From Pseudomonadales bacterium (GTDB lineage Bacteria > Patescibacteriota > Microgenomatia > UBA1400 > PJMF01): a DNA stretch of 64,000 bases. Both the position numbers and the translations under genes were made by a program. Location: positions 663,272 through 727,271 of the forward strand of contig JACKFW010000001.1 of NCBI GenBank assembly GCA_020632265.1. Reading direction: 5' to 3'. Under the pieces are notes generated by a model. The model was not told the origin of the DNA and made no database searches. It was given only the letters and a program-made list of their open reading frames with translations. Below are positions 1 to 64,000 of this stretch, in pieces. Numbering within the stretch: position 1 is the stretch's first letter; every line of letters begins with the position of its first letter.

Positions 1-754
1 ACCCAAAGGTACTAAAATTATGCTTCTTACTGACAGTGTCTTTCCAAAGAAGGAAGTCATTTGGTTTAAAAAAAGAAACATCATTATAAAAAAAGTGAAA
101 ATTAAGAAAAAAAGTGATTTATTTCCTAATATATATCAGTGTGTCTTCTATCTATTTTCTGACGAAGTAAAAAATAATTGGGATCAAGTTGTTTTTGTGG
201 AAGCTGATACATTGATAATTAAAGAAATAGGAAATTTATTTAAAGTTCAAAATTTTTCAGCTGTTCGTGATATTTTAACTCTTGAAAAGCAATTTTTGAG
301 TTTAGACGAAATAAAAAATAATAAACTGTCGGGTTCAACATTAAGGAAGAAAAAAGTAATTCCTAAAGATGCAGAGGAAAAAATTAAACGAATCAAAAAT
401 AATTATAATGTTTTTGCTCCCACTTTCAACGCTGGTATATTTGCCTTTTCTACTAAAATGATACCAGTGAAGTCAGATTTCAAATTATTTTTAATTCTAG
501 AAAAGTATTTTGAAGTTAGTCGTTATGGAATGCAAGGAATACTAAATCTTTATTTCTATCAAAAATGGCAAGAACTTCCCAGAAAGTATAACTCTTTAGT
601 AAATTTGAAAAAAATTTCATTTCCACTTTTTGAGTATCTATCTTCTTCAATTTTACATTTTGCAGGTTCTTTAGAGGAACAGAAGCCATGGGCTAATAAA
701 AATCATTCGTATTTTAAATTATGGAATAAATATGCTGAGCTTTCTAATAAATAA
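1..754 (+). CDS. GT8-like glycosyltransferase (LPS glycosyltransferase/glycogenin-like). Probably 5'-truncated by the window edge, because the frame is open back to nt 2.
   Basis: DxD-like VVFVEADTL, the FNAGIFAF motif (compare GT8 FNSGVML), the downstream QGILNLYFYQKWQELPRKYN block (compare GT8 DQDILN...LPxxYN), and no stop upstream in frame. Confidence 0.5.
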   Translation, partial: PKGTKIMLLTDSVFPKKEVIWFKKRNIIIKKVKIKKKSDLFPNIYQCVFYLFSDEVKNNWDQVVFVEADTLIIKEIGNLFKVQNFSAVRDILTLEKQFLSLDEIKNNKLSGSTLRKKKVIPKDAEEKIKRIKNNYNVFAPTFNAGIFAFSTKMIPVKSDFKLFLILEKYFEVSRYGMQGILNLYFYQKWQELPRKYNSLVNLKKISFPLFEYLSSSILHFAGSLEEQKPWANKNHSYFKLWNKYAELSNK

Positions 755-764
755 CAGCTTTAAT

Positions 765-1676
765 ATGAAACTAACATTAATTGTTCCAGCTAGCCGTAAA
801 ACAATAGAAGTATTTAGGAAAGATTTACCAAGTCAAATTGATAAAATAATAATTATTCACCCCGATTATCATGTTTTAATGAAAAATCGTTCTATTGTTT
901 CTATAAAAGGTAATTATTCAAGTAGTTCAGCTAGGAATATTGGTATTATCAAAAGTGATACTGATATTATTGCTTTCACTGATGATGATTGTGAACTGAA
1001 CATTGATTGGGCAAAAAATATTAAAAAAAGATTTGATGATAAAAAAATTATGATTGTTTTTGGACAAACTTTATCTTTTTCTTATAAAAATTCTACATTT
1101 TTCACTCCATGTACTTTTTCTAAAAGAAAGAGCGGTCCTATTACTAATAAAATTTCAAGGCATTGGTTAGAAGTTGGTTTTAGCAATAATATGGCTGTTA
1201 AAAAAGAGGTATTCGAGAAAATAGGCAATTTTAAATGGTGGCTTGGACCTGGTTCAATTGGTAGTAACGGAGAAGATGCGGAATTTATTATAAGAGCTAC
1301 AATCGCTGGTTTTAAAAAATATTATTCTCATGACTCTATTGTGATTCACAAAAAAATAATTAAAAAAAATAGTCATCAGGAAAGAATGGGATCATTATCT
1401 TATTTATGTGGTGGTTTAGCAGCTTATGGATTTTATGCTTTTCAAGGCGTTAGTGAATGCAAAGTGATTTTTAATAATTTAGTTTATGATTTTTTTTCAA
1501 ATATAAAGAACAGCTATTTTAAAAAAATTATAAAGGGTGATTTTAAATTATTATATTATTTAGTATTAGAAGGAATTTACTTTTTAAGAGGGTTTTTAAT
1601 AGCATTTATTTTTGCAAAAATAGTTCCAATTCCAAAAAAAGAAAACGTTGTCAGATTATATTATTTTAGAAAATGA
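765..1676 (+). CDS. Glycosyltransferase family 2
   Basis: N-terminal LTLIVPASRK, ARNIGI and a DDD-containing block (AFTDDDCELNIDW) typical of the GT2 GT-A fold. Internal Met at 765 preferred over the ORF-track start at 732. Confidence 0.7.
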   Translation: MKLTLIVPASRKTIEVFRKDLPSQIDKIIIIHPDYHVLMKNRSIVSIKGNYSSSSARNIGIIKSDTDIIAFTDDDCELNIDWAKNIKKRFDDKKIMIVFGQTLSFSYKNSTFFTPCTFSKRKSGPITNKISRHWLEVGFSNNMAVKKEVFEKIGNFKWWLGPGSIGSNGEDAEFIIRATIAGFKKYYSHDSIVIHKKIIKKNSHQERMGSLSYLCGGLAAYGFYAFQGVSECKVIFNNLVYDFFSNIKNSYFKKIIKGDFKLLYYLVLEGIYFLRGFLIAFIFAKIVPIPKKENVVRLYYFRK

Positions 1677-1772
1677 TAATCAACAAAATCCTATGTTCAA
1701 TACTTCAACAAATTTGCAATGATATGTTTATCTACTTTTTTTGGAGTTTTAGAATTATACTGAGGACTTGAG

Positions 1773-2534
1773 TTAGGGATGATTAAAATATTGTTGATAT
1801 TTTTTCAACACTTTTATATTTCCCTTACTAACAACTCTTCCGCTTCTTAACCACATAAAATGATCACAACTCCTCTCTAACTCCCACAACCAGTGACTTA
1901 CCATCACTATTGTTATTCCTTGTTTCTTAAACCCCACAAGTTTATTATGAGCCTTCTCCCTAAAATTCTCGTCTCCAACTGCAAAACCTTCATCAATTAA
2001 CAATATTTCTGGATCTGAATGAACTGCAATAGAAAATCCCAACCTTAACTTCATCCCACTAGAATATGTATATAAAGGAGCATCTATAAATTTTCCTATA
2101 TCTGCAAATTCAATAATAGCTTGTTTTTTTTCTGAAATTTCACGCTTCGTCATTCCAATAACCAAACCATTCAAAAAAATATTTTCTTCGCCCGTCAGAT
2201 CGGGATGAAAACCGGCGGAAAGATCAATTAAGGATACTACTCTCCCATTTACTTTTATACTTCCTTTTTGCTGCTTCGTGATCCCAGCAATTAATTTTAG
2301 CAATGTGGTTTTTCCAGATCCATTGCTACCGACAATTCCTAACCTATCACCCTCATGAACATTAAATGTTATATTATTCAAAGCTGTATGAATTTCTTTT
2401 TTTGGTCTGTACAAAATATTTTCAATTAGTGTGGGTTTTTGATGACGTAAAACATATGTTTTTGTTACGTTCTTTACTTCAATTGCCAAAGGATTGTTAA
2501 ATTTTCTCGTTACTTTCTTTATATTTTTATTCAT
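1773..2534 (-). CDS. ABC transporter ATP-binding protein, polysaccharide/teichoic-acid exporter type (Wzt/TagH/KpsT-like)
   Basis: Walker A GIVGSNGSGKTTLLKLIAG, signature LSGGMKLRLGFSIA, Walker B ILLIDEGFAVGD. The internal Met (MNKNIKK) gives a 4-nt gap to the upstream permease. Confidence 0.85.
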   Translation of the reverse strand: MNKNIKKVTRKFNNPLAIEVKNVTKTYVLRHQKPTLIENILYRPKKEIHTALNNITFNVHEGDRLGIVGSNGSGKTTLLKLIAGITKQQKGSIKVNGRVVSLIDLSAGFHPDLTGEENIFLNGLVIGMTKREISEKKQAIIEFADIGKFIDAPLYTYSSGMKLRLGFSIAVHSDPEILLIDEGFAVGDENFREKAHNKLVGFKKQGITIVMVSHWLWELERSCDHFMWLRSGRVVSKGNIKVLKKYQQYFNHP

Positions 2535-2538
2535 AATC

Positions 2539-3333
2539 TTACAACCAATCATCAAAATATTCATTATCTCTTTTAAATAAATGAATTCCAACAATAGTAA
2601 TAATAAATGAAATTAAAATTCCCGGAATAATTGCATCTAAACTAAAAATTAAATTATTACTCACAAAGATAAATTGAAATAACTCTACAATACCAGTCAT
2701 AGGATTAAACCTCAAAGCTGAAGCAATCGAAGCTGGTAAAAGTGATCTAGTATATATAATGGGAGTAGCATAAAACCACAAAGGAACCACTGCTTGAACA
2801 ATAAACTTTATATCCCTATATCTAACATAAAGAGTTGACAAGAGTAGAGAAATTCCAATAGTAAAGAAAACCAACCAAGAAATAGTCAAAAACAAAATAA
2901 TTATTTTATAAATTGATAGATAGCCCACAAATATAACTAAGATTACAAATAATAATAATGATATTATTAAATGAAATAAATTTGAAAAAACAATTGAAAG
3001 AACTAAAGCCTCTCTGGGAAATTTTGCTTTTTGAATAAGTGCTCTTTCATTTAACATAAGAGGGGTACATTTTGAAAATGTGTATGAAAAAAAATTCCAT
3101 GGAAGCAAACCAGCAAACAAAAAATAAAAGTAATTATCAATCTCCATGGGAATAAAAAATTGAAATAGAAATCCAATCACTATCATCTGTAGAATCGGAT
3201 TCAAAATTGCCCACAAAAAACCTAAAAAAACTCTTTTATATCTAGCTTTTATTTCTTTTAAGGTCATTACCCAAACAAAATCAAACCAATATTTTGAAAA
3301 GTATTCAAACATAAGCCAAATTGTATCATGCAA
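2539..3333 (-). CDS. ABC-2 type transporter permease (Wzm/TagG-like)
   Basis: Polytopic hydrophobic 264-aa protein immediately upstream of, and co-oriented with, the Wzt-like ATPase. The N-terminus resembles ABC-2 permeases (LKEIKARYKRVFLGFLWAILNP). Confidence 0.75.
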   Translation of the reverse strand: MHDTIWLMFEYFSKYWFDFVWVMTLKEIKARYKRVFLGFLWAILNPILQMIVIGFLFQFFIPMEIDNYFYFLFAGLLPWNFFSYTFSKCTPLMLNERALIQKAKFPREALVLSIVFSNLFHLIISLLLFVILVIFVGYLSIYKIIILFLTISWLVFFTIGISLLLSTLYVRYRDIKFIVQAVVPLWFYATPIIYTRSLLPASIASALRFNPMTGIVELFQFIFVSNNLIFSLDAIIPGILISFIITIVGIHLFKRDNEYFDDWL

Positions 3334-3485
3334 GGTTAATGATAGACTAAGTATTTTTGCAAATCATTGTCGTAATTAAGCTAAAGATTTATAGTTAAGA
3401 TTTAGATTTTATTTTTAACCTTATAAAAACAATTGAAAATACTTATAGTAACAATTTATTTAATTGCCACAAAAAAGCGCTTAAT

Positions 3486-3601
3486 TCTGGCCTCGACCTA
3501 TCTTCACACACAGTTGCCCGTGCACTATTGTCAGCGCTGAGGCGTTTCAAGACTCTGTTCGGGAAGGGAAGAGTTGGTTCCACCTCGCTCTAGAGACCAG
3601 A
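3486..3601 (-). rRNA. rrf: 5S ribosomal RNA
   Basis: The reverse complement reads TCTGGTCTCTAGAGCGAGGTGGAACCAACTCTTCCCTTCCCGAACAGAGTCTTGAAACGCCTCAGCGCTGACAATAGTGCACGGG...GTGTGAAGATAGGTCGAGGCCAGA. It carries the conserved CCGAAC, loop E and helix I (9-bp terminal pairing TCTGGTCTC/GAGGCCAGA). Confidence 0.85.
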
Positions 3602-4206
3602 ATTAAACGCTCTTAAACGCGCTTTAAGCTCCTCACACATTCATTAAGGTTTTATATTATGCCTCTCAAAATGCTTAATTAGTTTAAAGCAATTTTCATT
3701 TTTCATATTTTATAGAAGCTAATGCCCTATTTTACTATGAAAAATACTTATTAAATTGTTAATCGGACTCGCGCACAATAGTATTGTGCACATAAATCTA
3801 TTTTAGAGTTGTAGTTCGATTTAAATCGAACTACAAGTATCTTTGAAACTTGCCGGCCCAAAAGGCTGGAGCTTCATAATAGACTTGGACTCTAACAAGT
3901 GAAGAAAATCTGCCATGTGTCAAAACAATATAGTAAAATTCCAATAAATTAAAACCTTAGTTGATATAAACACAGCAACCATGCTTTTGAAGTTTGAAAA
4001 TTAGCTTATTAGGTCGTATAAATTTGTATTGGTAAACCAATGTAAATTTCACAACTTGTAAACATTTTATCAACCAACAAAATATGAAAATTATGTTCGA
4101 TCAACACTTAGTATAGTTAGGCTTAGCCTGTCACCAGGCTTACACCGACTACCTATCAACGTGGTGTTCTCCCACGGGTCTAATGGAGATAGTTAATCTT
4201 GAGATT

Positions 4207-4239
<33 letters not shown>

Positions 4240-4367
4240 ACAAGGAATGTAGCTACCCTGCAGTGCGCTTGACAGCGACAACAGGAACACTAGGGATTCC
4301 CTCACTCCGGTCCTCTCGTACTAGGAGCAAATTCTCTCAACTATCTAACGCTGACAGCGGATAGAGG

Positions 4368-4407
<40 letters not shown>

Positions 4408-4428
4408 GCTTTAATAGGCGAACAGACT

Positions 4429-4479
<51 letters not shown>

Positions 4480-5052
4480 AGCAAACCGCGCCGACGCTAG
4501 GGACGCTTAGGCGCGATGACTCTGTTATCCCCGAGGTAACTTTTATCCGATAAGCCCGGTGTCTTCCACAAAACACACGAGGATCACTATAACCTGCTTT
4601 CGCAACTGCTCGGCTTGTATGCCTCACAGTAAAGCATTCTTATGCTATTGCACGTCCAGCCTGATTTCTATCCAGGCTAAGAATACCATTGCGCGCTTGC
4701 GTTACTCTTTAGCAAGCAACCTCCCCAGTTAAACTACCCACCAGACAGTGTTCTTTCACACGTTTGCAGTGTGATTAAGTTAGATGATAAATACAAAACG
4801 GGCGGTATTTCACTGGTCGAAACCGTCATAAATGAAGGTTTCTCCCGCCTATTCTAAACAATTGCATATTCACCGTCAGTGCCAAGTTGTAGTAAAGCTC
4901 TACGGGGTCTTTTTGTCCTGCTGTCAGTAGGCCGCATCTTCACAGCCATTTCAATTTCGCCGAGTAATAGTTCAAGACAGTATGAGGCTTGTTAAACCTT
5001 TCGTGCGGGTCGCCAATTAAGCGACAAGGAACTTCGCTACCATAGAACAGTT

Positions 5053-5800
5053 CATTATTGTTACTCCATTAAGCTTAACGTTCAATTAAACTTAAATTAT
5101 GGGGGGGTGTGGTTATTTCTACCACACTCCTTATGTCTCCATAAGGATCGGACTATATCATCTCAAACCTAAGTTTGAGGTTAGCGTATAGTCTCTGAGG
5201 ATTCTGACAAAATGTCTTTTTTAGTGTACTTTCTGGTGCGACCAGCTCCTACATTGATTTTTTCTCTTAGATCCACCAATTCTTTTAAACCAGCTTCAGT
5301 TAAATGTTCTTTTGCAAACATTAAATTTACAGCTTTCTTAAAAATTGCGAAGTTTTTCTTTTTTATCTGAGATAAAAATTTGTATTTAGTGAAAAAGGGT
5401 AAAATAAACTCTTTTAGCACTTTTGGATTGGTCACATCATAAGAGTGTAAACCATCATTTCTTACTTTAATAATGCCACACTTAAAGTGTTGCTTCATTA
5501 AAGCCAAAATGGTTCTTTCTCTTTGAGAAACATTAAAACTTAGTACTGGCTGCCAGCCAGTTTTATAATCATCTTTCTTTCGAAAAGAAATATTAAAACT
5601 TCCTTCTCCATCTACAAAGCCTGATATATACCAAGCAATATTGGTGGGAATTTGATTATAATTTATCATTTTGTTAGTCTTTCCTGCTGATTGTCTCTAT
5701 TCAATCGATTGTTACTACTGATTCATATTTTATCAGCAGTACGATTGACCTGTCAAGATTTTCCAGCATATAGCTAACTTTTTTAACTACAATTGTACTC
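5053..5800 (-). mobile_element. Group I intron in 23S rRNA domain IV, inserted at the GTAACTAT^AACNG site (near E. coli position 1923-1931, the I-CeuI-type site). It carries a homing-endonuclease ORF.
   Basis: Exon continuity is broken. The upstream exon ends ...CCCCGGTGAACGGCAGCAGTAACTAT and the downstream exon resumes AACTGTTCTATGGTAGCGAAGTTCC. The intron shows S-element-like GATATAGTCCGATCC and R-like GAAAGACTAAC, and ends in G before the 3' exon. Confidence 0.75.
5181..5669 (-). CDS. LAGLIDADG homing endonuclease (single-motif, I-CreI-like size, 162 aa) encoded within the 23S group I intron
   Basis: The motif YISGFVDGEGSFNISF is a canonical LAGLIDADG/dodecapeptide. The ORF lies entirely inside the 23S interruption and is preceded by AAAATG. 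Confidence 0.85.
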   Translation of the reverse strand: MINYNQIPTNIAWYISGFVDGEGSFNISFRKKDDYKTGWQPVLSFNVSQRERTILALMKQHFKCGIIKVRNDGLHSYDVTNPKVLKEFILPFFTKYKFLSQIKKKNFAIFKKAVNLMFAKEHLTEAGLKELVDLREKINVGAGRTRKYTKKDILSESSETIR

Positions 5801-6552
5801 ATAGTTACTGCTGCCGTTCACCGGGGCTTCGATCAGAGGCCTTATCTAATAAATTAGATAAAACCCCCTCAATTAACCTTCCGGCACTGGGCAGGCTTCA
5901 GCCCGTATACTTCCTCTTACGAGTTTGCACAGACCTGTGTTTTTGGTAAACAGTCAACCTCATGACATTCACTGCGCCTCTTCAATCCGAAGATTAAAGA
6001 GGAGGGCATCTCTCGAAATTACGCCCAGCTGTTTTGCCGAGTTCCTTAAACTATTTTCTCTCGCTCTCCTTGGTCTACTCGACCTGACTACCTGTGTCGG
6101 TTATCGGTACGATTTGATTAGAATCTCCTTGCGAAGCTTTTCCAGGATAATGAAATCACACATAACTCTTCTTCCCGAAGGAATTGGAGCCCTATAACAC
6201 CTCAGATAAACGCCTGAACGGATTTGCCTATTCAGACTGCTTTAGTGCTTCGAAGCAACATTCACCGCTGCTCATATGATATCCATCACCGTCCCTCCCC
6301 AAGTCAAATGATCCTAACCAAGGACTGGAATATTAGCCAGTAATCCATCGGCTACCCCTCATTAACGAGGGCTCACCTTAGGGTCGCCTAACCCGCACAC
6401 GACGAACGTGGGTGCGGAAACCTTGGTCATTCGGAGTCGGGGATTCTCACCCCAATTTCGCTACTCATGCCGGCATTCTCACTTCTGATCGCTCCACCAA
6501 CTCCTCACGGGTTGGCTTCAAAGCACACAGAACGCTCCCTTACCGCTCCACT

Positions 6553-6760
6553 GCAGAACAAAATTAGCTATAATAATTAATTCGAATTTCTTAAATCCGA
6601 ACAATTAATTTAAGCTGAATTCTAAAAGAATTCAGACTAAATATTCTCGCGCTATATCGTGATTTGAAACTCTTCACGCTTCATCACAATTCTCGCGCTA
6701 TATCGTGATTTGCAAAAATCCCAATGTTGCGATTATTTAACTCTCTTTGTTCTGCAGCAG
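6553..6760 (-). repeat. AT-rich expansion insertion inside 23S rRNA (helix 45 region, domain II). It is closed by an inverted repeat and contains two copies of a 24-nt direct repeat.
   Basis: The flanks CTGCAGAACAAAG ... CTTTGTTCTGCAG form a long stem. ATTCTCGCGCTATATCGTGATTTG occurs at 6644-6667 and again at 6690-6713. The conserved 23S sequence GGAGCGTTCTGT resumes immediately outside. Confidence 0.6.
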
Positions 6761-8476
6761 AACCCTAAGCTTCGGTTACATATTTGAGCCTCGTTGGATT
6801 TTCAGCGCATTATTCCTCGGCTAGTGAGCTGTTACGCTTTCTTTAAAGGATGGCTGCTTCTGAGCCGACCTCCTAGGTGTGTTAGGAATAACACTTCTTT
6901 TGCCACTAAATATGTAATTTGAGACCTTAGCTGTAGGTCTGGTTTGTTTTCCTTTTGCTCCTGGAACTTAGCTCCCAGGTGCTGAGTGCTACGAAACATT
7001 ACGGGGTATTCGGAGTTTAACTAAGCGCTTAAGCTTTCGCTCAAGACACCAGATCAGTGCTCTACCCCCCCGCAACTTCACGTAACCCTATACCTAAATA
7101 TATTTCAGGGAGAACCAGCTATCTCCGGGTTCGATTGGCATATTACCTCTTACCACAACTCATCCGAGCATCTTGCAGCATACACCGGTGCGGACCTCCA
7201 CCTCGATATTATCAAGGCTTCATCCTGGTCATGGTAAGCTCACCCGGTTTCGGGTCATTCAACAACTACTAGTTCGCGCTATTCACGCTCGCTTTCACTA
7301 CGGCTTCGACACGGAATGTCTTAACCTAAACGCAATTGTCAAATACTCGCCGGCTCATTCTTCAATAGGCACGACATTACAGTATAAATACTGCTTTGTC
7401 TGATTATTAGCAGATGGTTTCAGGTTCTATTTCACGGGGTCTTCAACCCTTCTTTTCACCTTTCCCTCACGGTACTCGTTCACTATCGGTCTTATCTGGT
7501 ATTTAGTCTTGGAGTGTGGTCACCCCAGCTTCAGAAGGGAGTTTGCCGTCTCCCAACCTACTCAGGAACACTCTATCGCTTTATTAGATTTCGCTTACGG
7601 GATTATCACCCTCTTTGATCACCTATTCCAAAGTGTTCTTCTATCTTCTAAAGACGAATGTTGAGGTCCTACAACCCCAGAATAAATTCTGGTTTGGACT
7701 GATCCCTTTTCGCTCGTCGCTTACTCAGGGAATCTCTTACGATTTATTTTCCTCCGCCTACTTAGATATTTCAGTTCGGCGGGTTACCCACCTAAATATT
7801 AAATTTAGGGCCATCATGATCTCTCATGATGTGATTTCTCAATTCGGACACGGTCGGATCATAACTTTTTCCCAGTTACCCGACCACTTTCGCGGGGTTA
7901 GCGTCCTTCCTCGGCCAGATAAGCCTAGGCATCCACTATCTGCATTAATTCACATAAATTTCATTTATATTTGATAAGCTTGCTATAAACACGAGCTTGC
8001 GCTGTGTCATAGACTTTAGCATGTGAAACTATATTATATAGTTTCGATTTGTAGCATATATATTTTTTATTTTTTTTGTAATTTCAAGACGAAAAATTTG
8101 TACAAAGTACAAATTAAGTTGAAATTTTTAAAAAGATGCATGGCCACTGATGATTAAATCATCATTTTGACCTATACATGACAGTTTTCTTCACTTGTTA
8201 AAGATCAAATCTATTTTTGAAAACGAGTTTAAGTTACCTCAAACATTTATGCTTTCTAATTTGATTTCAAGGATTTAGGTTTATACAGCATTTTAACTTT
8301 GAGAGTCCAACTGTATCGTAACCACCTTATTTTTTAGCAATAATTAGTTGCTAAATGTTAGTTCTCAGTAAAACCTGGTGAGGTAAAACCAAAGAACTAA
8401 TATTTAATCACCAATCTTGCTTAAATCTGCCTAAAACTAATTAATCTTGCCAAACAGCAACCAAACCTTAAGAATG

Positions 8477-8550
8477 TGGACCCTAAGGGAGTCGAACCCT
8501 TTACCTCTTCATTGCAAATGAAGCGCTCTAGCCAGGTGAGCTAAGGGCCC
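8477..8550 (-). tRNA. tRNA-Ala (anticodon UGC), immediately upstream of the 23S gene
   Basis: The reverse complement GGGCCCTTAGCTCACCTGGCTAGAGCGCTTCATTTGCAATGAAGAGGTAAAGGGTTCGACTCCCTTAGGGTCCA folds as a cloverleaf with a G3:U70 pair, anticodon loop TTTGCAA and a TTCGACT T-loop. CCA is not encoded. Confidence 0.9.
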
Positions 8551-8854
8551 AAATCTTAATAAATTGATAGCGATAGTTTAATCACGCTATTAAGATATTA
8601 GTTAATATTTAGTTGTTAAACTTTGCTTAGGTAAGTTTTTCGTAACTGAACATTTTTCGATTTGAAAAATATTAGTTCGATACTTGAGGGATTCTATCAT
8701 TATTTTTGATAATAAATAGAATGTCTAATTGAATGCTTCCCGAACAATCAGAATGATATTCTACAATAGGCTTTTAGATAATGCAACAACAAACATTTCA
8801 AAACAAATCAACCTTCAGTCAATTAGGCTTAAATTGGTTGGAATTATTGAATAG

Positions 8855-9133
8855 TTATTCAGTTACTCCTACATTAAAATCTTTTTCAAGCTCAGCGATA
8901 TCTTCTTCATCAACAATGGTGGCATCAATCTCGGCCTCAATTACCTCCATAGAGTCATCTTCAGAAAGAGTTGTATAAGATTCATCTTCGACAGTTACAG
9001 GATCTCCTGGCTCTAAAACACTTGCATTATTGTCATTATTTGGTAAAAGCGAGCACCCTGAAATAAAAATCGAAAACAATAAAATAAAACTAAAACTTAC
9101 AAAAAATTTTATTGAACCATTAATTACTTGCAT
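8855..9133 (-). CDS. Small acidic lipoprotein (hypothetical)
   Basis: Hydrophobic N-terminus ending in the lipobox FISGC, then a D/E-rich mature part. Confidence 0.4.
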   Translation of the reverse strand: MQVINGSIKFFVSFSFILLFSIFISGCSLLPNNDNNASVLEPGDPVTVEDESYTTLSEDDSMEVIEAEIDATIVDEEDIAELEKDFNVGVTE

Positions 9134-9137
9134 ATAA

Positions 9138-9848
9138 TTATTCCTCGTTTAGTTTGCTATTATTTACAGCTTCTCTAATCTCCTGAACAACCTCCTTATA
9201 TAATTGTAAAACCTCTCTAAATGGATTTTTCATTTCCTTAACCATGGAAATAACTTTGCCAAAACCTTCTTGAGTAGAGACGTCTGAAGATCTAACTGTA
9301 TCAACTAAAGCCATCGCATTTGAATAAGCTTCTTCAAGCAACAAATCTGCATCAGTCAATTTTACTTTTGCCAACTCTAGATTAATATCATCTTCTTCAT
9401 AACCAACTATCTTAACATGTAGTTTTTCAGATATTTGATTAAGTCTTTCATAATATCTAAGTACCTTTTCTTCCAATTTATTAGTAAACTCTACTAATTT
9501 TTCAGCTCTGTTTTCTGTAATTTGAGCAATTCTTTCCTCACGACTTTCTTCAGCCTGCGTCTTTACTGTTTCACGATTTCGCTCTCTTTCTTTTTTTTGC
9601 TCTTGCAACATCAGTTCATATTGATATCTCTCGGCCTCTCTTTCTTCAAGTTGCTTAACTTTTTGCTCTCTCAATTGTGCTTTGTAAGCCTCAATTTCTG
9701 AAGCTTTTTGTTCTCTCAATTCCATTTGATTCATCTGCTCATTTTCATTTTCTTGACCTTGAGAAGAGTCGTTAGCTCCAATTATTGGTGGTGTTAACAA
9801 CAAAAAACCTGCAAAGACAATGATTAAAAACAACTTTTTGTTTTTCAT
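9138..9848 (-). CDS. Secreted coiled-coil protein (hypothetical)
   Basis: Signal peptide MKNKKLFLIIVFAGFLLLTPPIIGA followed by an E/K/R/Q-rich heptad-like sequence. Confidence 0.5.
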   Translation of the reverse strand: MKNKKLFLIIVFAGFLLLTPPIIGANDSSQGQENENEQMNQMELREQKASEIEAYKAQLREQKVKQLEEREAERYQYELMLQEQKKERERNRETVKTQAEESREERIAQITENRAEKLVEFTNKLEEKVLRYYERLNQISEKLHVKIVGYEEDDINLELAKVKLTDADLLLEEAYSNAMALVDTVRSSDVSTQEGFGKVISMVKEMKNPFREVLQLYKEVVQEIREAVNNSKLNEE

Positions 9849-10017
9849 ATTAACTCCTTCTTAAATAATACAAAGCAACTCTTACGTATTTTTCGTATTA
9901 AATTTGTATTAAATATGTGTAATATGCTATTAATATAATATAAATATCTCTAAATATCAATATTTAATAGTCAATCTACCAGAGTAGGTGGCAATGATAA
10001 AAAACAATTATAAGAAA

Positions 10018-10932
10018 TTATTGCTCTTCAATTATTGGGGCATTCCCAGAAGATTTAATCGTTAATTTACCATTTTCAACAGAAATAGTATATATAGGCT
10101 TGCCTTTACTAGAACCAAGAAGTCCTAAGGTTGCTTGGGTATGATCCTCAACAATTTGCTTAAATTGTTCATAAGTAATCAAATTATCTGTTTGAACAAG
10201 ATTTATATATTCAACAATATTTGCTAGTAATTGTTGATCTCGTTTGGAATCATACACAAAAAATTGAACACCTTTTTCTTTATCCCATGGGTAAACAGTC
10301 ACCTCATCACTATCAATAACCAAAATTCCTTTTTCATTATGATCTCTATCCAAATTAACAAATCTCATGTTTTCAGGATGTGAAGCTTGATATTGTTTAA
10401 CAATATTTAACAACTCAAGCACTTGATTAGGATCAAGTTCATATTCGGATGAACTGTTATTAGCGGCATTGCAATGACCACAACCACAAATTGCATCAGA
10501 GTGAGAAGCAACCTCATGGTGATCATTATGAACTTTTTGAACTTCATGATCTAAATTATCTTCAAGATCTCCATCACTCTGTCCATATTTTGGATCAACA
10601 TGCTTATCGCTATGCCAACCATATTTTTGGCCTTCCATAACCCGATAATTGTAAACTGTAAGAAAAGCCTGTTCAGGTGTAAAATTCATTTTGAGCAGTG
10701 CTATTGAAATTCCCAAATCGGCACCAGGCCTCGCTAACTCTCCTTGAGCTTCTTCCTTAGAATAACCTCCATCAACACAAATAGATGATTCACTGGTAGG
10801 AATTGCTAAGTTTTCTTTTACATGAGCAATGACATCTACGGGAACATCCGCCCCTGCTTCAATGTTTCGAGCAAGTTTTATTAAAAATAACTCTTGATTT
10901 GCTGCTAACTTTATAGCCTCTCTTTCATGCAT
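10018..10932 (-). CDS. Hypothetical protein with a His-rich segment and a CGCGHC cysteine cluster (possible metal/Fe-S site)
   Basis: Contains HNDHHEVASHSDAICGCGHCNAA. No family recognised by eye. Confidence 0.45.
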   Translation of the reverse strand: MHEREAIKLAANQELFLIKLARNIEAGADVPVDVIAHVKENLAIPTSESSICVDGGYSKEEAQGELARPGADLGISIALLKMNFTPEQAFLTVYNYRVMEGQKYGWHSDKHVDPKYGQSDGDLEDNLDHEVQKVHNDHHEVASHSDAICGCGHCNAANNSSSEYELDPNQVLELLNIVKQYQASHPENMRFVNLDRDHNEKGILVIDSDEVTVYPWDKEKGVQFFVYDSKRDQQLLANIVEYINLVQTDNLITYEQFKQIVEDHTQATLGLLGSSKGKPIYTISVENGKLTIKSSGNAPIIEEQ

Positions 10933-11136
10933 AAAAAATTTTTTTCTATAAATAAAATTACAAATAAACTCTATTATTTAAACATTTTTATAACTGACCA
11001 AAGTCGGATTCTAAATCATCAATGAAAAAATATAAATATTCAAAAACCACTCACTAAAAACATCAGTAAATTTATGACGCTAATCAAACAGGCTAAAGAC
11101 CACAATATTCTCAAGTGAAATATAAAAATTGGAAAA

Positions 11137-11748
11137 TTATTTTGTCTCTTTTACCCCAATTTTGTTTAAAACCTTAGCATTTTTTTCAGCGATTTTTTCA
11201 CCAAGCTCACCAGCTTTTTCGAATACGAAAGTAAGATCTTTATTCTTTGAAATTTTCTTATAAAACTCAATTTGAGTATTAATAATTTTTTCAGCAACTT
11301 TTTTGGGTACTTTATACAACCACTCGGCGCTAATCAAATAACAACCTAAATTATATGTTTGTTCACCGCCGGCAAGCGTAAAACAAATTTTATTTGCAAC
11401 ATGAATATCATGAGGTCTAACCATATGACCTTTTATTTCATGCTTCAATTTTTTTGGATCCGAAAAAGGCAGAAAGCCTGAATATAGCAAACCTTCTTTA
11501 TCTGCAAGAGATTCAATGTGTTGTTGGGCACTTGCCGTAGTTTGCTCCCAATTGGATAATTCCAGTTTTTCTTTAATCCAGTCGCATTCTTCTGAAGACA
11601 CAATTCTTACATCCTCACCTAGAATAGATTTCAAAGCCTTTACTGCTTGACTAAAATATTCTAATTTTAGACCAGAACCAACAAAACCCAAGCGAATTCC
11701 TTCGTTTATTTGAACACCTTCATCTCCGCAAGTTATAACGTATGCCAT
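11137..11748 (-). CDS. Hypothetical protein
   Basis: Clean 203-aa ORF with coding-like composition. No recognised motif. Confidence 0.45.
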   Translation of the reverse strand: MAYVITCGDEGVQINEGIRLGFVGSGLKLEYFSQAVKALKSILGEDVRIVSSEECDWIKEKLELSNWEQTTASAQQHIESLADKEGLLYSGFLPFSDPKKLKHEIKGHMVRPHDIHVANKICFTLAGGEQTYNLGCYLISAEWLYKVPKKVAEKIINTQIEFYKKISKNKDLTFVFEKAGELGEKIAEKNAKVLNKIGVKETK

Positions 11749-11855
11749 ATCAATATCCTCACTTTTTATTGAACTTATCTGTTTTTATATTCGGTAAATC
11801 TAAGGGTATTATACCACAAAAAGGATAAATTAAGCTCGTGTAGACGGAAAAACTA

Positions 11856-12021
11856 ACTATTCTTTATCAATATCAACCATCGATTGAATTGCAGATAAAT
11901 AGTTGTTCATATCTTGTTCAACTTTTTCCCAATCACCTTCCGCATCTCTAATTGCATTAAATAATAAATCCATATCAATTAGTAGTTGATCATCGGTAAC
12001 AATCATTCTTTGTTTTGCCAT
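11856..12021 (-). CDS. Small acidic protein of about 55 aa (MAKQRMIVTDDQLLIDMDLLFNAIRDAEGDWEKVEQDMNNYLSAIQSMVDIDKE), below the ORF-track size cut-off. Coordinates are approximate.
   Basis: Good RBS AAAGGAAATATG. It is co-oriented with, and upstream of, the 203-aa ORF. Confidence 0.3.
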
Positions 12022-12151
12022 ATTTCCTTTAAATTTAATGTTAAGTTAAACTATTTTTTAACTATTTTTTAACTATTATAGTGTAGCATCTATACTTTTT
12101 ATAATGTCCTCAAAACAATAAATCATTTTAAGGACATTACGTAGTATAGTA

Positions 12152-13270
12152 TTATTTATAACCAACAGGAACTTCTGTTAAGACCAAACTCAAACTCATT
12201 CTTCGATGATCGGGATCTACGCTCTCAACATTAACGGTTATTTTGTCACCTTTTTTAAGAGTATTTTGTGAATCAAGCTTACTTGAATGGATCAAACCAT
12301 CTATTCCTGGTTCAACATTAATAAATGCTCCAAAAGCCTCAATTCTTGAGACAGTACCCTCAACTGTGGTGCCAACTTGGTATTTATCAGCAATAGTCTG
12401 CCAAGGATCACTCGATAACTGTTTAATTGATAAGTTAAGTTTGCCAGTTTTATCATCAATTCCTAAAACTCTAACTTTTATTCTATCTCCAACCGCATTG
12501 AATTCTTTTGGATGAGTAACTTTTTCCCAAGAAATTTCGGAAATATGGACTAAACCTTCAACATGACCCACATTTTTTGATCCTTCGACAGGAATTTCAA
12601 CTGTAATAAATAAACCGAAATGCATTACTCCAGAAACCACACCTTCATATATTTTTCCTACTTCAACAGCTTCCAATGCTTGACTTTTCTGAGCAATTTC
12701 TCTAGCTTCTGAAACATGTCTTTCGGAAAAAATTAGTCTATTTTTTTCACGATCTACTTCGATTACTTTGACCTTAATTGTTTCACCTTTTAATTGTAAA
12801 AAATTACCAACAAGATCTTTTCCGAATTGACTTGAAGGGACAAAACCTCTTGTTCCATTAACCAAGACAATTAAACCACCTTTGTTTACTTCTAAACCTT
12901 TTGCATCTAAAACCTCTTCTTTTTCAAATGCATCAATAAAATAATCCCATTTAGAATCGTTCGCAGCTTTCTTTAAAGACAATAATACTTGTCCTCTGTC
13001 GTTTTCTACAGAAAATACAGTAGCTTCTAAATTCTGGCCAACTTTCAGTTCGGAAACATATTCTTTGGCATTTTCAAATTCCTTGTCCGACACAACTCCT
13101 TCGGTCTTAGCTCCAATATCCAAAATTAATGACTTTTTGCCAATAGAGGTAATTACACCTGTAACAACAGCTCCTTTCTTTGGAATAACCATTTTGTGAT
13201 CAGCGTTAGCCAACAACTCAGCCATGGTTTTTGGCTTCTTATTAGTTTTATCATTCTTATCAGACGACAT
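12152..13270 (-). CDS. rpsA: 30S ribosomal protein S1
   Basis: Four S1-domain repeats (e.g. GAVVTGVITSIGKKSLILDIG, GKIYEGVVSGVMHFGLFITV, GTTVEGTVSRIEAFGAFINV). Start set at MSSDKND rather than the long upstream extension. Confidence 0.85.
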   Translation of the reverse strand: MSSDKNDKTNKKPKTMAELLANADHKMVIPKKGAVVTGVITSIGKKSLILDIGAKTEGVVSDKEFENAKEYVSELKVGQNLEATVFSVENDRGQVLLSLKKAANDSKWDYFIDAFEKEEVLDAKGLEVNKGGLIVLVNGTRGFVPSSQFGKDLVGNFLQLKGETIKVKVIEVDREKNRLIFSERHVSEAREIAQKSQALEAVEVGKIYEGVVSGVMHFGLFITVEIPVEGSKNVGHVEGLVHISEISWEKVTHPKEFNAVGDRIKVRVLGIDDKTGKLNLSIKQLSSDPWQTIADKYQVGTTVEGTVSRIEAFGAFINVEPGIDGLIHSSKLDSQNTLKKGDKITVNVESVDPDHRRMSLSLVLTEVPVGYK

Positions 13271-13374
13271 AAAAAATAAATTCCCCTTTCTTAAAGTGTT
13301 GAGAAGTATACCACACTTGACTAAAATTTTGTTAGCATGTTTATTTTGCAATTTGTAAGTAACTATTTAATTGT

Positions 13375-14736
13375 ATGAATAAGTATGATAATTTGGAAAA
13401 TATGAAGTTAAAATTACCAAAAATTTCAGACATCGCCAACAAGGTTGTTTTTGTAAGAGTCGACTACAATGTGCCATTAAAAAAGGTCGGAAATAAAATA
13501 GTAGTTGTTGATGATGAAAGAATTAAAGCCTCTCTAGAGACAATTAGTTTTCTCCTAGAAAATAATGCGACCGTTGTTTTGGCCTCACACCTAGGAAGAC
13601 CGAAATCAAGTCATGATATGCATTTTAGCCTTCAACCGATTGCAGACTATATGAATGGATCACTTAATATTCCTATCAAATTTGTCAAAACATGTATTGG
13701 AAAGGAAGTAGAAGAAGCTATAATTCAAGCTAAAAACAAGATTACAACAAGTAATGAGACCACTGTCAATAAAGCTCATAATGACAACTCTATTCAACCA
13801 AGCATTTTCCTTTTAGAAAATTTACGATTTCATAAAGAAGAAGAAGAAAATGACCTAGAATTTTCCAAAAAATTAGCATCTCACATGGACGTCTATATTA
13901 ATGAAGCATTTTCAACCACCCATAGAGCCCATGCCTCGATTGTTGGAATCACAAAGTTTTTACCTGCTTTCGCAGGTTTTGCACTTGAAAAAGAAGTAAA
14001 CACTTTTGCAAAAATGATGAGCAACCCAAAAAGACCACTTATTATTGTTCTTGGCGGAGCTAAAATTTCTGATAAAGTAGGGGCAATTGAACATCTGGCC
14101 AATATTGCAGATATCGTATTAGTTGGAGGAGCTGTAGCCAATAGTTTTCTTAAAGCTGATGGTCACGAAACATTTAAATCATATATAGAAGATGTTCCTG
14201 CTGATTTAAAAAAGAAAAATATTGATTATGTGGATGTTGCTTGTTCTCTAATTGAAGAACATAGAACCGAAAAAATGTTGATGAATGGATATATTCCAAT
14301 GCCAAAAATATTACATCCAATCGATGTAATAGCAGCTTATTCTCTAGAAGAAAAAGATCCCGAAAAAACTTTTATAATAGATTTGACAAAAGAAAGTGAT
14401 TTTAAGAAAAGTGAAAAATTATTTTATTTAGACATTGGACCTAAAACCATCAAGCTTTACCAAGAAATACTGGGTCATTCTAAAACAATATTTTGGAACG
14501 GACCTATGGGAGTTTGGGAAAATCCAATATTTTCTAGAGGTACCAAAAGAATTGCATCAACAATTGCAATGTCTGAAGCTGAAACAATTATTGGTGGTGG
14601 AGATACAATCGGAGCAATAAATCATTTTGGTTTGGAAAAACAATTTAATTACATTTCAGCTGCGGGAGGAGCAGCACTTGACCTTTTAAGTGGAAAAATG
14701 TTGCCAGGAATAAAACCAATTTTGGAAGAAAAATAA
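13375..14736 (+). CDS. pgk: Phosphoglycerate kinase (453 aa, with lineage-specific insertions)
   Basis: N-terminal VFVRVDYNVPL, and GGAKISDKVG, VLVGGAVANSFL, GPMGVWENP, IIGGGDT motifs. Confidence 0.9.
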   Translation: MNKYDNLENMKLKLPKISDIANKVVFVRVDYNVPLKKVGNKIVVVDDERIKASLETISFLLENNATVVLASHLGRPKSSHDMHFSLQPIADYMNGSLNIPIKFVKTCIGKEVEEAIIQAKNKITTSNETTVNKAHNDNSIQPSIFLLENLRFHKEEEENDLEFSKKLASHMDVYINEAFSTTHRAHASIVGITKFLPAFAGFALEKEVNTFAKMMSNPKRPLIIVLGGAKISDKVGAIEHLANIADIVLVGGAVANSFLKADGHETFKSYIEDVPADLKKKNIDYVDVACSLIEEHRTEKMLMNGYIPMPKILHPIDVIAAYSLEEKDPEKTFIIDLTKESDFKKSEKLFYLDIGPKTIKLYQEILGHSKTIFWNGPMGVWENPIFSRGTKRIASTIAMSEAETIIGGGDTIGAINHFGLEKQFNYISAAGGAALDLLSGKMLPGIKPILEEK

Positions 14737-14876
14737 ATTTACTCAAATTCCGTATTGACTTGATATAAGAATTATCTGTATTCTGTTAGTAGCAAGAGTA
14801 TTTTTTTGTAGTACTTTTGTTAAGATTTCTTTTGTAACCTGCAGTCAAAATTATAGAAAAGATTTATAAAATAAAA

Positions 14877-16433
14877 ATGATCAACGCAACATTAAATAAT
14901 TCAAGCGATCAAAACTCAATCAATACTCTTTCTCAAAACAAGCTAAGTAACGAGGACGCTTCTAATAATAGTAATAATAGCTCTGCACCAATGACTCAGT
15001 CTAAAGTTGATAATTCTGGTTCGCCATTTCTTTCGAACAGTTCTAAAACAAGCTCAATAAATTCTAATCCAAATTCAAATACATATAAATCTGATTCTAA
15101 CAACTCTGGCACAAGTTCTGACAATTCTAATCCAAGTTCTAATGGCCATAAATCAAAGAAAAGATTTGATATTAAAATGATTGCGGCCGCATTTGTATTG
15201 TTACTAATAGTCATCGGGTCGGGAGCTGGCTATTATCTTTCACAGAAAACCCAAGATCTTAGACAACAAGCATATACGGGCCAAACATGTACTTCTTCAA
15301 CTCAGTGTACAGGCTACCCAAATGAAGCTTGCGTTAATAATGTTTGTGTACCTTCGGCACCACCGGCCGGTGGCACATGTCCAAACCCACCACACCTACC
15401 AGCAATTTGGTGTGCAACCTTCGATTGTCCATACGGTGATACTACTGGTGATGGACAATGTAATTACGACGATACTGGCTCAAGTCACACTTACGGCAAC
15501 GGAACAAATTGTCCAAACCCACCTTCTGGTTGTGGTCAAGTAGACATTTATTCAGCACCTCCGGTTGGAGCTAATTGGCAGTCATTTTGTGGAGTTACAT
15601 TTCTAAATTTCGATGATTGTGACCAGGTTCCAACACCTACACCTACACCAACGCCAACACCTACACCTACACCAACGCCAACACCTACGCCAACACCTAC
15701 ACCAACACCTACACCAACCCCAACACCAACACCTACACCAACACCTACGCCAACACCTACGCCAACCCCAAGCGTACTGGCATGTAATTCAATCTGCATT
15801 GTCTCCTCTGGAATTGATCCTTGCACTCGAGTAAATCCATCTTGGTATTGTAGTTTCATAGAAGGAACAACAGAACGAAGATGTAGACTTAGAACAAATC
15901 CAACTTCAATTAATTGCAGTCCAACTATCACGCCACCACCTACCACACCACCACCGGGAGTTTTATCCTGTAACTCACCATGTAATGAGCCGTCAGGATC
16001 AGACGAAGATCGATGTACCCTCGCAAATCCGGCATGGTTCTGCTTCTTGCCTGGAGATGGATCTCAAGGAAGATGTAGATTAAAAACAAATCCTGGCTCC
16101 ACAAAATGTGAGCCAGCAGCAGAGCCAATGTGCAAAGACTTAGCAATTCTTGATAAAGATGGCAATGTCTTAAATCCTAACAGCACTACATTTAAAATTG
16201 GCATGATTCTTAAATTCAGGTGTGCAGCAGACGATCCAGCTAATCAAATTACTCGTTATGAATTCAAACTAACAGAGCCAGACGGAACTATTATTGAAGG
16301 ATCTAAAATCAATCCTGCTGGTTCATCAACAATCTCATTAGAATATCAAATTGATCAATATCTCAATTACCAAGTTCAATGCAGAGCCTGTATTGGATCA
16401 ATATGTCAACCATATAAATCAATAGTTAATTAG
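14877..16433 (+). CDS. Type II membrane-anchored Cys-rich surface protein. N-terminal S/N-rich tail, one TM, a (PT)n linker, then 2 copies of a Cys-module of about 45 aa. No LPXTG.
   Basis: [23 protein letters not shown]. Juxtamembrane [33 protein letters not shown] is shared with the 18753 gene. A run of (PT)n follows. Modules are [47 protein letters not shown] and [49 protein letters not shown]. Confidence 0.6.
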
Positions 16434-16451
16434 AAAAATACAAAAATAACA

Positions 16452-18503
16452 ATGGAAAATACCAACTCACAACCACAAGCTTTCTACACGAAAATGCCTA
16501 ATGTTGTAAATTCTATGCAAGACAGTGTTTTGCCATCCAATAATAATTCATCAAAAAATCCACCAAAAAAGGGACTAAAAAATGTAATGGCGGTAATTGG
16601 GTTACTAGTATTTGTTGTCATTGCGCTCACTGGCGTGTTTATCGCACAAAAACAAGTTTCCAAAATTGGTGAAGACACAAAACCTGTGTCTCCTACTGCT
16701 CCTGAATCCAAACCTCAAGCAGCAATTGACACTAATAATTATTGCTCTACTCAATTTTTTGTACCAAAAGGAAGTGCTGCTTGTGACACAAAAATTGCAT
16801 TAACCGATTTTACAAAAAAATCCGGCAAAGTTATTCCTGAACAAACAATCTTCAATGTTGGAGACACCTTTGTTTTCAAAATTACTGCATCGGCAACAGA
16901 CGACACTATTGGTGGAGTTAAAATTACCGATACATTGCCAACTTCATTAGAGTTCATTAACGATCCAAACAATACAGCTGGAATTATCAATGAAGGACAA
17001 ACTATAATTGCCAATCTTGTGGACATGAAAAAAGGAGATAAAAAAGAAATTGAATTTAAAGTCAAAGTTGTATCTGGAGTCGGAATCTCTACAAGTGATG
17101 GAACTCAAGTAAACCTAGCCACGGTTATAACCAATGAAGACAATAAAACCAAATCATCTTGTTCATATAAATTTAAAACAATTGAAGGAACTGCCGAATG
17201 TATATCTAAAGAAATGTTTGACGGTGACCCTGCAAACCGAAACTCAAAAATTGTACCTGAAGGAAGTGCTCTCGTTAGAGGCGAAGAATATGTGTACTAC
17301 ATTACAATTAATGCAAAAAATAAAACAAATGGTGAAGTCAAACTGCATGATGTTCTACCTTCAAATCTTGAATTTGTAAGGCCTTTGCCTGCCAGTGCTA
17401 AATTCATCTCAAATAAAGCTGGTGAAAATACAATATTCGTAAATTTTGGAACTCTGGAAAATGAAAAAGTAACTTTAGGATTTGTTGTTAAAGTTGTAGA
17501 CAATCCTACAATTGGTAAATTCAACAATTCAGCGCTAGTTTATATTTTCCCACCATTCTCAAGACAACCAGAACCACCTAAAGACGGTAGTTTCTGCAGT
17601 GTCTCGCACTCTATTATTCCAGTGGGCACAGCACAGTGTTTGGAAAAAGAAGCCTTCACAGATTTTTCCGGAAGTGAAATATTGGCAAATGATACCATCA
17701 AAGCTGGCCAAGAATTTGTCTATAAGGTTTCTATACAAGCAGAAAACGTCACTGATGGAGACGTTGTTATAGTAGACCAGTTATCTTCGAACCTAATATT
17801 CGTTGATGATCCAAAAAACACCGCAGGCATTAAATACGATTCAAATACTCGAAAAGTATCAATCAACTTCGGACCAATAGTCAATGATGAGGTTAGAACC
17901 ATTCAATTCAAAGTCCAAGTAATTGCCAATCCTTCAGGTGACATGATTACAAATATTGCAACTGTTACAACAAATAATCAATCGTCTCATACTTGTGAAT
18001 TGCCATTAAAACTATACGTTGATCAAACTTATGCTTGCAACGAAGAATGTCAAACCAATGAAAACTGCCAAACAGCTAACGATGATTATATTTGTTACAG
18101 TTCTTCAAACGGCAAAGTATGTAGATTGGATAGCAATCCTCTTGACACCGGCTGCAATCCTACCAACACACCTACACCAACACCTACACCAACACCTACA
18201 CCAACACCAACCACTTCTTCTGCACCTGAACCTGGATGTAATGATCTTTGCACCAGTAATGCAAGTTGTATTAATTCAAATCACGTTTGTCTCACTACTG
18301 CTGATGGATCAAATAGATGCAGATTGGAATCGAATCCTGATTCTATAACCTGTTCTAATCCTGTAGAATATGTTGCAAACGCACCAACTCAACCACAGCT
18401 ACCTACTGAATTACCACAAACTGGACCTGAAGATTGGCTAAATTGGTTCAAAGCTGGGTTAGTTACCTTAGGAGTCGCAACCGCCCTCTTCTTACTGCTC
18501 TAA
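16452..18503 (+). CDS. LPXTG-anchored surface protein with three DUF11 (conserved repeat domain) repeats, two Cys-modules and a (PT)n linker
   Basis: N-terminal TM/signal MAVIGLLVFVVIALTGVFIA. DUF11-like blocks ITDTLPTSLEFINDP, LHDVLPSNLEFVRP and IVDQLSSNLIFVDDP. Linker [18 protein letters not shown]-terminal LPQTGPEDWLNWFKAGLVTLGVATALFLLL. Confidence 0.65.
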   Translation: MENTNSQPQAFYTKMPNVVNSMQDSVLPSNNNSSKNPPKKGLKNVMAVIGLLVFVVIALTGVFIAQKQVSKIGEDTKPVSPTAPESKPQAAIDTNNYCSTQFFVPKGSAACDTKIALTDFTKKSGKVIPEQTIFNVGDTFVFKITASATDDTIGGVKITDTLPTSLEFINDPNNTAGIINEGQTIIANLVDMKKGDKKEIEFKVKVVSGVGISTSDGTQVNLATVITNEDNKTKSSCSYKFKTIEGTAECISKEMFDGDPANRNSKIVPEGSALVRGEEYVYYITINAKNKTNGEVKLHDVLPSNLEFVRPLPASAKFISNKAGENTIFVNFGTLENEKVTLGFVVKVVDNPTIGKFNNSALVYIFPPFSRQPEPPKDGSFCSVSHSIIPVGTAQCLEKEAFTDFSGSEILANDTIKAGQEFVYKVSIQAENVTDGDVVIVDQLSSNLIFVDDPKNTAGIKYDSNTRKVSINFGPIVNDEVRTIQFKVQVIANPSGDMITNIATVTTNNQSSHTCELPLKLYVDQTYACNEECQTNENCQTANDDYICYSSSNGKVCRLDSNPLDTGCNPTNTPTPTPTPTPTPTPTTSSAPEPGCNDLCTSNASCINSNHVCLTTADGSNRCRLESNPDSITCSNPVEYVANAPTQPQLPTELPQTGPEDWLNWFKAGLVTLGVATALFLLL

Positions 18504-18752
18504 TAATTTTCTAACAACTCTAATATCTGGCTTACTGGCTTACTGTTTTGCTATCTTATTCTATTAGTATTCTTACTACCTTGGTATTTTTAATTACTCT
18601 AATTAGCTTAAACGCGATTCCAGTATCATTAACTGACAAAATTCATTCGTTAAAAATTTTTAGAGTATTTTCTTATTGACTAAGGGGGTCAAATATATGT
18701 ATTCTATTAGTGAGCATATTTTTATGTTCCAATTATTCTCAATAAAAATTAT

Positions 18753-20483
18753 TTGAATGTTGAGAATATGGGTTTGTCATTCAAGGAAAATATTATGATT
18801 AATGTATCGATGGGAAATCCCTCACAAACTGTTTCTACCGGAACAAATCCATCTTTTCCTACCCATAATCCAGCATCTCAAAATTTATCACTAATGAATA
18901 ATGTTGTTGCTCAAGGAAATGTTAGTACTTCTCCAGCATCTACTAGTTTTCCAAATCAGAATACTAGTGCTCCAAGATCTACTCTTGATTCAGTTTCACC
19001 AAAATTTCCCGATCCAACTAACCCTCAAAATAAAAACAGTGGTTCTGCTCCAATTTCTGACAATTTTAAACCAAAAAATAAACTAAACCTCAAGATGGTT
19101 CTTGGAATAGTCGTATTATTATTAATTGTTTTAGGATCTGGATCTGGATTCTATCTGTCACAAAAAACTCAAGACCTTAGACAACAGGCATACAATGGAC
19201 AATCTTGTAGTACCTCAACTCAGTGTTCTGGATACCCAAACGAAACCTGTTTTGGCGGTGTGTGCGTGCCTTCGGCACCACCACCAGCTACGACACCACC
19301 ACCTCCAGCCACACCTCCTGGAAGCACACCACCACCAGCTACAACGCCACCTCCAACCATACCTCCTGGGGGCACACCACCACCTGCTACGACACCACCA
19401 CCTGCTACGACACCACCACCTGCTACGACACCACCACCCGCAATTTCGCCATCACCTCCAGTAATTACACCTCCTCCAACTACGCTTTCATGTAATTCAA
19501 TCTGTGTTGTTACATCTGGCGTTGATCCTTGCTATCAAGTTGATCCAAAACTATACTGTAGTTTTATTGAAGGTTCCACTGAGCGCAGATGTAGATTAAA
19601 AACAAATCCTACTTCAGTAACTTGTAGTCCTGCAACACCACCGCCAGCTACAACGCCACCTCCAACAACGCTTTCATGCAACTCAATTTGCACTCCATCA
19701 ACTGGTTCTGGAGAAGATCCTTGTACCCTAGTTAATAGAGCTTGGTCTTGTTACACACTCGTTGACCAAGATCAAAGTAGATGCAGATTAACAAGCAATC
19801 CAACTTCTATTTCCTGTAGTCCTTCAGTCACACCAACACCAACGCCATCATTTTCGCCTACACCAACCCCCACATCTAAAACTTCACCTACGCCAACACC
19901 AATTCCTCTAACTTGTAATGCAAGTTGTACGCCAGGATTAGGAAAAAGTGACCTTTGTACTGCAGCTAATAGTAATTGGTTCTGTGATCCGGCTACCAAC
20001 AAATGTAGATACGAAACAAATCCGTCTTCAACCACATGTGAAGCTCCAGTTGGATCAGTGGCATGCAATCAAACTTGCACTTCAGATCAACAGTGCTACA
20101 ACACTAATAAAAACTGGCTTTGTGACTCTTCAAGCAAAACTTGTAGGTTATCATCCAATATAAGCTCTATCACATGCCAACCGTTGCCTACGGCAACTCC
20201 TACTCCAACACCATACTCAGAAGTAGGATGTAATGACTCATGTTATACAAACTCAGATTGTTCAAATAGCAGTCACATCTGTGTTACAACCTCTGATGGA
20301 TCGAATCGATGTCGATTAGAATCATATACAGACTCAGTAACTTGTACTATTCCTGGAAGTTCAACCTCACAACCAACTCTCCCAACTTCCTTACCAGAAA
20401 CTGGACCTGAAGATTGGCTAAATTGGTTGAAAGCTGGATTAATAACGCTTGGAATTGGCACAGCTCTTTTCCTACTTCTTTAA
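18753..20483 (+). CDS. LPXTG-anchored Cys-rich surface protein. N-terminal low-complexity tail, one TM, PPATTPPP repeats, then 5 to 6 Cys-modules.
   Basis: [35 protein letters not shown]. Five to six modules ending ...RCRL(K/T)(T/S)NP(T/S)S(V/I)(T/S)C. C-terminal LPETGPEDWLNWLKAGLITLGIGTALFLLL. Confidence 0.6.
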   Translation: MNVENMGLSFKENIMINVSMGNPSQTVSTGTNPSFPTHNPASQNLSLMNNVVAQGNVSTSPASTSFPNQNTSAPRSTLDSVSPKFPDPTNPQNKNSGSAPISDNFKPKNKLNLKMVLGIVVLLLIVLGSGSGFYLSQKTQDLRQQAYNGQSCSTSTQCSGYPNETCFGGVCVPSAPPPATTPPPPATPPGSTPPPATTPPPTIPPGGTPPPATTPPPATTPPPATTPPPAISPSPPVITPPPTTLSCNSICVVTSGVDPCYQVDPKLYCSFIEGSTERRCRLKTNPTSVTCSPATPPPATTPPPTTLSCNSICTPSTGSGEDPCTLVNRAWSCYTLVDQDQSRCRLTSNPTSISCSPSVTPTPTPSFSPTPTPTSKTSPTPTPIPLTCNASCTPGLGKSDLCTAANSNWFCDPATNKCRYETNPSSTTCEAPVGSVACNQTCTSDQQCYNTNKNWLCDSSSKTCRLSSNISSITCQPLPTATPTPTPYSEVGCNDSCYTNSDCSNSSHICVTTSDGSNRCRLESYTDSVTCTIPGSSTSQPTLPTSLPETGPEDWLNWLKAGLITLGIGTALFLLL

Positions 20484-20518
20484 ATGATCGGTAAAATAAA
20501 TTTAGAAATATAAAATTA

Positions 20519-20546
20519 AAAAAACGCCACAAAAGGCGTTTTTTTA
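20519..20546. terminator. Bidirectional rho-independent terminator
   Basis: AACGCC-ACAAAA-GGCGTT hairpin flanked by A-run and T-run (aaaaacgccacaaaaggcgttttttt), lying between the convergent surface-protein gene and the tRNA. Confidence 0.7.
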
Positions 20547-20550
20547 AAAA

Positions 20551-20626
20551 TGGTGAGTCGAGAGGGACTCGAACCCCCGACCAGTAAGGTATAAGCTTAC
20601 CGCTCTACCAGCTGAGCTATCGACTC
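20551..20626 (-). tRNA. tRNA with anticodon UAU (tRNA-Ile reading AUA), CCA encoded
   Basis: The reverse complement GAGTCGATAGCTCAGCTGGTAGAGCGGTAAGCTTATACCTTACTGGTCGGGGGTTCGAGTCCCTCTCGACTCACCA folds as a cloverleaf with a 7-bp acceptor stem, anticodon stem GTAAG/CTTAC and loop CTTATAC. Confidence 0.8.
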
Positions 20627-20832
20627 ATTTTTCTGATTTTGAATCAAGTTCATTATATAACACAACTAGCCAACTTCAATCTCAAGGTGACAAGAATGTG
20701 TCTCAATTATACTATAAAAGATTCGACTCTTAATTATTTAAAAAAAGAATTATATAATTACCACTCAAATATCTATTACCATACATATATTTATTAAAAA
20801 TTAAGATGATACAATATATTCAAGAGGAAAAT

Positions 20833-21870
20833 ATGAAATACCCATCAAAAATACTAGATTTATTAAAACAAAAATGGAAGCTATTACTCGGTTTTTTAAT
20901 TTTAATTGGAATAGTATTCTTTTTTTTAATTAGATCAAAAGCTAGCAACCAAGAAATTTTAACATTTTCTAATCCAGTCATTAAATCAATTACAAAAACC
21001 TTAGAAATTTCTGGACACGTAGATGCAAAAGAAAAAGCTAGGCTAAGATTCATTGCTGGTGGAAAACTGGTTTATTTGGGCGCTAAAGAGGGTGATGTCG
21101 TCAAAAAATGGCAAACAATTGCGTCAATAGACCAAGCTACTTTAAATAAAGTGCTCCAAAAAGACTTAAATTTATACATGAAGGAAAGATGGGACTGGGA
21201 ACAAGGAATAGACGATAATAAAGATACATATATTGATCCTACTGAACAAAGAGTTATTGATAAAAATCAATGGGATCTTGATAATACTGTGATAGATGTT
21301 GAAATTCAAGATATCTCTATTAAAAATGCAAGTATTTACGCGCCATTTGCAGGCATATTAACCGTGGCTCCAACTGCTGTTACAGGTGTTCAACTTACTG
21401 GTTCAGATTATTTTGAAATTATTAATCCCGATTCATTAATTTTTAGAGCCGCAATTGATGAATCTGACATTAGTTTTATCAAATTAGCTCAAAATGCCGA
21501 ACTTACCCTAGACTCATTTCCAGACGAAATAATTAATACTCAAGTAACCTACATTTCATTTGTAAGTACTGAAACTAGTGGAGGAACTGCTTTTATTGTT
21601 GAATTTCCTTTAGCTAATGCCTCTAATTCAAATAATCTAAGAATCGGAATGAATGGTGATATTAAGATTCTGTTAGAAACAAAAGATGATGTATTAACAA
21701 TTCCCACAATTGCTCTAACTCAAAGAGATGATAAAGCTTATGTCAATGTCAAAATTGGAGAAAACAGTTCTGAAGAAAGAGAAGTTACTACAGGACTTGA
21801 AACTGATGAAGAAATTGAAATTATTGATGGGTTATCACAATCCGATCAAATTGTAATTCCAAAACAATAA
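20833..21870 (+). CDS. Efflux-pump periplasmic adaptor / HlyD-family membrane fusion protein (MacA-like)
   Basis: N-terminal TM, a coiled-coil middle and a C-terminal beta-barrel-like region. It precedes MacB-type ATPase and FtsX-permease genes. Start moved to MKYPSK. Confidence 0.65.
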   Translation: MKYPSKILDLLKQKWKLLLGFLILIGIVFFFLIRSKASNQEILTFSNPVIKSITKTLEISGHVDAKEKARLRFIAGGKLVYLGAKEGDVVKKWQTIASIDQATLNKVLQKDLNLYMKERWDWEQGIDDNKDTYIDPTEQRVIDKNQWDLDNTVIDVEIQDISIKNASIYAPFAGILTVAPTAVTGVQLTGSDYFEIINPDSLIFRAAIDESDISFIKLAQNAELTLDSFPDEIINTQVTYISFVSTETSGGTAFIVEFPLANASNSNNLRIGMNGDIKILLETKDDVLTIPTIALTQRDDKAYVNVKIGENSSEEREVTTGLETDEEIEIIDGLSQSDQIVIPKQ

Positions 21871-21871
21871 A

Positions 21872-22672
21872 ATGATTTTAAAATTAATAAATGTTTCCAA
21901 GCATTATCAGCTAGGAAATAACCTAATCAAAGCACTAAATAATACAAGCGTCGAAGTAAATGAGGGCGATTTTATTTCGATTATGGGTCCTTCAGGATCT
22001 GGAAAATCAACATTTTTACAGATTGCAAGTATTTTAGCCGAGCCTACTAGTGGTCAAATTTTTCTAAAAGATAAAGATGTAACCTCATATAATGAGGTTG
22101 AAAGAGCTAAAATCAGAAATCAAGAAATTGGTTTTATATTTCAACAATTTAATTTATTGGCAAGAACCTCTGCCATCGATAATGTTGCACTTCCCTTGGT
22201 ATACGCAGGAGTTAAAAATTCGCAACAAATTAAACGCGCCACTGAAATATTAACAAAAGTGGGTCTTGCTGAAAGATTATATAACACTCCAGCCCAACTC
22301 TCTGGTGGTCAGCAACAAAGAGTAGCAATCGCAAGAGCACTCATCAACAATCCTTCAATTATTTTTGCAGACGAACCAACTGGTAATTTAGATTCTAAAT
22401 CCGGCGATGAAATCATGAAAATTTTGCAAAATCTACACAAAGAAGGTAAAACAATAGTGATGGTAACTCATGAAGAAGACATTGCTCAATTGGCTGAAAG
22501 ACAAATTGTTTTTAAAGATGGTGAGATCGTATTCGATTCGGGATCAAAAAAGAGCCAAACTAAAAAAATCATCAAAACAAAAAATACAAAAATAATAAAT
22601 AAAAATACAAAAATAATAAATAAAAATACAAAAATAATAAATAAAAATACAAAAATAATAAAGAAAAAATAA
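21872..22672 (+). CDS. ABC transporter ATP-binding protein (MacB/LolD/FtsE-like) with a C-terminal (KNTKIIN)n tandem-repeat tail
   Basis: Walker A GPSGSGKSTFLQI, Q-loop, signature LSGGQQQRVAIARAL, Walker B IIFADEPTGNLD and H-loop VMVTHE. A 24-nt DNA repeat of 4 copies lies at 22575-22668. Confidence 0.85.
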   Translation: MILKLINVSKHYQLGNNLIKALNNTSVEVNEGDFISIMGPSGSGKSTFLQIASILAEPTSGQIFLKDKDVTSYNEVERAKIRNQEIGFIFQQFNLLARTSAIDNVALPLVYAGVKNSQQIKRATEILTKVGLAERLYNTPAQLSGGQQQRVAIARALINNPSIIFADEPTGNLDSKSGDEIMKILQNLHKEGKTIVMVTHEEDIAQLAERQIVFKDGEIVFDSGSKKSQTKKIIKTKNTKIINKNTKIINKNTKIINKNTKIIKKK

Positions 22673-23880
22673 TGTTCAACACATTTAAAATTGCTATAAA
22701 GGCAATACTGGTAAACAAATCAAGATCATTTTTAACAATGCTCGGGGTTATCATTGGTGTTGGATCGGTTGTCTTATTAACCGCAATTGGGACAGGACTG
22801 CAATCATACGTATCAGAACAATTTGATGAACTTGGAGCAAACACAGTGCTAGTATATCCAGGTGATCCATTCGGAGAAGGTGGTGGCTTTAGTCGTGAAA
22901 ATCAACTAAATGCACTTTCCAATAGCAAACTTGAAATGAAAGATGTCCAGGATATTTTAAAGATCAGAGAATTTGTAAGTGTCGCAGTCCCTTTTACAAC
23001 GCAAACTGACAACATTTCATATAGAGGCAATGATAAAGCTATAACGGTTATTGGTTCTACTGAAGATTATCAGATTGCTCAATCTACAACTAAGGTAGAA
23101 AAAGGCAGATTTTTCAATAAAACTGAGAACGATGCAAAAAAGAAAGTCGTCGTTATCGGATTTAAAGTTGCGGAAGAATTATTCGGTGAAATCGATCCAA
23201 TTGGCAAAAAAGTAAAGATTGGCAATCAAACATTCACTGTAATTGGAGTCCAAGAAGAAGCCGGTGGTTCTTTCGGAGGGCCGAGCTTTGATACTTACAT
23301 ATTTATTCCAATAGAAACCATGTTTAAACAATATGATTCAAAAAAGATTGTTGAAATTATTGTCAAAACAAAAAGCACTGATAATATACCTGAATCAATT
23401 GCAGCAATTGAAAAGCAATTACAAAAAAAATATGATGATGATGAATTTTCAGTCTTTGATCAGTCAGAAATTCTGAAAACTATCAATCAAATTCTAGGAG
23501 TTTTAACTATTGGCCTAGGAGGAATATCAAGCATTTCGTTGCTAGTAGGAGGAATTGGCATAATGAATATCATGTTGGTATCTGTAACAGAAAGAACACG
23601 AGAAATCGGACTTAGAAAAGCTCTGGGGGCAACTCCAAACACCATCCTGACTCAATTTTTAATAGAAGCAGCGGTATTATCAATATTAGGTGGGATAATT
23701 GGCTTATTAGTTGCCTATTTAGGTACTCTTGTAATTCAAATTTATTTTCCTGCAAAAATTACTATGCAAGCTGTCTTACTCGCATTTGGAGTATCTACAG
23801 CAGTAGGTTTAATATTTGGCGCTGCTCCAGCAAGAAGAGCATCTTTACTCTCTCCTATTGAAGCTCTTAGATACGAATAA
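22672..23880 (+). CDS. ABC transporter permease, FtsX/MacB family
   Basis: MacB_PCD-like periplasmic domain between TM1 and a C-terminal three-TM FtsX bundle (GGIGIMNIMLVSVTERTREIGLRKALGA). ATGA overlap with the upstream ATPase. Confidence 0.8.
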   Translation: MFNTFKIAIKAILVNKSRSFLTMLGVIIGVGSVVLLTAIGTGLQSYVSEQFDELGANTVLVYPGDPFGEGGGFSRENQLNALSNSKLEMKDVQDILKIREFVSVAVPFTTQTDNISYRGNDKAITVIGSTEDYQIAQSTTKVEKGRFFNKTENDAKKKVVVIGFKVAEELFGEIDPIGKKVKIGNQTFTVIGVQEEAGGSFGGPSFDTYIFIPIETMFKQYDSKKIVEIIVKTKSTDNIPESIAAIEKQLQKKYDDDEFSVFDQSEILKTINQILGVLTIGLGGISSISLLVGGIGIMNIMLVSVTERTREIGLRKALGATPNTILTQFLIEAAVLSILGGIIGLLVAYLGTLVIQIYFPAKITMQAVLLAFGVSTAVGLIFGAAPARRASLLSPIEALRYE

Positions 23881-23903
23881 AAAGTTGTATAATTATAAGT
23901 GTT

Positions 23904-24305
23904 ATGTTTTTTAAAACAAAAATATTTATAATTTTCGTGATGATTGCGGTAGGAATGACTTTTTATCATTTTGGGGACCCTACTAAATTACTCAACTCAA
24001 CCTTAGAAGTTATCAATAAAACACCGCTTAGAACATTGGTACAAAAATTTGACAATGTAAATCAGGATAATATAAATTTTAACCTTCAAGACTCAATTCA
24101 AAATGCCCAAACTGAAATTTCCTCACTTGCTAAACGCTCAAAAGAAGTTCAAAAACATACCTCAAACATCTTAGGATCATCAATAGAAGCCACCGACGAT
24201 GCTGTTCCAATTCATGAAAAAGCCCTTGAGTATGGAAAATACATTTACTGTAAAACAGTCGTAAATGACTATGAAACTCAACACAATCAAAGTGTTAATC
24301 CCTAA
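23904..24305 (+). CDS. Hypothetical membrane-anchored protein
   Basis: N-terminal TM IFIIFVMIAVGMTFY. No family recognised. Confidence 0.35.
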   Translation: MFFKTKIFIIFVMIAVGMTFYHFGDPTKLLNSTLEVINKTPLRTLVQKFDNVNQDNINFNLQDSIQNAQTEISSLAKRSKEVQKHTSNILGSSIEATDDAVPIHEKALEYGKYIYCKTVVNDYETQHNQSVNP

Positions 24306-24374
24306 GATTTGAACTCTTAAATCTAATAGTAAACGAATAAATTTTGTGAATTGCCAATAAAAAAATAAAAATCT

Positions 24375-26702
24375 TTAAAGATTACTTCTGCTTTGAATTT
24401 CAGACTCAACGATCTCAACTTCTTTACCATATTTCAATCTAGATAGCTCCTTGATCATCTCTGCCTGTTTAGGATTCATCCTAGCTTTAATATCATCCAT
24501 GTCTTTCTCTAAAGACATACTAAATGCAGGAACAGGTTCATTTTTTACAATCGTTTTGATATATACATGATACTTTTCTATATTTGTCAAATCACCTTCG
24601 TTAAAAGTTGGTGCAAACTCATGTTGCAAAAAGTTTGCATCTGGAACACCAACTCTAAATGAAACCATAGTACCAACGTTTCCAAAAACAGCATTCTTCA
24701 CATCCTCATCAATTTGACTAACAAACTGATTGGCAACAATTAAATTTAAGCGATACTTTCTAGCTTCTGAAAGAATAACTGCAAAATCTTCAGTTGCGTA
24801 ATTCTGAAACTCATCAACATATAAGAAAAAATCTTTTCTTTGATCCATTGCAACATCCTGACGACTCATCGCGGCAGTTAAAACTTTTGGTACAAGAATT
24901 AAACCTAAGAATTTTGCATCTTCTTCACCCAGAACTCCTTTTGAAAGATTGCATAGTATTACTTTCTGATCATCCATAGCCTGTCTAAAATTAAACGAAC
25001 TTTCAGGCTGACCGATAATATTACGCATTGTTTTGTTGGTCACAAACCTACCAAATTTAGAAACAATATAATCTAAAACCTCAGATTTGTGAAAATCCGA
25101 GGTTTGTGCAATTTGATCAGTCCAATATCGCCTTACCACTGGATCTTTAATTAATGGCATCATTTCATCAACATACTTACTGTCAGTTAAAATACGAACG
25201 AGTTCAATAAATGTACTACCTTTTTTATACATGATACTCAACATCGCATTTCTAATTGCATGTTCAAATCTTGGTCCAATAATTCCTGTTCGATGCGGAT
25301 CGTATAGTTTGTACATCAAACCAATGATTGAACCGACCACAAAATGTCTTTGTTCCTCTGAATCAGCTTCCATCATGTTTAAACCCATTGGTCTTGATAA
25401 ATCGGATGGGTTGAAATAAATAACATCATCTGCTCGTTCTGGAGGCATTAATTCTAAAATATCTTCAATGAATTCTCCATGAGGATCAATGGCACAAACT
25501 CCCTTACCTGCCTCAATATCTTGCAAAATCATTTCCTTAAGAAACTCAGATTTACCTGTACCAGTTTTTCCAATAATATACATATGTCTTCTTCTGTCAT
25601 CATCGCCAATAAAAACTTCTCTATCTTCACCTCTATAATTTGATTTACCCAAGCGCAAACCTGTTTTGGGAATATTATGTGGTGCCGGAGCATTTTTTGC
25701 ATTTAAATATCGAATATGATGAGTTTCAACTGTTTTATTTGGTAAATGAAAAATTGTTGCTAATTCTTCAGAATTTAAAATAAAGGTTCCTATGTTAAAA
25801 ATTGGCATATATCTATATATAAAATCAATCATAAATAGATGCTTTAGCCATATTCTAGCCTTCTTAAATGAGTTATATGCGGATGAATACTGAGCAAATG
25901 TACCAACTATGTTATTTAGATGAGATTCGGCCATATACTCATTTTGTGCAGAAACAACAATTCTAATAGAAACTTTAAATCCGGGCTTTTCTACCTTTTG
26001 ATTAATTAATTCCATTTCCTTAGGATCATTTGCATATGAAGCATTTTTTGGATCAGCCTCACGCTTTTTCTGGGCTGCAACGAAAGATCTTCCCTGTTTT
26101 TGCCATTTTCTGGATTCTGGTTGAAGGAGAATTTGAATAATCGCACCTTCGCCAGCACCCATCTTAGAAAGTGCCGAAGTTAATAAAGATAAACCATCAG
26201 TTGGTAAATCCTTAAACATTTTGAGTGGAATATATGTAGCTTTTTCTAATTTAAGAGAAGCAAAAGCAACTTTGCCCTTCTTGCTAAAGATATTCACTTC
26301 GTCAACTTCCTTGATATCAGCATTTGGATATGCTCCATGGATTTGCTTTTCCACCAAATCTCTAATCTTGCGAGGACAATTCATATAAAATGATATCTCT
26401 TCTTGAAGAGCCACTATCTCAAAAGAGAACAAGTTTTCAGCTTTTGCCCAAGCAAAAATACCAGATTTTTTAAGCGAGTAAAGAGATGCAAAAAGTTGCT
26501 CTGCGGCATCAATTTTAGTTTCATTATCTTTAGGAACTCTTATTAACAAAGAAACAAATTCAAGTGCAACTTTTTCCCTATTACGATGTTTAAACCACTG
26601 AAAAACCATGTAAATGAATACGATAAATATCGCCAAAAAAAGAATTGCAAAAATCAATAGCATTAAAAAAGATGCAATTCTGGCTGTAAAATCACCTTCC
26701 AT
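24375..26702 (-). CDS. Membrane-anchored FtsK/HerA-superfamily P-loop ATPase, type IV secretion VirB4/TraC-like. A VirD4/TraD-type coupling protein is not excluded.
   Basis: Two N-terminal TM helices. Walker A YIIGKTGTGKSEF is followed by GVCAIDPHGEF (DUF87/T4SS-DNA_transf pattern). Walker B/arginine region LYVDEFQNYATEDFAVILSEARKYRLNLIVANQ. An N-domain of about 380 aa precedes the ATPase. Confidence 0.6.
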   Translation of the reverse strand: MEGDFTARIASFLMLLIFAILFLAIFIVFIYMVFQWFKHRNREKVALEFVSLLIRVPKDNETKIDAAEQLFASLYSLKKSGIFAWAKAENLFSFEIVALQEEISFYMNCPRKIRDLVEKQIHGAYPNADIKEVDEVNIFSKKGKVAFASLKLEKATYIPLKMFKDLPTDGLSLLTSALSKMGAGEGAIIQILLQPESRKWQKQGRSFVAAQKKREADPKNASYANDPKEMELINQKVEKPGFKVSIRIVVSAQNEYMAESHLNNIVGTFAQYSSAYNSFKKARIWLKHLFMIDFIYRYMPIFNIGTFILNSEELATIFHLPNKTVETHHIRYLNAKNAPAPHNIPKTGLRLGKSNYRGEDREVFIGDDDRRRHMYIIGKTGTGKSEFLKEMILQDIEAGKGVCAIDPHGEFIEDILELMPPERADDVIYFNPSDLSRPMGLNMMEADSEEQRHFVVGSIIGLMYKLYDPHRTGIIGPRFEHAIRNAMLSIMYKKGSTFIELVRILTDSKYVDEMMPLIKDPVVRRYWTDQIAQTSDFHKSEVLDYIVSKFGRFVTNKTMRNIIGQPESSFNFRQAMDDQKVILCNLSKGVLGEEDAKFLGLILVPKVLTAAMSRQDVAMDQRKDFFLYVDEFQNYATEDFAVILSEARKYRLNLIVANQFVSQIDEDVKNAVFGNVGTMVSFRVGVPDANFLQHEFAPTFNEGDLTNIEKYHVYIKTIVKNEPVPAFSMSLEKDMDDIKARMNPKQAEMIKELSRLKYGKEVEIVESEIQSRSNL

Positions 26703-26704
26703 AT

Positions 26705-27352
26705 CTATTGCTCTTCCTTATAAATTACTTTACCCGCAAAAACTTTAATTATTTTATGACTCCACTCTACTAACCACCTTAAACTAAAAACCGGACTTTT
26801 CTTTTCGCCTTCTTTTTCCTCTTCATACGTAATAGGCAATACAACTACTGGAGTTGATGGATAATTTGCTTTTACTGTTTCTACTGTTCCATCAGCAATC
26901 ACAATTTCATGAGGTGCTTGATCTTGATGATCATCAACTCTTTGTAAAAAGCTCTCAACTTCTACTGGAATTTCTGGATTCTTTTCATGTTCTATTGTCT
27001 GCAATCCTCCTCCTAAATCGGTTGATGATTTATCTGGAACAGAACCTAATTCATTTTTTTCTTTCAAAGATCTTGAAGGGTAATCTGGATTAAGAGTATC
27101 AGTTGCTTGATCTATTACTGATCCAACAGCTTGAGGAGCTAGAGAACTAAGTTCCTCAAGGACTTCTTTAAGGGTATTTAAATTTGCATTAGTTTGATTT
27201 GTATTTGTTTGATTTACATCTGTCTGACTAGCGTCTGACTGACTGACAACGGTTGGACCAACGTTATTTTGACTTACATCTGTCTGACCTAAATTTTGAG
27301 GTCCAACATTGTTTGTTGACAAATTAGAATTATTTTGGGCAAGACTGGTCAT
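26705..27352 (-). CDS. Hypothetical protein with a Q/N/T-rich low-complexity N-terminus and an acidic C-terminus. It is translationally coupled to the downstream ATPase.
   Basis: MTSLAQNNSNLSTNNVGPQNLGQTDVSQNNVGP... The gene ends 3 nt before the ATPase start. Confidence 0.45.
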   Translation of the reverse strand: MTSLAQNNSNLSTNNVGPQNLGQTDVSQNNVGPTVVSQSDASQTDVNQTNTNQTNANLNTLKEVLEELSSLAPQAVGSVIDQATDTLNPDYPSRSLKEKNELGSVPDKSSTDLGGGLQTIEHEKNPEIPVEVESFLQRVDDHQDQAPHEIVIADGTVETVKANYPSTPVVVLPITYEEEKEGEKKSPVFSLRWLVEWSHKIIKVFAGKVIYKEEQ

Positions 27353-27377
27353 ATATTCCTATACTCAATAATATCAT

Positions 27378-27905
27378 TTATTTGAGGATAACCACATCAC
27401 TGACTTCTATCTTATACTTATCTATATCACCTGAATTTAGTTCTAAGACTTTATCAGAGAGAGCATTGACATAAATTAACTCGAGATCTTTAACATCCGT
27501 ATTTGGAGCAGGTTTTTTAACATTTTTAGTCAAACCAACCACTTTATTATTCCTTATCCAAACAAAATCAAGGTCAAACTTCATCTTAAACATCCAAAAA
27601 GTTCTCTGAGATTCATCTGGAAAAATAAATAACATTCCATCACTTCCAATTTGATCTCTGTCGCTTAATCCTTGACTAGTACTATCTCTCGTATTTACAA
27701 CTTCAACCTCAAGCTCTTGTCCATCGGGAGTTGTCTTTGAGTCGGGCTTTTTAATTAAGATTTTTACTTTCTCCATATCACTTACCTCACTAAATGTTTT
27801 TGTATTAGACCTTTCTGAATTCAAAAAAAACAGCATGCTAATTACAATGATAATCATTAATATTAAAAAACAAACTTTATAAAATGCGTTTGATTTAACT
27901 TTCAT
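27378..27905 (-). CDS. DUF192 domain protein, membrane-anchored
   Basis: DUF192 signature GMLFIFPDESQRTFWMFKMKFDLDFVW...YVNALSDKVLELNSGD. N-terminal TM. 11-nt overlap with lgt. Confidence 0.6.
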   Translation of the reverse strand: MKVKSNAFYKVCFLILMIIIVISMLFFLNSERSNTKTFSEVSDMEKVKILIKKPDSKTTPDGQELEVEVVNTRDSTSQGLSDRDQIGSDGMLFIFPDESQRTFWMFKMKFDLDFVWIRNNKVVGLTKNVKKPAPNTDVKDLELIYVNALSDKVLELNSGDIDKYKIEVSDVVILK

Positions 27906-28692
27906 TATTTTTAATTTTATTAAATAGATGTATTAATAAAATTGAACTTAACGCCAAAATTATAAAAATCTGATTAATACTAAACGAAGTATCTACAAAC
28001 ATTACTTTGTCTATTCTTATAAAATCAAGCAGAAATCTCAATATTAAATAGTAAGTCAGATATGTTAAAAACAACTTACCACTTCCAACTTGAAGTAATT
28101 TCGTTTTATTATCCAAATAATAAACTACAATAAAAAAGATTGCCAAAGGAATCATTTCATATAAGAATAAAGGATGGTAATAAGCAACATCTTTATAAAA
28201 AGGTAATCTGTTTTCAGGAGAAATATGAATTTTCAAAAAAGAGTTAGTTGGAAATCCGTATAATTCTTGATTTACATAATTTCCCAATCTTCCAATCAAT
28301 TGACCGACAGGTAAGCCAAAAACCATGATATCTAGAACTTTAATAAATGATATGTTGTTACATGGTTTAATCAATTTAATTCCAAGATAAATCCCAAAAA
28401 TAATTCCAATCAAGCCTCCAAATATACTTAAACCTCCATTCCAAACATAAAAAATTTGCTCAAAATTATTGGAGTATAAATAAAAATCAGTCATGACGTG
28501 CCATGCCCGAGCGCCCAAAATACCAAAAAATAAACTAAATATAACTATGGTCCAAAAACAATTTTTATCATAGTTATAAATTTTAAATTTTTTTTCAATC
28601 AAAGATATTGCGAAAACAATAGCTAAACCAAGAAGAAATCCATAGGTATGAAAAGTAAAACTTCCTAGTTGAAATATGGAAGGAATCATCAT
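27895..28692 (-). CDS. lgt: Prolipoprotein diacylglyceryl transferase
   Basis: Polytopic membrane protein with the Lgt signature GQLIGRLGNYVNQELYGFPT. Confidence 0.75.
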   Translation of the reverse strand: MMIPSIFQLGSFTFHTYGFLLGLAIVFAISLIEKKFKIYNYDKNCFWTIVIFSLFFGILGARAWHVMTDFYLYSNNFEQIFYVWNGGLSIFGGLIGIIFGIYLGIKLIKPCNNISFIKVLDIMVFGLPVGQLIGRLGNYVNQELYGFPTNSFLKIHISPENRLPFYKDVAYYHPLFLYEMIPLAIFFIVVYYLDNKTKLLQVGSGKLFLTYLTYYLILRFLLDFIRIDKVMFVDTSFSINQIFIILALSSILLIHLFNKIKNNES

Positions 28693-28699
28693 AGTTTGC

Positions 28700-29182
28700 T
28701 TACCTGCCTAAAAAGAATATCATCAACATAAAAATCAAGACCAAAAAAACATAACTTGAAACAAAATATTTAATCTCAGTAGAACTCAATTTTCTTTTCA
28801 ATTGAAACAAAAACCTTGCATGAAATCCATCTGAATCAGTTCTATATTGAATTAGTTCTAACAAAAGAACAGAAACTATTGATAAAAACAATCCAATTCC
28901 AATTTCACTTCCAGTAGAGGTTATTAAATAAACCCCCATCGGAAACAGAGAGATTATAAAAATTAAAGATCTAGTAATTAAATTTGGTTTTGTTTTTGGA
29001 TTTTCCAGATAATATTTATGCAAAATCTCTTCATCCAAATGCATCAAAATCACTCCTAAAAACAAACCTGCAGAAAAATAAAATAAATCTAAATAATTAA
29101 TTTCACCACTAAAATAACTAGTAAGAACAAATAATCCAGAAATAACAACTGGTATCATTAAATTTTGAATTTTAATCTTCAT
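28700..29182 (-). CDS. Hypothetical integral membrane protein (about 4 TM)
   Basis: Hydrophobic segments only. 11-nt overlap with the upstream gene. Confidence 0.4.
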   Translation of the reverse strand: MKIKIQNLMIPVVISGLFVLTSYFSGEINYLDLFYFSAGLFLGVILMHLDEEILHKYYLENPKTKPNLITRSLIFIISLFPMGVYLITSTGSEIGIGLFLSIVSVLLLELIQYRTDSDGFHARFLFQLKRKLSSTEIKYFVSSYVFLVLIFMLMIFFLGR

Positions 29183-30476
29183 ATTCGTTAACCTTATACT
29201 TATAGTCTATAATTTTTTCAACCGCTTTATCAACTAAATTTTTAAATTCTTGATTAGTATCATACTCTTTAGCAAGATTAAAGATAATCTCCTTCATATC
29301 GTAAGAATTCACTGATTGGCCATATATTAACACTTCATCTCCGGCAATGATTGCTTCTTTGGAAACTTGAATTAAACTTTTAGGTTCGCTAATATTTTCC
29401 ATATTAAAGCTTGCAGCTTTCATCTCAAGTGCGTCTGAAAAAACTAGCAAATTAGGATAAGCATTTTTTAACTCATTCACACAATCTTTACTCAAAGAAC
29501 ACGGAATTTGAGAATTTTGATTAACAATCCCAACATGAGAAACCATCACTGATACTCTATTTGGTTGTTCGATAATATATTTGTACAACTTCACATCATT
29601 CACAAGTACGTCGATAAAATCAAAATTATTGTGCAAATCCTTTTTAATAGTTCCAATTCCAGGGAAATGCTTAATAACAGGCAAAATTCCGTAAGAATCA
29701 AAAATTGATATGTAATTCATACTTCTGTCGGCAACTATGGCATAAGAATCAGAACATATTCTATCTTTTAAAATATTATTATTTCCAACATCTAAAACTG
29801 GAGCTAAAACAATATCAATTCCCGTATTTTTCAACTCACCAGCAGACCTTCTTAACAAATCATCTCTCTCAATCTCGTCAAGTTCGCACAAATCTTTCCA
29901 AGAAGGTAATTGCGTGTATCCCTCACCATTTAATCTTTGAACACTTCCCCCTTCATGATCAACCGCAAACCTAGGCGACAACAAATTGTTTTCATATAAA
30001 TTTTTAACTTCAATTATTTTCTGTTTTGCACTTTCAGATGCTATTTCACTTCCAAAAATAGTGATAAATCCCGGAGAAAGCTTGTCTAATCTTAAATTCT
30101 CTATTTCTGCAATTTCTAAGATTTTATTTTTAGCGGATTCTGATGACTCATTTTCTGGTGATGAGAGAAAAAATTCTCTAATAAATTCAATCCCTTTTGA
30201 TTCTTGCTCTTCATCTATTACTAGTGGGTAAGCAATCATCTGAGCAATTTTCTCTTGAGTGGATAACTTGTCTAAAATCTCATTTTTGGATAATGCCACT
30301 GGCTCTTTGAGAACCTCCGCGGTTTGAGGTGGGTTTTCTACGACATCAAAATACTTTTCAAATGGTCGTTTAAAATAATTAACTCCAGACATAAACAGTA
30401 AAATCAATAATAAACCAAAAAAAATGTATTGCCGAAATTTTAAATTATTTATTTGATTCATGAGTTTTTTTTTCAC
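29172..30476 (-). CDS. Glycoside hydrolase family 3 beta-N-acetylhexosaminidase-like protein (NagZ-like), membrane-anchored
   Basis: GH3 blocks FAVDHEGGSVQRL, DIVLAPVLDV and IKHFPGIGT. N-terminal TM. Confidence 0.7.
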   Translation of the reverse strand: MKKKLMNQINNLKFRQYIFFGLLLILLFMSGVNYFKRPFEKYFDVVENPPQTAEVLKEPVALSKNEILDKLSTQEKIAQMIAYPLVIDEEQESKGIEFIREFFLSSPENESSESAKNKILEIAEIENLRLDKLSPGFITIFGSEIASESAKQKIIEVKNLYENNLLSPRFAVDHEGGSVQRLNGEGYTQLPSWKDLCELDEIERDDLLRRSAGELKNTGIDIVLAPVLDVGNNNILKDRICSDSYAIVADRSMNYISIFDSYGILPVIKHFPGIGTIKKDLHNNFDFIDVLVNDVKLYKYIIEQPNRVSVMVSHVGIVNQNSQIPCSLSKDCVNELKNAYPNLLVFSDALEMKAASFNMENISEPKSLIQVSKEAIIAGDEVLIYGQSVNSYDMKEIIFNLAKEYDTNQEFKNLVDKAVEKIIDYKYKVNEYED

Positions 30477-30855
30477 CCCTCAATTGTTTCACTTTCCACA
30501 TAAATAGTCTTGCTTTACTTTTTGCAGAATTCGCATCTGCAACAAATGACAAAGCTCTTTCAAGAATTCCTCTATCAATGGTTTTAGCCATTTTAATATA
30601 CAAGCTTTTATGCCCTATATCATTTAATGTAATTGCTAATCTATATCCATAATCTTGAAATTCTTTAGTAATGTATCCACCTTTGTCTTCAAGCGAATAC
30701 TTATTCAACAAAGAATTTAAATCACTAAAACCCTTTTTTTTTCGAGTTTTTTTTGAAGATTCCAATTCTTCTCCAACTTTATCACCAAATAAAGTTAAGG
30801 GATCTGCAATTGACTTTTTTTGACTAAACATACCCAGTTTTTTTATCACTAACAA
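30445..30855 (-). CDS. Hypothetical basic protein
   Basis: ORF with short overlaps to its neighbours on both sides. No motif recognised. Confidence 0.3.
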   Translation of the reverse strand: MLVIKKLGMFSQKKSIADPLTLFGDKVGEELESSKKTRKKKGFSDLNSLLNKYSLEDKGGYITKEFQDYGYRLAITLNDIGHKSLYIKMAKTIDRGILERALSFVADANSAKSKARLFMWKVKQLRGEKKTHESNK

Positions 30856-32053
30856 GCAAGCTAACTAATACAGCAACACCTGCGAAAATAAATATTGAGT
30901 TCCAAGATGAAAAGAAAATAAAGAATAGCCCAAAACCAGACCAAAAAATCACTCTATTTATACTAAGAACCATCTCCAAATAAACAAAGTATTTGTCTGA
31001 AGAATGCCCTTTTCCTCTACCCAAAAAAATAGTGTCAAAAACCAGAGAATAAACATTGGTGGCCAATCTATCAAAAGTATCTACCAATGCAATATTCCAA
31101 ATACTGAAAACCTGAGTTCTTACAATCCATAACAAAGAAAGCAATCCACCCGAAAAATACAATGGCTTTTTATTACGATAGCGATCAATAAATTTTCCAA
31201 TAAAAAATGTCATGAACATTGCTAAAAATAAAGATAGTGTATATAGGTAGCCTACTCTGTCAACTGAACCCAATAGAAAAAAAACATATAAAGGCCACAA
31301 ATAAATTACCGTGTCATTAATATGCTTGCCAGAGTAAGCTATTGCTAATTGTAAAAAGCGTTTTTCCTTGATCCAAGATAAAAATTCATCAAAACTGATT
31401 GAGTTTTCATGCAATTCAACATCCATCATTAACGCAAGCACACTTGACAAAAGTGTCAAAATCATACCAATTAAAAATAAGTATTCTAGTCCAACAAAAT
31501 AAGCAATTGCTCCACTAATAGCAGGAGAAACAACCGCTACAATTTGTAATAAAAATTGTAATAAACCCAAGTCCTTACCAATATTTTTTTGGTTCGCAGT
31601 CTTACTTAAAATTGAAAAATAGCCTCCCCAGAACATAGTTGAATTTACAGCATCAATTGTCATTGCAAACCATAAATAGAATGGATTTTGTTTGGCAGCA
31701 AAAAGAAAAATAAACATCAGGGTTCGCAACATAAAGGAAATTACAAAACTTCTTTGATAACCTATTTTACCCAAGGCTTTTCCTGAAGGAACTCCAACTA
31801 GAAATCCAATCAAACCTACCACAACGTAATAAATGGCTATAGCTAGCATTCCCCTTTGAAAATCTGAATAGGGAAGATACTTGAGAAAATTTGTTTCGCT
31901 ACCAATTGAAAAAAGAAAAATGGGCAAAAATATCATTGCCATTTTATTAACTAAATCTCTCACAATTCTAATGGCATACAGCAACTTCATATTTTTGCTG
32001 TCATCAAAAGTGTAATTGGGTAAATGTAAATGATGAGATCTACTTCTAGGCAT
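30824..32053 (-). CDS. MFS-type transporter. The true start is probably an internal Met near 31990 (MKLLYAIRIV).
   Basis: Twelve hydrophobic segments, with D-R-x-G-R-like loop sequences (FIDRYRNKK). Confidence 0.6.
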   Translation of the reverse strand: MPRSRSHHLHLPNYTFDDSKNMKLLYAIRIVRDLVNKMAMIFLPIFLFSIGSETNFLKYLPYSDFQRGMLAIAIYYVVVGLIGFLVGVPSGKALGKIGYQRSFVISFMLRTLMFIFLFAAKQNPFYLWFAMTIDAVNSTMFWGGYFSILSKTANQKNIGKDLGLLQFLLQIVAVVSPAISGAIAYFVGLEYLFLIGMILTLLSSVLALMMDVELHENSISFDEFLSWIKEKRFLQLAIAYSGKHINDTVIYLWPLYVFFLLGSVDRVGYLYTLSLFLAMFMTFFIGKFIDRYRNKKPLYFSGGLLSLLWIVRTQVFSIWNIALVDTFDRLATNVYSLVFDTIFLGRGKGHSSDKYFVYLEMVLSINRVIFWSGFGLFFIFFSSWNSIFIFAGVAVLVSLLVSDKKTGYV

Positions 32054-32069
32054 GATTGTGGATATTCAA

Positions 32070-32654
32070 TTAATTTTTAATTATTGCGATTAATTTTCTA
32101 ACTATTTCAGGCTTAAGTGTATTTATCTTCTCAATTTCTAGAGGAGAAAACTTCTGCAAAACATAGGATTCAGCTGGAATTGATCTATCTCCACCTCTAT
32201 TATCAACTCCAACTCTCACATGCCAAAAATTTTTAGTTTTAAGATGTTGATATATTGAAAGCAGTCCATTATGAGCTGCTGGTCCTATGCCAAATTGAAT
32301 CTTATACTCACCCAAAACTATGTCTAGATCATCGTGAATAATATACAAATCTTGTAAGTTAGTGTCATTCTTATCCTCATGATAGTAATCGATAATTGAT
32401 TTTATCGCAAAACCAGAACCATTCATGAATGTTTGAGGCATTACAAAGATATTTTGATCAACTTTGCAAACCTCAGACTTCATCTTTTTTTTAAGAGAAA
32501 AATTTGGACATCTGAGTACTTCGCTTAGATTTTTAATAATAGCGAAACCAACGTTGTGTCTAGTATTTTCATAAACAACTCCCGGATTTCCTAAGCCAAC
32601 AACAATTTTCATATTATCTATTGTAACAGTCTCCCTGTTATAATTACACATCAT
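32070..32654 (-). CDS. pth: Peptidyl-tRNA hydrolase
   Basis: KIVVGLGNPGVVYENTRHNVGF and GIGPAAHNG (Pth signature 2). The start is probably MKIVVGLGNPG. Confidence 0.85.
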   Translation of the reverse strand: MMCNYNRETVTIDNMKIVVGLGNPGVVYENTRHNVGFAIIKNLSEVLRCPNFSLKKKMKSEVCKVDQNIFVMPQTFMNGSGFAIKSIIDYYHEDKNDTNLQDLYIIHDDLDIVLGEYKIQFGIGPAAHNGLLSIYQHLKTKNFWHVRVGVDNRGGDRSIPAESYVLQKFSPLEIEKINTLKPEIVRKLIAIIKN

Positions 32655-33512
32655 ATGAAAAAAAAATTATTCTTTTCAATTGTAATTCCAACTCTCAATG
32701 AAGAAAAGTTTTTGCCTGGAATACTAAGTGATTTAACTAAACAAACTAACACTGACTTTGAAGTGATCCATGTTGATGGGAATTCAGACGATAAATCTGT
32801 TGCTATCGCAACTGAATTTGCCAAAAAAATCAAAATTACTTCAAAAATTGTCAACGTTAGAAATGTAAGCTATCAAAGAAATGAGGGCATATCTCTGTCT
32901 AAAGGTAGATGGATTATATTTATGGATGCAGATAATCGAATTGATCCATCATTTTTAGATGGCATCAAATACAGATTGTCTCAAAATAAATCTACTGACT
33001 TATTCACAACCTGGATTTCAATCAATGAGAGCAAAACTATCAATAAACCAGTAGAAAGAACTATTAATTTAGGACTTGAACTCTTCAAGCTAATTGGCAA
33101 AGAATGGTCGCTTGGAGCATTAATTGGAGTTAAAACAAGCATTGCAAATAAACATAAGTTTGACGAAAAACAAAAAGTAGGAGAAGACGGACTTTTTGTC
33201 AAAGCACTAATTAATCAAGGCTACAATTTTAATATATTTAGAGATCCAAAATATCATTACTCGCTTAGAAGACTTGAAACAGAAGGAAGCATAAAATTTG
33301 CTAGAGCTGGAGCAAAAGTAGCCCTCAATTACTTACAAGGAAAGGACTTTTCAGAAGATGATTTTGGCTACAAAATGAATGGCGGAACTTACTATGATCA
33401 AAAAAATTACATAAGTATTTCAAAATTACCCGAATATATTAAGTCATTACCTAGAAAACAGTATATAAAAGCAAAAAAACTTTTCAAAACTCTTTCTGAT
33501 ATTGGACTTTAA
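32655..33512 (+). CDS. Glycosyltransferase family 2
   Basis: FSIVIPTLNEEKFLPGILSDL, VIHVDGNSDDKS, a DAD motif (FMDADNRIDPS). Confidence 0.7.
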   Translation: MKKKLFFSIVIPTLNEEKFLPGILSDLTKQTNTDFEVIHVDGNSDDKSVAIATEFAKKIKITSKIVNVRNVSYQRNEGISLSKGRWIIFMDADNRIDPSFLDGIKYRLSQNKSTDLFTTWISINESKTINKPVERTINLGLELFKLIGKEWSLGALIGVKTSIANKHKFDEKQKVGEDGLFVKALINQGYNFNIFRDPKYHYSLRRLETEGSIKFARAGAKVALNYLQGKDFSEDDFGYKMNGGTYYDQKNYISISKLPEYIKSLPRKQYIKAKKLFKTLSDIGL

Positions 33513-34354
33513 ATAAATTCGGCAATGTAGGTGACTATTTCATCATAATGATTAAAAATTATCATATGATCGGCTTCACCAACTTTGAGCAATTTGGAGT
33601 TTGGGATTAGTTTTGCGATTTCTTGAGACGATTTTATTGGGAAAATTTTATCTTTAGTACCAACTAAAATTAATACTTCTGGCTTAATTTTTTTTAATTC
33701 AGCTGAGATATCAAAAGTATTTATCTTGGTTAAAATTTGACCGTAACTATTGATTGACGTGTGCTTAATATCATTTAGCACTCTTAGTAAATTAAAATCA
33801 CCAGTTTTCATAAATTTTTGATGACTTATCCTTCCATTTTTATGTACCTGAGATAAGTAATTTTCAAAAAGCTTGGCTAGTTTCTCAAGAGTTGTGCTAA
33901 TTTTTAACTTCTTAAGTAATTTAACAGGATTGCAACTTGTTGCAATCAAAACAATTTTTGATATTTTAGGATCATTTTTAATTGCAATTTTCTGAGCAAC
34001 CATTCCTCCTAAACAATGCCCAATTAAAACAACATTGCTTAACTTTTCAAAATTAATTACCTTAAATACATCTTCTGCCAAATTATTTAGAGAATATGCT
34101 TCATTTTTTTTGGGCCTACTAGAAATTCCGTGACCTCTCAAATCTATGGCTAATGATAAATAACCTTTAGTTAAAAATTGAGTTCTAACTAAATTCCAAG
34201 CGTCTAAATCACCGCCAAGCCCATGCAGAAATACTAAAACCGGCTTGTTTTGCGTATTTTTATATAATTTGTCTTGAAAACCCAATAAATTATAGTGAAT
34301 TCTCACTCCTTCTTCGGTTTGAATGTTTTTCTCTTCGTAATTAATTTTGTTCAT
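33509..34354 (-). CDS. Alpha/beta-fold hydrolase
   Basis: VLVFLHGLGGDLDAWN (HGxGG oxyanion region), nucleophile elbow GHCLGG, and a C-terminal GEADHMII histidine. Confidence 0.7.
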   Translation of the reverse strand: MNKINYEEKNIQTEEGVRIHYNLLGFQDKLYKNTQNKPVLVFLHGLGGDLDAWNLVRTQFLTKGYLSLAIDLRGHGISSRPKKNEAYSLNNLAEDVFKVINFEKLSNVVLIGHCLGGMVAQKIAIKNDPKISKIVLIATSCNPVKLLKKLKISTTLEKLAKLFENYLSQVHKNGRISHQKFMKTGDFNLLRVLNDIKHTSINSYGQILTKINTFDISAELKKIKPEVLILVGTKDKIFPIKSSQEIAKLIPNSKLLKVGEADHMIIFNHYDEIVTYIAEFI

Positions 34355-34455
34355 TTATCTTTCCAGAATTTTTATTATAAAGCCATAAAATCATTATTTT
34401 GAGATCAAAAATCATTATTTTTTTTTACAAATAATAATTTTCTATATATTAGCAA

Positions 34456-35226
34456 ATGTTTATAGATTACACTATCTATATGAAACCATTTTTTACTGTC
34501 ATTTCTCCATCACTAAACGAAGAACATTATTTACCAATATTACTTGGTTGTTTAGCTAATCAAACTTTCAAAAACTTTGAGGTAATCCATGTTGACGGCA
34601 GTTCTGAAGACAAAACTGTCGAACGAGCCACAGCTTTTAAAGATAGGTTGGATATAAAATCGATCGTAGTCAAAAAAAGAAACGTTTGTTTTCAAAGAAA
34701 CACAGGAGCAAATGCTGCAAATGGAGAATGGCTAATGTTCATTGATTCAGACGACCAAATTGAAGCTGATTTTTTATTAAAGATCCATGACTATGTAACC
34801 ACACACCAGATTCATGTCCTTTCTACTTTTTATCAGCCTGATACAAATAAATTTACCCATCACTTTTTAGCATCAATTGTCAATTGGCTATCTTACTTTC
34901 TTCAATATTCACAGCTTCCATTTATTACCGAGTCTGTGTTTATCTTCAAAAGAGAAGAATTTCTCAAAGTCGGTGGTTTTGATGAATCTCTGAAAGCCTC
35001 CGAAGGCACTGATATCACTCAAAGAGCAAAAAAAGAGGGATTTGTATATAAAATGATTAGATCACCAAAATATTCCTTCTCAATGAGAAGAGTTGAGTCT
35101 CAAGGATTGCTTAAAGCTATAAAAAATAATGCAACAATTGGATTTAAAATGTTCTTAGGCAAAAAAATGACTAAGGATAATCTAAAAGACTTATACCCTA
35201 TGGAGGGTGGAGGTAAATACAAATAA
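34456..35226 (+). CDS. Glycosyltransferase family 2. The start is probably the internal Met at about 34480.
   Basis: FTVISPSLNEEHYLPILLGCL, VIHVDGSSEDKT, FIDSDDQI (DxD). Confidence 0.65.
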   Translation: MFIDYTIYMKPFFTVISPSLNEEHYLPILLGCLANQTFKNFEVIHVDGSSEDKTVERATAFKDRLDIKSIVVKKRNVCFQRNTGANAANGEWLMFIDSDDQIEADFLLKIHDYVTTHQIHVLSTFYQPDTNKFTHHFLASIVNWLSYFLQYSQLPFITESVFIFKREEFLKVGGFDESLKASEGTDITQRAKKEGFVYKMIRSPKYSFSMRRVESQGLLKAIKNNATIGFKMFLGKKMTKDNLKDLYPMEGGGKYK

Positions 35227-35383
35227 AACTTAAGGAGAATTACTAACTGGAAAATAAATTGCTTGGCTTGAGAAAAATCGCTGGGCTTGAGAAAAAAAAC
35301 CATGTTGAAGAAAATCGATGAATTTGAAACAAAACGCTACATTTGACACAAAACGCTACATTTGACACAAAAAGCAAAGTAGG

Positions 35384-37249
35384 TTAAAAATTTTCAAGTT
35401 CTTCAATTGTAGTTGCATCTATCCAGTTTTTATCATCTCTAAATCTGATTAATCTGGGAAATCTTAAAGCAACTCCCGCGGTATGACTTGGAGATTTGGT
35501 AATTTCATCAGCAGCAATTTCAACCACCAATTCGGGACTTACCCAAACATCAGGAAACAGTGATTTTTCAACTTCATAGTTTTCTGGTTTGTGGTCAGTC
35601 TCTAATAAATCAACTCGGTTTTTCAATTCAACAAACTGCTTGTCAGTTAATCCGGTTCCAATTTTTGCAATAGTTTTTAGTTCCTGCTTGTCATTCAAAA
35701 CACCCACTAAAAAAGCTCCTACTCCAAATTGAGATCGTTTTCCTTTGCCAGCGTAATAACCCATTACTACTAAATCTAATGTGTCTTTAAGCTTTCCCGA
35801 TGTTCCTTCTTCTTCCTTTATTTTCACCCACTGCCAACCTTTGCGACCACTTTTATAATGAGAATTGATTTGTTTCATTACAGCACCTTCGAGCCCACTC
35901 CCTAATTGTTTGCCATGAAAATCTCTCAACATCTTCGGGTCAGCGGTTTCTATTGACTTTGTATAACTAATAGTTTCATTATCAAGGAATATGCTTCTTA
36001 ATAGTTCTTTTCTATCATGCAACTTAACTTCAAGAAGAGACTTGTCATTCAAATAAAGACAATCAAAAACATAAAACCTTATGGGTACTTTTTTTGACTG
36101 CTCTGCCACAAGATGTTTTCTTTTTCTAGTTATAGTTTCTTGAAAAGGCAAGAGATTTCCTGATTCTTTTTGATAACCAATTGCTTCGGCATCCAAAATA
36201 CAGTTCTCACAATTAAGTGAAGTTGCAACAATCTTAAGCTCTGGAAACATATGAGTCACATCTTCCAAGCTTCTGGTAAATGCTTTAATATTATTAGCTG
36301 AATCAACGTTTTCCAATATTTTTAAACCATCTTTTGAATAATGAATTTGAATTCGTAGTCCATCATATTTTGGCTCAACAATTACCCGGCCCATTTTTTC
36401 AATTATTTCCTCTGATGAATTCAGTCTTTGACAAAGGGCTGGAATAACCGGTATTCCAACTTTTACAGAGTACTCGTCTTCAAATCTTTTTGCCAAAATC
36501 TTCAAGAAATTTGAGTCATTTTTGTCTAATTCTCTAGCAGTTTTAATATAAGATTTTGCCAATTCACCAACATCAGCTCTTTTCTGATAAGCATTTTCAA
36601 GTAAATTTCGATGAGCCTTACTTCCAACCACCGACCATGATAAAGCATCTAATATAGTCATAGCTGAAAAGCCTAGTCTTAGTTTGCCAATCACTATCCT
36701 TGACACAAATTTTGCAGATACTTCATCAAGATTCATTAATAATTTAGACAATTTCTCAACTTTTCTTTCTTGAGAACCATTGCCACTATCCAATGCAATG
36801 TCACTAAGTTCTTGATAAACTTCTTCGATAGAAAGGTTTTTAGTTAGCTTTACAACTTTAAAATATTCTGAAATAATTTCTTCGGTAATATTACCAATAT
36901 CACCATTTTTTTTATATCTTCTAGTAATTATTTTGATTTCTTCATCAAGATGCAAATCCTTATATTCAGGCTCTACTGTTTCAAATAGATTTGTTACAAC
37001 TACCTGAGCTTCAAGTTTTTTTGCTCCACTATTTACTCTAGCCAATGCTTTAATAACCATTTTCACTGATAATTGAAATTCTAATGAGAAATAAAGTGGC
37101 ACTAATGTTCCCTGCATTAAATAGCTTGCTTTGGCCATTTCTTTTTCATTCAGCGCACCAAACAAATCGGCAAGTTGATACATCATTTCTAGCCTAGAAG
37201 GAGTTCGTTCTAATTTCTCAAGACTCTGTGAAAATTCTCTAAATAACAT
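35384..37249 (-). CDS. lig: ATP-dependent DNA ligase (archaeal/eukaryotic-like Lig; adenylation, OB-fold and DNA-binding domains)
   Basis: Motif I EPKYDGLRIQIH (KxDGxR adenylation lysine). Downstream motifs EGAVMK and a WVKIKEE (motif VI-like) block. Confidence 0.85.
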   Translation of the reverse strand: MLFREFSQSLEKLERTPSRLEMMYQLADLFGALNEKEMAKASYLMQGTLVPLYFSLEFQLSVKMVIKALARVNSGAKKLEAQVVVTNLFETVEPEYKDLHLDEEIKIITRRYKKNGDIGNITEEIISEYFKVVKLTKNLSIEEVYQELSDIALDSGNGSQERKVEKLSKLLMNLDEVSAKFVSRIVIGKLRLGFSAMTILDALSWSVVGSKAHRNLLENAYQKRADVGELAKSYIKTARELDKNDSNFLKILAKRFEDEYSVKVGIPVIPALCQRLNSSEEIIEKMGRVIVEPKYDGLRIQIHYSKDGLKILENVDSANNIKAFTRSLEDVTHMFPELKIVATSLNCENCILDAEAIGYQKESGNLLPFQETITRKRKHLVAEQSKKVPIRFYVFDCLYLNDKSLLEVKLHDRKELLRSIFLDNETISYTKSIETADPKMLRDFHGKQLGSGLEGAVMKQINSHYKSGRKGWQWVKIKEEEGTSGKLKDTLDLVVMGYYAGKGKRSQFGVGAFLVGVLNDKQELKTIAKIGTGLTDKQFVELKNRVDLLETDHKPENYEVEKSLFPDVWVSPELVVEIAADEITKSPSHTAGVALRFPRLIRFRDDKNWIDATTIEELENF

Positions 37250-37266
37250 AATAAATAGTTTAACAC

Positions 37267-38358
37267 TTAATCAACTAAACTATAGCTGACGCCTTTGGTA
37301 ACTCCACGTTTTTCAATAACCTTTTTATCAATCAAATCTTTAACATCTCTTAGGATTGTGTCAACGGAAATATTGGGAAGCACAAGTTTCATATCTTCTG
37401 AAGTTACTTCGTCTTGATTTTGAAAAAGCTCAAGTAAGATAATCTGTCTTTCAGATAAAGCAACTTGTTTTCCCAATTGTTTTTTTAGCTTTAAATCTTT
37501 TGATAATCTCATTACTTGTTGGCGAACTTTATCAATTTCAATTGCTAATCCATAACAAAAATACTCCAGCCAATAACTCATATCTTTAGTTTTACTTTGT
37601 TGAACAGACAATAATGCTTGATAATATGCCTCAACATCGCTGTCAAAATATTGTTCAATCGAAAAAAACTTTTTAAAATCATATCCAAGAGAATATAAAA
37701 CCAGCGTTGCCATAGCTCTGGCTGTCCGACCATTTCCCTCAATAAATGGATGAATATAAACAAGTTGGTAATGAACAATAGCAGCTTTTAAAATTGGGTG
37801 AATATTCTGCGCTTCATCACTGTGAATCCAAATAAATAAATCATCAATTAAATAAGGAATTTCCATTGAAACCGGTGGTCTATAAACTACGCTAGAATTA
37901 GCTGCACTTTTGACGATAACTTGTTTATCTCGATAATTTCCAGAATAATTATCTTCAATTAGATTATTAATAGTAAGCTTATGAATAGTTTTTAAAGTAT
38001 CAACTGTAAAAAGTGTTTTTAAATTTCCGCTTCTTTGTTTATCAATCCAAGAAATTACATTGCGATAGTTTAGAACCTCTTGGATATCTCTGGCTCTTGC
38101 CAAAATACCAGTTTGTTTAGAAATTTCAGATGTATCAACAACATTATCAAGTCTAACAACTTGCTGAGCTTGTTCTTTGGTAAGATCATTTCCCTCAATC
38201 TTGGTTCCATAATGAACGGTTCTAGTGAAAGCTTCATCTCGAAATTTTGCTTCCCAAGCAGGTACTAAGGGTGCATGATCAATCAAGGCCTTTGCTGACT
38301 CAATTCTTGAGATATATGTGAGAAGATTGTTGGTAATTTTGAATTCAGGCTGATACAT
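37267..38358 (-). CDS. Fic family protein (adenylyltransferase-type) with a C-terminal winged-helix domain
   Basis: Canonical Fic motif HPFIEGNGRTARAMATL. N-terminal Fic_N-like helix GTKIEGNDLT. C-terminal ...SERQIILLELFQNQDEVTSEDM is an HTH-like region. Confidence 0.85.
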   Translation of the reverse strand: MYQPEFKITNNLLTYISRIESAKALIDHAPLVPAWEAKFRDEAFTRTVHYGTKIEGNDLTKEQAQQVVRLDNVVDTSEISKQTGILARARDIQEVLNYRNVISWIDKQRSGNLKTLFTVDTLKTIHKLTINNLIEDNYSGNYRDKQVIVKSAANSSVVYRPPVSMEIPYLIDDLFIWIHSDEAQNIHPILKAAIVHYQLVYIHPFIEGNGRTARAMATLVLYSLGYDFKKFFSIEQYFDSDVEAYYQALLSVQQSKTKDMSYWLEYFCYGLAIEIDKVRQQVMRLSKDLKLKKQLGKQVALSERQIILLELFQNQDEVTSEDMKLVLPNISVDTILRDVKDLIDKKVIEKRGVTKGVSYSLVD

Positions 38359-38406
38359 CTTAGCTTCAGAGTATAGCCTATTGTTGCAAATTTTGCAGTG
38401 ATAATT

Positions 38407-39258
38407 TTAATTAGTTTCAGCCCAAAAAACCCTTGGGATCATTTCAACAAGTTGAGAAGTATTAAAATATGGGCCCACGGTCTTATAAAGTTCATCCCCA
38501 GCTTTTTTATTTATATAGCTTCCAACAACTGCCGAAGTAATTGCATCATGATTGCAATACAAAGAAGCCACAAGCCCTGCCAACGAATCTCCGCTACCAC
38601 CTTTGGTCATGCCGGCATTACCACCGTCTATCTTGACAACTTCCTTTTTCAATTCAGCGGTGTCTTTAGTGATTATATTATTTTCAAAGTAAAAAACTTT
38701 ATCTACTTTGCCTTTTAATAAAATCGTTGACTGTAATTTATCTATATTTAGACTATTCTTTTTAAATGACTCCTTCAACTTAACCATTTCCCCAGTGTGT
38801 GGAGTAATAATATGATTAATTTTTAATAAGCTAGGGTCAATAACTTGAAGTGCACCGGCGTCAATCACCCATTTTTTTTGAGAATATTTACCAACTAAAT
38901 AATCAACAATTTTTTTTGTTTCTTCATCCCTCTTCATCCCTGGACCAATCAAAATACAATCTGCTTCGTTAATATAATCTTCAACGTCAGATCTTGGAAT
39001 AACGATACCATTCCAAAAATTTCCTTTTGCATCATTTATTAGCTGGTTGTTTTCAGGAACAGATGAATAAAATACCATATCAACAAATTTGGAGGCCACA
39101 TCCAAACTCCACTTACTAGCTGCATGAAAAAGCTCTGAACCACCTATTAATAACAGCTTTCCATTTTGACCTTTGTGAGAATCGCTTGATGGATGCTTAA
39201 TATTTTGTAAATATTTTTTAATCTCTTTGTTAATATACTTTTTAATTAATTTGCTCAT
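38407..39258 (-). CDS. nnrD: ADP-dependent NAD(P)H-hydrate dehydratase (YjeF C-terminal domain family)
   Basis: GKLLLIGGSELFHAASKWS, ILIGPGM, GNAGMTKGGSGDSLAGLVASL. Confidence 0.8.
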   Translation of the reverse strand: MSKLIKKYINKEIKKYLQNIKHPSSDSHKGQNGKLLLIGGSELFHAASKWSLDVASKFVDMVFYSSVPENNQLINDAKGNFWNGIVIPRSDVEDYINEADCILIGPGMKRDEETKKIVDYLVGKYSQKKWVIDAGALQVIDPSLLKINHIITPHTGEMVKLKESFKKNSLNIDKLQSTILLKGKVDKVFYFENNIITKDTAELKKEVVKIDGGNAGMTKGGSGDSLAGLVASLYCNHDAITSAVVGSYINKKAGDELYKTVGPYFNTSQLVEMIPRVFWAETN

Positions 39259-39342
39259 ATATTTTTATTTAATATATTTTTATTGTATATATTTTTATTC
39301 AAATATTTTTTGACAGTCTTTTAAAACAATCTAAAAAACTAA

Positions 39343-40521
39343 TTATACTCTAACAACAATGCTATCCTCACTATTTAATTGAATTTCACTAACAATTTTT
39401 TTATCGGTAGTGGTAACTATTGATTGATATTTTTTCAAAACACTTTGGGCAAGCAATTTGCTGTCACTATCCAATTCTGACAAAATATCATCCAAAAGTA
39501 ATAAGGTTTTTTTATTAGTTGCCTTTGCCAAGTATTCCAACTCACAAAATTTTAACCATAAAACCCCTAATCTTTGCTGACCTCTTGAGCCAAACAAATC
39601 TAATCTTAATTTTCTCGACACTTTGTCTTTTGCTGATTTTTCATTCAAATAAATAATGATGTCATCTTTATGTGGTCCAATTAAGGTATGTCCAGAAGCT
39701 ATTTCTCTATTAAGATATTGATCTAGTCTGCTTTCTGAAATAACTGAGGGGTCATACTCTATCTCAAAATCTACCGGGAAAACTACGCTTGAAAAATTGG
39801 CAATAAATTTCCTTCTAAACTCTTGCAATATTTCTCCATATCTTACTAAATTAATATTCCAATATTTAAGTGCAGTTCTGTTCTGCTCTCCTTCACGCAC
39901 CTGTAATAATAATTTATTGCGTCTTTTTAATGTCTGTTGATAATTTTTTATTGCAACTTCATAATCTGAATGAATCATCGATAAAGCTGTATCTAAAAAA
40001 TCTCTTCTTCTGGCTGGAGAACCCTCAATTAAACGCATATCTTCAGGACGAAAAACAACTGTATAAAACTTGCCAATTGCATCTTTTTTTCTTCTTTTAA
40101 CTCCGTTAACCGAAAAAAGCCTGTGTTGAGTGCGCTTGCCGTTGACCTCGCCACGGGTTAATATCACTTCAATTTCATCAGTTTCTTCAAAGTTGTTTTG
40201 ATCATTCAAAGATTCTTGGATTTCTGCTTCCCCTGATTCTTCAGAAACATTCAAGTATTCAAAGTCAACATTGATATGATTGTCTGTTGCTTCATATTTT
40301 ATTATTCCCTTAATTCTTGCTAAATCTGCATCAAAATTTATCATTTCTTCAATTCTTGAAGCCCTAAAACTATTTCCAGTTGAAAGCAATGATATTGCTT
40401 CGATAATACTGGTTTTTCCTGCAGCATTATCACCAACAATAATCGTAGTTTTATTAGAAAATTTCAGATGAAAACTGTTATGAGATCTAATATTTTGGAG
40501 AACCAAACCTGTAATAACCAT
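39343..40521 (-). CDS. recF: DNA replication and repair protein RecF
   Basis: N-terminus MVITGLVLQNIRSHNSF...TIIVGDNAAGKTSIIEAI (Walker A). C-terminal signature/Walker B LLLLDDILSELD. Confidence 0.85.
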   Translation of the reverse strand: MVITGLVLQNIRSHNSFHLKFSNKTTIIVGDNAAGKTSIIEAISLLSTGNSFRASRIEEMINFDADLARIKGIIKYEATDNHINVDFEYLNVSEESGEAEIQESLNDQNNFEETDEIEVILTRGEVNGKRTQHRLFSVNGVKRRKKDAIGKFYTVVFRPEDMRLIEGSPARRRDFLDTALSMIHSDYEVAIKNYQQTLKRRNKLLLQVREGEQNRTALKYWNINLVRYGEILQEFRRKFIANFSSVVFPVDFEIEYDPSVISESRLDQYLNREIASGHTLIGPHKDDIIIYLNEKSAKDKVSRKLRLDLFGSRGQQRLGVLWLKFCELEYLAKATNKKTLLLLDDILSELDSDSKLLAQSVLKKYQSIVTTTDKKIVSEIQLNSEDSIVVRV

Positions 40522-40721
40522 AGTTAAAGTAAGTATACTATGATAAATAATTTTTTGGTTATTAAGCCTAAGTTCTATTGTCCATAAGGAAAATCTTTTT
40601 TCTCGTTAGCAAACAATTTTTAATATTCCATCCAAATCTTGCAGTAATCATTTCTTTAAGTCCTATAGTTATGATATAATGACATTTTGCTACATAGCTA
40701 TTACATATTTTTATAAATAAC

Positions 40722-43700
40722 ATGATAGAGATATTAAGAAAGTCATTAAATAGAATTACCAGAAACGATCACACCATCGATTCTGACTTACTGCATGCAA
40801 CGGCAGACTCTGTGCTAGTCAAAGAGGGACATTCCGCGATAGCTCATGAAGTTGCTGATGATTTACCAGCTCTTCGCTTTCTATATAGAGTATTAATGGT
40901 CGCTTCAGAACTTGCAACGCTAAACATGACTTATTCTATGCTTAATGGAAATAGTGAAACGTTATTCATTTCAGCCATCATATACGCAATTACACGAGCC
41001 ACCGGCATTCACTACTCTAATGTGTCTCAAGAAAAAGTTTCCGAAGTACTAGAACTCGTAGTAGATGCTCTCGATGAACACCCTATCAAATCAGATTCCG
41101 ACCAACCAGCTAATCGAGAATTTAGAATTCCTTTTGATCAACTTGCTGCCATTGCTAATAATGAACGCTTCAGTCATCTAAATCCTTGGGAACAATTATT
41201 TTGGCTGGCACTTCAATTTGCAACCATCAGCTCCCAATCACCAGAGATAATTCCAGTTGCTTTAGCCGCCTGGACACTATGCTCAATAGATTTATTTTTT
41301 AGCGGTAAAGCCTACAAATGGGCACATAACAATGTCGTACATTATAGAAGTATTGCAAAAGATAGACTAAGTCGATTCAGCCATCTCACACCAAAAGAAG
41401 ATGCAAAAAAGAAACAACTTTCAGGAAGAAGAAATGCCACTGTTGATTTAATTAATTTAACTTCATATGGGCTTCCATTTTTGTTTCTAGCCTTATCGGC
41501 GATAGAGCAAGTCGGCAATGTTGTCGCCGGCGCAGCAATAATTGGATCCAAAATGTTAGGTTCTCTGTCAAGTGCGGTAAACACCAAAGAAAACCGAATC
41601 AATGGTCAAAATGCAAGCACAACTCTTGGTAAAATAAATGAAAAAGTGAAAAATGGTGGCAGAATTTTTGTTGCCACAGAAGGAGAACAACAATTCAGAA
41701 GAAATCGTGATAATCAAGAACAAAATCTAGTGCAGAAACCTGAATTAAATTTGAATACCAAATTACTAGTAGAGAAACTAGATGTAATTGCTCCTAATGG
41801 TCAAAAATTATTTGTTCTCGATGGCAGAATAGAATTAACTTGCGAAGGTAAAGGACTACTAACACTCATTTCGGGTTCAAGTGGATCAGGGAAAACCACC
41901 TTGCTTGCGGCACTAACAGAAACATCTTCTGCGTGTCAATGCGGGAGAATACAACTCGAATTAACTGAAGACAAGACTAAAATTCGACTCATAGATTTAC
42001 CAGTTGAACAATTAAAAAAAATATTTGTTTTTTGCGATGGAAGACTTCCCAATCAATCCTTAATAGATTCATTAGTATCTCCAGATAAACGTGAATTTGA
42101 TAATTTATCAGAAGCAGAAAAAGAGCAGGTAGCACGTTTTTCGTGGAGAGAACTAAAGCAATTTGCTGCTACAAATGTGAATATAAATGCAATAGTTGAA
42201 AATATACGCCATCAAGCAACAGAAATTATGGAAGAGTCACGCTTATTTTCAAACAATGAAATCCCGGGTTTATTAGATGCAAATAATTTATCTGATGCTT
42301 CTTCGGGACAAAAACGCAGGCTAGCGCTTCTTCTAGCGAGCAGAGAGGCACAAGCAAATCAAGGTGTTTTATTTATTGATGAACCACTAGCAAAACTAGA
42401 CAATGAAACTGCGCAAAGCAATACCCGTCTCGTAATTAATTTTATTAAAAGATTATTAAAAATGGGCATTCCAGTCATCATGACTGATAATTCTGCTCCA
42501 GAACTAATAATGAGAAGTTTTATCGAATATCTGGCAACTCAAATTAAATTAAAAGATAATTTCGCCACTATATTAACTTATCCTTCAGTTGTTGCGGGAT
42601 TAAAGAAACATTCTACAACAGGAAAAGATACCGAAATCAAAGCGAAATATTTAATTGGTACAAAAGTAAGAGATCAAGAAGACGATCTTTTAAAACATAT
42701 CAATGGACCATATCGTCAGGAGTTAATGCACACCCCTCCTGATTATCAAATGAAAATAATCAGGGAGGCTATGGATAAAAATGAAGAATGCAGAGTTGTA
42801 CTCGGAAAATGTTCAAGCTTATGGAATTCTTTAGAAAATTCACAAACAGAACTCACCCAAGAAGAAAATGATACTTACTTAAGTATTTTAGCAATTTATA
42901 GACATTTAGCAGCGTCAATATGTGTCGATTTAATAGATATGATGCAATCTGATTCATCAGATAATAATTATAAATTACCACAAGACTATCAAGTTTTTCT
43001 TAGTCATTTAGACAAACTTAAAACCAACTTATTATCTCTCACTGAATTTTTATTAGCAAGCACAGTAAACTTGGATTCGCAAGAATACCTATTGTTTCCC
43101 TATCAAACTACTCAAAGTTTAATCTTAGAAATGCTCAATAAATTAATAGCAACGATAAATAATGATGATGCAGGGACAAGAAATATTCTAATACCAACTA
43201 GTTGGAGGAGCGAAGAAAATTGTTTGAACACCGTATTACAAGAAATAACGCGCGCTAAGCTTGAGGCGCTCTCAAGCTACAAAAAGGTTAGAGAACACTT
43301 TTCGACTGGTATTAATATGGGCTTTAATCGTATAAATGATAGGAATAAACATAATGCAACCAATCCTCTCGATCCACACGGATTTATGGCATACCATAAA
43401 TTAGATAGATCGAAAAGAAGTTACTTGCCAAAAATTACTGATGTATTGGCCAAAAAATCTCATGATCAACTAAGACTCCTTCATCCACATTCACCAACCT
43501 TAAGAGTATTAACTTTACTTCATATTGAACAGAGCTTACTTGGTCCAAATCATTCCCTAAGAAATCCTTTACTGAGCCAATTCAATGCAGTAGGATACTA
43601 CGAAGCCACAAAAGGTATAAATTATCGTGATTATGCTCCAGAACTAACTAAAGCTCAAACCATTTTTCTACCTACGCCTTATTTAGAATATCCCAAAGGA

Positions 43701-44414
43701 TTAGTAATAGACATATCCAAACTCATAAGAGATTTAAATATGAATCTTGTAGAAATCACTCTAAGAGATACTCCTGATTCAGACAGCAATCCAATCACAA
43801 TATTGCACCAAGCAAAGCATGACTTGATAAATTATAGTAATAATGTAAATAATGTTATTTTACTTAATATATTAAATATCGGTCCAATATCAACTCAAGA
43901 AGTAGAAGAATTTCTTAGAGAACGTTGTAAAATTGCTGAAGGAAAAACAATTATAGTATTAATGCTTGAACATTCAGATGTATATCATAGGACACCTATA
44001 AACACTGTGGTAATTTCTCCTGGACTCGATCCTTGGGAAGGCCAAAAAAGAGCAAATCCCACTACTGAACAAATTGTATACCAGCCCGATATATTACACA
44101 CACTTTATCCAGGATTTATAGATTTTGATTACAAAAAATTATTAAGCATATGTCGATATGTTGATGAGGGACCATGGATCGATGATACTTACCTTTGGGA
44201 TCCAGAATACCAAAGAATGATTGCTCAATGGAAAAAAAGTAGGGAAAAAATAGTTCAAGACGACCCAATTAGTATGACACAGATTGACTCTTTTTCTTCT
44301 TTCGGCATCCCATTTAAAACGTGGATTTGTTATCTCCTACACAAAAAATCTCCCCAAAGGTTTAGATTTACTATAGATGAAGAATTAGAACCTTTACTTC
44401 ATCGCGATGATTAA
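40722..44414 (+). CDS. 1230-aa orphan protein with a central ABC/SMC-type ATPase head. Large N-terminal and C-terminal regions are unassigned.
   Basis: Walker A LTLISGSSGSGKTTLLAALTE (around 41860-41920), degenerate signature SSGQKRRLALLLAS and Walker B/D-loop VLFIDEPLAKLD (around 42300-42390). No TM segments and no coiled-coil arms are evident. Confidence 0.55.
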   Translation: MIEILRKSLNRITRNDHTIDSDLLHATADSVLVKEGHSAIAHEVADDLPALRFLYRVLMVASELATLNMTYSMLNGNSETLFISAIIYAITRATGIHYSNVSQEKVSEVLELVVDALDEHPIKSDSDQPANREFRIPFDQLAAIANNERFSHLNPWEQLFWLALQFATISSQSPEIIPVALAAWTLCSIDLFFSGKAYKWAHNNVVHYRSIAKDRLSRFSHLTPKEDAKKKQLSGRRNATVDLINLTSYGLPFLFLALSAIEQVGNVVAGAAIIGSKMLGSLSSAVNTKENRINGQNASTTLGKINEKVKNGGRIFVATEGEQQFRRNRDNQEQNLVQKPELNLNTKLLVEKLDVIAPNGQKLFVLDGRIELTCEGKGLLTLISGSSGSGKTTLLAALTETSSACQCGRIQLELTEDKTKIRLIDLPVEQLKKIFVFCDGRLPNQSLIDSLVSPDKREFDNLSEAEKEQVARFSWRELKQFAATNVNINAIVENIRHQATEIMEESRLFSNNEIPGLLDANNLSDASSGQKRRLALLLASREAQANQGVLFIDEPLAKLDNETAQSNTRLVINFIKRLLKMGIPVIMTDNSAPELIMRSFIEYLATQIKLKDNFATILTYPSVVAGLKKHSTTGKDTEIKAKYLIGTKVRDQEDDLLKHINGPYRQELMHTPPDYQMKIIREAMDKNEECRVVLGKCSSLWNSLENSQTELTQEENDTYLSILAIYRHLAASICVDLIDMMQSDSSDNNYKLPQDYQVFLSHLDKLKTNLLSLTEFLLASTVNLDSQEYLLFPYQTTQSLILEMLNKLIATINNDDAGTRNILIPTSWRSEENCLNTVLQEITRAKLEALSSYKKVREHFSTGINMGFNRINDRNKHNATNPLDPHGFMAYHKLDRSKRSYLPKITDVLAKKSHDQLRLLHPHSPTLRVLTLLHIEQSLLGPNHSLRNPLLSQFNAVGYYEATKGINYRDYAPELTKAQTIFLPTPYLEYPKGLVIDISKLIRDLNMNLVEITLRDTPDSDSNPITILHQAKHDLINYSNNVNNVILLNILNIGPISTQEVEEFLRERCKIAEGKTIIVLMLEHSDVYHRTPINTVVISPGLDPWEGQKRANPTTEQIVYQPDILHTLYPGFIDFDYKKLLSICRYVDEGPWIDDTYLWDPEYQRMIAQWKKSREKIVQDDPISMTQIDSFSSFGIPFKTWICYLLHKKSPQRFRFTIDEELEPLLHRDD

Positions 44415-44490
44415 TCTAAAAAAAACAATCGATATCACGGCTCATTAAAGTAACAATTAATTCCAAAAAGTAACAATTAATTCCAAATTT

Positions 44491-46245
44491 TTATTTTTTT
44501 TCAATATTAAAGAAAGCATTATTACAACCACTCCCAGACCATTGTGGAATTCTCATGTTTCCAGGTGCGCGCAAATTGAATGCTTTACAAAACTCATCAC
44601 CGCTCATACTCACTCCACTAATATTTACCAAAGAAGTATTGCCATTTCCTTGTGAAACTGAAACATTATTTGCTGAAGAAAGTCCACCATATTTTGTAGC
44701 AACATCTTTCAGTTCACTAAGACTATATGGATTACCACCCCAACATTCTGTAGTCACTGGACTAATTCTCTCAGTTTCTCCACCAGAACCATTTTTTAAA
44801 ACAAGGTGAGCATTAACAATGTCAGCCATTTCTTCAGGATTTAACCAAGGATTTGACCGCCCACAGGTCGATCCATTACTACTATATCCAGCACGCCACC
44901 AGGCCTTGTAAAGCCAAGGTGAGCCTCCAATTTTTTCAAATGATTTATCAATAAAATTACTGCCACCAGATCCATCGGTTGTATCCCATCCAGAAGAAGT
45001 TGTCCATCCTCCATGGGTTGAAGCATAAAATGTCGTGACATCTTCCAAAACTTGACCCTTTGTCTGATCCACTGCTTCCTTCCAAGCTTGTGGGACATTT
45101 TCAGATTTTGATTTGTTAAATACCTGACATGCTTCTGTAATACAAATTTCATTGCCATCTTTTTTATAACGCAAAGCAAAAGTTCTTGCGGCAACTGCTT
45201 GAGCTTTAAGAGCTTCCTTGTGCCAACTCGATGGCATTTCGGCAATTCCATATAAATAAGTTGTTTCAAAATCAATACTTCCCTGACCAGCAACTCGAAT
45301 TGTTCCTGAGGTTTCAGACTCTTTATTAACTGGCTCTTTACCATAATAAAATTTTAAAATCTCAACAAAACTTTTTCCAGATTCAGCTCTCCCTCTTGCG
45401 CCATATTGACTCATACCTTTTCGATGACTGTAAGCTCCAAATGAAAAAATTGCAAAACTTCCCGAGGGAGCTTGCTCCCTAAACCCTTTTATAGATGCCA
45501 AATAATCATCGGCTAATTCACTATCTCCAATTGACGCTGTAAAACTTCCGCTTCTTGCATTAATAATTTCTTGTTGTCTAGTAGACAATTCAGCAATTTT
45601 TCCCCCCAACTCTTTCTGATAATCTTTAGCTTTGTCAATTTCTATTTTAAAAAATGTTGCTTGTTCGTCTAATTGCTTTTCTAAAGATGCTAATGTAATT
45701 TGATCAGTTTCAAGCTTTTTTTTGTCTGCTTGAAGCTCTCGAATATCTTCGCCTATTGCTTTAATAAATTGATTATCTTGATTTTTTATTGAATCTCTAT
45801 ATGCCAAATCCTTTGTTAGATCGGAAGCATTTTCACTTGCTAAGATAGTTGTAATTGGTGAGTATGTTCTAATTCTTTTGTATTGTTGGGCAATTCTTTT
45901 GGAAAAAATTTGATATTGAAAGGCTAAATCAATTTCGCGATCCTTAATCTCACCAGCAAGTTTTTCTGCTGCGGTACGTGCTACCCAAATTGAATATCTA
46001 GCATTACTAATACGTTTTTCTAATGACCCAACTTCTTGTTCAAGCGGTTTGGTAGCGTCCTCTGATAGTTTTTTAAGATGTTCAAGTTCGTCAATTTGAC
46101 TTTGTAAATCATCAACTTCATCAGCGTAAACTTGAGATAAAATCAATTCTCTAATCTCATGTCTAAAAAAATCAAATCTTGTAAAAGATATACCAAAAAA
46201 AAATAATGCTAAAACCATTTTCAAAATTGTTTCATTTTTAGTCAT
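44491..46245 (-). CDS. SpoIID/LytB-domain protein with an N-terminal TM and a coiled-coil region (cell-wall remodelling)
   Basis: SpoIID signature AYSHRKGMSQYGARGRAESGKSFVEILKFYYG. N-terminal TM, then a long heptad-like segment as in M23/LytM-family coiled-coil N-termini. Confidence 0.65.
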   Translation of the reverse strand: MTKNETILKMVLALFFFGISFTRFDFFRHEIRELILSQVYADEVDDLQSQIDELEHLKKLSEDATKPLEQEVGSLEKRISNARYSIWVARTAAEKLAGEIKDREIDLAFQYQIFSKRIAQQYKRIRTYSPITTILASENASDLTKDLAYRDSIKNQDNQFIKAIGEDIRELQADKKKLETDQITLASLEKQLDEQATFFKIEIDKAKDYQKELGGKIAELSTRQQEIINARSGSFTASIGDSELADDYLASIKGFREQAPSGSFAIFSFGAYSHRKGMSQYGARGRAESGKSFVEILKFYYGKEPVNKESETSGTIRVAGQGSIDFETTYLYGIAEMPSSWHKEALKAQAVAARTFALRYKKDGNEICITEACQVFNKSKSENVPQAWKEAVDQTKGQVLEDVTTFYASTHGGWTTSSGWDTTDGSGGSNFIDKSFEKIGGSPWLYKAWWRAGYSSNGSTCGRSNPWLNPEEMADIVNAHLVLKNGSGGETERISPVTTECWGGNPYSLSELKDVATKYGGLSSANNVSVSQGNGNTSLVNISGVSMSGDEFCKAFNLRAPGNMRIPQWSGSGCNNAFFNIEKK

Positions 46246-46405
46246 AAAGTTTATAGATCTTAGTTTATAGATCTTATTGTAACTAAAATAGTATACTATT
46301 TACCAGGACTAAAGAAATGTATATCTAGCCATATTGTCATACCTAAAGTACAATTAAATTAGTTTTTGTGATTTAAATGTAAAACTATAATACTTACAAA
46401 CATTT

Positions 46406-47638
46406 ATGGTGAAAAAACTTTTCTTATCTTTGTTAATTTTTATTTCGATCTTTTTTGCAACTCAAACAAAGGTTTTAGCTGCTGATTGTACTGGAGTTCT
46501 CGAAGGAGTTGGAGTTACTCTCGAAGAATATCAACCTGGAATGACGCATGATATTAAAATTGATCTCTCGAGTTATGATCAAGATGAAGAATATTATATA
46601 AAAGTTAAGAATTTTCAAGCAACTTTTGATGATGAATGTCAAACAGACACATTCCCGTTAAATCAAGGTAGTCAAACTGGAAGTAATAGCTCGTGTAGAT
46701 GGTATCTTAGTGGATCAGTCCTGACTTTAACCCTTACTGGCAAAGAACCTCTTTCACCTGCTCCAAGTGGTACTCAAAATGATGTTCATGTAGTAAATTT
46801 GTATAGAAGAGAGCCGTTGAGCAATTTAGTTTGTAGAATTGGAGAATACTATACTCCGCAAGTCAATCTTGGGGGTAATTGTAGCTGGCAAATTTGGCAA
46901 GGGTCAGCTCCTAATAATGCCTGTTATTATCCCGGATGTTTAGAAATAAATAAATCAACAACAATTAAAGTGATGGGCCTAGAAATGAACGGTCAGCCTT
47001 ATAACGAGGAAGTTCAATTTGAAATCTACAAAACCAGTGGTTTTATCATGGATCAAAATGCACAAGCAACAGGTGGTGAAGCACAAACAGCTTTCACGCC
47101 TACTTCAAATTCAAAACATACCATATCAATACAAATACCTAGAATTGGTAGAAATTATACTTGGCCTGATTGTATAATATCCTTTACTCCACAAGAAAAC
47201 TGTGGTGCGGATCAGTGCAATTCAGAAGAAACAACTGTCGGAGGCGGACCAAGAAGTGTTGGAGCAGATGTTTTCTCGCTTTGCGATCAAATTCCAGAAG
47301 CAAATTCCGAATTAAGAGAAAAATGCATAGAATGTGCAGGTGGTGAAGGTGGACTTGCAGGAATTTGGACAGCCATTGGCTGTATTAAAAGAGATCCTCA
47401 AGCAATAGTTGAAAAATTCATCAAATTAGGGCTGGGCATGGGTGGAGGCGTAGCACTGCTTTCATTTCTTGCTGCAGGATTTATATATAGCACTTCTCAA
47501 GGAAGTCCAGAAAAAGTTAAAAGTGCTAAAGAAATGATGACTGCATCCATCGTTGGAATCTTATTCGTCATATTTTCAGTAACATTGTTACAATTTATTG
47601 GTTGGTCAATATTTAAAATTCCTGGATTTGGAGGATAA
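46406..47638 (+). CDS. Secreted Cys-rich ectodomain protein fused to a C-terminal VirB2/TrbC-like pilin module (two hydrophobic helices with a basic loop)
   Basis: Signal peptide MVKKLFLSLLIFISIFFATQTKVLA. The C-terminus LSFLAAGFIYSTSQGSPEKVKSAKEMMTASIVGILFVIFSVTLLQF matches the module of the 59.0-62.9 kb array. Confidence 0.55.
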   Translation: MVKKLFLSLLIFISIFFATQTKVLAADCTGVLEGVGVTLEEYQPGMTHDIKIDLSSYDQDEEYYIKVKNFQATFDDECQTDTFPLNQGSQTGSNSSCRWYLSGSVLTLTLTGKEPLSPAPSGTQNDVHVVNLYRREPLSNLVCRIGEYYTPQVNLGGNCSWQIWQGSAPNNACYYPGCLEINKSTTIKVMGLEMNGQPYNEEVQFEIYKTSGFIMDQNAQATGGEAQTAFTPTSNSKHTISIQIPRIGRNYTWPDCIISFTPQENCGADQCNSEETTVGGGPRSVGADVFSLCDQIPEANSELREKCIECAGGEGGLAGIWTAIGCIKRDPQAIVEKFIKLGLGMGGGVALLSFLAAGFIYSTSQGSPEKVKSAKEMMTASIVGILFVIFSVTLLQFIGWSIFKIPGFGG

Positions 47639-47643
47639 ATCTG

Positions 47644-48381
47644 ATGAAATTAATCATAAAAAAATCCCTATTATTAATTATTGCAACTTATTTTTATTTG
47701 GGATTAATCCCAAATGATGTTAATGCTGTAGTAACCATACCATCTTCGTGTACAGGTTTTTGTATGGTTGAAAACCAACTTTGCCCTAGCGGAAGTATTA
47801 ATCCAGATCCATCATGTCAATCTGGAATAAATCCAATTTATAATGGCAATGCATGTTGTGTAGACTCTCCACCATTAAATCTAGATTGTGGCGCCTCTTA
47901 TGACCCATCACAAACCTTAGGTTGTAATTGTGATAGTGGAGTAAATGGTTTTATATATAACGGCCAAGATAGATTATGTTGCGGATGGGTCTTAGAGAAT
48001 AATGGATCAAGCGTTTGTTCATATAGTCCAGACCCTGAAGAAATTGGTCCACCAATTACAATCACTGATGGCCTTAGTTCTGCAACATTTAATGCGCTGA
48101 ATCCATTAAAAATTACCAATTCTCCTGTTGCAGACCAACTATCTTCTCCCGGAGGAATTGTTTCAAGATTATTAAGTTTTCTTTTTCCCTTGGCAGGCTT
48201 ATTATTATTTTTGTTAATTACTTGGGGGGGGTTTGAAATCCTTCTAGGATCTGCAAATCAAAAAGGTATGGAAGCTGGAAAAAATAGAATCACGGCAGCT
48301 CTTGCTGGATTCTTTTTACTATTTGCGTCATATTGGCTCGCTCAAATTGTTGAAGTAACATTTGGAGTTACCATTCTTTAA
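47644..48381 (+). CDS. Secreted Cys-rich protein fused to a C-terminal VirB2/TrbC-like pilin module
   Basis: Signal peptide. C-terminus AGLLLFLLITWGGFEILLGSANQKGMEAGKNRITAALAGFFLLFASYWLAQ. 5-nt gap to the preceding paralog. Confidence 0.55.
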   Translation: MKLIIKKSLLLIIATYFYLGLIPNDVNAVVTIPSSCTGFCMVENQLCPSGSINPDPSCQSGINPIYNGNACCVDSPPLNLDCGASYDPSQTLGCNCDSGVNGFIYNGQDRLCCGWVLENNGSSVCSYSPDPEEIGPPITITDGLSSATFNALNPLKITNSPVADQLSSPGGIVSRLLSFLFPLAGLLLFLLITWGGFEILLGSANQKGMEAGKNRITAALAGFFLLFASYWLAQIVEVTFGVTIL

Positions 48382-48433
48382 GAAAATACCTCTTAGAATA
48401 ATTATTCTTATATCGCAATGACAAACTAGATGA

Positions 48434-49144
48434 TTAGCTACCAAATCTTCTATTTCTTTTGTAAAATTCTAATAATATTTCATCCATTTTTTCTGGAGTA
48501 AAATCTGGATAATTGAATTTTGGAAAAATTATTTCAGAATATTCTTGTTGCCAAGACATAAATCCCGACAACCTTGTATTATCTTTGCCTGTCCTAACGA
48601 TTAAATCTGGATCTGGCATATAGCTAGTATCTAGATTATCCGAAATCATTTTTTCATCAATTTCTTCTGGTTTTATTTCTCCAGAAGACACTTTTAAAGC
48701 AATTTTTTGCATTGTTCTTTTTAACTCATCTCGTCCACCATAGTTCATTGCCAAAGTTACGGTAATTTTTTTGTTATTTTTAGTTTTTTCTTGACCATCC
48801 CTAATTCTTTTTTGAATATCCTTCTCAAATCCTTCAATATCGCCAATCATTTTTACTCTAACTCCTTTTAAATCCCAACCCTCAATTCTTTCATCAAATA
48901 TTTTTCGAAATAAATTCATTAAAAAATCTACTTCAACTCTATCGCGCTTCCAATTTTCCGTGCTAAATACCCAGAAAGTTAAATATTGTATTCCAAGCTT
49001 AATGCCATGATCAATTAAATTTTCAAAAACATCGTTAACAGCTTTTTCATGACCCATAAAGACTTTTAAACCTCTTTCTCTTGCCCACGATCTATTGCCA
49101 TCGCAAATAATTGCCATGTGTTTTGGTAGTAAATTATTATTCAT
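48434..49144 (-). CDS. uppS: Undecaprenyl diphosphate synthase (cis-prenyltransferase)
   Basis: HMAIICDGNRSWA, FSTENWKR and RTGKDNTRLSGFMSWQ match the UPPS family blocks. Confidence 0.9.
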   Translation of the reverse strand: MNNNLLPKHMAIICDGNRSWARERGLKVFMGHEKAVNDVFENLIDHGIKLGIQYLTFWVFSTENWKRDRVEVDFLMNLFRKIFDERIEGWDLKGVRVKMIGDIEGFEKDIQKRIRDGQEKTKNNKKITVTLAMNYGGRDELKRTMQKIALKVSSGEIKPEEIDEKMISDNLDTSYMPDPDLIVRTGKDNTRLSGFMSWQQEYSEIIFPKFNYPDFTPEKMDEILLEFYKRNRRFGS

Positions 49145-49211
49145 CTTATTATCCTTATTTAGTCATTCTCATTATATTATAATATTTCATTAGTCCATCT
49201 CTACAAATTTT

Positions 49212-49760
49212 TTATTTCAACTGTTTAATCTGTTCAGCATAAACTTCATCCCAACATTCATCTAAAATTTTAATGTGTTTCAAATTTACTAAGCCATCAT
49301 TTTTAATAAATTCCTTTAATTCAGCTTGAGAGAAAAACTTCGTCTCTGATACTTCGGTTGATTCAAAATTAATTACTTCATCATCATAAATTCCTAGATA
49401 GTAGTACATAAAATGCGTTTCCCAAACATATTTTTGCAATTTTTTGTTTATAAAAATTAAGCTAGTATCAAAGCCCAATTCTTCTTCCAACTCTCTGTGA
49501 GCAGTTTCCAACAAATCATCTCCTTTAAGAACATGTCCTGCTGTTAATGACCACATATTTGGATTAACTGTCTTATATTTACTTCTTTTTTGTAAAAGAA
49601 TTTTATTATTTTTATCAATAATAATCACTGAAATTTCTCTGTGTATTAAATTAGGACTTGAGTTTGCTTTCTTTCTAACTACTTCACCAATAATTTCATC
49701 GTTTTCATCAACTAGGTCAAGGATTTCTTCTGGTTTATTGGCTAATTGAGAATTATTCAT
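49212..49760 (-). CDS. Nudix hydrolase
   Basis: Nudix box GHVLKGDDLLETAHRELEEELG. Lacks the IDI-1 Cys/Glu active-site blocks. Confidence 0.7.
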   Translation of the reverse strand: MNNSQLANKPEEILDLVDENDEIIGEVVRKKANSSPNLIHREISVIIIDKNNKILLQKRSKYKTVNPNMWSLTAGHVLKGDDLLETAHRELEEELGFDTSLIFINKKLQKYVWETHFMYYYLGIYDDEVINFESTEVSETKFFSQAELKEFIKNDGLVNLKHIKILDECWDEVYAEQIKQLK

Positions 49761-49818
49761 AAAATTTAGAGAGTGGCTAAACTGTTTAAACTAACTGATA
49801 GGATTCGTGTTTCAGTGA

Positions 49819-50835
49819 TTAAAATAAATGGTCCTTTAAAAATTGTGGTTTTCCTCCAACTTTTGCAGTCAAAATATTTTGTACTAAACTCAATTTTTTC
49901 AACCGCTCTCTAACAATCTTTTCATGTTTAGGTAAAGTTAAAACATGAACATTAAAACCTGTATTTATAGTAAAGTAACACTCAATTCCTTGAGCTCTCA
50001 TATTTTGAACTTCTAAAATCACCTGCACAGTTCCTGGATACCAAAGAACTAGGGGTGGTCTGCTCGTAAGCAATATTGAATGAAATTCTAAACACTCTGC
50101 TTCGACTAACAATCCTAGAGAGGTAAAATCTTTTTCTTTAATGAATTTTTTTGTATCTTTAATTTTTTGCTTAATATTATCTTGTCGTGCTTGAAAAAAG
50201 ATCCCTGAAGCTGCTGACTCATGTCCTTTGGTAGAGGAAATTTTTTTGATACCTGAATCTACAACTGCTACCACATCTACAATATCCCAATGTTCCTTTT
50301 CAAAAATTGTCCTTGAATATGAAGTTTCTGAGGTATTTCCATCAAGCCACTCAACAAATCCACCGACCGCACACCTGCATGCAGTACCTGAAGCTTGTCT
50401 GCTTAAAATACTTAGTTGTTTTTCATTTAATTCCAAACCTATTGCTTTTACTGCTGCAAAAGTTAATGCTGCCATTCCCGAACCAGAACTCGAAAGACCA
50501 GTTCCTCTTGGAAAAGAATTAATTGAAACGACTTTGGCATAGTAATCCGAACCAGGTAAATTTGCTGTTTTTGCAAGGTCACGAATACGATTTAAATGTT
50601 TTGCAACTCTTCTAGCCTCTCTTGAATCATCAGCAATGACTTTGCCACTAATCATAAATTCATCTTTTGAATAATCGCCGGAAAATTTAACCGTTGTTGT
50701 CGTGTCTAACCCATCGAGCTTAATCGAGATACTTCCGTTTTCAGGTAATCTTAAAATTTTGTCTTTTTTGCCCCAATACTTAACTAAAGCAATGTCACTC
50801 GAGGCCTTAACAGTTGCTTTTTTTTCTTCTAACAT
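49819..50835 (-). CDS. mvaD: Diphosphomevalonate decarboxylase
   Basis: IALVKYWGKKDKILRLPENGSISIKL, GHMP motif-2-like GTGLSSSGSGMAAL and ATP-binding region. Confidence 0.85.
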   Translation of the reverse strand: MLEEKKATVKASSDIALVKYWGKKDKILRLPENGSISIKLDGLDTTTTVKFSGDYSKDEFMISGKVIADDSREARRVAKHLNRIRDLAKTANLPGSDYYAKVVSINSFPRGTGLSSSGSGMAALTFAAVKAIGLELNEKQLSILSRQASGTACRCAVGGFVEWLDGNTSETSYSRTIFEKEHWDIVDVVAVVDSGIKKISSTKGHESAASGIFFQARQDNIKQKIKDTKKFIKEKDFTSLGLLVEAECLEFHSILLTSRPPLVLWYPGTVQVILEVQNMRAQGIECYFTINTGFNVHVLTLPKHEKIVRERLKKLSLVQNILTAKVGGKPQFLKDHLF

Positions 50836-50931
50836 ATTATTCCGTTCTTATTTATAACTTTTAGAATTTGTTTTAATAATCAATTAATACTATTTTTGTC
50901 AATTTTAATTGGAGAGTTTTCAAATTTAAAA

Positions 50932-51921
50932 CTATTTTTTCTCCAATCTAACACCTGGAGCATTCAAATTAACTTTAATTATCTTTCCACCAACATTTTT
51001 CATAGCTTTTTCAACTTTTTGACGATTTTTTTCATTAACAATTGTCAAGACACAATCACCACCTGCTGCACCAGAAGCCGTTGATCCATATGCTCCCGCA
51101 TTGTTAGCTGCGACAATTAATTCTTCAATTTTATTATTACTAACTTTCAAGTTTCTTATATACTCTTGAGATTGATTAAATATTTTTCCAACTTTTTTCC
51201 AATCAAATTTTTCCGCAGATTCTACAAAATCATCAGCTAACTTGCCAATTCCATCAAAAACTTTATTTATATATTCCGAATCTTCTTCCAACATATTATT
51301 AACAATTCTAATTAAGGTTGGAGTGTCTGCTTTAGCGCCTGAATAAGCAATTACTATTGGAAGTTGCTCGGCCTTAATTTTTTTAACAATTCTTGCTGGA
51401 GATACAAAATAAAGAGTTCCACCCCAAATTGCCGCAGCCAAATCAAAACCAGAACCTACTCCTTGAACATCTAAAACAGCTTTATAACAAAGTTCAAAGA
51501 GCTCTTTGTTTGACAACTTAACTTTGTAAAGAGTAGTTAGTGCTTTTGCAAAAGCAACCGTGACCGCACTACTAGAACCGAAACCATAAGAACTTGAGAA
51601 ATCGCTACTTGTAGTAACAATAATTCCTTCCTTTTGCGGATGTTTTTCTAAAAAGTTTTTATACAGAATTTCAATAAAACGTACGGCTTTTGGCAAATCT
51701 TTTGTTCCAAGCTCAGAAATAGTTTTTGTATATGCACTCAAACCCAGATCTGGTGCGTCTAAGTGGAATACGTCAATGCCGTTTTTCATTACTGTGGCAT
51801 AAAGTCGTTGATCAACAGCAGTCACAATAGTTGGTCTACCATGCACCACTGCATAGCCCACGGATAACATAAGTTTTCCTGGAGCAGATGCTGTGATTTG
51901 TTGAATTTTATTTTTTGTCAT
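50932..51921 (-). CDS. GHMP kinase, phosphomevalonate kinase-like
   Basis: SAPGKLMLSVGYAVVHG (Pmk-like GYxVL variant) and GFGSSSAVTVAFAKAL (GHMP motif 2). It sits between mvk and mvaD. Confidence 0.65.
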   Translation of the reverse strand: MTKNKIQQITASAPGKLMLSVGYAVVHGRPTIVTAVDQRLYATVMKNGIDVFHLDAPDLGLSAYTKTISELGTKDLPKAVRFIEILYKNFLEKHPQKEGIIVTTSSDFSSSYGFGSSSAVTVAFAKALTTLYKVKLSNKELFELCYKAVLDVQGVGSGFDLAAAIWGGTLYFVSPARIVKKIKAEQLPIVIAYSGAKADTPTLIRIVNNMLEEDSEYINKVFDGIGKLADDFVESAEKFDWKKVGKIFNQSQEYIRNLKVSNNKIEELIVAANNAGAYGSTASGAAGGDCVLTIVNEKNRQKVEKAMKNVGGKIIKVNLNAPGVRLEKK

Positions 51922-51941
51922 ACCAAAAGAGCTATTTTACC

Positions 51942-52856
51942 TTAATTTACTTGAATTTTGTAGTTTCTAGCTGGATTTCTGGCTAAATAAGAATCAAGAA
52001 TACTGTCGTCTAGATGGTAAACTAGCAACAAACCAGAACCATTTTCAATTCCACCCGCACCTGTAATCTTAGCAAATCCTCCTATTGATTCAATTTCCTT
52101 GACCATTTTCTTGGCTTTTTTTCCAACCACGCCCAACTTTTCTAACAACCTTTGATTGATTGAAAGTAAACTTGGATCAAATTTTTGATCAACAATGCTC
52201 GTTATCAAATTATTGGTGACCATTCCAATTTTATTTATTATTTCTTTTTTTTGAGAACTTTTTTCAATATTATTTTTTACTAAATTAACCATTTCTCCCG
52301 TACTTTCAATCGATCTACCAGAGTTTATTAATCTAAAACTCAGAATGGAAGAATTTTCTATTTTTTCTCTTTCAAAATTTTTGTTTATTTTTTTAAATAC
52401 CTGAGTACCTGAAAATACTACCGCAGACGCATCAACCCCACTTGGATTGTTGTGTACAAATTTTTCAGCTTCATATACTAAATCAAAAATTTCTTCTTTT
52501 GATAAATTTAAATTTAAATAATCAATTAATGCCAAAATTATTGCGTGAGCATAGGCTGAAGATGAACCAAGTCCAGATTTTGACGGCAAGTTGGAAGTAA
52601 CTAGAAAGTTTAAATTATCAAGTTCGTTGTCAATTTTTTTCAAGTTTTGGGGATACAAATTTCGATTAATAAGATAATTTTGAAAAACTGAAAGAATATG
52701 ATTCAAATAATTATTTTTTGAAATATTCAAATGATTAATTACCTCTGCTTTTACACCCAAATCAATCGAGGAAACCAATGCTGGTTGACCATAAACAACA
52801 CTATGTTCCCCGCTTAAAATAACTTTCCCTGGTGAGAAAAAAATTTTTTGTTTCAT
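51942..52856 (-). CDS. mvk: Mevalonate kinase
   Basis: SPGKVILSGEHSVVYGQPALVSSI and SKSGLGSSSAYAHAIILAL. Start placed at MKQKIFF; the ORF-track extension to 52961 is probably not translated. Confidence 0.75.
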   Translation of the reverse strand: MKQKIFFSPGKVILSGEHSVVYGQPALVSSIDLGVKAEVINHLNISKNNYLNHILSVFQNYLINRNLYPQNLKKIDNELDNLNFLVTSNLPSKSGLGSSSAYAHAIILALIDYLNLNLSKEEIFDLVYEAEKFVHNNPSGVDASAVVFSGTQVFKKINKNFEREKIENSSILSFRLINSGRSIESTGEMVNLVKNNIEKSSQKKEIINKIGMVTNNLITSIVDQKFDPSLLSINQRLLEKLGVVGKKAKKMVKEIESIGGFAKITGAGGIENGSGLLLVYHLDDSILDSYLARNPARNYKIQVN

Positions 52857-52953
52857 AACACTTATTTGATTTGATTTAAAATCATTTATTTGTCTTGATA
52901 GCAAACTATCAGACATATTGTTAGTCGGAAGAATCACCAAAAACCACGCAAAT

Positions 52954-53250
52954 TTAATCAATTTTTACTAACTTAATGCCGTAATTAATTAATGAAGCTC
53001 TGTCATTTTCCGCAGTTTTTCTTAAAACAAATTCGACTTTATCACCCTTTTTAAGATCTGCTCCTTTTTCACTCATAAATTCATATCTTTCTGAATCCAT
53101 TTCAACAATGGCAAAACAATAAGGAAGGTATTCTTGAAGCTCGGGAGATGTAACTTCAATCTTAGTAACAAACACAATTTTCCCAGTTTTTCCTACAAAG
53201 TTATTCCAATTTTTATTTTGACGCCAATAATCTGCAGGATTAAATTGCAT
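52954..53250 (-). CDS. DUF35 OB-fold protein (thiolase/HMG-CoA synthase scaffold subunit)
   Basis: 98-aa protein with OB-fold-like GKTGKIVFVTKIEV...FAIVEMDSERYEFMSEKGADLKKGDKVEF. Position between thiolase/HMGCS and the kinases. Confidence 0.65.
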   Translation of the reverse strand: MQFNPADYWRQNKNWNNFVGKTGKIVFVTKIEVTSPELQEYLPYCFAIVEMDSERYEFMSEKGADLKKGDKVEFVLRKTAENDRASLINYGIKLVKID

Positions 53251-53261
53251 ATTACTTCTCC

Positions 53262-54626
53262 TTACTTCTCCAAAATATGAACTACTACGGTCGCTCCACT
53301 TCCGCCAACATTATGAGCCAAGGCATATTGAAATTTTTGCTTTCTCAACCCCAACTTAGATTCTGATATCGATCCCGAAGGTGGTTTGAATCCTATTTTG
53401 TCCTGATTTTCGAGGAATTCTGCTAAATAAGCTACCTGTTTTACTCCGGTAGCACCTACGGGATGACCGCATGCTTTTAATCCACCAGAAGGATTAATAA
53501 TAATTTCACCACCAAATGTCGTTTTTCCATCTAAGGTTGCTTTACCACCAGTACCCGGTTTAAAAAAACCCAAATCTTCAATTGCTAAAATCTCCGCAAT
53601 GGTAAAACAATCATGAACTTCAGCAACTTTAACATCATTATGAGTGATTCCCGCATGTGCAAATGCTTCTTTAGCCGCTTTTTTTGTTGCAAGCAAACTC
53701 GTTAAACTTTGTCTATTCGCCAAACTCAAAGAATCTTGCGCGTGACCAAATCCAATGATTTTGGGTTTATTTTCATAGCTAATGATTTTATTTTTTCGCC
53801 TACTTTTACTTATATCTTTTTTATTCAAATTTAAAAGATTGCCAACTTCCTTTGTACTTAAAATTACCGCACTTGCCCCATCTGAAACTGGAGAACAATC
53901 TAAAAGTCTGAGCGGATCCGCCACCATTGAGCTTTTACTTACCTGCTCAGAAGTAAATATTTTCCTAAAATGTGCCTTTGGATTATTGATAGCATGTCGA
54001 TGATTTTTAACTGAAACAGCCGACAGTTGTTCTCTCGTTGTACCATATTTATGCATATGCGCTTTGGCTAACAATGCATAAAGTGCTGGGAAAGTACTTC
54101 CATATTCAAAATCATAGTCTGATGCACTAGAAAGTACTTTAGTTGCTTCATTAGAGTTTAGATCAGTCATTTTCTCTACTCCCAATACCAAAACTGTTTT
54201 GTATCTCCCAGAATTTAGAGCATTTTGCGCGGTTATCAATGCCAACGAGCCAGATGCGCAAGCACCTTCCACCCTAATGGCTGGAGGATAATGATTAAAA
54301 ATCTGACTAACCATCGCATTTAAGTGCAACTGATTATTAAAAAGCCCTGAGGCCATATTTGCAATAAAAACTGCTTCAATTTCTTCTGGATCAAAGTCGT
54401 GATTTTTGGAAACACTCTTGATTACCCCGTTAACAGCTTCGTTAATCAAAACTGCGAGCGATTTATCCCACAACTCTCCAAACTGATCTGAAATATAAGT
54501 TCCAACAATCCTAATTTGTTTTTGTGAATTTCTATTAATTTTTTTTGAACTAAAATCTAGCGTTTTGTTATCAATAATATGCGTTTTGTTATCAATAATA
54601 TGCGTTTTGTTCATATGTTTCATCAA
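53262..54626 (-). CDS. Thiolase-like acetyl-CoA acetyltransferase (archaeal/SCP-x type) with a repeat-containing N-terminal extension
   Basis: IRIVGTYISDQFGEL and catalytic VEGACASGSLAL. C-terminal HNVGGSGATVVVHIL. N-terminus NKTHIIDNKTHIIDNKT comes from a 22-nt DNA repeat. Confidence 0.8.
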   Translation of the reverse strand: MMKHMNKTHIIDNKTHIIDNKTLDFSSKKINRNSQKQIRIVGTYISDQFGELWDKSLAVLINEAVNGVIKSVSKNHDFDPEEIEAVFIANMASGLFNNQLHLNAMVSQIFNHYPPAIRVEGACASGSLALITAQNALNSGRYKTVLVLGVEKMTDLNSNEATKVLSSASDYDFEYGSTFPALYALLAKAHMHKYGTTREQLSAVSVKNHRHAINNPKAHFRKIFTSEQVSKSSMVADPLRLLDCSPVSDGASAVILSTKEVGNLLNLNKKDISKSRRKNKIISYENKPKIIGFGHAQDSLSLANRQSLTSLLATKKAAKEAFAHAGITHNDVKVAEVHDCFTIAEILAIEDLGFFKPGTGGKATLDGKTTFGGEIIINPSGGLKACGHPVGATGVKQVAYLAEFLENQDKIGFKPPSGSISESKLGLRKQKFQYALAHNVGGSGATVVVHILEK

Positions 54627-54718
54627 TAATTGCTGTTAAATATTTTTAACGATTTTAAATATTTTTTTAGCGATTTTAAATATTTTTAACGATTTTATTA
54701 ATTATCAACCTAGATTAT

Positions 54719-55798
54719 TTAATGACTAAATTTTGTATTTTTAACATAAGTATGATAATCAATTTCTTTAAGATCATTAATTTGGTCCTTTAAAAATCTA
54801 TTCCAACCTTTTCTTCTTTTTTCAAGCAAACTTGTCGTCTTAAAAACAAAAGCGTCGCTGCCTGATCCTGAACCATAAGAAACCATTAAAATAATTTGAT
54901 TCTTTTTTGCAACATCGAGCACTGCGCTCAAAGCCATTAAACTAGCCGCCGCATAGGTATTGCCAATTTTTCTAACTACTAAACTTGTCTCAAGTTGTTG
55001 CGAAGTAAAACCAAGACTTTTGGCAATAATTTTTGGGAATTTTTCATTTGGAGTGTGAAAAATGCAGTAATCAAAATCTTTTGGTTTCATTTTTAAATCT
55101 TTCATTATTTTTTTTGCAGCCGTTGAAACATGATAAAAGTAACCAGGTTCACCACTAAATCTACCAGCGTGTTCAGGATGCTGCATTAATGGTCTTCGCC
55201 AAAAATCTGGAGTGTCGGTAGCAATTGAAGTTGTGCCCAATAATTCCACTAAAATATTTTCTCTACCAACCAAAAATGCAACTGAGCCTGCTCCTGCCGT
55301 ATACTCTAAAACATCACCCTGTTTTGATTGAGCGCTGTCAGTTCCAATAGCCAATCCCAAATTTACCATCTTCGATCTAACATAAGAAAAACAGATTTGT
55401 AATGCCTGAGTTCCAGCCTTACAAGCAAATTGTAGGTCAGCCAACGCCAAATTATCTGTTAATCCTAGCGCTTGTTTCACTATTGTTCCAGTTGGTTTAA
55501 CTGCATATGGATGGCTTTCACTTCCAATAAATAAACAACCAATATTTTGTTTAGTATTTTCTTGATTTTTTATGTCTGTTGCAGATCTATGCAACGACTG
55601 AAGTGCGGACTTAATAGACATTGTGGTTGTATCTTCATCAGCAGAGGGAACAGTTTTTTGAGAAACACCAAGAGAACGATAGATATTTGCACCAATCTTT
55701 CCTTGTGCTTCTTCAATACTTTTTCCAGAAACAAAATTCGAAGGAATATATAAACCGTACGAAATAATTCCTACCGATGTTAAAGTTTCACTGTCCAT
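54719..55798 (-). CDS. Hydroxymethylglutaryl-CoA synthase (archaeal-type)
   Basis: VGIISYGLYIP, catalytic Cys region GCLFIGSESHPYAVKP, C-terminal ILMVSYGSGSGSDAF. Confidence 0.8.
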   Translation of the reverse strand: MDSETLTSVGIISYGLYIPSNFVSGKSIEEAQGKIGANIYRSLGVSQKTVPSADEDTTTMSIKSALQSLHRSATDIKNQENTKQNIGCLFIGSESHPYAVKPTGTIVKQALGLTDNLALADLQFACKAGTQALQICFSYVRSKMVNLGLAIGTDSAQSKQGDVLEYTAGAGSVAFLVGRENILVELLGTTSIATDTPDFWRRPLMQHPEHAGRFSGEPGYFYHVSTAAKKIMKDLKMKPKDFDYCIFHTPNEKFPKIIAKSLGFTSQQLETSLVVRKIGNTYAAASLMALSAVLDVAKKNQIILMVSYGSGSGSDAFVFKTTSLLEKRRKGWNRFLKDQINDLKEIDYHTYVKNTKFSH

Positions 55799-55837
55799 AT
55801 TTGTTATCAACTAACTCTTATTTATCAAACAATAAGT

Positions 55838-57100
55838 TTATCTAGCTAATTTTTGATGAGCATCTGCCAACGACTGGTTTGTTAGAGCACATAGTCCAGA
55901 TATTTCACCAGCAAATGCGGCTACTCCAGCAGCAAGAGCAAGGGTCATCGAATTATCATTGGATTTTTTAAAATTTGCTGAAGGCATAATCAAGGCTCTG
56001 GCCTGACTTTGCTTCGGAAACCAAGTTCCACCGCCCACACTACCCACGCTTACTGATGGCAGCGTTAGCGCAACATACAACCCATCACCTTGTTTTTCAA
56101 AAGTAACTGATGCTTCACTGCCACCAACAGCATGGGCTGGATCTTGTCCTGTTGCTATGTAAAATGCAGCAAGTGCATTAGCAACATGCATATTTTGTGC
56201 CATTGAACCCGCAACATTACTGCCTACTAAATTTTTAGCTACATGAGTCTTAAGCAAATCTTTAACATTAACATCAAATACTTTAGTTAAAATTTCTTTT
56301 GAAAGGAAAGCTTCTAACTCAATATTAAAACCTCTACCAAAAATTCTGTTGACAATTGAATCCTTTTTATCAGTACAAACATTACCTGAAATTGAAAGCA
56401 ATTTAACATCTGGATGATCGTTTTTAATCATATTCCAAGTATGTTTTAAAGCGATTGTAACCATATTCATGCCCATTGCTTCATCAGTATCAAAACTAAA
56501 CCTTAAATAAACCAACCTTCCTCGCAGGAATGAATGATAAGACAAAAATTTAAGATGAGAACTAGTGCTCTCGCAGTAATCAACTAGCTTGTGTCGATTC
56601 TTTTTCACCCAATCTAAAAACCTATATGCATCGATTGTACTCAAACACTCAAAAACCAAAGACCTGGTTGAGCCAATTTTCTTAACAATCACAGAAAGAC
56701 TTTTTGACAAGTTTAGAGCCTTACATCCACGATTAATTGATGCAATTAACGCAGCCTCTGTTGTTGCCAAAGGAATAAATATATTGTCGCTATAAGGCTT
56801 GCTTTTATCTTCAAACGACACTACTCCGGAATTCCTATCAGACAACTCTTTTTTGATCACATGTTTTACAAAATTTTCAACCCTAACTGGGCCTACCAGC
56901 CCTACTGGAATTTCAACACTACCAATCATGTTTTCACAATTTTTGCTCCCAGCTCTTTGTACTGGAAAATTGATATCAAATAAATTTTTGAATTTTGATG
57001 GATCTTTGTTTACAGATTTTATGAATTTTTGACGAACCTGAACTTTTTTGGTTTCCGAAAATTTTTCATCTCTGATATAAAAACTGAAATTATTGGACAC
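55838..57100 (-). CDS. hmgA: HMG-CoA reductase, class I
   Basis: ENMIGSVEIPVGLVGPVRV and DAMGMNMV, with GTVGGGT-like VGSVGGGT. Confidence 0.85.
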   Translation of the reverse strand: MSNNFSFYIRDEKFSETKKVQVRQKFIKSVNKDPSKFKNLFDINFPVQRAGSKNCENMIGSVEIPVGLVGPVRVENFVKHVIKKELSDRNSGVVSFEDKSKPYSDNIFIPLATTEAALIASINRGCKALNLSKSLSVIVKKIGSTRSLVFECLSTIDAYRFLDWVKKNRHKLVDYCESTSSHLKFLSYHSFLRGRLVYLRFSFDTDEAMGMNMVTIALKHTWNMIKNDHPDVKLLSISGNVCTDKKDSIVNRIFGRGFNIELEAFLSKEILTKVFDVNVKDLLKTHVAKNLVGSNVAGSMAQNMHVANALAAFYIATGQDPAHAVGGSEASVTFEKQGDGLYVALTLPSVSVGSVGGGTWFPKQSQARALIMPSANFKKSNDNSMTLALAAGVAAFAGEISGLCALTNQSLADAHQKLAR

Positions 57101-57256
57101 AAACAGTTAGTCGTAAAAAATAGTGAAAAACATTCTATGCAGTAATCAACAAATTCTAAATACAACTAAATATTAAACAAAATATTAAAAAAGATATTAT
57201 ATAAAATATTAGATAATATATTTTAATAAATGATATCTAAAATAAAAAAATTAGAA

Positions 57257-57892
57257 CTAAACTAAGTCCTTAAGTGCCGAAATCAACCTTCGATCTCTAA
57301 GCATCATGCAAGACCAAGGAGCAAGAAGTTTTTTCTGATCATTAATTTTAATCTGACACGGTGCAGTTCTGTCTTTGAGTTGATCAAAACTCATCACTAA
57401 AGTTTGCTCTGGAGAAGGAATTGAAGTATTAATATTAATTTGAGCTACTAACTCATCAAGATCGACCCAATCTATCTCACTCACTTCGCTAGCATTTGGT
57501 ATTACTTTTCCTTCATATCTACTTACAAATACCTCATCAAATTCAAATTCTCCATATTTATCATTGCAATATGCTTTATATATAAACTTATAAACTGGAA
57601 TGAGATCCAAATTTTCAATATTTATCTCATCTTTTAATCTTCTCTTTGCACAATTTAAATAAATCTCATCTGGCCTAACATTGCCACAAATTGCATTCGC
57701 CCACCATGAAGCGCCTACAATTTTTTCTAAACTTCTTTTTTGTAACAAAATTTTGCCTTGTTTATTTATTAACCATACTGATACGGCCTGATGAAGTTTT
57801 GCTGGATGTTCATGAGCCTTAAACTTGTCCATCTTTCCAACGTACTTGTCATCGAAATCAACAACTATTACTTTATCTTTGTCATCAATCAT
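57257..57892 (-). CDS. idi: Isopentenyl-diphosphate delta-isomerase, type 1
   Basis: LHQAVSVWLINKQGKILLQKRSLEKIVGASWWANAICGNVRPDE aligns with E. coli Idi [44 protein letters not shown]. C-terminal EFEFDEVFV...EIDWVDLDEL aligns too. Confidence 0.8.
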   Translation of the reverse strand: MIDDKDKVIVVDFDDKYVGKMDKFKAHEHPAKLHQAVSVWLINKQGKILLQKRSLEKIVGASWWANAICGNVRPDEIYLNCAKRRLKDEINIENLDLIPVYKFIYKAYCNDKYGEFEFDEVFVSRYEGKVIPNASEVSEIDWVDLDELVAQININTSIPSPEQTLVMSFDQLKDRTAPCQIKINDQKKLLAPWSCMMLRDRRLISALKDLV

Positions 57893-58233
57893 AATTTTTT
57901 CCTAAAAACTAAGTGAAATCTTATTAATAAGTAGAATAAGAGTATTTGCCAATAAATACAATAAAAAGTTATTACGTTTGAAAGAAAAAACAGAACATTA
58001 CAATCAAAATATCGGATATTTGAGCAACTGATAAACAATCCCAAAATTGGAATAATTAAAATTTTCCACAGCATTGTAACGAACATTAAAATTATACTCG
58101 GCAACAACGACATCCAAACAAAAATCTTTTCTTTAACTAAGGATTGCATCGTTTGATAAGGATGTAATATCAATCCAACAGATATTTGACCTAGTGAATA
58201 TGTGGCGGACAATACAACTTTTCTTTTTTTCAA
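57889..58233 (-). CDS. Small integral membrane protein (3 TM), TTG start. It lies downstream of the ECF sigma factor.
   Basis: TTG preceded by GAGGAATAAAA. Hydrophobic segments. 4-nt overlap with idi. Confidence 0.4.
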   Translation of the reverse strand: MKKRKVVLSATYSLGQISVGLILHPYQTMQSLVKEKIFVWMSLLPSIILMFVTMLWKILIIPILGLFISCSNIRYFDCNVLFFLSNVITFYCIYWQILLFYLLIRFHLVFRKKL

Positions 58234-58454
58234 TTTTATTCCTCAACCACAAGCCCTTAATTAAAAGAGTTCAAAAAATATTGTGGTAATAATTGCTAAA
58301 ATTAACAATGTTTGCCATGAATAAATTCCAACAAAAGATGTTAAGCCATCAAAAAATATCGGAAATATTCTCATTTCATTTAGTTTTTTCTGAGTCAACG
58401 CTTCGTTTTGGAGTTTTGATAAAAAATCATTTTTCATGTTTATTATTTGAGCAA

Positions 58455-59003
58455 TTATTGTTCCTCAAAAACCCGAGATATCGCCCATAATGCCTTGAAC
58501 TCTTTTCGTGCCCTAAAAAGATCTGACTCCACAGCCTTGATACTTTTTCCAAGTTCTGTGGCAATTGCTGCAACTTTTTTATTATCAATATATTTAAGCA
58601 TCAAAATTTCTTGATATTGATTTCTCATTCTCTTCAAAACTTTGGTAACTTTTTCCGAAACCTCAGTCGAATCATCAACATCATCAATCATCAACAAATC
58701 AAAAAGATGAGTAGTTTTTAATGCTTTTTTAGCATATTTTTTACGAAAATAATCGGCAATTTCGTGCCGAGCAATTGAATTCATCCAAGTCCATATACTT
58801 GAATTCCCCCTAAAAAGCGGTAAATGTTTTAAACAATTCAAAAAAGTTTGTTGGACTATTTCCTCTGCATCCTGAGGGTTAGACACTTTTTGAACTACCA
58901 GCGCAAACATTCGATTGTGATAATTATTAAACCATTGGGTCACTGCTCTTGGGTTACCAATTTTTAATTTGGCTAAAAGTTTCATGTCTTTCTCATTTTT
59001 CAT
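58455..59003 (-). CDS. RNA polymerase sigma factor, ECF (sigma-70 group 4) family
   Basis: Region 2 FALVVQKVSNPQDAEEIVQQTFLNCLKHL...WMNSIARHEIADYFR. Region 4 HTH QEILMLKYIDNKKVAAIATELGKSIKAVESDLFRARKEFK. Confidence 0.75.
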   Translation of the reverse strand: MKNEKDMKLLAKLKIGNPRAVTQWFNNYHNRMFALVVQKVSNPQDAEEIVQQTFLNCLKHLPLFRGNSSIWTWMNSIARHEIADYFRKKYAKKALKTTHLFDLLMIDDVDDSTEVSEKVTKVLKRMRNQYQEILMLKYIDNKKVAAIATELGKSIKAVESDLFRARKEFKALWAISRVFEEQ

Positions 59004-59049
59004 CTTCTATTTCCCTATCTAGCTGGCATACTATATAATATCATTACAT

Positions 59050-59427
59050 ATGTCATTTAAGTTTGTTTCAACAGTTTTTGCTCAAGGAAGTCCGTGTGGT
59101 GCTGGACAAGGAGGTTCAATCAATTTGGGCGATTGTCTAAAACTTTCTGACAGCACAACTGTCAGTTCTGTATACAATAATCCCGCATTTTTAGTCAATT
59201 TAGCCGTCAGAAATATATTTGTTCTAGCTGGGGTAGTACTTTTCTTAATGTTTTTTCTTGCTGGATATAAATTCATTACTAAGGGAAAAGATGGCATTGA
59301 AGATGCAAAAAGAATAGTGACAATGTCGATGTTAGGTTTTTCAATAATGTTTGCTGCTTTTTGGATTGTACAATTAGTTTCCCTATTAACTGGCGTAGTT
59401 ATCCCTGGTATAACCATAGGTAGTTAA
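59050..59427 (+). CDS. VirB2/TrbC-like pilin-family small membrane protein, paralog 1 of 8
   Basis: C-terminal module VLAGVVLFLMFFLAGYKFITKGKDGIEDAKRIVTMSMLGFSIMFAAFWIV (helix, basic loop, helix). Confidence 0.55.
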   Translation: MSFKFVSTVFAQGSPCGAGQGGSINLGDCLKLSDSTTVSSVYNNPAFLVNLAVRNIFVLAGVVLFLMFFLAGYKFITKGKDGIEDAKRIVTMSMLGFSIMFAAFWIVQLVSLLTGVVIPGITIGS

Positions 59428-59429
59428 AT

Positions 59430-59855
59430 ATGAAAATACTAAAATCACTATTCTTAACTCTTATCTCATTTTTTACTATCAAGCCAGTGTTTGCTCAAGA
59501 ATTTGATCAATTTGTTGGCAGAGTTGATACCCCAAAGGGAGTGGCTTTGTACAATATTGAAGCAGGCAGTGAAAATATTGCCATTCTTTTATTTTTTTCA
59601 AAATTTATTATGTTTATTACCATGCTCGCTAGTCTTTGGGTAGTAATTAATGTATTAATGGCAGCAATTAGCTATTTAACTGGGGGTGGAAAACCAGACA
59701 ATCATCAAAAAGTTAAAGATAAACTAACAATGAGCGTCTTGGGTTTAATAATTATTGTAAGTTCTTACACAGTTGCGGGATTAATTGGATTAATTTTCTT
59801 TGGAGATGCAACTTATATTATCAATCCAACCATCGCTCCAATTACCGGAGCCTAA
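59430..59855 (+). CDS. VirB2/TrbC-like pilin-family protein, paralog 2
   Basis: Signal peptide ...KPVFA|QE. Module MAAISYLTGGGKPDNHQKVKDKLTMSVLGLIIIVSSYTVAG. Confidence 0.55.
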   Translation: MKILKSLFLTLISFFTIKPVFAQEFDQFVGRVDTPKGVALYNIEAGSENIAILLFFSKFIMFITMLASLWVVINVLMAAISYLTGGGKPDNHQKVKDKLTMSVLGLIIIVSSYTVAGLIGLIFFGDATYIINPTIAPITGA

Positions 59856-59857
59856 TT

Positions 59858-60406
59858 ATGTTATCAAAAATTGTAAAATATTATCTCTCAATTCTGCTTA
59901 TAATATTTTTTTCTTTGAATTTTTTTTATAAACCTCAAGTTGTTTCTGCACAAGCGACATGTAGTTACGTTGGTCAATGCGTGAACAATAAAAAATGTGT
60001 CTGTATTGCTAACTGCAACTCTGTTGTAAATCGCGAACTTGGTCCAGGATCTCAAGATTGTGGTTCAGCGATTATCGGTGGAGTTGAACCACCCGTGGCG
60101 GTTCAAAACATTAATTCGGCATCAGGAGGTGAAATTGGATTGATTTTTTTTCTTTCAAGAATGATTAGATTTGGAACAATTGTCGCAGGAATTTTTGTGA
60201 TTTGGAACTTCGTAGCTGCAGGATTCACATATATTTCAAGCGCAGGAAATGCTGATGCACACGTTAAAGTCCGTGATAAAATCACCTGGAGTGTAATTGG
60301 GATACTAGTAATCGTATCTGCATACACAATCGCTGGAATCATTGGCCTTGTTTATTTCAAAGATCCAACATTCATACTTAATCCTCAAATTGAAGGAGCT
60401 ATTTAG
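59858..60406 (+). CDS. VirB2/TrbC-like pilin-family protein, paralog 3 (Cys-containing mature N-terminal region)
   Basis: Signal peptide ...VVSA|QA. Module AAGFTYISSAGNADAHVKVRDKITWSVIGILVIVSAYTIAG. Confidence 0.55.
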   Translation: MLSKIVKYYLSILLIIFFSLNFFYKPQVVSAQATCSYVGQCVNNKKCVCIANCNSVVNRELGPGSQDCGSAIIGGVEPPVAVQNINSASGGEIGLIFFLSRMIRFGTIVAGIFVIWNFVAAGFTYISSAGNADAHVKVRDKITWSVIGILVIVSAYTIAGIIGLVYFKDPTFILNPQIEGAI

Positions 60407-60431
60407 TATATAATAATTTAAGAAAACAATT

Positions 60432-60812
60432 ATGCTAACAATTTTTGCAACATTAATCGCTCAATTTGGAAATGGAATTCAACCTCCTTCAGAAGCTTAT
60501 AGTGTCGACGGAGATACTCAGGCAGGTGTATTAGCTAATTTTGATTTACTTCTCTCGAATGTTTTAGGTCTTTTTACAATTTTTGGAGGAATTTTCTTTG
60601 TAATATATTTCTTAATAGCTTCGGTTCAATGGATTACATCCGGTGGTGATTCTGGAAAACTCACAGAAGCCCGAAATAAAATGATTCAAGGAGTATTGGG
60701 GTTAGTAATTCTAGTTGCTTCTTATGGCATAATTGGATTAGTTGGCACAATTGTGGGCATTGATATAATTAATCCAGTAGCACAGCTTGAAAAAATCATA
60801 CCTGGAAATTAA
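60432..60812 (+). CDS. VirB2/TrbC-like pilin-family protein, paralog 4
   Basis: Module IASVQWITSGGDSGKLTEARNKMIQGVLGLVILVASYGIIG. Confidence 0.55.
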   Translation: MLTIFATLIAQFGNGIQPPSEAYSVDGDTQAGVLANFDLLLSNVLGLFTIFGGIFFVIYFLIASVQWITSGGDSGKLTEARNKMIQGVLGLVILVASYGIIGLVGTIVGIDIINPVAQLEKIIPGN

Positions 60813-60817
60813 ATTTT

Positions 60818-61243
60818 ATGAAAAAAATCATTACCAAGCTTTCAGCAATGGCATTAATTGTTAGATTATCTTTGGGTTTATTTGTTTTTAAGGTATTAGC
60901 GTTTACTAATCCAGTTATTGGCGAAAGCTTAGGAGGTAATGCCGAGGAAGCAGCAGATGGAACGACCTTCGTTAATTACTTTGTTACAGTTTGGAACGCA
61001 TTCATTGTAATCGGAGCAATTTTAGTCTTGATTTATTTCCTATGGGGAGCCATTCAATGGATTTCTGCAGGAGGAGATAAATCCAAAATCGAAACAGCTA
61101 GAAACAGGATTACTCATTCAATCTTGGGATTAATTATTCTCGTTAGTTCGTTTGTGATTATAGGATTTATCAGCAGTCTTTTATTTGGTGATGAATTTTC
61201 TATCCTCAACTTACAATTTGTTGCTCCAGGAGAAGCACCATAA
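60818..61243 (+). CDS. VirB2/TrbC-like pilin-family protein, paralog 5
   Basis: Module WGAIQWISAGGDKSKIETARNRITHSILGLIILVSSFVIIG. Confidence 0.55.
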   Translation: MKKIITKLSAMALIVRLSLGLFVFKVLAFTNPVIGESLGGNAEEAADGTTFVNYFVTVWNAFIVIGAILVLIYFLWGAIQWISAGGDKSKIETARNRITHSILGLIILVSSFVIIGFISSLLFGDEFSILNLQFVAPGEAP

Positions 61244-61713
61244 TGAAAACAAAAAATAAATCAATATATAAAAAATTAAACATCAGCGTTTTTTTTGTTT
61301 TCTTTTTCATTTTTGCAACGTTTAACACTGTGTTATTGCCTAATAATTTTATTAAAACTATTTTTATGCCTCACATTGTACAAGCAGTTGAATTAAATAT
61401 TGGTGATGCGGCAAAAAGCGCAGCAGTGCCAGGAACTGCAGATTATGATTCAGCTGATCCAGAAGGCAGTTTTGGGATACTTGTGGGCAAAGCACTCAAT
61501 ATTGCAATTGTAATAGGCGCAATTTTAGTTTTTGGCTATCTCATTTGGGGTGGAGTCGAATGGATTACTTCAGGTGGTGACAAAGGAAAAATCGAAAACG
61601 CTAGAAATAGAATTACTCAATCAATTATTGGATTACTCATATTGGCTTCAGTTGTAGCTTTATTTGTTTTTGTTCAATCTTTCTTGGGATTAGAAGTACT
61701 AACCTTCAATTAA
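61243..61713 (+). CDS. VirB2/TrbC-like pilin-family protein, paralog 6
   Basis: Module WGGVEWITSGGDKGKIENARNRITQSIIGLLILASVVALF. The start overlaps the previous stop (ATGA). Confidence 0.55.
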   Translation: MKTKNKSIYKKLNISVFFVFFFIFATFNTVLLPNNFIKTIFMPHIVQAVELNIGDAAKSAAVPGTADYDSADPEGSFGILVGKALNIAIVIGAILVFGYLIWGGVEWITSGGDKGKIENARNRITQSIIGLLILASVVALFVFVQSFLGLEVLTFN

Positions 61714-61994
61714 ATTTAATATGTTATTAGTATATTAAATTACGCAAAATTGAAAAATTTATACAATTAGATAATTGTTAATTAATCATTTTATTTGTTC
61801 ATTATATTTTCGCCTTACACACTTAATTCCTGATAATAAACATTTTATCAAATATGCTTTTTTATAAACAAATGACCTTAAATATATAAATAATAATCAA
61901 AAAAAAATTTACCTTGACTATTTATTTTAAAAACAGGTATAATTAGCTATTAAGTATTCAGTTTAAACTGATAATTAAAGTATATAAGGAGTTT

Positions 61995-62366
61995 ATGAAA
62001 AAAAGTCTTAAAAGCTTAGCAGTGGCCTCAAGCGCTTTAGTTGCAACCGCAACCACAGCTTTTGCTGCAACAACACCAGTGGAACCAGGAGATGTTTTCT
62101 TCACCGATATTGGTCAATTAATTAATAAAGCACTAAACTTCGTAATGGTTCTTGGCGCACTTTTGGTCTTCGGTTACCTAATTTGGGGTGGAGTCGAATG
62201 GATTACTTCAGGTGGTGACAAAGGAAAAACTGAATCAGCACGTAATAAAATTACTGCTGCAGTCGTAGGACTTATCGTCCTTGCTGCATCATGGGCAATC
62301 TTAATGTTGCTACTCGGTTTCTTGGGAACTGATCTTAATTCACTCTTTACTGAAGCAGGAATCTAA
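61995..62366 (+). CDS. VirB2/TrbC-like pilin-family protein, paralog 7. Candidate major subunit: monocistronic, with a strong RBS and its own terminator.
   Basis: RBS TAAGGAGTTTATG. Signal peptide ...TTAFA|AT. Module WGGVEWITSGGDKGKTESARNKITAAVVGLIVLAASWAIL. A 280-nt AT-rich upstream region, then a GC-rich terminator. Confidence 0.6.
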   Translation: MKKSLKSLAVASSALVATATTAFAATTPVEPGDVFFTDIGQLINKALNFVMVLGALLVFGYLIWGGVEWITSGGDKGKTESARNKITAAVVGLIVLAASWAILMLLLGFLGTDLNSLFTEAGI

Positions 62367-62390
62367 GCTTCTTTTTCATTTGAATTTAAA

Positions 62391-62420
62391 CCCCCTCACT
62401 AAGAGGGGGTTTTTGGTTTT
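62391..62420 (+). terminator. Rho-independent terminator
   Basis: CCCCCTC-actaa-GAGGGGG followed by TTTTTGGTTTT. Confidence 0.8.
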
Positions 62421-62449
62421 AATAAATACCTGATATAATTAAGCTATTC

Positions 62450-62884
62450 ATGAAATCAAAACAACAAAAAAATCCAAAATTCTTTAACAAGACTCAAAAA
62501 CTATTATTTATAGTCGTTGCTTCCCTATATTCATCTTCATCTGCTTTTGCTCAAACAGCTTCATGGTCTGGAGTTTGTGTAGCTGGAGCAGATAACGATG
62601 TCGCAACTATTCAAGGTCTCGAGTGTTTAATTGCAAATATTTTTACCGTGATTATCTCTTTAATAGGTCTGGCCGCATTTGTAATGTTCATCATTGGATC
62701 TATACAATGGTTAATCTCCGGAGGAAACAGTGCCGATGGTACAAAAAAAGCCAAAGATACATTAACATACGCGGTTATCGGCATTGTTATAGCACTTAGT
62801 GCATTTATTGTTCTCAATTTAATCACAGGATTTACTGGAGTTGAGAATATTAGAGAATTTGTAATCCCAACTTCAGACTCCTAA
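62450..62884 (+). CDS. VirB2/TrbC-like pilin-family protein, paralog 8
   Basis: Signal peptide ...SSSAFA|QT. Module IGSIQWLISGGNSADGTKKAKDTLTYAVIGIVIALSAFIVL. Confidence 0.5.
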   Translation: MKSKQQKNPKFFNKTQKLLFIVVASLYSSSSAFAQTASWSGVCVAGADNDVATIQGLECLIANIFTVIISLIGLAAFVMFIIGSIQWLISGGNSADGTKKAKDTLTYAVIGIVIALSAFIVLNLITGFTGVENIREFVIPTSDS

Positions 62885-62906
62885 ACATTTAAGGTATAAT
62901 TTCGAT

Positions 62907-64000
62907 GTGTATAAAAAGTATTTAACTTCTATTTTTTTTGCGATTTTTTGTTTAGCTTTTCTTGTCAAGCCGAATAATGTGATTGCCTCAGAATTAATTG
63001 GAACACATCTTGGTGAAGGTGATGTTGGAACACAAATTAATATTATTAACAACATTTTGGTTCCAAATGGCCTTGAACCTGGTAGCCCTGTAACAGTAAT
63101 GGTTGGAATCAACATGCTCCAGCCAAGCCAATTTGGAACGGTCCAAAGTTTGGCCAATGCTGTCAAAAACGCTGGATATTTTCCAATTGTCAGAATTAAC
63201 GACGTCTGTAATCCCGTAGACGCTGGCAGTGGAATTACTCCAACTTCAGCAGTTGAGGCTGCTAAAACCGCGTTTGGTGAAAACGCAATAATTGTCTGGG
63301 GCAATGAAGTTAACAACAAAGTACGTGAGTGTAGTAATTGGGACAAATACGCGGTTGACTTCATATCAATTATGAATATTCCCAACGTTTCCCCCGCAGC
63401 GCTTGATTTTTATAATAGTGACTATCCAGCAAACGATTTTATAAATTTCTTAGCTGATAATCATGGGTTAGATGGGTTTAAAATATATAATTCCCATCCT
63501 ATTTACGCTGCCAATGCCTATGGTTGTGTAGGCTCGTCTTTAGAAAGTTGCGATCCGACAACAACAGATACTCATTACAGAGGATTTGAGAGCTTGCCTG
63601 GAACAATATATTTAACCGAATTTTCACTTTCTCCAGGAGGAAGTCCTGCTCCAGACCAAAATTTAGAAAATGTACGCATATTTATTGAACAAAAAGGAAG
63701 AGAAGCATCTCCGCCAGCAGTCAAAATTACGCCTCTTGTCAGAAATATTTGTAATAACGAGGGTGAATGGCTCTTATACGTTAACGGTCGATTTTTTACT
63801 ACTTCAGGAACTCAAGTGAACGAAGACGAGTGTGAAGGCGCTGAAGGATCGAGTGAATTTGATTTAAGCAAATATCCAAACTACGACATTGATAACGAAT
63901 TATTTTTTATTACTCCAATCAGAAGTGTGATCAAAAACAACATTCCCGACAGAACAGTTGAGAATCTTAGAAAAGAACTTGTGGATCAGGGATATGAAGC
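62907..64000 (+). CDS. Secreted hypothetical protein, GTG start, 3'-partial (open to the window end). Possibly a glycoside-hydrolase-like fold.
   Basis: Frame 62907 is open for more than 360 codons. N-terminal signal peptide (V/M)YKKYLTSIFFAIFCLAFLVKPNNVIA. RBS AAGG 13 nt upstream. An IIVWGNEVNN block resembles a GH catalytic-acid region (weak). Confidence 0.4.
   Translation, partial: MYKKYLTSIFFAIFCLAFLVKPNNVIASELIGTHLGEGDVGTQINIINNILVPNGLEPGSPVTVMVGINMLQPSQFGTVQSLANAVKNAGYFPIVRINDVCNPVDAGSGITPTSAVEAAKTAFGENAIIVWGNEVNNKVRECSNWDKYAVDFISIMNIPNVSPAALDFYNSDYPANDFINFLADNHGLDGFKIYNSHPIYAANAYGCVGSSLESCDPTTTDTHYRGFESLPGTIYLTEFSLSPGGSPAPDQNLENVRIFIEQKGREASPPAVKITPLVRNICNNEGEWLLYVNGRFFTTSGTQVNEDECEGAEGSSEFDLSKYPNYDIDNELFFITPIRSVIKNNIPDRTVENLRKELVDQGYE

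Follow-up and report, generated by a model that had tools for sequence, protein, structure and literature searches.

VirB2-like pilin arrays are widespread in Patescibacteria, with 441 arrays described and an abundance of them in Microgenomatia (PMC12102498). Known examples are the essential pilin array of S. epibionticum ML1 and the 'Sec-secreted array' of TM7x (Wang et al. 2023, PMC10633639; Quinonero-Coronel et al. 2025, PMC12102498), and in S. epibionticum the VirB2-like pilins are essential (PMC10633639). The Patescibacteria type IV secretion system (T4SS) is itself essential for epibiotic growth and, alone among monoderm systems, has VirB2-like pilins (PMC12857230, PMC11665869). Gram-positive-type T4SSs normally have no pilus (PMC12102498, PMC12857230), no pilus has yet been seen for any Patescibacteria T4SS, and no member of the pilin family PF18895 has been shown to polymerise (PMC12857230). 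Homologues of VirB6 and VirB3 are scarce, or rarely near virB4, in Microgenomatia, and 1135 of 1948 assemblies had pilins near virB4, so that this proximity is not universal (PMC12102498). We found no mention of head-pilin fusions in PMC10633639 or PMC12102498.

Here we analysed two adjacent genes, P1 and P2, in a 64,000-nucleotide stretch of DNA (the window) from an ultra-small, monoderm Patescibacteria bacterium. Together with an eight-gene array at 59-63 kb (A1-A8), they share with the described Patescibacteria arrays the phylum, the Pfam family, a Sec signal followed by a two-helix hairpin, and the presence of multiple divergent paralogues per genome; the array is a typical Microgenomatia example. 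Unlike the small described pilins, P1 has ~300 aa of head, including 14 Cys, in front of its hairpin and P2 has ~140 aa, and the pair is set away from the array and distant from any recognised virB4. Both ORFs have exactly the coordinates and lengths given in an earlier note on this DNA, and P1 is identical to NCBI H6772_03495. The features of the pair are as follows.

46406-47638, plus strand: P1 gene, ORF of 410 aa; PF18895 at residues 343-398; AF2 mean pLDDT 86
46406-46480, plus strand: P1 Sec signal peptide, residues 1-25, predicted cleavage after VLA
46487-47185, plus strand: P1 head, two Ig-like beta-sandwiches, residues ~28-150 and ~160-260; AF2 strands with pLDDT of at least 90
47276-47395, plus strand: P1 Cys-knot connector, residues 291-330, FSLCxQIP...CxxC.GG...G.WTAIGCI.RDP
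47396-47635, plus strand: P1 pilin module, residues 331-410 (AF2 helices, PF18895)
47644-48381, plus strand: P2 gene, ORF of 245 aa; PF18895 at 29.5 bits; AF2 mean pLDDT 81.5
47749-48024, plus strand: P2 Cys-rich head, residues 36-127, 12 Cys
48079-48378, plus strand: P2 conserved core, residues 146-245, F.xLNPL...LSTPGGIVSR helices and hairpin 169-201/206-240 (AF2)

The two genes are separated by 5 bp, and the pairing is kept among related loci with a gap of 0-5 bp, at a conserved position; the pair is probably co-transcribed. Scanning the P1-P2 region for promoters and terminators gave no more hits than shuffled sequence did, and a 14-bp tandem repeat upstream of P1 had no copy near the array. 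Both N-termini carry ordinary Sec-type signal peptides with an AxA-type site, as had been claimed, with cleavage predicted between TKVLA and ADC in P1 and between DVNA and VV in P2, and with the hydrophobic module at the opposite, C-terminal end. Among 52 P1 homologues, the Ala at -1 (A25) is nearly invariant and the Cys at +3 (C28) invariant, and the signal region forms a helix (residues 2-18) in the AF2 model. P1 as a lipoprotein was rejected: the conserved Cys lies three residues past the predicted cleavage and there is no lipobox. P1 contains 14 Cys and P2 12, none of them within the C-terminal hairpin, and Cys was always even in number (14, 12, 6, 2, 2), every one outside the hairpin. Both ectodomains are therefore Cys-rich as described in the earlier note, but that of P2 spans ~140 aa (its Cys-rich part ~90 aa, residues 36-125) rather than 200 aa or more, and the "many CxxC" spacings were not borne out, P1 holding a single one.

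The C-terminus of all ten proteins (P1, P2 and A1-A8) matches PF18895 (T4SS_pilin, VirB2-like), whose Pfam gathering score is 26.6 bits. P2 and five of the eight array genes (31-44 bits) score above this value and P1 itself just under it, at 24.2 bits, while across the P1 family E fell below 0.01 for 51 of 52 members (best 1e-8). With an HMM made from the eight array modules and nothing else, P2 scored 44.4 bits (E=3e-13) and P1 37.8 bits (E=4e-11), and the runner-up among the 477 ORFs of the window stopped at 7.3 bits; across 500 shuffles for P2 and P1, made within 10-residue windows so that the hydrophobic layout was preserved, the maxima were 18.3 and 15.4 bits. No pilin module was found in window ORFs beyond these ten. 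Aligning the ten modules revealed a common loop motif, (W)I(T/S)sGG..xK.e.A(K/R)N(K/R)IT, with one invariant Gly. The C-terminal resemblance to the array that had been noticed from the letters alone thus survives both scoring and alignment. Identity between the P1 or P2 hairpin and the array modules is only 18-29%, and Lys/Arg residues occur in the hairpin loops (SPEKVKSAK, NQKGMEAGKNR). At 410 and 245 aa, P1 and P2 lie outside the range of ~100-180 aa expected of family members that are hardly larger than the module, as against 123-182 aa for the array genes, and it is here that the two depart from the family. The canonical family PF04956 (cut-off 27.9 bits) returned sub-threshold scores of 16-18 bits for A7 and A8 (E=0.004 and 0.011) and no match for P1 or P2, and when PDB sequences were searched with the module profile, neither a solved VirB2, TraA or TrbC pilin nor anything else relevant turned up. 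Sub-threshold MatE matches within the hairpin are spurious. The pilin-like module proposed earlier is hence a genuine pilin module, but of the VirB2-like secretion-system type (PF18895) and not of the type IV pilus (T4P). T4P minor pilins were discarded as candidates, there being no N-terminal class III prepilin signal and the module being C-terminal.

P1 consists, in order, of a signal peptide, two Ig-like beta-sandwiches, a Cys-knot, a VirB2-like hairpin and an invariant PGFGG end. The family is narrow (~130 clusters at 50% identity), and the 125 homologues collected are mostly 380-450 aa long. Twelve conserved Cys hold the two-sandwich head; C28, C143, C159, C173, C178 and C256 are conserved in the head itself, and C293, C307, C310 and C326 are invariant in the Cys-knot. 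The earlier note had proposed structure prediction of the ectodomains, and for P1 this gave a confident fold (mean pLDDT 86) whose head matches tandem Ig/FN3/macroglobulin (MG)-type domains in Foldseek (E ~1e-5); a few P1 relatives also match Big_1, Invasin_D3 or MG4. In the AF2 model the module comprises helix 331-363, the loop STSQGSPEKVK, helix 368-403 and the tail KIPGFGG. Mean identity across P1 homologues rises from 24% in the head to 57% in the Cys-knot and 69% in the hairpin; judged by these alignments, the evolution of the head is far more rapid than that of the hairpin, and the description of P1 as a pilin module fused to a large variable head stands. A head-only profile searched against 1.84 billion proteins yielded 132 representatives, nearly all of 380-450 aa. 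The P1 hairpin terminates 97 of 102 new matches, the other five being two truncated fragments and three weak matches in unrelated proteins of >900 aa. Across the sequences searched, the P1 head thus appears solely as a fusion to the pilin hairpin and never without it. The converse does occur: P1 orthologues at two related loci (L065 and L068) are headless, with the Cys-knot and hairpin only (165-173 aa), so that the head is dispensable for the role of the core.

P2 follows the same plan on a smaller scale, with a signal peptide, a small Cys-rich head, conserved pre-hairpin helices and a VirB2-like hairpin. Invariant and nearly invariant columns fall in its core (44 homologues), and the alignment of P2 homologues (150 collected) revealed a hypervariable head, with 0 to ~200 aa inserted at the head site and many orthologues (134-150 aa) lacking it. 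The head is modelled as a small variable beta module, and Foldseek against the PDB gave no match to the P2 fold below E=1; the only pilus among the fold matches was that of Aeropyrum pernix (8dfu), at a non-significant E=5 (TM 0.58, target-normalised; 69 columns; 22% identity). The large variable head ascribed to P2 is therefore variable but small, has no significant PDB fold match and is often absent, and P2 is in essence a plain pilin paralogue whose decoration is optional.

These architectures can be set beside those of better-known filaments. As in VirB2/TrbC/TraA (PF04956; T-pilus, F-pilus, pKM101), a signal peptide is followed by two hydrophobic helices and a short basic loop; unlike P1 and P2, those pilins have no folded N-terminal domain, and the host here is monoderm. 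The likeness of P1 to VirB5/TraC is confined to a proposed role as a minor, tip-located, adhesin-like component: VirB5 is soluble, helical and without a pilin hairpin, whereas P1 has an all-beta Ig-like head fused to a pilin fold, and Pfam and NCBIfam searches of P1 and P2 gave no match to VirB5-type families. Archaeal Ced/Ted pili likewise have VirB2-like hairpin pilins and no outer membrane, but their pilins, which are linked to DNA import, lack head domains. The logic of the proposed design is that of FimH in type 1 pili and the CofB/TcpB-type minor pilins of type IVb pili, which incorporate through a pilin module, bind through an extra variable domain and are present in one or a few copies at the tip; their folds and assembly (chaperone-usher, and type IV pilus with prepilin peptidase, respectively) are unrelated to those of P1 and P2.

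The remainder of the locus comprises the following features.

24375-26702, minus strand: coupling-protein-like (VirD4/TraD/DUF87) ATPase, 775 aa; DUF87, TrwB_AAD_bind
48434-57100, minus strand: intervening block with UPP synthase, NUDIX and mevalonate pathway genes (decarboxylase, two GHMP kinases, thiolase, HMG-CoA synthase, HMG-CoA reductase), by Pfam
58455-59003, minus strand: ECF-type sigma factor; Sigma70_r2, r4_2 and ECF domains
59050-62884, plus strand: eight VirB2-like pilin genes, A1-A8, ORFs that all match PF18895
59050-59427, plus strand: A1
59430-59855, plus strand: A2
59858-60406, plus strand: A3
60432-60812, plus strand: A4
60818-61243, plus strand: A5
61243-61713, plus strand: A6
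61995-62366, plus strand: A7
62450-62884, plus strand: A8

The sigma factor gene is divergent from A1 across a 46-bp spacer and adjoins the array in this orientation in 14 of 14 related array-bearing loci, making it a candidate regulator. The pair and the array bracket the mevalonate operon, as first noticed, and the same block lies between the array and P2-P1 at further loci (L001-L004, L006-L008, L035, L038, L050, L056, L065, L068 and L075). Divergent Microgenomatia share a recurring layout of ECF sigma factor, ordered array, mevalonate operon, UPP synthase, P2-P1 and SpoIID, although their HMG-CoA reductases are only 36-39% identical, which lends support to the suggestion of a single larger locus interrupted by housekeeping genes. 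Array order is collinear with that of divergent genomes, reading A1 A3 A4 A5 A6 A7 A8 in L012 and A1 A3 A4 A6 A7 A8 in L035 and L050, and the gene that takes the place of P2 in distant genomes has A1 or A7 as its closest array class. On this comparison of gene orders and sequences, the array classes are ancient and fixed in order across genomes, in contrast to the published suggestion of antigenic-variation-like diversity. Ancient paralogues in a fixed order are hard to reconcile with recent tandem duplication and argue for heteromeric assembly rather than antigenic variation, a view that changes which experiments make sense.

Neither P1-P2 nor the array has a recognisable VirB4, VirB6 or VirB3 gene within 10 kb. 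In the whole window a single gene could be recognised as T4SS-type machinery, that of the coupling-protein-like ATPase, 20 kb from P1. The ATPase also matches TraD, VirD4-like CD1115 and CedD models weakly, and alignments that cover 80-93% of it show 24-30% identity with 'type IV secretion system DNA-binding domain' proteins of Bacillus, Streptomyces and haloarchaeal plasmids. The genes that follow the array were traced for 10 kb past the window end (L086) and in a related genome (L087), and form a block encoding proteins of ~1170 aa (secreted), 352-372 aa, 545-599 aa (polytopic), 878-1034 aa and 709-778 aa. This block has no Pfam match and no Walker A motif, and no VirB4 can be claimed in it. 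Its polytopic protein is VirB6-like by architecture alone.

Taken together, P1 and P2 are plausible candidates for tip or minor subunits of a putative filament. We tentatively favour the explanation, to which we give a little less than an even chance, that they are head-bearing VirB2-like paralogues of the Patescibacteria T4SS and would serve as rare or minor filament subunits, the earlier note having proposed minor or tip subunits. Following Sec export and signal cleavage, the hairpin would sit in the membrane with its short Lys/Arg loop in the cytoplasm and the head outside, and the T4SS would then extract the pilins from the membrane and stack their hairpins into a tube, as for VirB2, TraA and TrbC. 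Because the pilin N-terminus points outward in VirB2/TraA/TrbC filaments, the N-terminal head of P1 would be displayed outside the filament, and P1 would be a rare subunit given its steric bulk and single copy per genome. As conjugative pili grow from the base, a priming subunit would end up at the tip, where P1 could act as an Ig-like adhesin or host-recognition element, with P2 as a neighbouring minor subunit or as an adaptor to a shaft of array pilins. The combination of a fast-evolving head with a strongly conserved hairpin would fit a variable binding surface on a constrained assembly interface. The further step, in which P1, P2 and A1-A8 are differentiated parts of one heteropolymeric T4SS-derived surface filament with P1 as its built-in Ig-like tip adhesin, we consider unlikely. 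Against the favoured explanation itself stand the hairpins of P1 and P2, which form conserved classes of their own (18-29% identity to the array), so that the two could assemble apart from it, as well as the lack of any observed filament (PMC12857230), of recognisable machine genes near either cluster and of a match to solved pilins, and the headless P1 orthologues.

Several other explanations have to be weighed. P1 and P2 may instead be membrane-anchored surface adhesins or receptors, whose hairpin acts as an anchor or as a dock for the secretion machine and does not polymerise. The host is a monoderm, in which T4SSs of the Gram-positive type normally lack a pilus (PMC12102498, PMC12857230), and none has been seen so far (PMC12857230); tandem Ig-like heads are typical of cell-surface adhesins, and no T4SS machine genes were recognised adjoining P1-P2 or the array. 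An anchor, however, would need neither 69% identity, nor an invariant PGFGG, nor a loop motif common to eight small paralogues, and headless P1 and P2 orthologues are kept at the same position, so that the hairpin itself carries the selected function. On balance we find this explanation somewhat unlikely. More improbable still is a separate two-component filament or cap, with P2 as the main and P1 as the head-bearing component, related to the array through the ancestry of the module only. It would account for the 10.7 kb and the opposite-strand operon that part the pair from the array, for a putative promoter region of its own, for P1 and P2 being distinct, deeply conserved classes, and for the array having its own divergent ECF sigma factor; both clusters nevertheless flank the same block despite 36-39% HMG-CoA reductase identity, and the match of the P2-position gene to A1 or A7 in distant genomes blurs the separation.

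The ten paralogues might alternatively be stoichiometric parts of a T4SS channel or stalk, filling VirB3-, VirB5- and VirB6-like roles with P1 outermost and wall-spanning, and with no filament at all. Ancient classes in a fixed order look more like differentiated structural parts than like antigenic variants, and the scarcity of VirB6 and VirB3, or their rarity near virB4, leaves structural roles unfilled in Microgenomatia (PMC12102498). Against this, none of the ten has similarity to VirB3, VirB5 or VirB6 families and all keep a pilin-type hairpin, and we judge it very unlikely. There is next to no chance that the similarity is merely compositional or that the proteins are T4P minor pilins, both of which we regard as refuted here: two hydrophobic helices do dominate the module, P1 does fall slightly below the Pfam gathering score and spurious MatE matches do occur, but scores of 38-44 bits stand against at most 18 for layout-preserving shuffles and 7 for other ORFs, the loop motif is conserved, and a Sec signal with a C-terminal module takes the place of an N-terminal class III prepilin signal.

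VirB2-like pilin arrays were already known in Patescibacteria (PMC12102498). What appears to be new is P1, a narrow family whose 12-Cys Ig-like head occurs only as a pilin-hairpin fusion; P2, apparently a hitherto undescribed pilin whose small, hypervariable Cys-rich head is missing from many orthologues; and the apparently novel recurrence, in divergent Microgenomatia, of a layout running from ECF sigma factor and array through mevalonate genes and UPP synthase to P2-P1 and SpoIID. As a conserved pilin paralogue with a fast-evolving, disulfide-stapled Ig-like head, P1 is an obvious candidate host-contact element, and it gives a concrete handle on whether a Patescibacteria T4SS filament exists and what sits at its tip. 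Were all ten proteins to form one heteropolymer, it would be the first conjugative-type pilus with an adhesin fused to a pilin, and a first also in being assembled from many ancient pilin classes; were P1 and P2 plain membrane-anchored adhesins, they would still constitute a lineage-specific family of surface proteins in Microgenomatia, which have no cultured representative. Extending the single-heteropolymer reading, we note more speculatively that the conserved position of the pilin clusters around the mevalonate/UPP-synthase operon may be functional, for example if an isoprenoid lipid replaced the one-to-one phospholipid of conjugative pili.

The genes P1 and P2 lie 5 bp apart, and our ORF calls place them exactly where the earlier note had, together with the following surroundings:

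44491-46245, SpoIID, upstream of P1 and divergent from it
46406-47638, plus strand, P1, ORF of 410 aa
47644-48381, plus strand, P2, ORF of 245 aa
49819-57100, minus strand, mevalonate operon
55838-57100, minus strand, HMG-CoA reductase of this operon
57889-58233 and 58261-58437, minus strand, two small membrane ORFs after the ECF sigma gene, candidate anti-sigma
58455-59003, minus strand, ECF sigma factor, divergent, 46 bp from the first array gene
59050-62884, plus strand, the array of eight ORFs (A1-A8) for small VirB2-like pilins

NCBI holds entries identical to P1 and P2 (H6772_03495 and H6772_03500, both on a contig of 1.08 Mb). Both N-termini are ordinary Sec-type signal peptides, as had been claimed; in P1, A25, just before the predicted cleavage site, is nearly invariant across 52 homologues, and C28, three residues further on, is invariant. 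All 14 cysteines of P1 and all 12 of P2 precede the C-terminal hydrophobic module, and the count is even in each of the ten proteins carrying that module (14, 12, 2, 0, 6, 0, 0, 0, 0 and 2), as expected for extracellular disulfides. The heads are thus Cys-rich as described, but where many CxxC or Cx(n)C spacings were reported, P1 has a single CxxC, and the ectodomain size of 200-330 aa does not hold for P2, whose ectodomain measures ~140 aa, of which ~90 aa are Cys-rich.

The C-termini of all ten proteins match the Pfam family PF18895 (T4SS_pilin); its gathering threshold of 26.6 bits is exceeded by P2 and five array members, and P1 reaches 24.2. An alignment of the ten modules spans ~90 columns and shows two hydrophobic helices joined by a common loop motif, (W)I(T/S)sGG..xK.e.A(K/R)N(K/R)IT, after which comes an invariant Gly. 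As a non-circular check, an HMM was built from the eight array modules alone, leaving out P1 and P2; it recovered P2 at 44.4 bits (E=3e-13) and P1 at 37.8 bits (E=4e-11), with 7.3 bits for the runner-up among 477 window ORFs, many membrane proteins included. When each module was shuffled 500 times within 10-residue windows, preserving the hydrophobic layout, the maxima were 18.3 bits for P2 and 15.4 for P1. The proposed likeness to the array is therefore real, and the loop motif, the array-only HMM and the shuffles rule out a purely compositional similarity. None of the remaining window ORFs contains the module. We conclude that it is a type IV secretion system (T4SS) pilin of the VirB2-like kind (PF18895); a type IV pilus pilin is ruled out, as the proteins lack a prepilin signal and have their hydrophobic part at the C-terminus. 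P1 and P2 belong to PF18895, departing from its usual members in size and in gene neighbourhood, and membership in canonical PF04956 VirB2/TrbC, VirB5 or T4P pilins could not be demonstrated for either.

The P1 family (125 matches, mostly 380-450 aa) has 12 conserved cysteines: C28, C143, C159, C173, C178, C256, C266, C271, C293, C307, C310 and C326. An AlphaFold2 model of P1, with the 52-sequence alignment as input, reached a mean pLDDT of 86 and comprises:

residues ~28-150 and 160-260, two beta-sandwich domains, mostly above pLDDT 90
residues 284-290, linker of low confidence
residues 292-328, small Cys-knot
residues 331-363 and 368-403, helical hairpin

Foldseek searches against the PDB and viral models returned exclusively tandem Ig-like, FN3 and macroglobulin-type domains (among them filamin, PD-L1, complement C3/C5, CD109, and Big_1 and FN3 phage proteins), at E values of 1e-5 to 1e-7 with low TM-scores, and a few family members match Big_1 (1e-9), Invasin_D3 or MG4 in Pfam. 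These two sets of matches point to a confidently predicted but generic adhesin-type Ig tandem, corresponding to no specific known adhesin. Mean identity to P1 across 51 homologues is 69% in the hairpin, 57% in the knot and 24% in the head. A head-only profile run against 1.84 billion representatives found just 132 proteins, nearly all of 380-450 aa and matching at ~26-300; of the 102 head matches new to the analysis, 97 end in a P1-type hairpin, the other five being two truncated fragments and three weak matches in unrelated long proteins. The P1 head therefore occurs solely fused to this pilin module. Head size varies: distant orthologues in L065 and L068 consist of knot and hairpin alone (165-173 aa), and larger-headed ones reach 485 aa (L056) and 578 aa (L075). 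The P1 C-terminus, ...KIPGFGG, is invariant in the 52 homologues; its PGFG(G) end (residues 406-410, window 47621-47635) might act as a signal for processing or sorting, on the model of TrbC/VirB2, which are processed at the C-terminus.

P2 gave 150 matches, whose common part is confined to the last ~100 residues (F.xLNPL...LSTPGGIVSR.L.FLFPLAGL...WGGFEIL...KG.EAGKNRITAA..GF.LLF..YW..Q.), and its Cys-rich N-terminal part ranges from 0, in orthologues of 134-150 aa, to ~200 aa. The AlphaFold2 model (mean pLDDT 81.5) shows:

residues 80-127, small beta modules above pLDDT 90
residues 146-166, short helices
residues 169-201 and 206-240, hairpin

No PDB fold match fell below E=1; the helical matches include 8dfu, the Aeropyrum pernix conjugation pilus, at a non-significant level. 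We regard P2 as a pilin class of its own, whose hypervariable decoration is optional.

The window neighbours of P1 and P2 are housekeeping genes. Downstream of P2, the minus strand carries UPP synthase, NUDIX, mevalonate decarboxylase, two GHMP kinases and thiolase, then HMG-CoA synthase, HMG-CoA reductase, NUDIX, the two small membrane ORFs (possibly anti-sigma) and the ECF sigma gene. P1-P2 is flanked by SpoIID and UPP synthase in four syntenic loci (L001-L004). For a wider comparison, we anchored on the window HMG-CoA reductase in GTDB species genomes, scanned with family HMMs and located marker genes. The full layout (array, divergent ECF sigma, mevalonate operon, UPP synthase, P2-P1, SpoIID) is present in the close relatives L006-L008 and in L038, L056, L065 and L068, where reductase identity is just 36-39%; it is partial in L035, L050 and L075. 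All 14 array-holding loci have the ECF sigma gene next to, and divergent from, the opening gene of the array. The layout is clade-specific: in other CPR lineages, for instance Levybacteria (L027), the operon has no pilin genes nearby. Its recurrence lends real support to the earlier suggestion of one larger locus split by housekeeping genes, but the arrangement may instead be kept by the conserved backbone synteny of small CPR genomes.

Taking each pilin's best match within the window set, in order, we obtained A1 A2 A3 A4 A5/6 A7 A8 in L006-L008 (identity 47-76%), A1 A3 A4 A5 A6 A7 A8 in the distant L012, and A1 A3 A4 A6 A7 A8 in L035 and L050; six to seven distinct labels would ascend by chance once in 720-5040. 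Same-order positional orthologues thus occur in L006-L008, L012, L035, L038, L050 and L056, with reductases only 36-43% identical, which argues against recent tandem duplication and marks the array genes as old, differentiated paralogues. The ten genes thus comprise at least eight ancient and differentiated pilin classes that keep fixed positions. On these sequence comparisons, distinct structural roles would fit better than antigenic variation, an idea proposed for pilin arrays (PMC12102498), and the collinearity alters how such arrays should be interpreted.

The sole T4SS-type machine gene recognised within the 64 kb is the following:

24375-26702, minus strand, coupling-protein-like ATPase of 775 aa (DUF87 and TrwB_AAD_bind; weak TraD, VirD4-like and CedD matches)

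It has an N-terminal TM helix and a Walker A motif (GKTGTGKS), and over 80-93% of its length it shares 24-30% identity with proteins of Bacillus, Streptomyces and haloarchaeal plasmids that are annotated 'type IV secretion system DNA-binding domain' or 'TraM recognition domain'. No further T4SS genes lie near it. It starts 2 bp after the stop of a 215-aa Asn/Gln/Thr-rich low-complexity protein without family match (24375-27352 for the pair, minus strand). Directly past the array, a conserved block (window 62907-64000 and L086:727-10704, beyond the window end; L087:5250-21638 in a related genome) encodes:

a secreted protein of ~1170 aa with a C-terminal 'AMSITESGG'
a polytopic membrane protein of 545-599 aa with a signal peptide, ~6 TM helices and a Gly-rich tail
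several large cytoplasmic proteins

The 'AMSITESGG' may recall a lytic-transglycosylase catalytic motif, and the polytopic protein, whose homologues number more than 800 and reach 77% identity, resembles VirB6 in architecture only. Since the block gave no Pfam match and no Walker A motif in L086 or L087, VirB4 cannot be claimed there; its proteins could be unrecognised machine parts.

Taken together, this analysis establishes P1 and P2 as a conserved pair, each with a Sec signal, an extracellular Cys-rich head and a VirB2-like hairpin with a short Lys/Arg loop. From the established behaviour of VirB2, TraA and TrbC pilins, the hairpin would sit in the membrane with its loop cytoplasmic and both termini outside; a T4SS would then pull pilins from the membrane and stack them into a tube, loops lining the lumen and termini facing outward, which would put the P1 head on the outer face. 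P1 would most economically be a rare subunit, because 300-aa heads pack poorly at every position and each genome has one P1. Conjugative-type pili of the VirB2/TraA/TrbC kind are extended at the base, which would leave a priming subunit at the tip. The conserved hairpin and knot would form the assembly interface and the fast-evolving Ig tandem the binding surface. FimH and CofB are two-domain tip adhesins; P1 would follow a like design logic, but set on a conjugative-type pilin fold, a combination of which we know of no described example.

That P1 is a rare, head-bearing tip subunit of a T4SS-type filament is a tentative proposal, somewhat short of probable. Its main rival, in which the hairpin only anchors or docks cell-surface adhesins, is rather unlikely; the generic adhesin-type head sits beside a module whose loop motif is shared with the array. 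A separate structure built by P1-P2 on their own, which lie away from the array yet recur with it in the full layout, seems improbable, and we consider it very improbable that the pilin paralogues, for all their fixed order, are stoichiometric parts of an envelope-spanning channel.

VirB2-like pilins were surveyed in 1948 Patescibacteria assemblies by Quinonero-Coronel et al. 2025, with profiles including PF18895, giving 441 arrays of 2-11 genes, plentiful in Microgenomatia and Saccharimonadia, with ~25% identity inside arrays (PMC12102498). The eight-gene array is thus typical and of a known kind; since such arrays and the PF18895 family are already published, P1 and P2 do not amount to a new system. 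In Southlakia epibionticum, the pilin series and the T4SS are both essential (Wang et al. 2023, PMC10633639), and a 2025 review describes Patescibacteria T4SSs as the sole monoderm ones having VirB2-like pilins, with a pilus merely possible and their function unknown (PMC12857230). We came across no mention of large-headed pilin fusions in these papers, and NCBI gives a few relatives the bare name 'pilin'. P1 is a concrete candidate, open to testing, for the host-contact element of the Patescibacteria T4SS.

Several further features of the window were observed. Between a RecF-like gene and SpoIID lies an inserted gene (40722-44414, plus strand) that is missing from L001-L004; its 1230-aa product has an ABC-type ATPase domain in the middle and is otherwise devoid of recognisable domains. 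The divergent SpoIID/P1 intergenic region holds a perfect 14-bp tandem direct repeat (46249-46276, plus strand; two copies of GTTTATAGATCTTA), with no copy near the array. Among GTDB species genomes, the closest non-CPR matches to the HMG-CoA reductase come from Methanomicrobiales archaea (35-39% identity); the mevalonate pathway of this bacterial lineage may be archaeal-type, as these matches suggest. The genome is patescibacterial (CPR), with relatives among Pacebacteria, Woesebacteria, Gottesmanbacteria and Microgenomates MAGs. The labels 'Pseudomonadales' or 'uncultured Gammaproteobacteria' stand on the source MAG and on several related ones (L011, L012, L019, L054, L056 and others); the public label is probably wrong, because gene content and relatives are those of Patescibacteria/Microgenomatia. 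The 23S rRNA gene (4087-7959, minus strand) exceeds the Rfam bacterial LSU model by ~950 nt, and the insertion holds a 162-aa ORF (5181-5669, minus strand); rRNA insertions and introns of this kind are common in CPR bacteria.

Follow-up and report, generated by a model that had tools for sequence, protein, structure and literature searches.

The window, a 64-kb stretch of DNA, contained eight plus strand genes in tandem, designated P1 to P8, which encode proteins of 123-182 aa and lay where the sequence-only reading had placed them. The first six, P1 (59050..59427, 125 aa), P2 (59430..59855, 141 aa), P3 (59858..60406, 182 aa), P4 (60432..60812, 126 aa), P5 (60818..61243, 141 aa) and P6 (61243..61713, 156 aa), were separated by gaps of 2, 2, 25, 5 and -1 nt, the P6 start overlapping the P5 stop by 1 nt, so that the operon-like packing proposed for P1-P6 was borne out. 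Gaps of 281 nt and 83 nt preceded P7 (61995..62366, 123 aa) and P8 (62450..62884, 144 aa), respectively. A TATAAT box read directly on the plus strand (59034..59039) ended 10 nt 5' of the P1 start codon and is likely to be the -10 element from which P1-P6 are transcribed without a leader; of 20 related loci, 18 had a TATAAT-like box 5-13 nt 5' of the P1 start. The P8 ATG was preceded, at a distance of 10 nt, by an extended -10 box, TGATATAAT (62431-62439, plus strand), also read directly.

The surroundings of P7 were those of a monocistronic gene. Direct reading of the plus strand gave a sigma-70-type promoter, TTGACT-18-TATAAT (61914..61943), with 11 of 12 consensus matches, followed by the ribosome-binding site AAGGAG (61986-61991), while a terminator scan and direct reading located an intrinsic terminator after the gene on the same strand, a 10-bp GC-rich stem and then a T-run (62388..62422). 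Around single-copy P7 orthologs, the best upstream sigma-70-type site reached 10-11 of 12 matches in 10 of 16 related loci, TTGACT-18-TATAAT itself was repeated in L003, L004 and L008, and a hairpin with a T-run followed the gene in 11 of 16. The protein has a canonical signal peptide (ending AFA, with A after the cleavage point) and a mature ectodomain of only ~15 aa. Among its 839 database relatives, the best 120 of the 839 are 58-100% identical. P7 is provided with a promoter, a strong ribosome-binding site and a terminator of its own, and has the hairpin module best conserved among orthologs (~71%) and, alone in the array, a copy number that varies in relatives (1-3); for these reasons it looks, from its sequence, like the major subunit.

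The Pfam model PF18895 (T4SS_pilin) matched all eight proteins (E 2e-11 to 1e-3). Its gathering cut-off, 26.6 bits, was exceeded by P4 (32.5 bits), P5 (31.0 bits), P6 (31.7 bits), P7 (44.1 bits, the top score of the set) and P8 (40.1 bits), and by B2, described below, making six proteins of which five are in the array; P1 (20.3 bits, E 6e-4), P2 (21.9 bits) and P3 (19.3 bits) scored below it. Sub-threshold matches to NF045849, a Mycoplasma ICE pilin-like protein, were obtained for P3-P8 (19.4 bits for P3), the TrbC/VirB2 profile matched weakly with P7 and P8 (17.8 bits for P8), and precomputed PF04956 matches exist on several P7 homologs. The match of one model to all eight, together with pairwise local alignment scores 5-44 SD over shuffled sequences, indicates that the similarity within the array is not due to chance. 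When the P7 family was compared, profile against profile, with eight real MPF-T VirB2/TrbC proteins, there was no match (probability 1%), and no pilin was found in a profile search of PDB sequences.

Two strong hydrophobic segments were present near the C-terminus of all eight proteins, joined by a loop of 15-18 aa with a net charge of +1 to +2. AlphaFold folded those of P7 into a hairpin (H39-71/H76-110) with pLDDT above 90, and this confident prediction and the PF18895 matches uphold the earlier assignment to a T4SS-pilin helix-loop-helix module rather than to type IVa pilins. The two helices of the C-terminal module that had been described as common to all copies are indeed found in all eight, but the literal loop motif, W-I-T/S-S/A-G-G-D-x-x-K-x-E-x-A-R-N-K/R, occurs in P4-P7 only (P4 carries the full WITSGGD...ARNK) and is degenerate in P1-P3 and P8. 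The only invariant column across the eight, besides the initiator Met, is one Gly. Sec-type or hydrophobic N-termini had been attributed to every copy; the stretches in P1 and P4, however, are very short (~11 aa before 'AQ'), unlike standard signal peptides. In P1 the short hydrophobic N-terminus, which recurs in the closest relatives (L003 and L004) and here ends FAQ, is followed by a 2-Cys ectodomain and then the hairpin. The P2 signal peptide ends VFAQ, and the Cys-rich P3 ectodomain (~60 aa) has 6 Cys before the hairpin; such Cys-rich segments imply that this part of the proteins is exported. P5 and P6 are fused in frame in at least three relatives (loci L003, L004, L032, L033 and L034), with a short acidic, hydrophilic linker in place of the P6 signal peptide. 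For such a linker to work, the C-terminal end of P5 and the N-terminal end of mature P6 must lie on the same side of the membrane, and the observations support exported two-helix hairpins, N-out/C-out, with the short, basic, conserved loop inside. The fusion also implies that P5 and P6 are used together.

The synteny check across relatives showed that gene order was kept. In about 30 related loci the array was collinear and orthologous position by position, and the order P1-P2-P3-P4-P5-P6-P7(x1-3)-P8 was retained in 21 genome loci and in longer metagenome loci. Orthologs were about 40-77% identical, as against 20-36% for most paralog pairs. By position, the values were 37-66% for P1 (in most related loci), 36-52% for P3, 33-77% for P4 and 46-73% for P8, which is always the final array gene; P2 orthologs were likewise present in related loci. 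Over 106 aa, P2 shares 43% identity with P3, and the closest paralog pair for P1 is with B2 (z = 21). Among orthologs the exposed N-terminal segments were 22-59% conserved and the hairpin modules 49-71%. The occurrence of positional orthologs, with gene order unchanged, in about 30 loci indicates that the set is ancient and fixed rather than diversifying, and the comparison argues for each copy being an old, individually conserved gene and not a fast-changing variant.

Two further pilin-module genes, missed by the sequence-only reading, were found at 46.4-48.4 kb on the plus strand. B1 (46406..47638, 410 aa) has a signal peptide, a Cys-rich ectodomain of ~300 aa composed of Ig-like beta-sandwiches and, at its C-terminus, the pilin hairpin, and B2 (47644..48381, 245 aa; PF18895 29.5 bits) has a signal peptide, a Cys-rich ectodomain of ~140 aa and the hairpin. 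The two genes are kept side by side in L007, L008, L017, L019, L020, L021 and L036 and directly adjoin the array in L021 and L023. Divergent from B1 is a gene (44491..46245, minus strand) for a 584-aa SpoIID-domain protein (PF08486, E 1e-19) with one N-terminal TM, which stays beside B1 in L007, L008, L017, L020 and L021 and may be a cell-wall remodelling partner. On the other side of the array, the start of a large secreted protein with a signal-peptide-like N-terminus runs to the window end (62907..64000, plus strand). It is conserved immediately 3' of the array, full-length counterparts of 1100-1551 aa being present there in L005, L006, L007, L018, L020, L021, L035 and L036; Pfam gave no family for any of them.

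The ten genes form distinct orthologous groups that keep the same order over many species. The explanation we favour, and consider probable, is that P1-P8 with B1 and B2 belong to an ultra-small CPR bacterium of Microgenomates type and make up a set, fixed and ancient, of specialised VirB2-like (PF18895) pilin subunits of T4SS type. The CPR affiliation suggested earlier was supported by a LAGLIDADG-containing insertion in the 23S rRNA and by relatives named Pacebacteria or Patescibacteria. Once exported by Sec and freed of their signal peptides (cleavage at A-x-A, often with Q next), the subunits would accumulate in the cytoplasmic membrane. A monoderm-type T4SS driven by VirB4, whose genes would lie in another part of the genome, would extract them and polymerise them into an envelope-spanning tube or a pilus. 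P7 would be the bulk subunit, and P1-P6 and P8 low-copy subunits with dedicated positions, for example in priming, base, adaptor or tip; minor pilins in type IV pili and in type II secretion would offer a parallel. As adhesin-bearing subunits, B1 and B2 would display the Ig-like or Cys-rich ectodomains, although ectodomains of this size would be hard to pack in a filament except at one end. The structure may serve host-cell contact or exchange, a role that has been proposed for the pilin series essential in Southlakia.

Arrays of this kind are already known, contrary to the suggestion of a new family: the module is PF18895, and VirB2-like pilin arrays of 2-11 genes have been described in 383 Patescibacteria assemblies, with a pilin series essential in Southlakia epibionticum (PMC12102498, PMC10633639, PMC12857230). 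New here are the B1/B2 pair, the positional orthology, the P7 layout, the P5-P6 fusions and the sigma linkage. No filament has so far been observed in any Patescibacterium.

The partner machine is assumed, not seen. Among the ORFs of at least 100 aa scanned in the window, all but a few unlisted or overlapping frames, no VirB4, VirB3, VirB6 or VirB8 was recognised, nor was a VirB4-type ATPase found in relatives among the conserved ORFs 3' of the array. The earlier tentative assignment of the pilus to the ATPase at 24.4-26.7 kb found no support: on weak matches this protein is VirD4/TraD (coupling-protein)-like and not VirB4-like, and its gene lies 32 kb away among unrelated genes (Lgt, DUF192 and GH3). 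In published work, T4CP homologues of this kind are as a rule not linked to the T4SS, and in Southlakia they were dispensable.

It is possible, though we think it considerably less likely, that the hairpins build no extracellular filament and are instead parts of a monoderm T4SS channel or membrane anchors for variable surface ectodomains. Several observations are consistent with this: 1) monoderm T4SSs have been described as lacking both pili and VirB2 homologues, 2) a related NCBIfam model, 'pilin-like conjugal transfer protein', was derived from ICEs of wall-less Mycoplasma, 3) the same hairpin bears ectodomains of 140-300 aa in B1 and B2, 4) no link in sequence to the classical, pilus-forming VirB2 proteins could be detected and 5) T4SS core genes were not found nearby. 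However, the strong promoter, ribosome-binding site and terminator of P7, and its ~15 aa mature ectodomain, are the layout expected where a structural subunit is abundant. A channel component would hardly need ten different conserved hairpin proteins, and the conserved basic loop and N-out/C-out topology are shared with conjugative pilins.

The proposal of antigenic or host-range variation, in which the array would be a diversification cassette of interchangeable pilin variants, appears unlikely. It has been made for Patescibacteria arrays by analogy with the VirB2 paralogs of Bartonella and Anaplasma, and adaptation to different host strains was raised on finding a mean identity of 25% within arrays (PMC12102498). 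Array members here are only 19-25% identical globally, and the greater variability of the exposed segments and the 1-3 P7 copies point the same way. Against this, every paralog has a positional ortholog in the same order in loci of different species, and orthologs are far closer than paralogs. No shuffling, no silent or partial cassettes and, except for P7, no lineage-specific expansion were seen; moreover, the fusion of P5 and P6 in some lineages implies their joint use, and the units carry distinct, conserved expression signals.

The PF18895 label reflects remote similarity, not experiment, and the name 'pilin' could be a mis-annotation. Nevertheless, that they are unrelated small membrane proteins such as DctQ/TctB-like transporter subunits is highly improbable, since the weak P7 matches to TctB and DctQ (E 0.02-0.06) are far under the cut-offs of those models, while PF18895 exceeds its own for six proteins, partner genes for transport were not found nearby, and in Saccharibacteria the PF18895 family lies inside the T4SS cluster and is essential. 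In favour of this reading, a few homologs bear the JGI names 'TRAP-type transporter small permease' or 'cytochrome bd subunit 2', and P7 does match TctB and DctQ weakly.

Divergent from P1 across a gap of 46 nt, the minus strand carries an ECF-type sigma factor gene (58455..59003, 182 aa), recognised as such earlier and corroborated by Sigma70_r2 and Sigma70_r4_2 domains and a TIGR02937 match above cut-off. The 3-TM gene reported downstream of it is conserved (57889..58233, minus strand, a 114-aa multi-TM protein of no Pfam family), but another conserved gene lies between the two (58261..58437, minus strand), whose 58-aa product has one C-terminal TM and is a candidate minimal anti-sigma factor. 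By tblastn, a counterpart of the 58-aa gene, 30-70% identical, occupied the corresponding position in 11 loci. Among the 15 P7-anchored loci with the sigma gene, 14 also carried the 114-aa gene, which accompanied the sigma gene in L032-L037 as well. Of the 19 informative loci anchored on P7, 15 had the sigma gene next to the array, and, conversely, anchoring on the sigma gene showed the array beside it in 10 of 10 loci, as compared with 0 of 70 loci of generic ECF sigma genes. The sigma, 58-aa and 114-aa genes are a cassette that is genomically coupled to the array, and the linkage is reciprocal. Despite this linkage, the array promoters look housekeeping-type.

The eight plus-strand reading frames P1 (59050-59427), P2 (59430-59855), P3 (59858-60406), P4 (60432-60812), P5 (60818-61243), P6 (61243-61713), P7 (61995-62366) and P8 (62450-62884) were found exactly where the sequence-only reading had placed them when the ORF coordinates were checked. 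P1-P6 are separated by 2, 2, 25, 5 and -1 nt, while 281 nt precede P7 and 83 nt precede P8. As had been described, all eight proteins end in two strongly hydrophobic segments joined by a 15-18-residue loop with a net charge of +1 to +2. Pairwise local alignment scores among the paralogs were 5-44 SD over shuffled controls and a single Pfam model matches all eight, so the common architecture is real. The loop motif quoted for the whole set was literal in P4-P7 only and degenerate in P1-P3 and P8. The Sec-type or hydrophobic N-termini ascribed to all of the proteins are very short in P1 and P4. With only about 11 hydrophobic residues ahead of the sequence AQ, these two lack a standard signal peptide; the abbreviated N-terminus of P1 was found again in its closest relatives. 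Hydropathy, loop charge, the AlphaFold hairpin and natural fusions of P5 to P6 all point to the predicted TrbC/VirB2-type topology, a signal peptide and two transmembrane helices connected by a short positive loop, with both termini outside. Each of the eight is an exported helical hairpin whose basic loop is conserved, and PADLOC gave no defence-system match for any of these pilins.

PF18895 (T4SS_pilin) was the top Pfam match for all eight proteins. An HMM built from the paralogs retrieved two further members in the window, B1 (46406-47638) and B2 (47644-48381), that had previously been missed. Whole-protein HMM scores were at or above the PF18895 gathering cut-off of 26.6 bits for P4 (32.5 bits), P5 (31.0 bits), P6 (31.7 bits), P7 (44.1 bits), P8 (40.1 bits) and B2 (29.5 bits), and below it for P1 (20.3 bits), P2 (21.9 bits), P3 (19.3 bits) and B1 (24.2 bits). 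The latter four were joined to the family by a local array HMM (E-values of 1e-11 to 1e-49) and also through homologs carrying precomputed PF18895 matches. Membership of the array proteins in the family is nearly certain. A second model, NF045849 (Mbov_0395 family), gave sub-threshold matches to P3-P8 (19-36 bits against a cut-off of 40) that aligned with the hairpin module over 55-73 residues of the 80-position model, with E-values down to 5.5e-9. This Mycoplasma ICE pilin-like protein has a similar hairpin module and a monoderm or wall-less host, but is encoded by a single gene inside a conjugative element rather than by an array.

The locus belongs to an already described class, the Patescibacteria VirB2-like pilin arrays, and the suggestion that the module may be a new family was abandoned, since PF18895 matches all eight proteins and such arrays have been published. 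In PMC12102498 (Quinonero-Coronel et al. 2025), an array consists of at least two PF18895- or PF04956-positive genes, in tandem or one non-pilin gene apart, in a Patescibacteria genome, where positivity is defined by an i-Evalue < 0.001 plus HMM coverage over 50%. Judged by the i-Evalue alone, the locus has eight consecutive positives, with P3 borderline at 1.2e-3, and falls within this definition as it appears there. The same study counts 441 arrays, each of 2-11 genes, across 383 Patescibacteria assemblies, gives their mean within-array identity as 25%, and names Microgenomatia and Saccharimonadia as groups where they are especially frequent; just 1135 of its 1948 assemblies have the pilin gene close to virB4. 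According to PMC10633639 (Wang et al. 2023), the essential T4SS cluster SEML1_0006-0019 of Ca. Southlakia epibionticum contains a predicted pilin series, and the series is essential in this sole species tested so far; the arrays are also reviewed in PMC12857230. This literature assigns no function to the Patescibacteria T4SS as yet and reports no pilus from these bacteria, and a recent review calls the system perhaps the most exciting newcomer to the T4SS superfamily.

The present locus resembles the published arrays in its PF18895 proteins, its tandem sequence-divergent genes (about 25% identical within an array) and its monoderm CPR host, and the names of its relatives point to Microgenomatia, a group reported to be especially rich in such arrays. 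Unlike the published arrays, it lies outside a recognisable T4SS cluster, between a mevalonate-pathway block and a giant secreted protein, and has an ECF-type sigma cassette coupled to it; PMC12102498 nowhere uses the word "sigma". The H6772 / BroJett025 genome was not found in the supplementary tables of that study. Moreover, the accessible portions of PMC12102498, PMC10633639 and PMC12857230 contained no description of positional orthology, the P7 major-subunit layout, P5-P6 fusions or large ectodomain members.

The window proteins resemble VirB2/TrbC/TraA (PF04956; T-pilus, F-pilus) in being small, with a long signal peptide ending in A-x-A(Q), two hydrophobic helices, a short basic loop between them and both termini outside. 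The VirB2/TrbC-type assignment is supported as topology; profile-level homology was not detected. PF04956 gave 17.8 bits for P8 and 16.3 bits for P7, marginal scores compared to the gathering cut-off of 27.9, and no match to the remaining six array proteins in the HMM search. A 57-sequence P7-family profile compared by hhalign with eight annotated VirB2/TrbC proteins from MPF-T conjugative plasmids showed no relationship (probability 1.1%), and the alignment was confined to the A-x-A-Q end of the signal peptide. The loop in the window proteins is longer (about 15 aa) with its own conserved motif, and there are eight to ten paralogs instead of one. The reference virB2 genes were all flanked by virB3 and mostly by a lytic transglycosylase, whereas the window genes have no flanking virB1 or virB3. 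A search of the P7-family profile against PDB sequences found no pilin at E-values up to 10, only chance CD20 matches, and Foldseek found nothing in the PDB for the P7 model at E < 1, although the hairpin fold is too simple for such a test.

Related loci were collected by scanning one genome per species with P7, which gave 21 loci in which P7 was 40-72% identical. Each locus has 4-12 tandem pilin-module genes and, when these were assigned to the best-matching window paralog by BLAST, the order was the same everywhere, (B1-B2)...P1-P2-P3-P4-P5-P6-P7(x1-3)-P8, with copy number varying in P7 only. The same array order was seen in metagenome loci reached through the sigma gene. The best BLAST identity to the assigned paralog was mostly 40-77% across the 21 loci, while most pairs of paralogs within the array are only 20-36% identical; the exceptions, at 43-60%, are the module-only pairs P2/P3, P4/P7, P5/P7, P5/P6 and P6/P7. 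Orthologs are 49-71% identical in the hairpin modules compared to 22-59% in the N-terminal segments. The set is thus an ancient one, each member being under its own constraint. Together with B1 and B2, the array forms a fixed set of ten orthologous groups.

In five related loci, P5 and P6 are fused in frame as a single ORF of 271-277 aa with two pilin modules (L003, 4402-5229; L004, 9076-9891; L032, 3411-4238; L033, 3366-4181; L034, 3394-4227), the last three being recognised from ORF length and paired P5/P6 BLAST ranges. In the two fusions that were aligned, L003 and L004, a short acidic linker lies precisely in place of the P6 signal peptide. This natural topology experiment is consistent with the P5 C-terminus and the mature P6 N-terminus being on the same, outer side of the membrane, and hints that the P5 and P6 subunits may be adjacent in the assembly.

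In B1 (410 aa), a signal peptide and a Cys-rich ectodomain precede the C-terminal pilin hairpin; B2 (245 aa) is laid out likewise, but its ectodomain is shorter. Although B1 itself scores below the PF18895 cut-off, many of its homologs carry the domain, and its AlphaFold model (pLDDT 85) predicts Ig-like or macroglobulin-like beta-sandwiches followed by the hairpin. In the window genome, the mevalonate/sigma block separates B1 and B2 from the array, but B-type genes abut the array in two relatives, both B1 and B2 in L021 and a single B1-like gene in L023, and in other loci B1 and B2 are 3-5 kb upstream of it, so they and the array are parts of one system.

P7 forms a transcription unit of its own with strong expression signals. 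It is preceded by a near-consensus promoter on the plus strand (61914-61943, TTGACT-18-TATAAT), is the only gene with a long leader carrying a ribosome-binding site (AAGGAG), and is followed by a strong terminator (62388-62412). Most single-copy P7 orthologs have equivalent signals: among 16 related loci, the best upstream promoter match reached 10-11 of 12 positions in 10, and the ortholog was followed by a terminator hairpin and T-run in 11. P7 also has the top Pfam score and the best-conserved module. Together with the promoter, ribosome-binding site and terminator signals, these features make P7 the candidate for an abundant major subunit. Upstream of P1, a TATAAT box (59034-59039) ends 10 nt ahead of the ATG, and a similar box was found in 18 of 20 related loci. 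The extended -10 box of P8 (62431-62439) also ends 10 nt ahead of the start codon, and the TATAAT box of the downstream giant gene (62895-62900) is 6 nt ahead of its GTG. None of these three genes has a Shine-Dalgarno sequence and their transcripts are probably leaderless. Since promoter-like sites in the overall scan were no commoner than in shuffled sequence, weight was placed on conserved sites only. One further near-consensus, extended promoter-like site on the plus strand (60742-60769, TTGGCA-16-TATAAT with an upstream TG, 11 of 12 matches) is inside the 3' end of P4, 49 nt ahead of P5, and could be an internal promoter for P5-P6.

The divergent gene on the minus strand (58455-59003) encodes an ECF-type sigma factor, with both Sigma70_r2 and Sigma70_r4_2 present and a TIGR02937 score of 70 bits against a cut-off of 42.9. 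Downstream of it are a conserved 58-aa protein with one TM segment (58261-58437), which matched no anti-sigma family, and a 114-aa multi-TM protein (57889-58233). This cassette adjoins the array divergently in 15 of the 19 informative P7-anchored loci, even where the remaining neighbours differ. Conversely, the metagenome loci anchored on sigma genes at least 33% identical had a divergent pilin array in 10 of 10 cases, compared to 0 of 70 cases where the anchoring gene was a generic ECF sigma (21-32% identical). The linkage is thus specific in both directions, and the array is genomically coupled to the sigma cassette. A search for ECF-type promoter motifs found none upstream of P7 and none between the sigma gene and P1 in 21 loci, where housekeeping-type TATAAT boxes were the only conserved elements. 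Consequently, that the sigma factor drives the array is suggested by the linkage alone.

From the array outward, the 5' order is the divergent sigma gene, the 58-aa gene, the 114-aa gene and a complete mevalonate-pathway block on the minus strand (48434-57892) that extends to B1 and B2 and encodes UPP synthase, a NUDIX protein, diphosphomevalonate decarboxylase, two GHMP kinases, thiolase, HMG-CoA synthase, HMG-CoA reductase and an IDI-like NUDIX protein. The content and position of this block differ from relative to relative; in L021 it does not separate B1/B2 from the array. Divergent from B1, a minus-strand gene (44491-46245) encodes a SpoIID-domain protein that has a single TM segment at its N-terminus and also a coiled-coil region; it is kept beside B1 in five related loci and may be a cell-wall remodelling partner in the role held by VirB1 in classical systems. 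Downstream of the array, the plus strand encodes a large secreted protein (62907-64000, cut by the window end), and a secreted protein of 1100-1551 aa is 3' of the array in most relatives (L005, 10944-14465; L006, 10977-14495; L020, 12082-16737; L021, 11568-15101). It is followed by three further large ORFs in L006 (362-878 aa) and three in L021 (289-757 aa). No Pfam family was found in the secreted protein or in the five following ORFs scanned in these two loci, so a conserved block of unknowns adjoins the pilins.

A Pfam scan of essentially all window ORFs of at least 100 aa recognised no VirB4, VirB3, VirB6 or VirB8. The scans of the conserved large ORFs 3' of the array in relatives likewise gave no families, so that no hidden VirB4 or VirB6 could be named there. 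The gene at 24375-26702, which had been proposed as the pilus partner, encodes an FtsK/HerA-superfamily ATPase with an N-terminal hydrophobic segment, whose best matches were weak and were to the coupling proteins TraD, VirD4-like CD1115, DotL and TrwB. This T4CP/HerA-like protein was ruled out as the pilus motor, as its matches are weak, it lies among unrelated genes and nothing ties it to the array. In the literature, T4CP homologues are mostly unlinked to virB4 and the Southlakia one is non-essential.

The explanation that we favour, with moderate confidence, is that the locus encodes a specialised set of T4SS-type hairpin subunits, with P7 as the bulk and the machine encoded elsewhere. The subunits would insert with both termini outside and the loop in the cytoplasm, and a VirB4-type monoderm T4SS encoded elsewhere would extract them from the membrane and polymerise them. 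P7 would form the bulk of the structure, P1-P6 and P8 would occupy dedicated low-copy positions, B1 and B2 would present adhesin-like domains, and the structure would mediate host-cell contact or exchange. Whether the array proteins form a filament is about evenly balanced. The main rival, that they are membrane-resident channel or anchor components that form none, is distinctly less probable. The antigenic or host-range variation suggested previously, with the array as a variation cassette, is improbable. The locus does resemble the VirB2 paralog arrays of Bartonella and Anaplasma, read as antigenic variation and cited in PMC12102498, in having tandem VirB2-type genes in a host-dependent organism, but its copies are ancient positional orthologs with P7 alone varying in number, which is a poor fit to variation and makes division of labour the likely purpose. 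That the genes are mis-annotated transporter components is highly improbable.

The subunit set that we favour can be extended, tentatively and with rather low confidence, to a T4SS-type pilus that, in this Microgenomates-type lineage, would be a heteropolymer of ten specialised hairpin subunits instead of a homopolymer of a single VirB2, with P7 major, P1-P6 and P8 minor, and B1 and B2 bearing Ig-like or Cys-rich adhesin domains. A dedicated, membrane-coupled ECF sigma/anti-sigma switch, able perhaps to sense contact with a host or the state of the envelope, would be linked to its production. If true, this would be a T4SS-derived organelle with a subunit complexity rivalling type IV pili in a monoderm bacterium. 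The minor-pilin sets of type IV pili and type II secretion (such as GspH-I-J-K and FimU-PilVWX) offer a comparison, in that an abundant major subunit stands beside several individually conserved low-copy paralogs in a fixed-order operon, some of which carry a larger tip domain. A type IV pilin consists of an N-terminal G|F(T/S)LIE helix joined to a globular head, and its assembly depends on a PilB/PilC machine; the fold and assembly machine are entirely different, and the likeness is a functional analogy only. Positional orthology, P7 as the candidate major subunit, the fusion of P5 to P6, the large B1 and B2 proteins and the link to the sigma cassette add detail and not a new kind of system. 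P7 is a concrete candidate major subunit to test, the natural fusion predicts neighbouring assembly positions, B1 and B2 are adhesin-like members, and the sigma cassette is a possible handle on regulation.

The CPR nature of the genome was borne out by an interrupted 23S rRNA gene and by close relatives named Pacebacteria, Woesebacteria or Patescibacteria. The P7 sequence is that of NCBI protein H6772_03595, whose 1.08-Mb contig is mislabelled Pseudomonadales, and the window has a GC content of about 32%. The 23S rRNA gene on the minus strand (4087-7959) spans 3,873 nt compared to the 2,925-nt model and contains an ORF with a LAGLIDADG homing-endonuclease domain (5181-5669, minus strand), which indicates an intron-interrupted gene of the kind common in CPR bacteria. 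A 5S rRNA gene is at 3485-3601 and no 16S rRNA gene was found in the window. When P7 was looked up by exact sequence, the only matches were two short metagenome contigs with the same array, from JGI 3300010350 and ENA ERZ28655887, and the long genome contig was not among them; the remaining array genes were judged the same from HMM scores identical to those of the window proteins; as the two metagenomes are independent, the organism has been sampled more than once.

The minus-strand tRNA-Ile at 20551-20626 has the anticodon UAU, which is unusual because most bacteria read AUA with a lysidine-modified CAU tRNA. A gene run at 35384-44414 encodes an ATP-dependent DNA ligase, a Fic-domain protein, NAD(P)HX dehydratase, a RecF/SMC-like ATPase and a 1230-aa ATPase with PADLOC mad8/mad3 matches, and part of it may be a defence island. 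Three large adjoining genes on the plus strand (14877-20483) encode an unknown protein of 518 aa, a protein of 683 aa that contains DUF11 repeats and gave a weak tip-pilin Ig-like match, and an unknown protein of 576 aa, and may specify another cell-surface structure.
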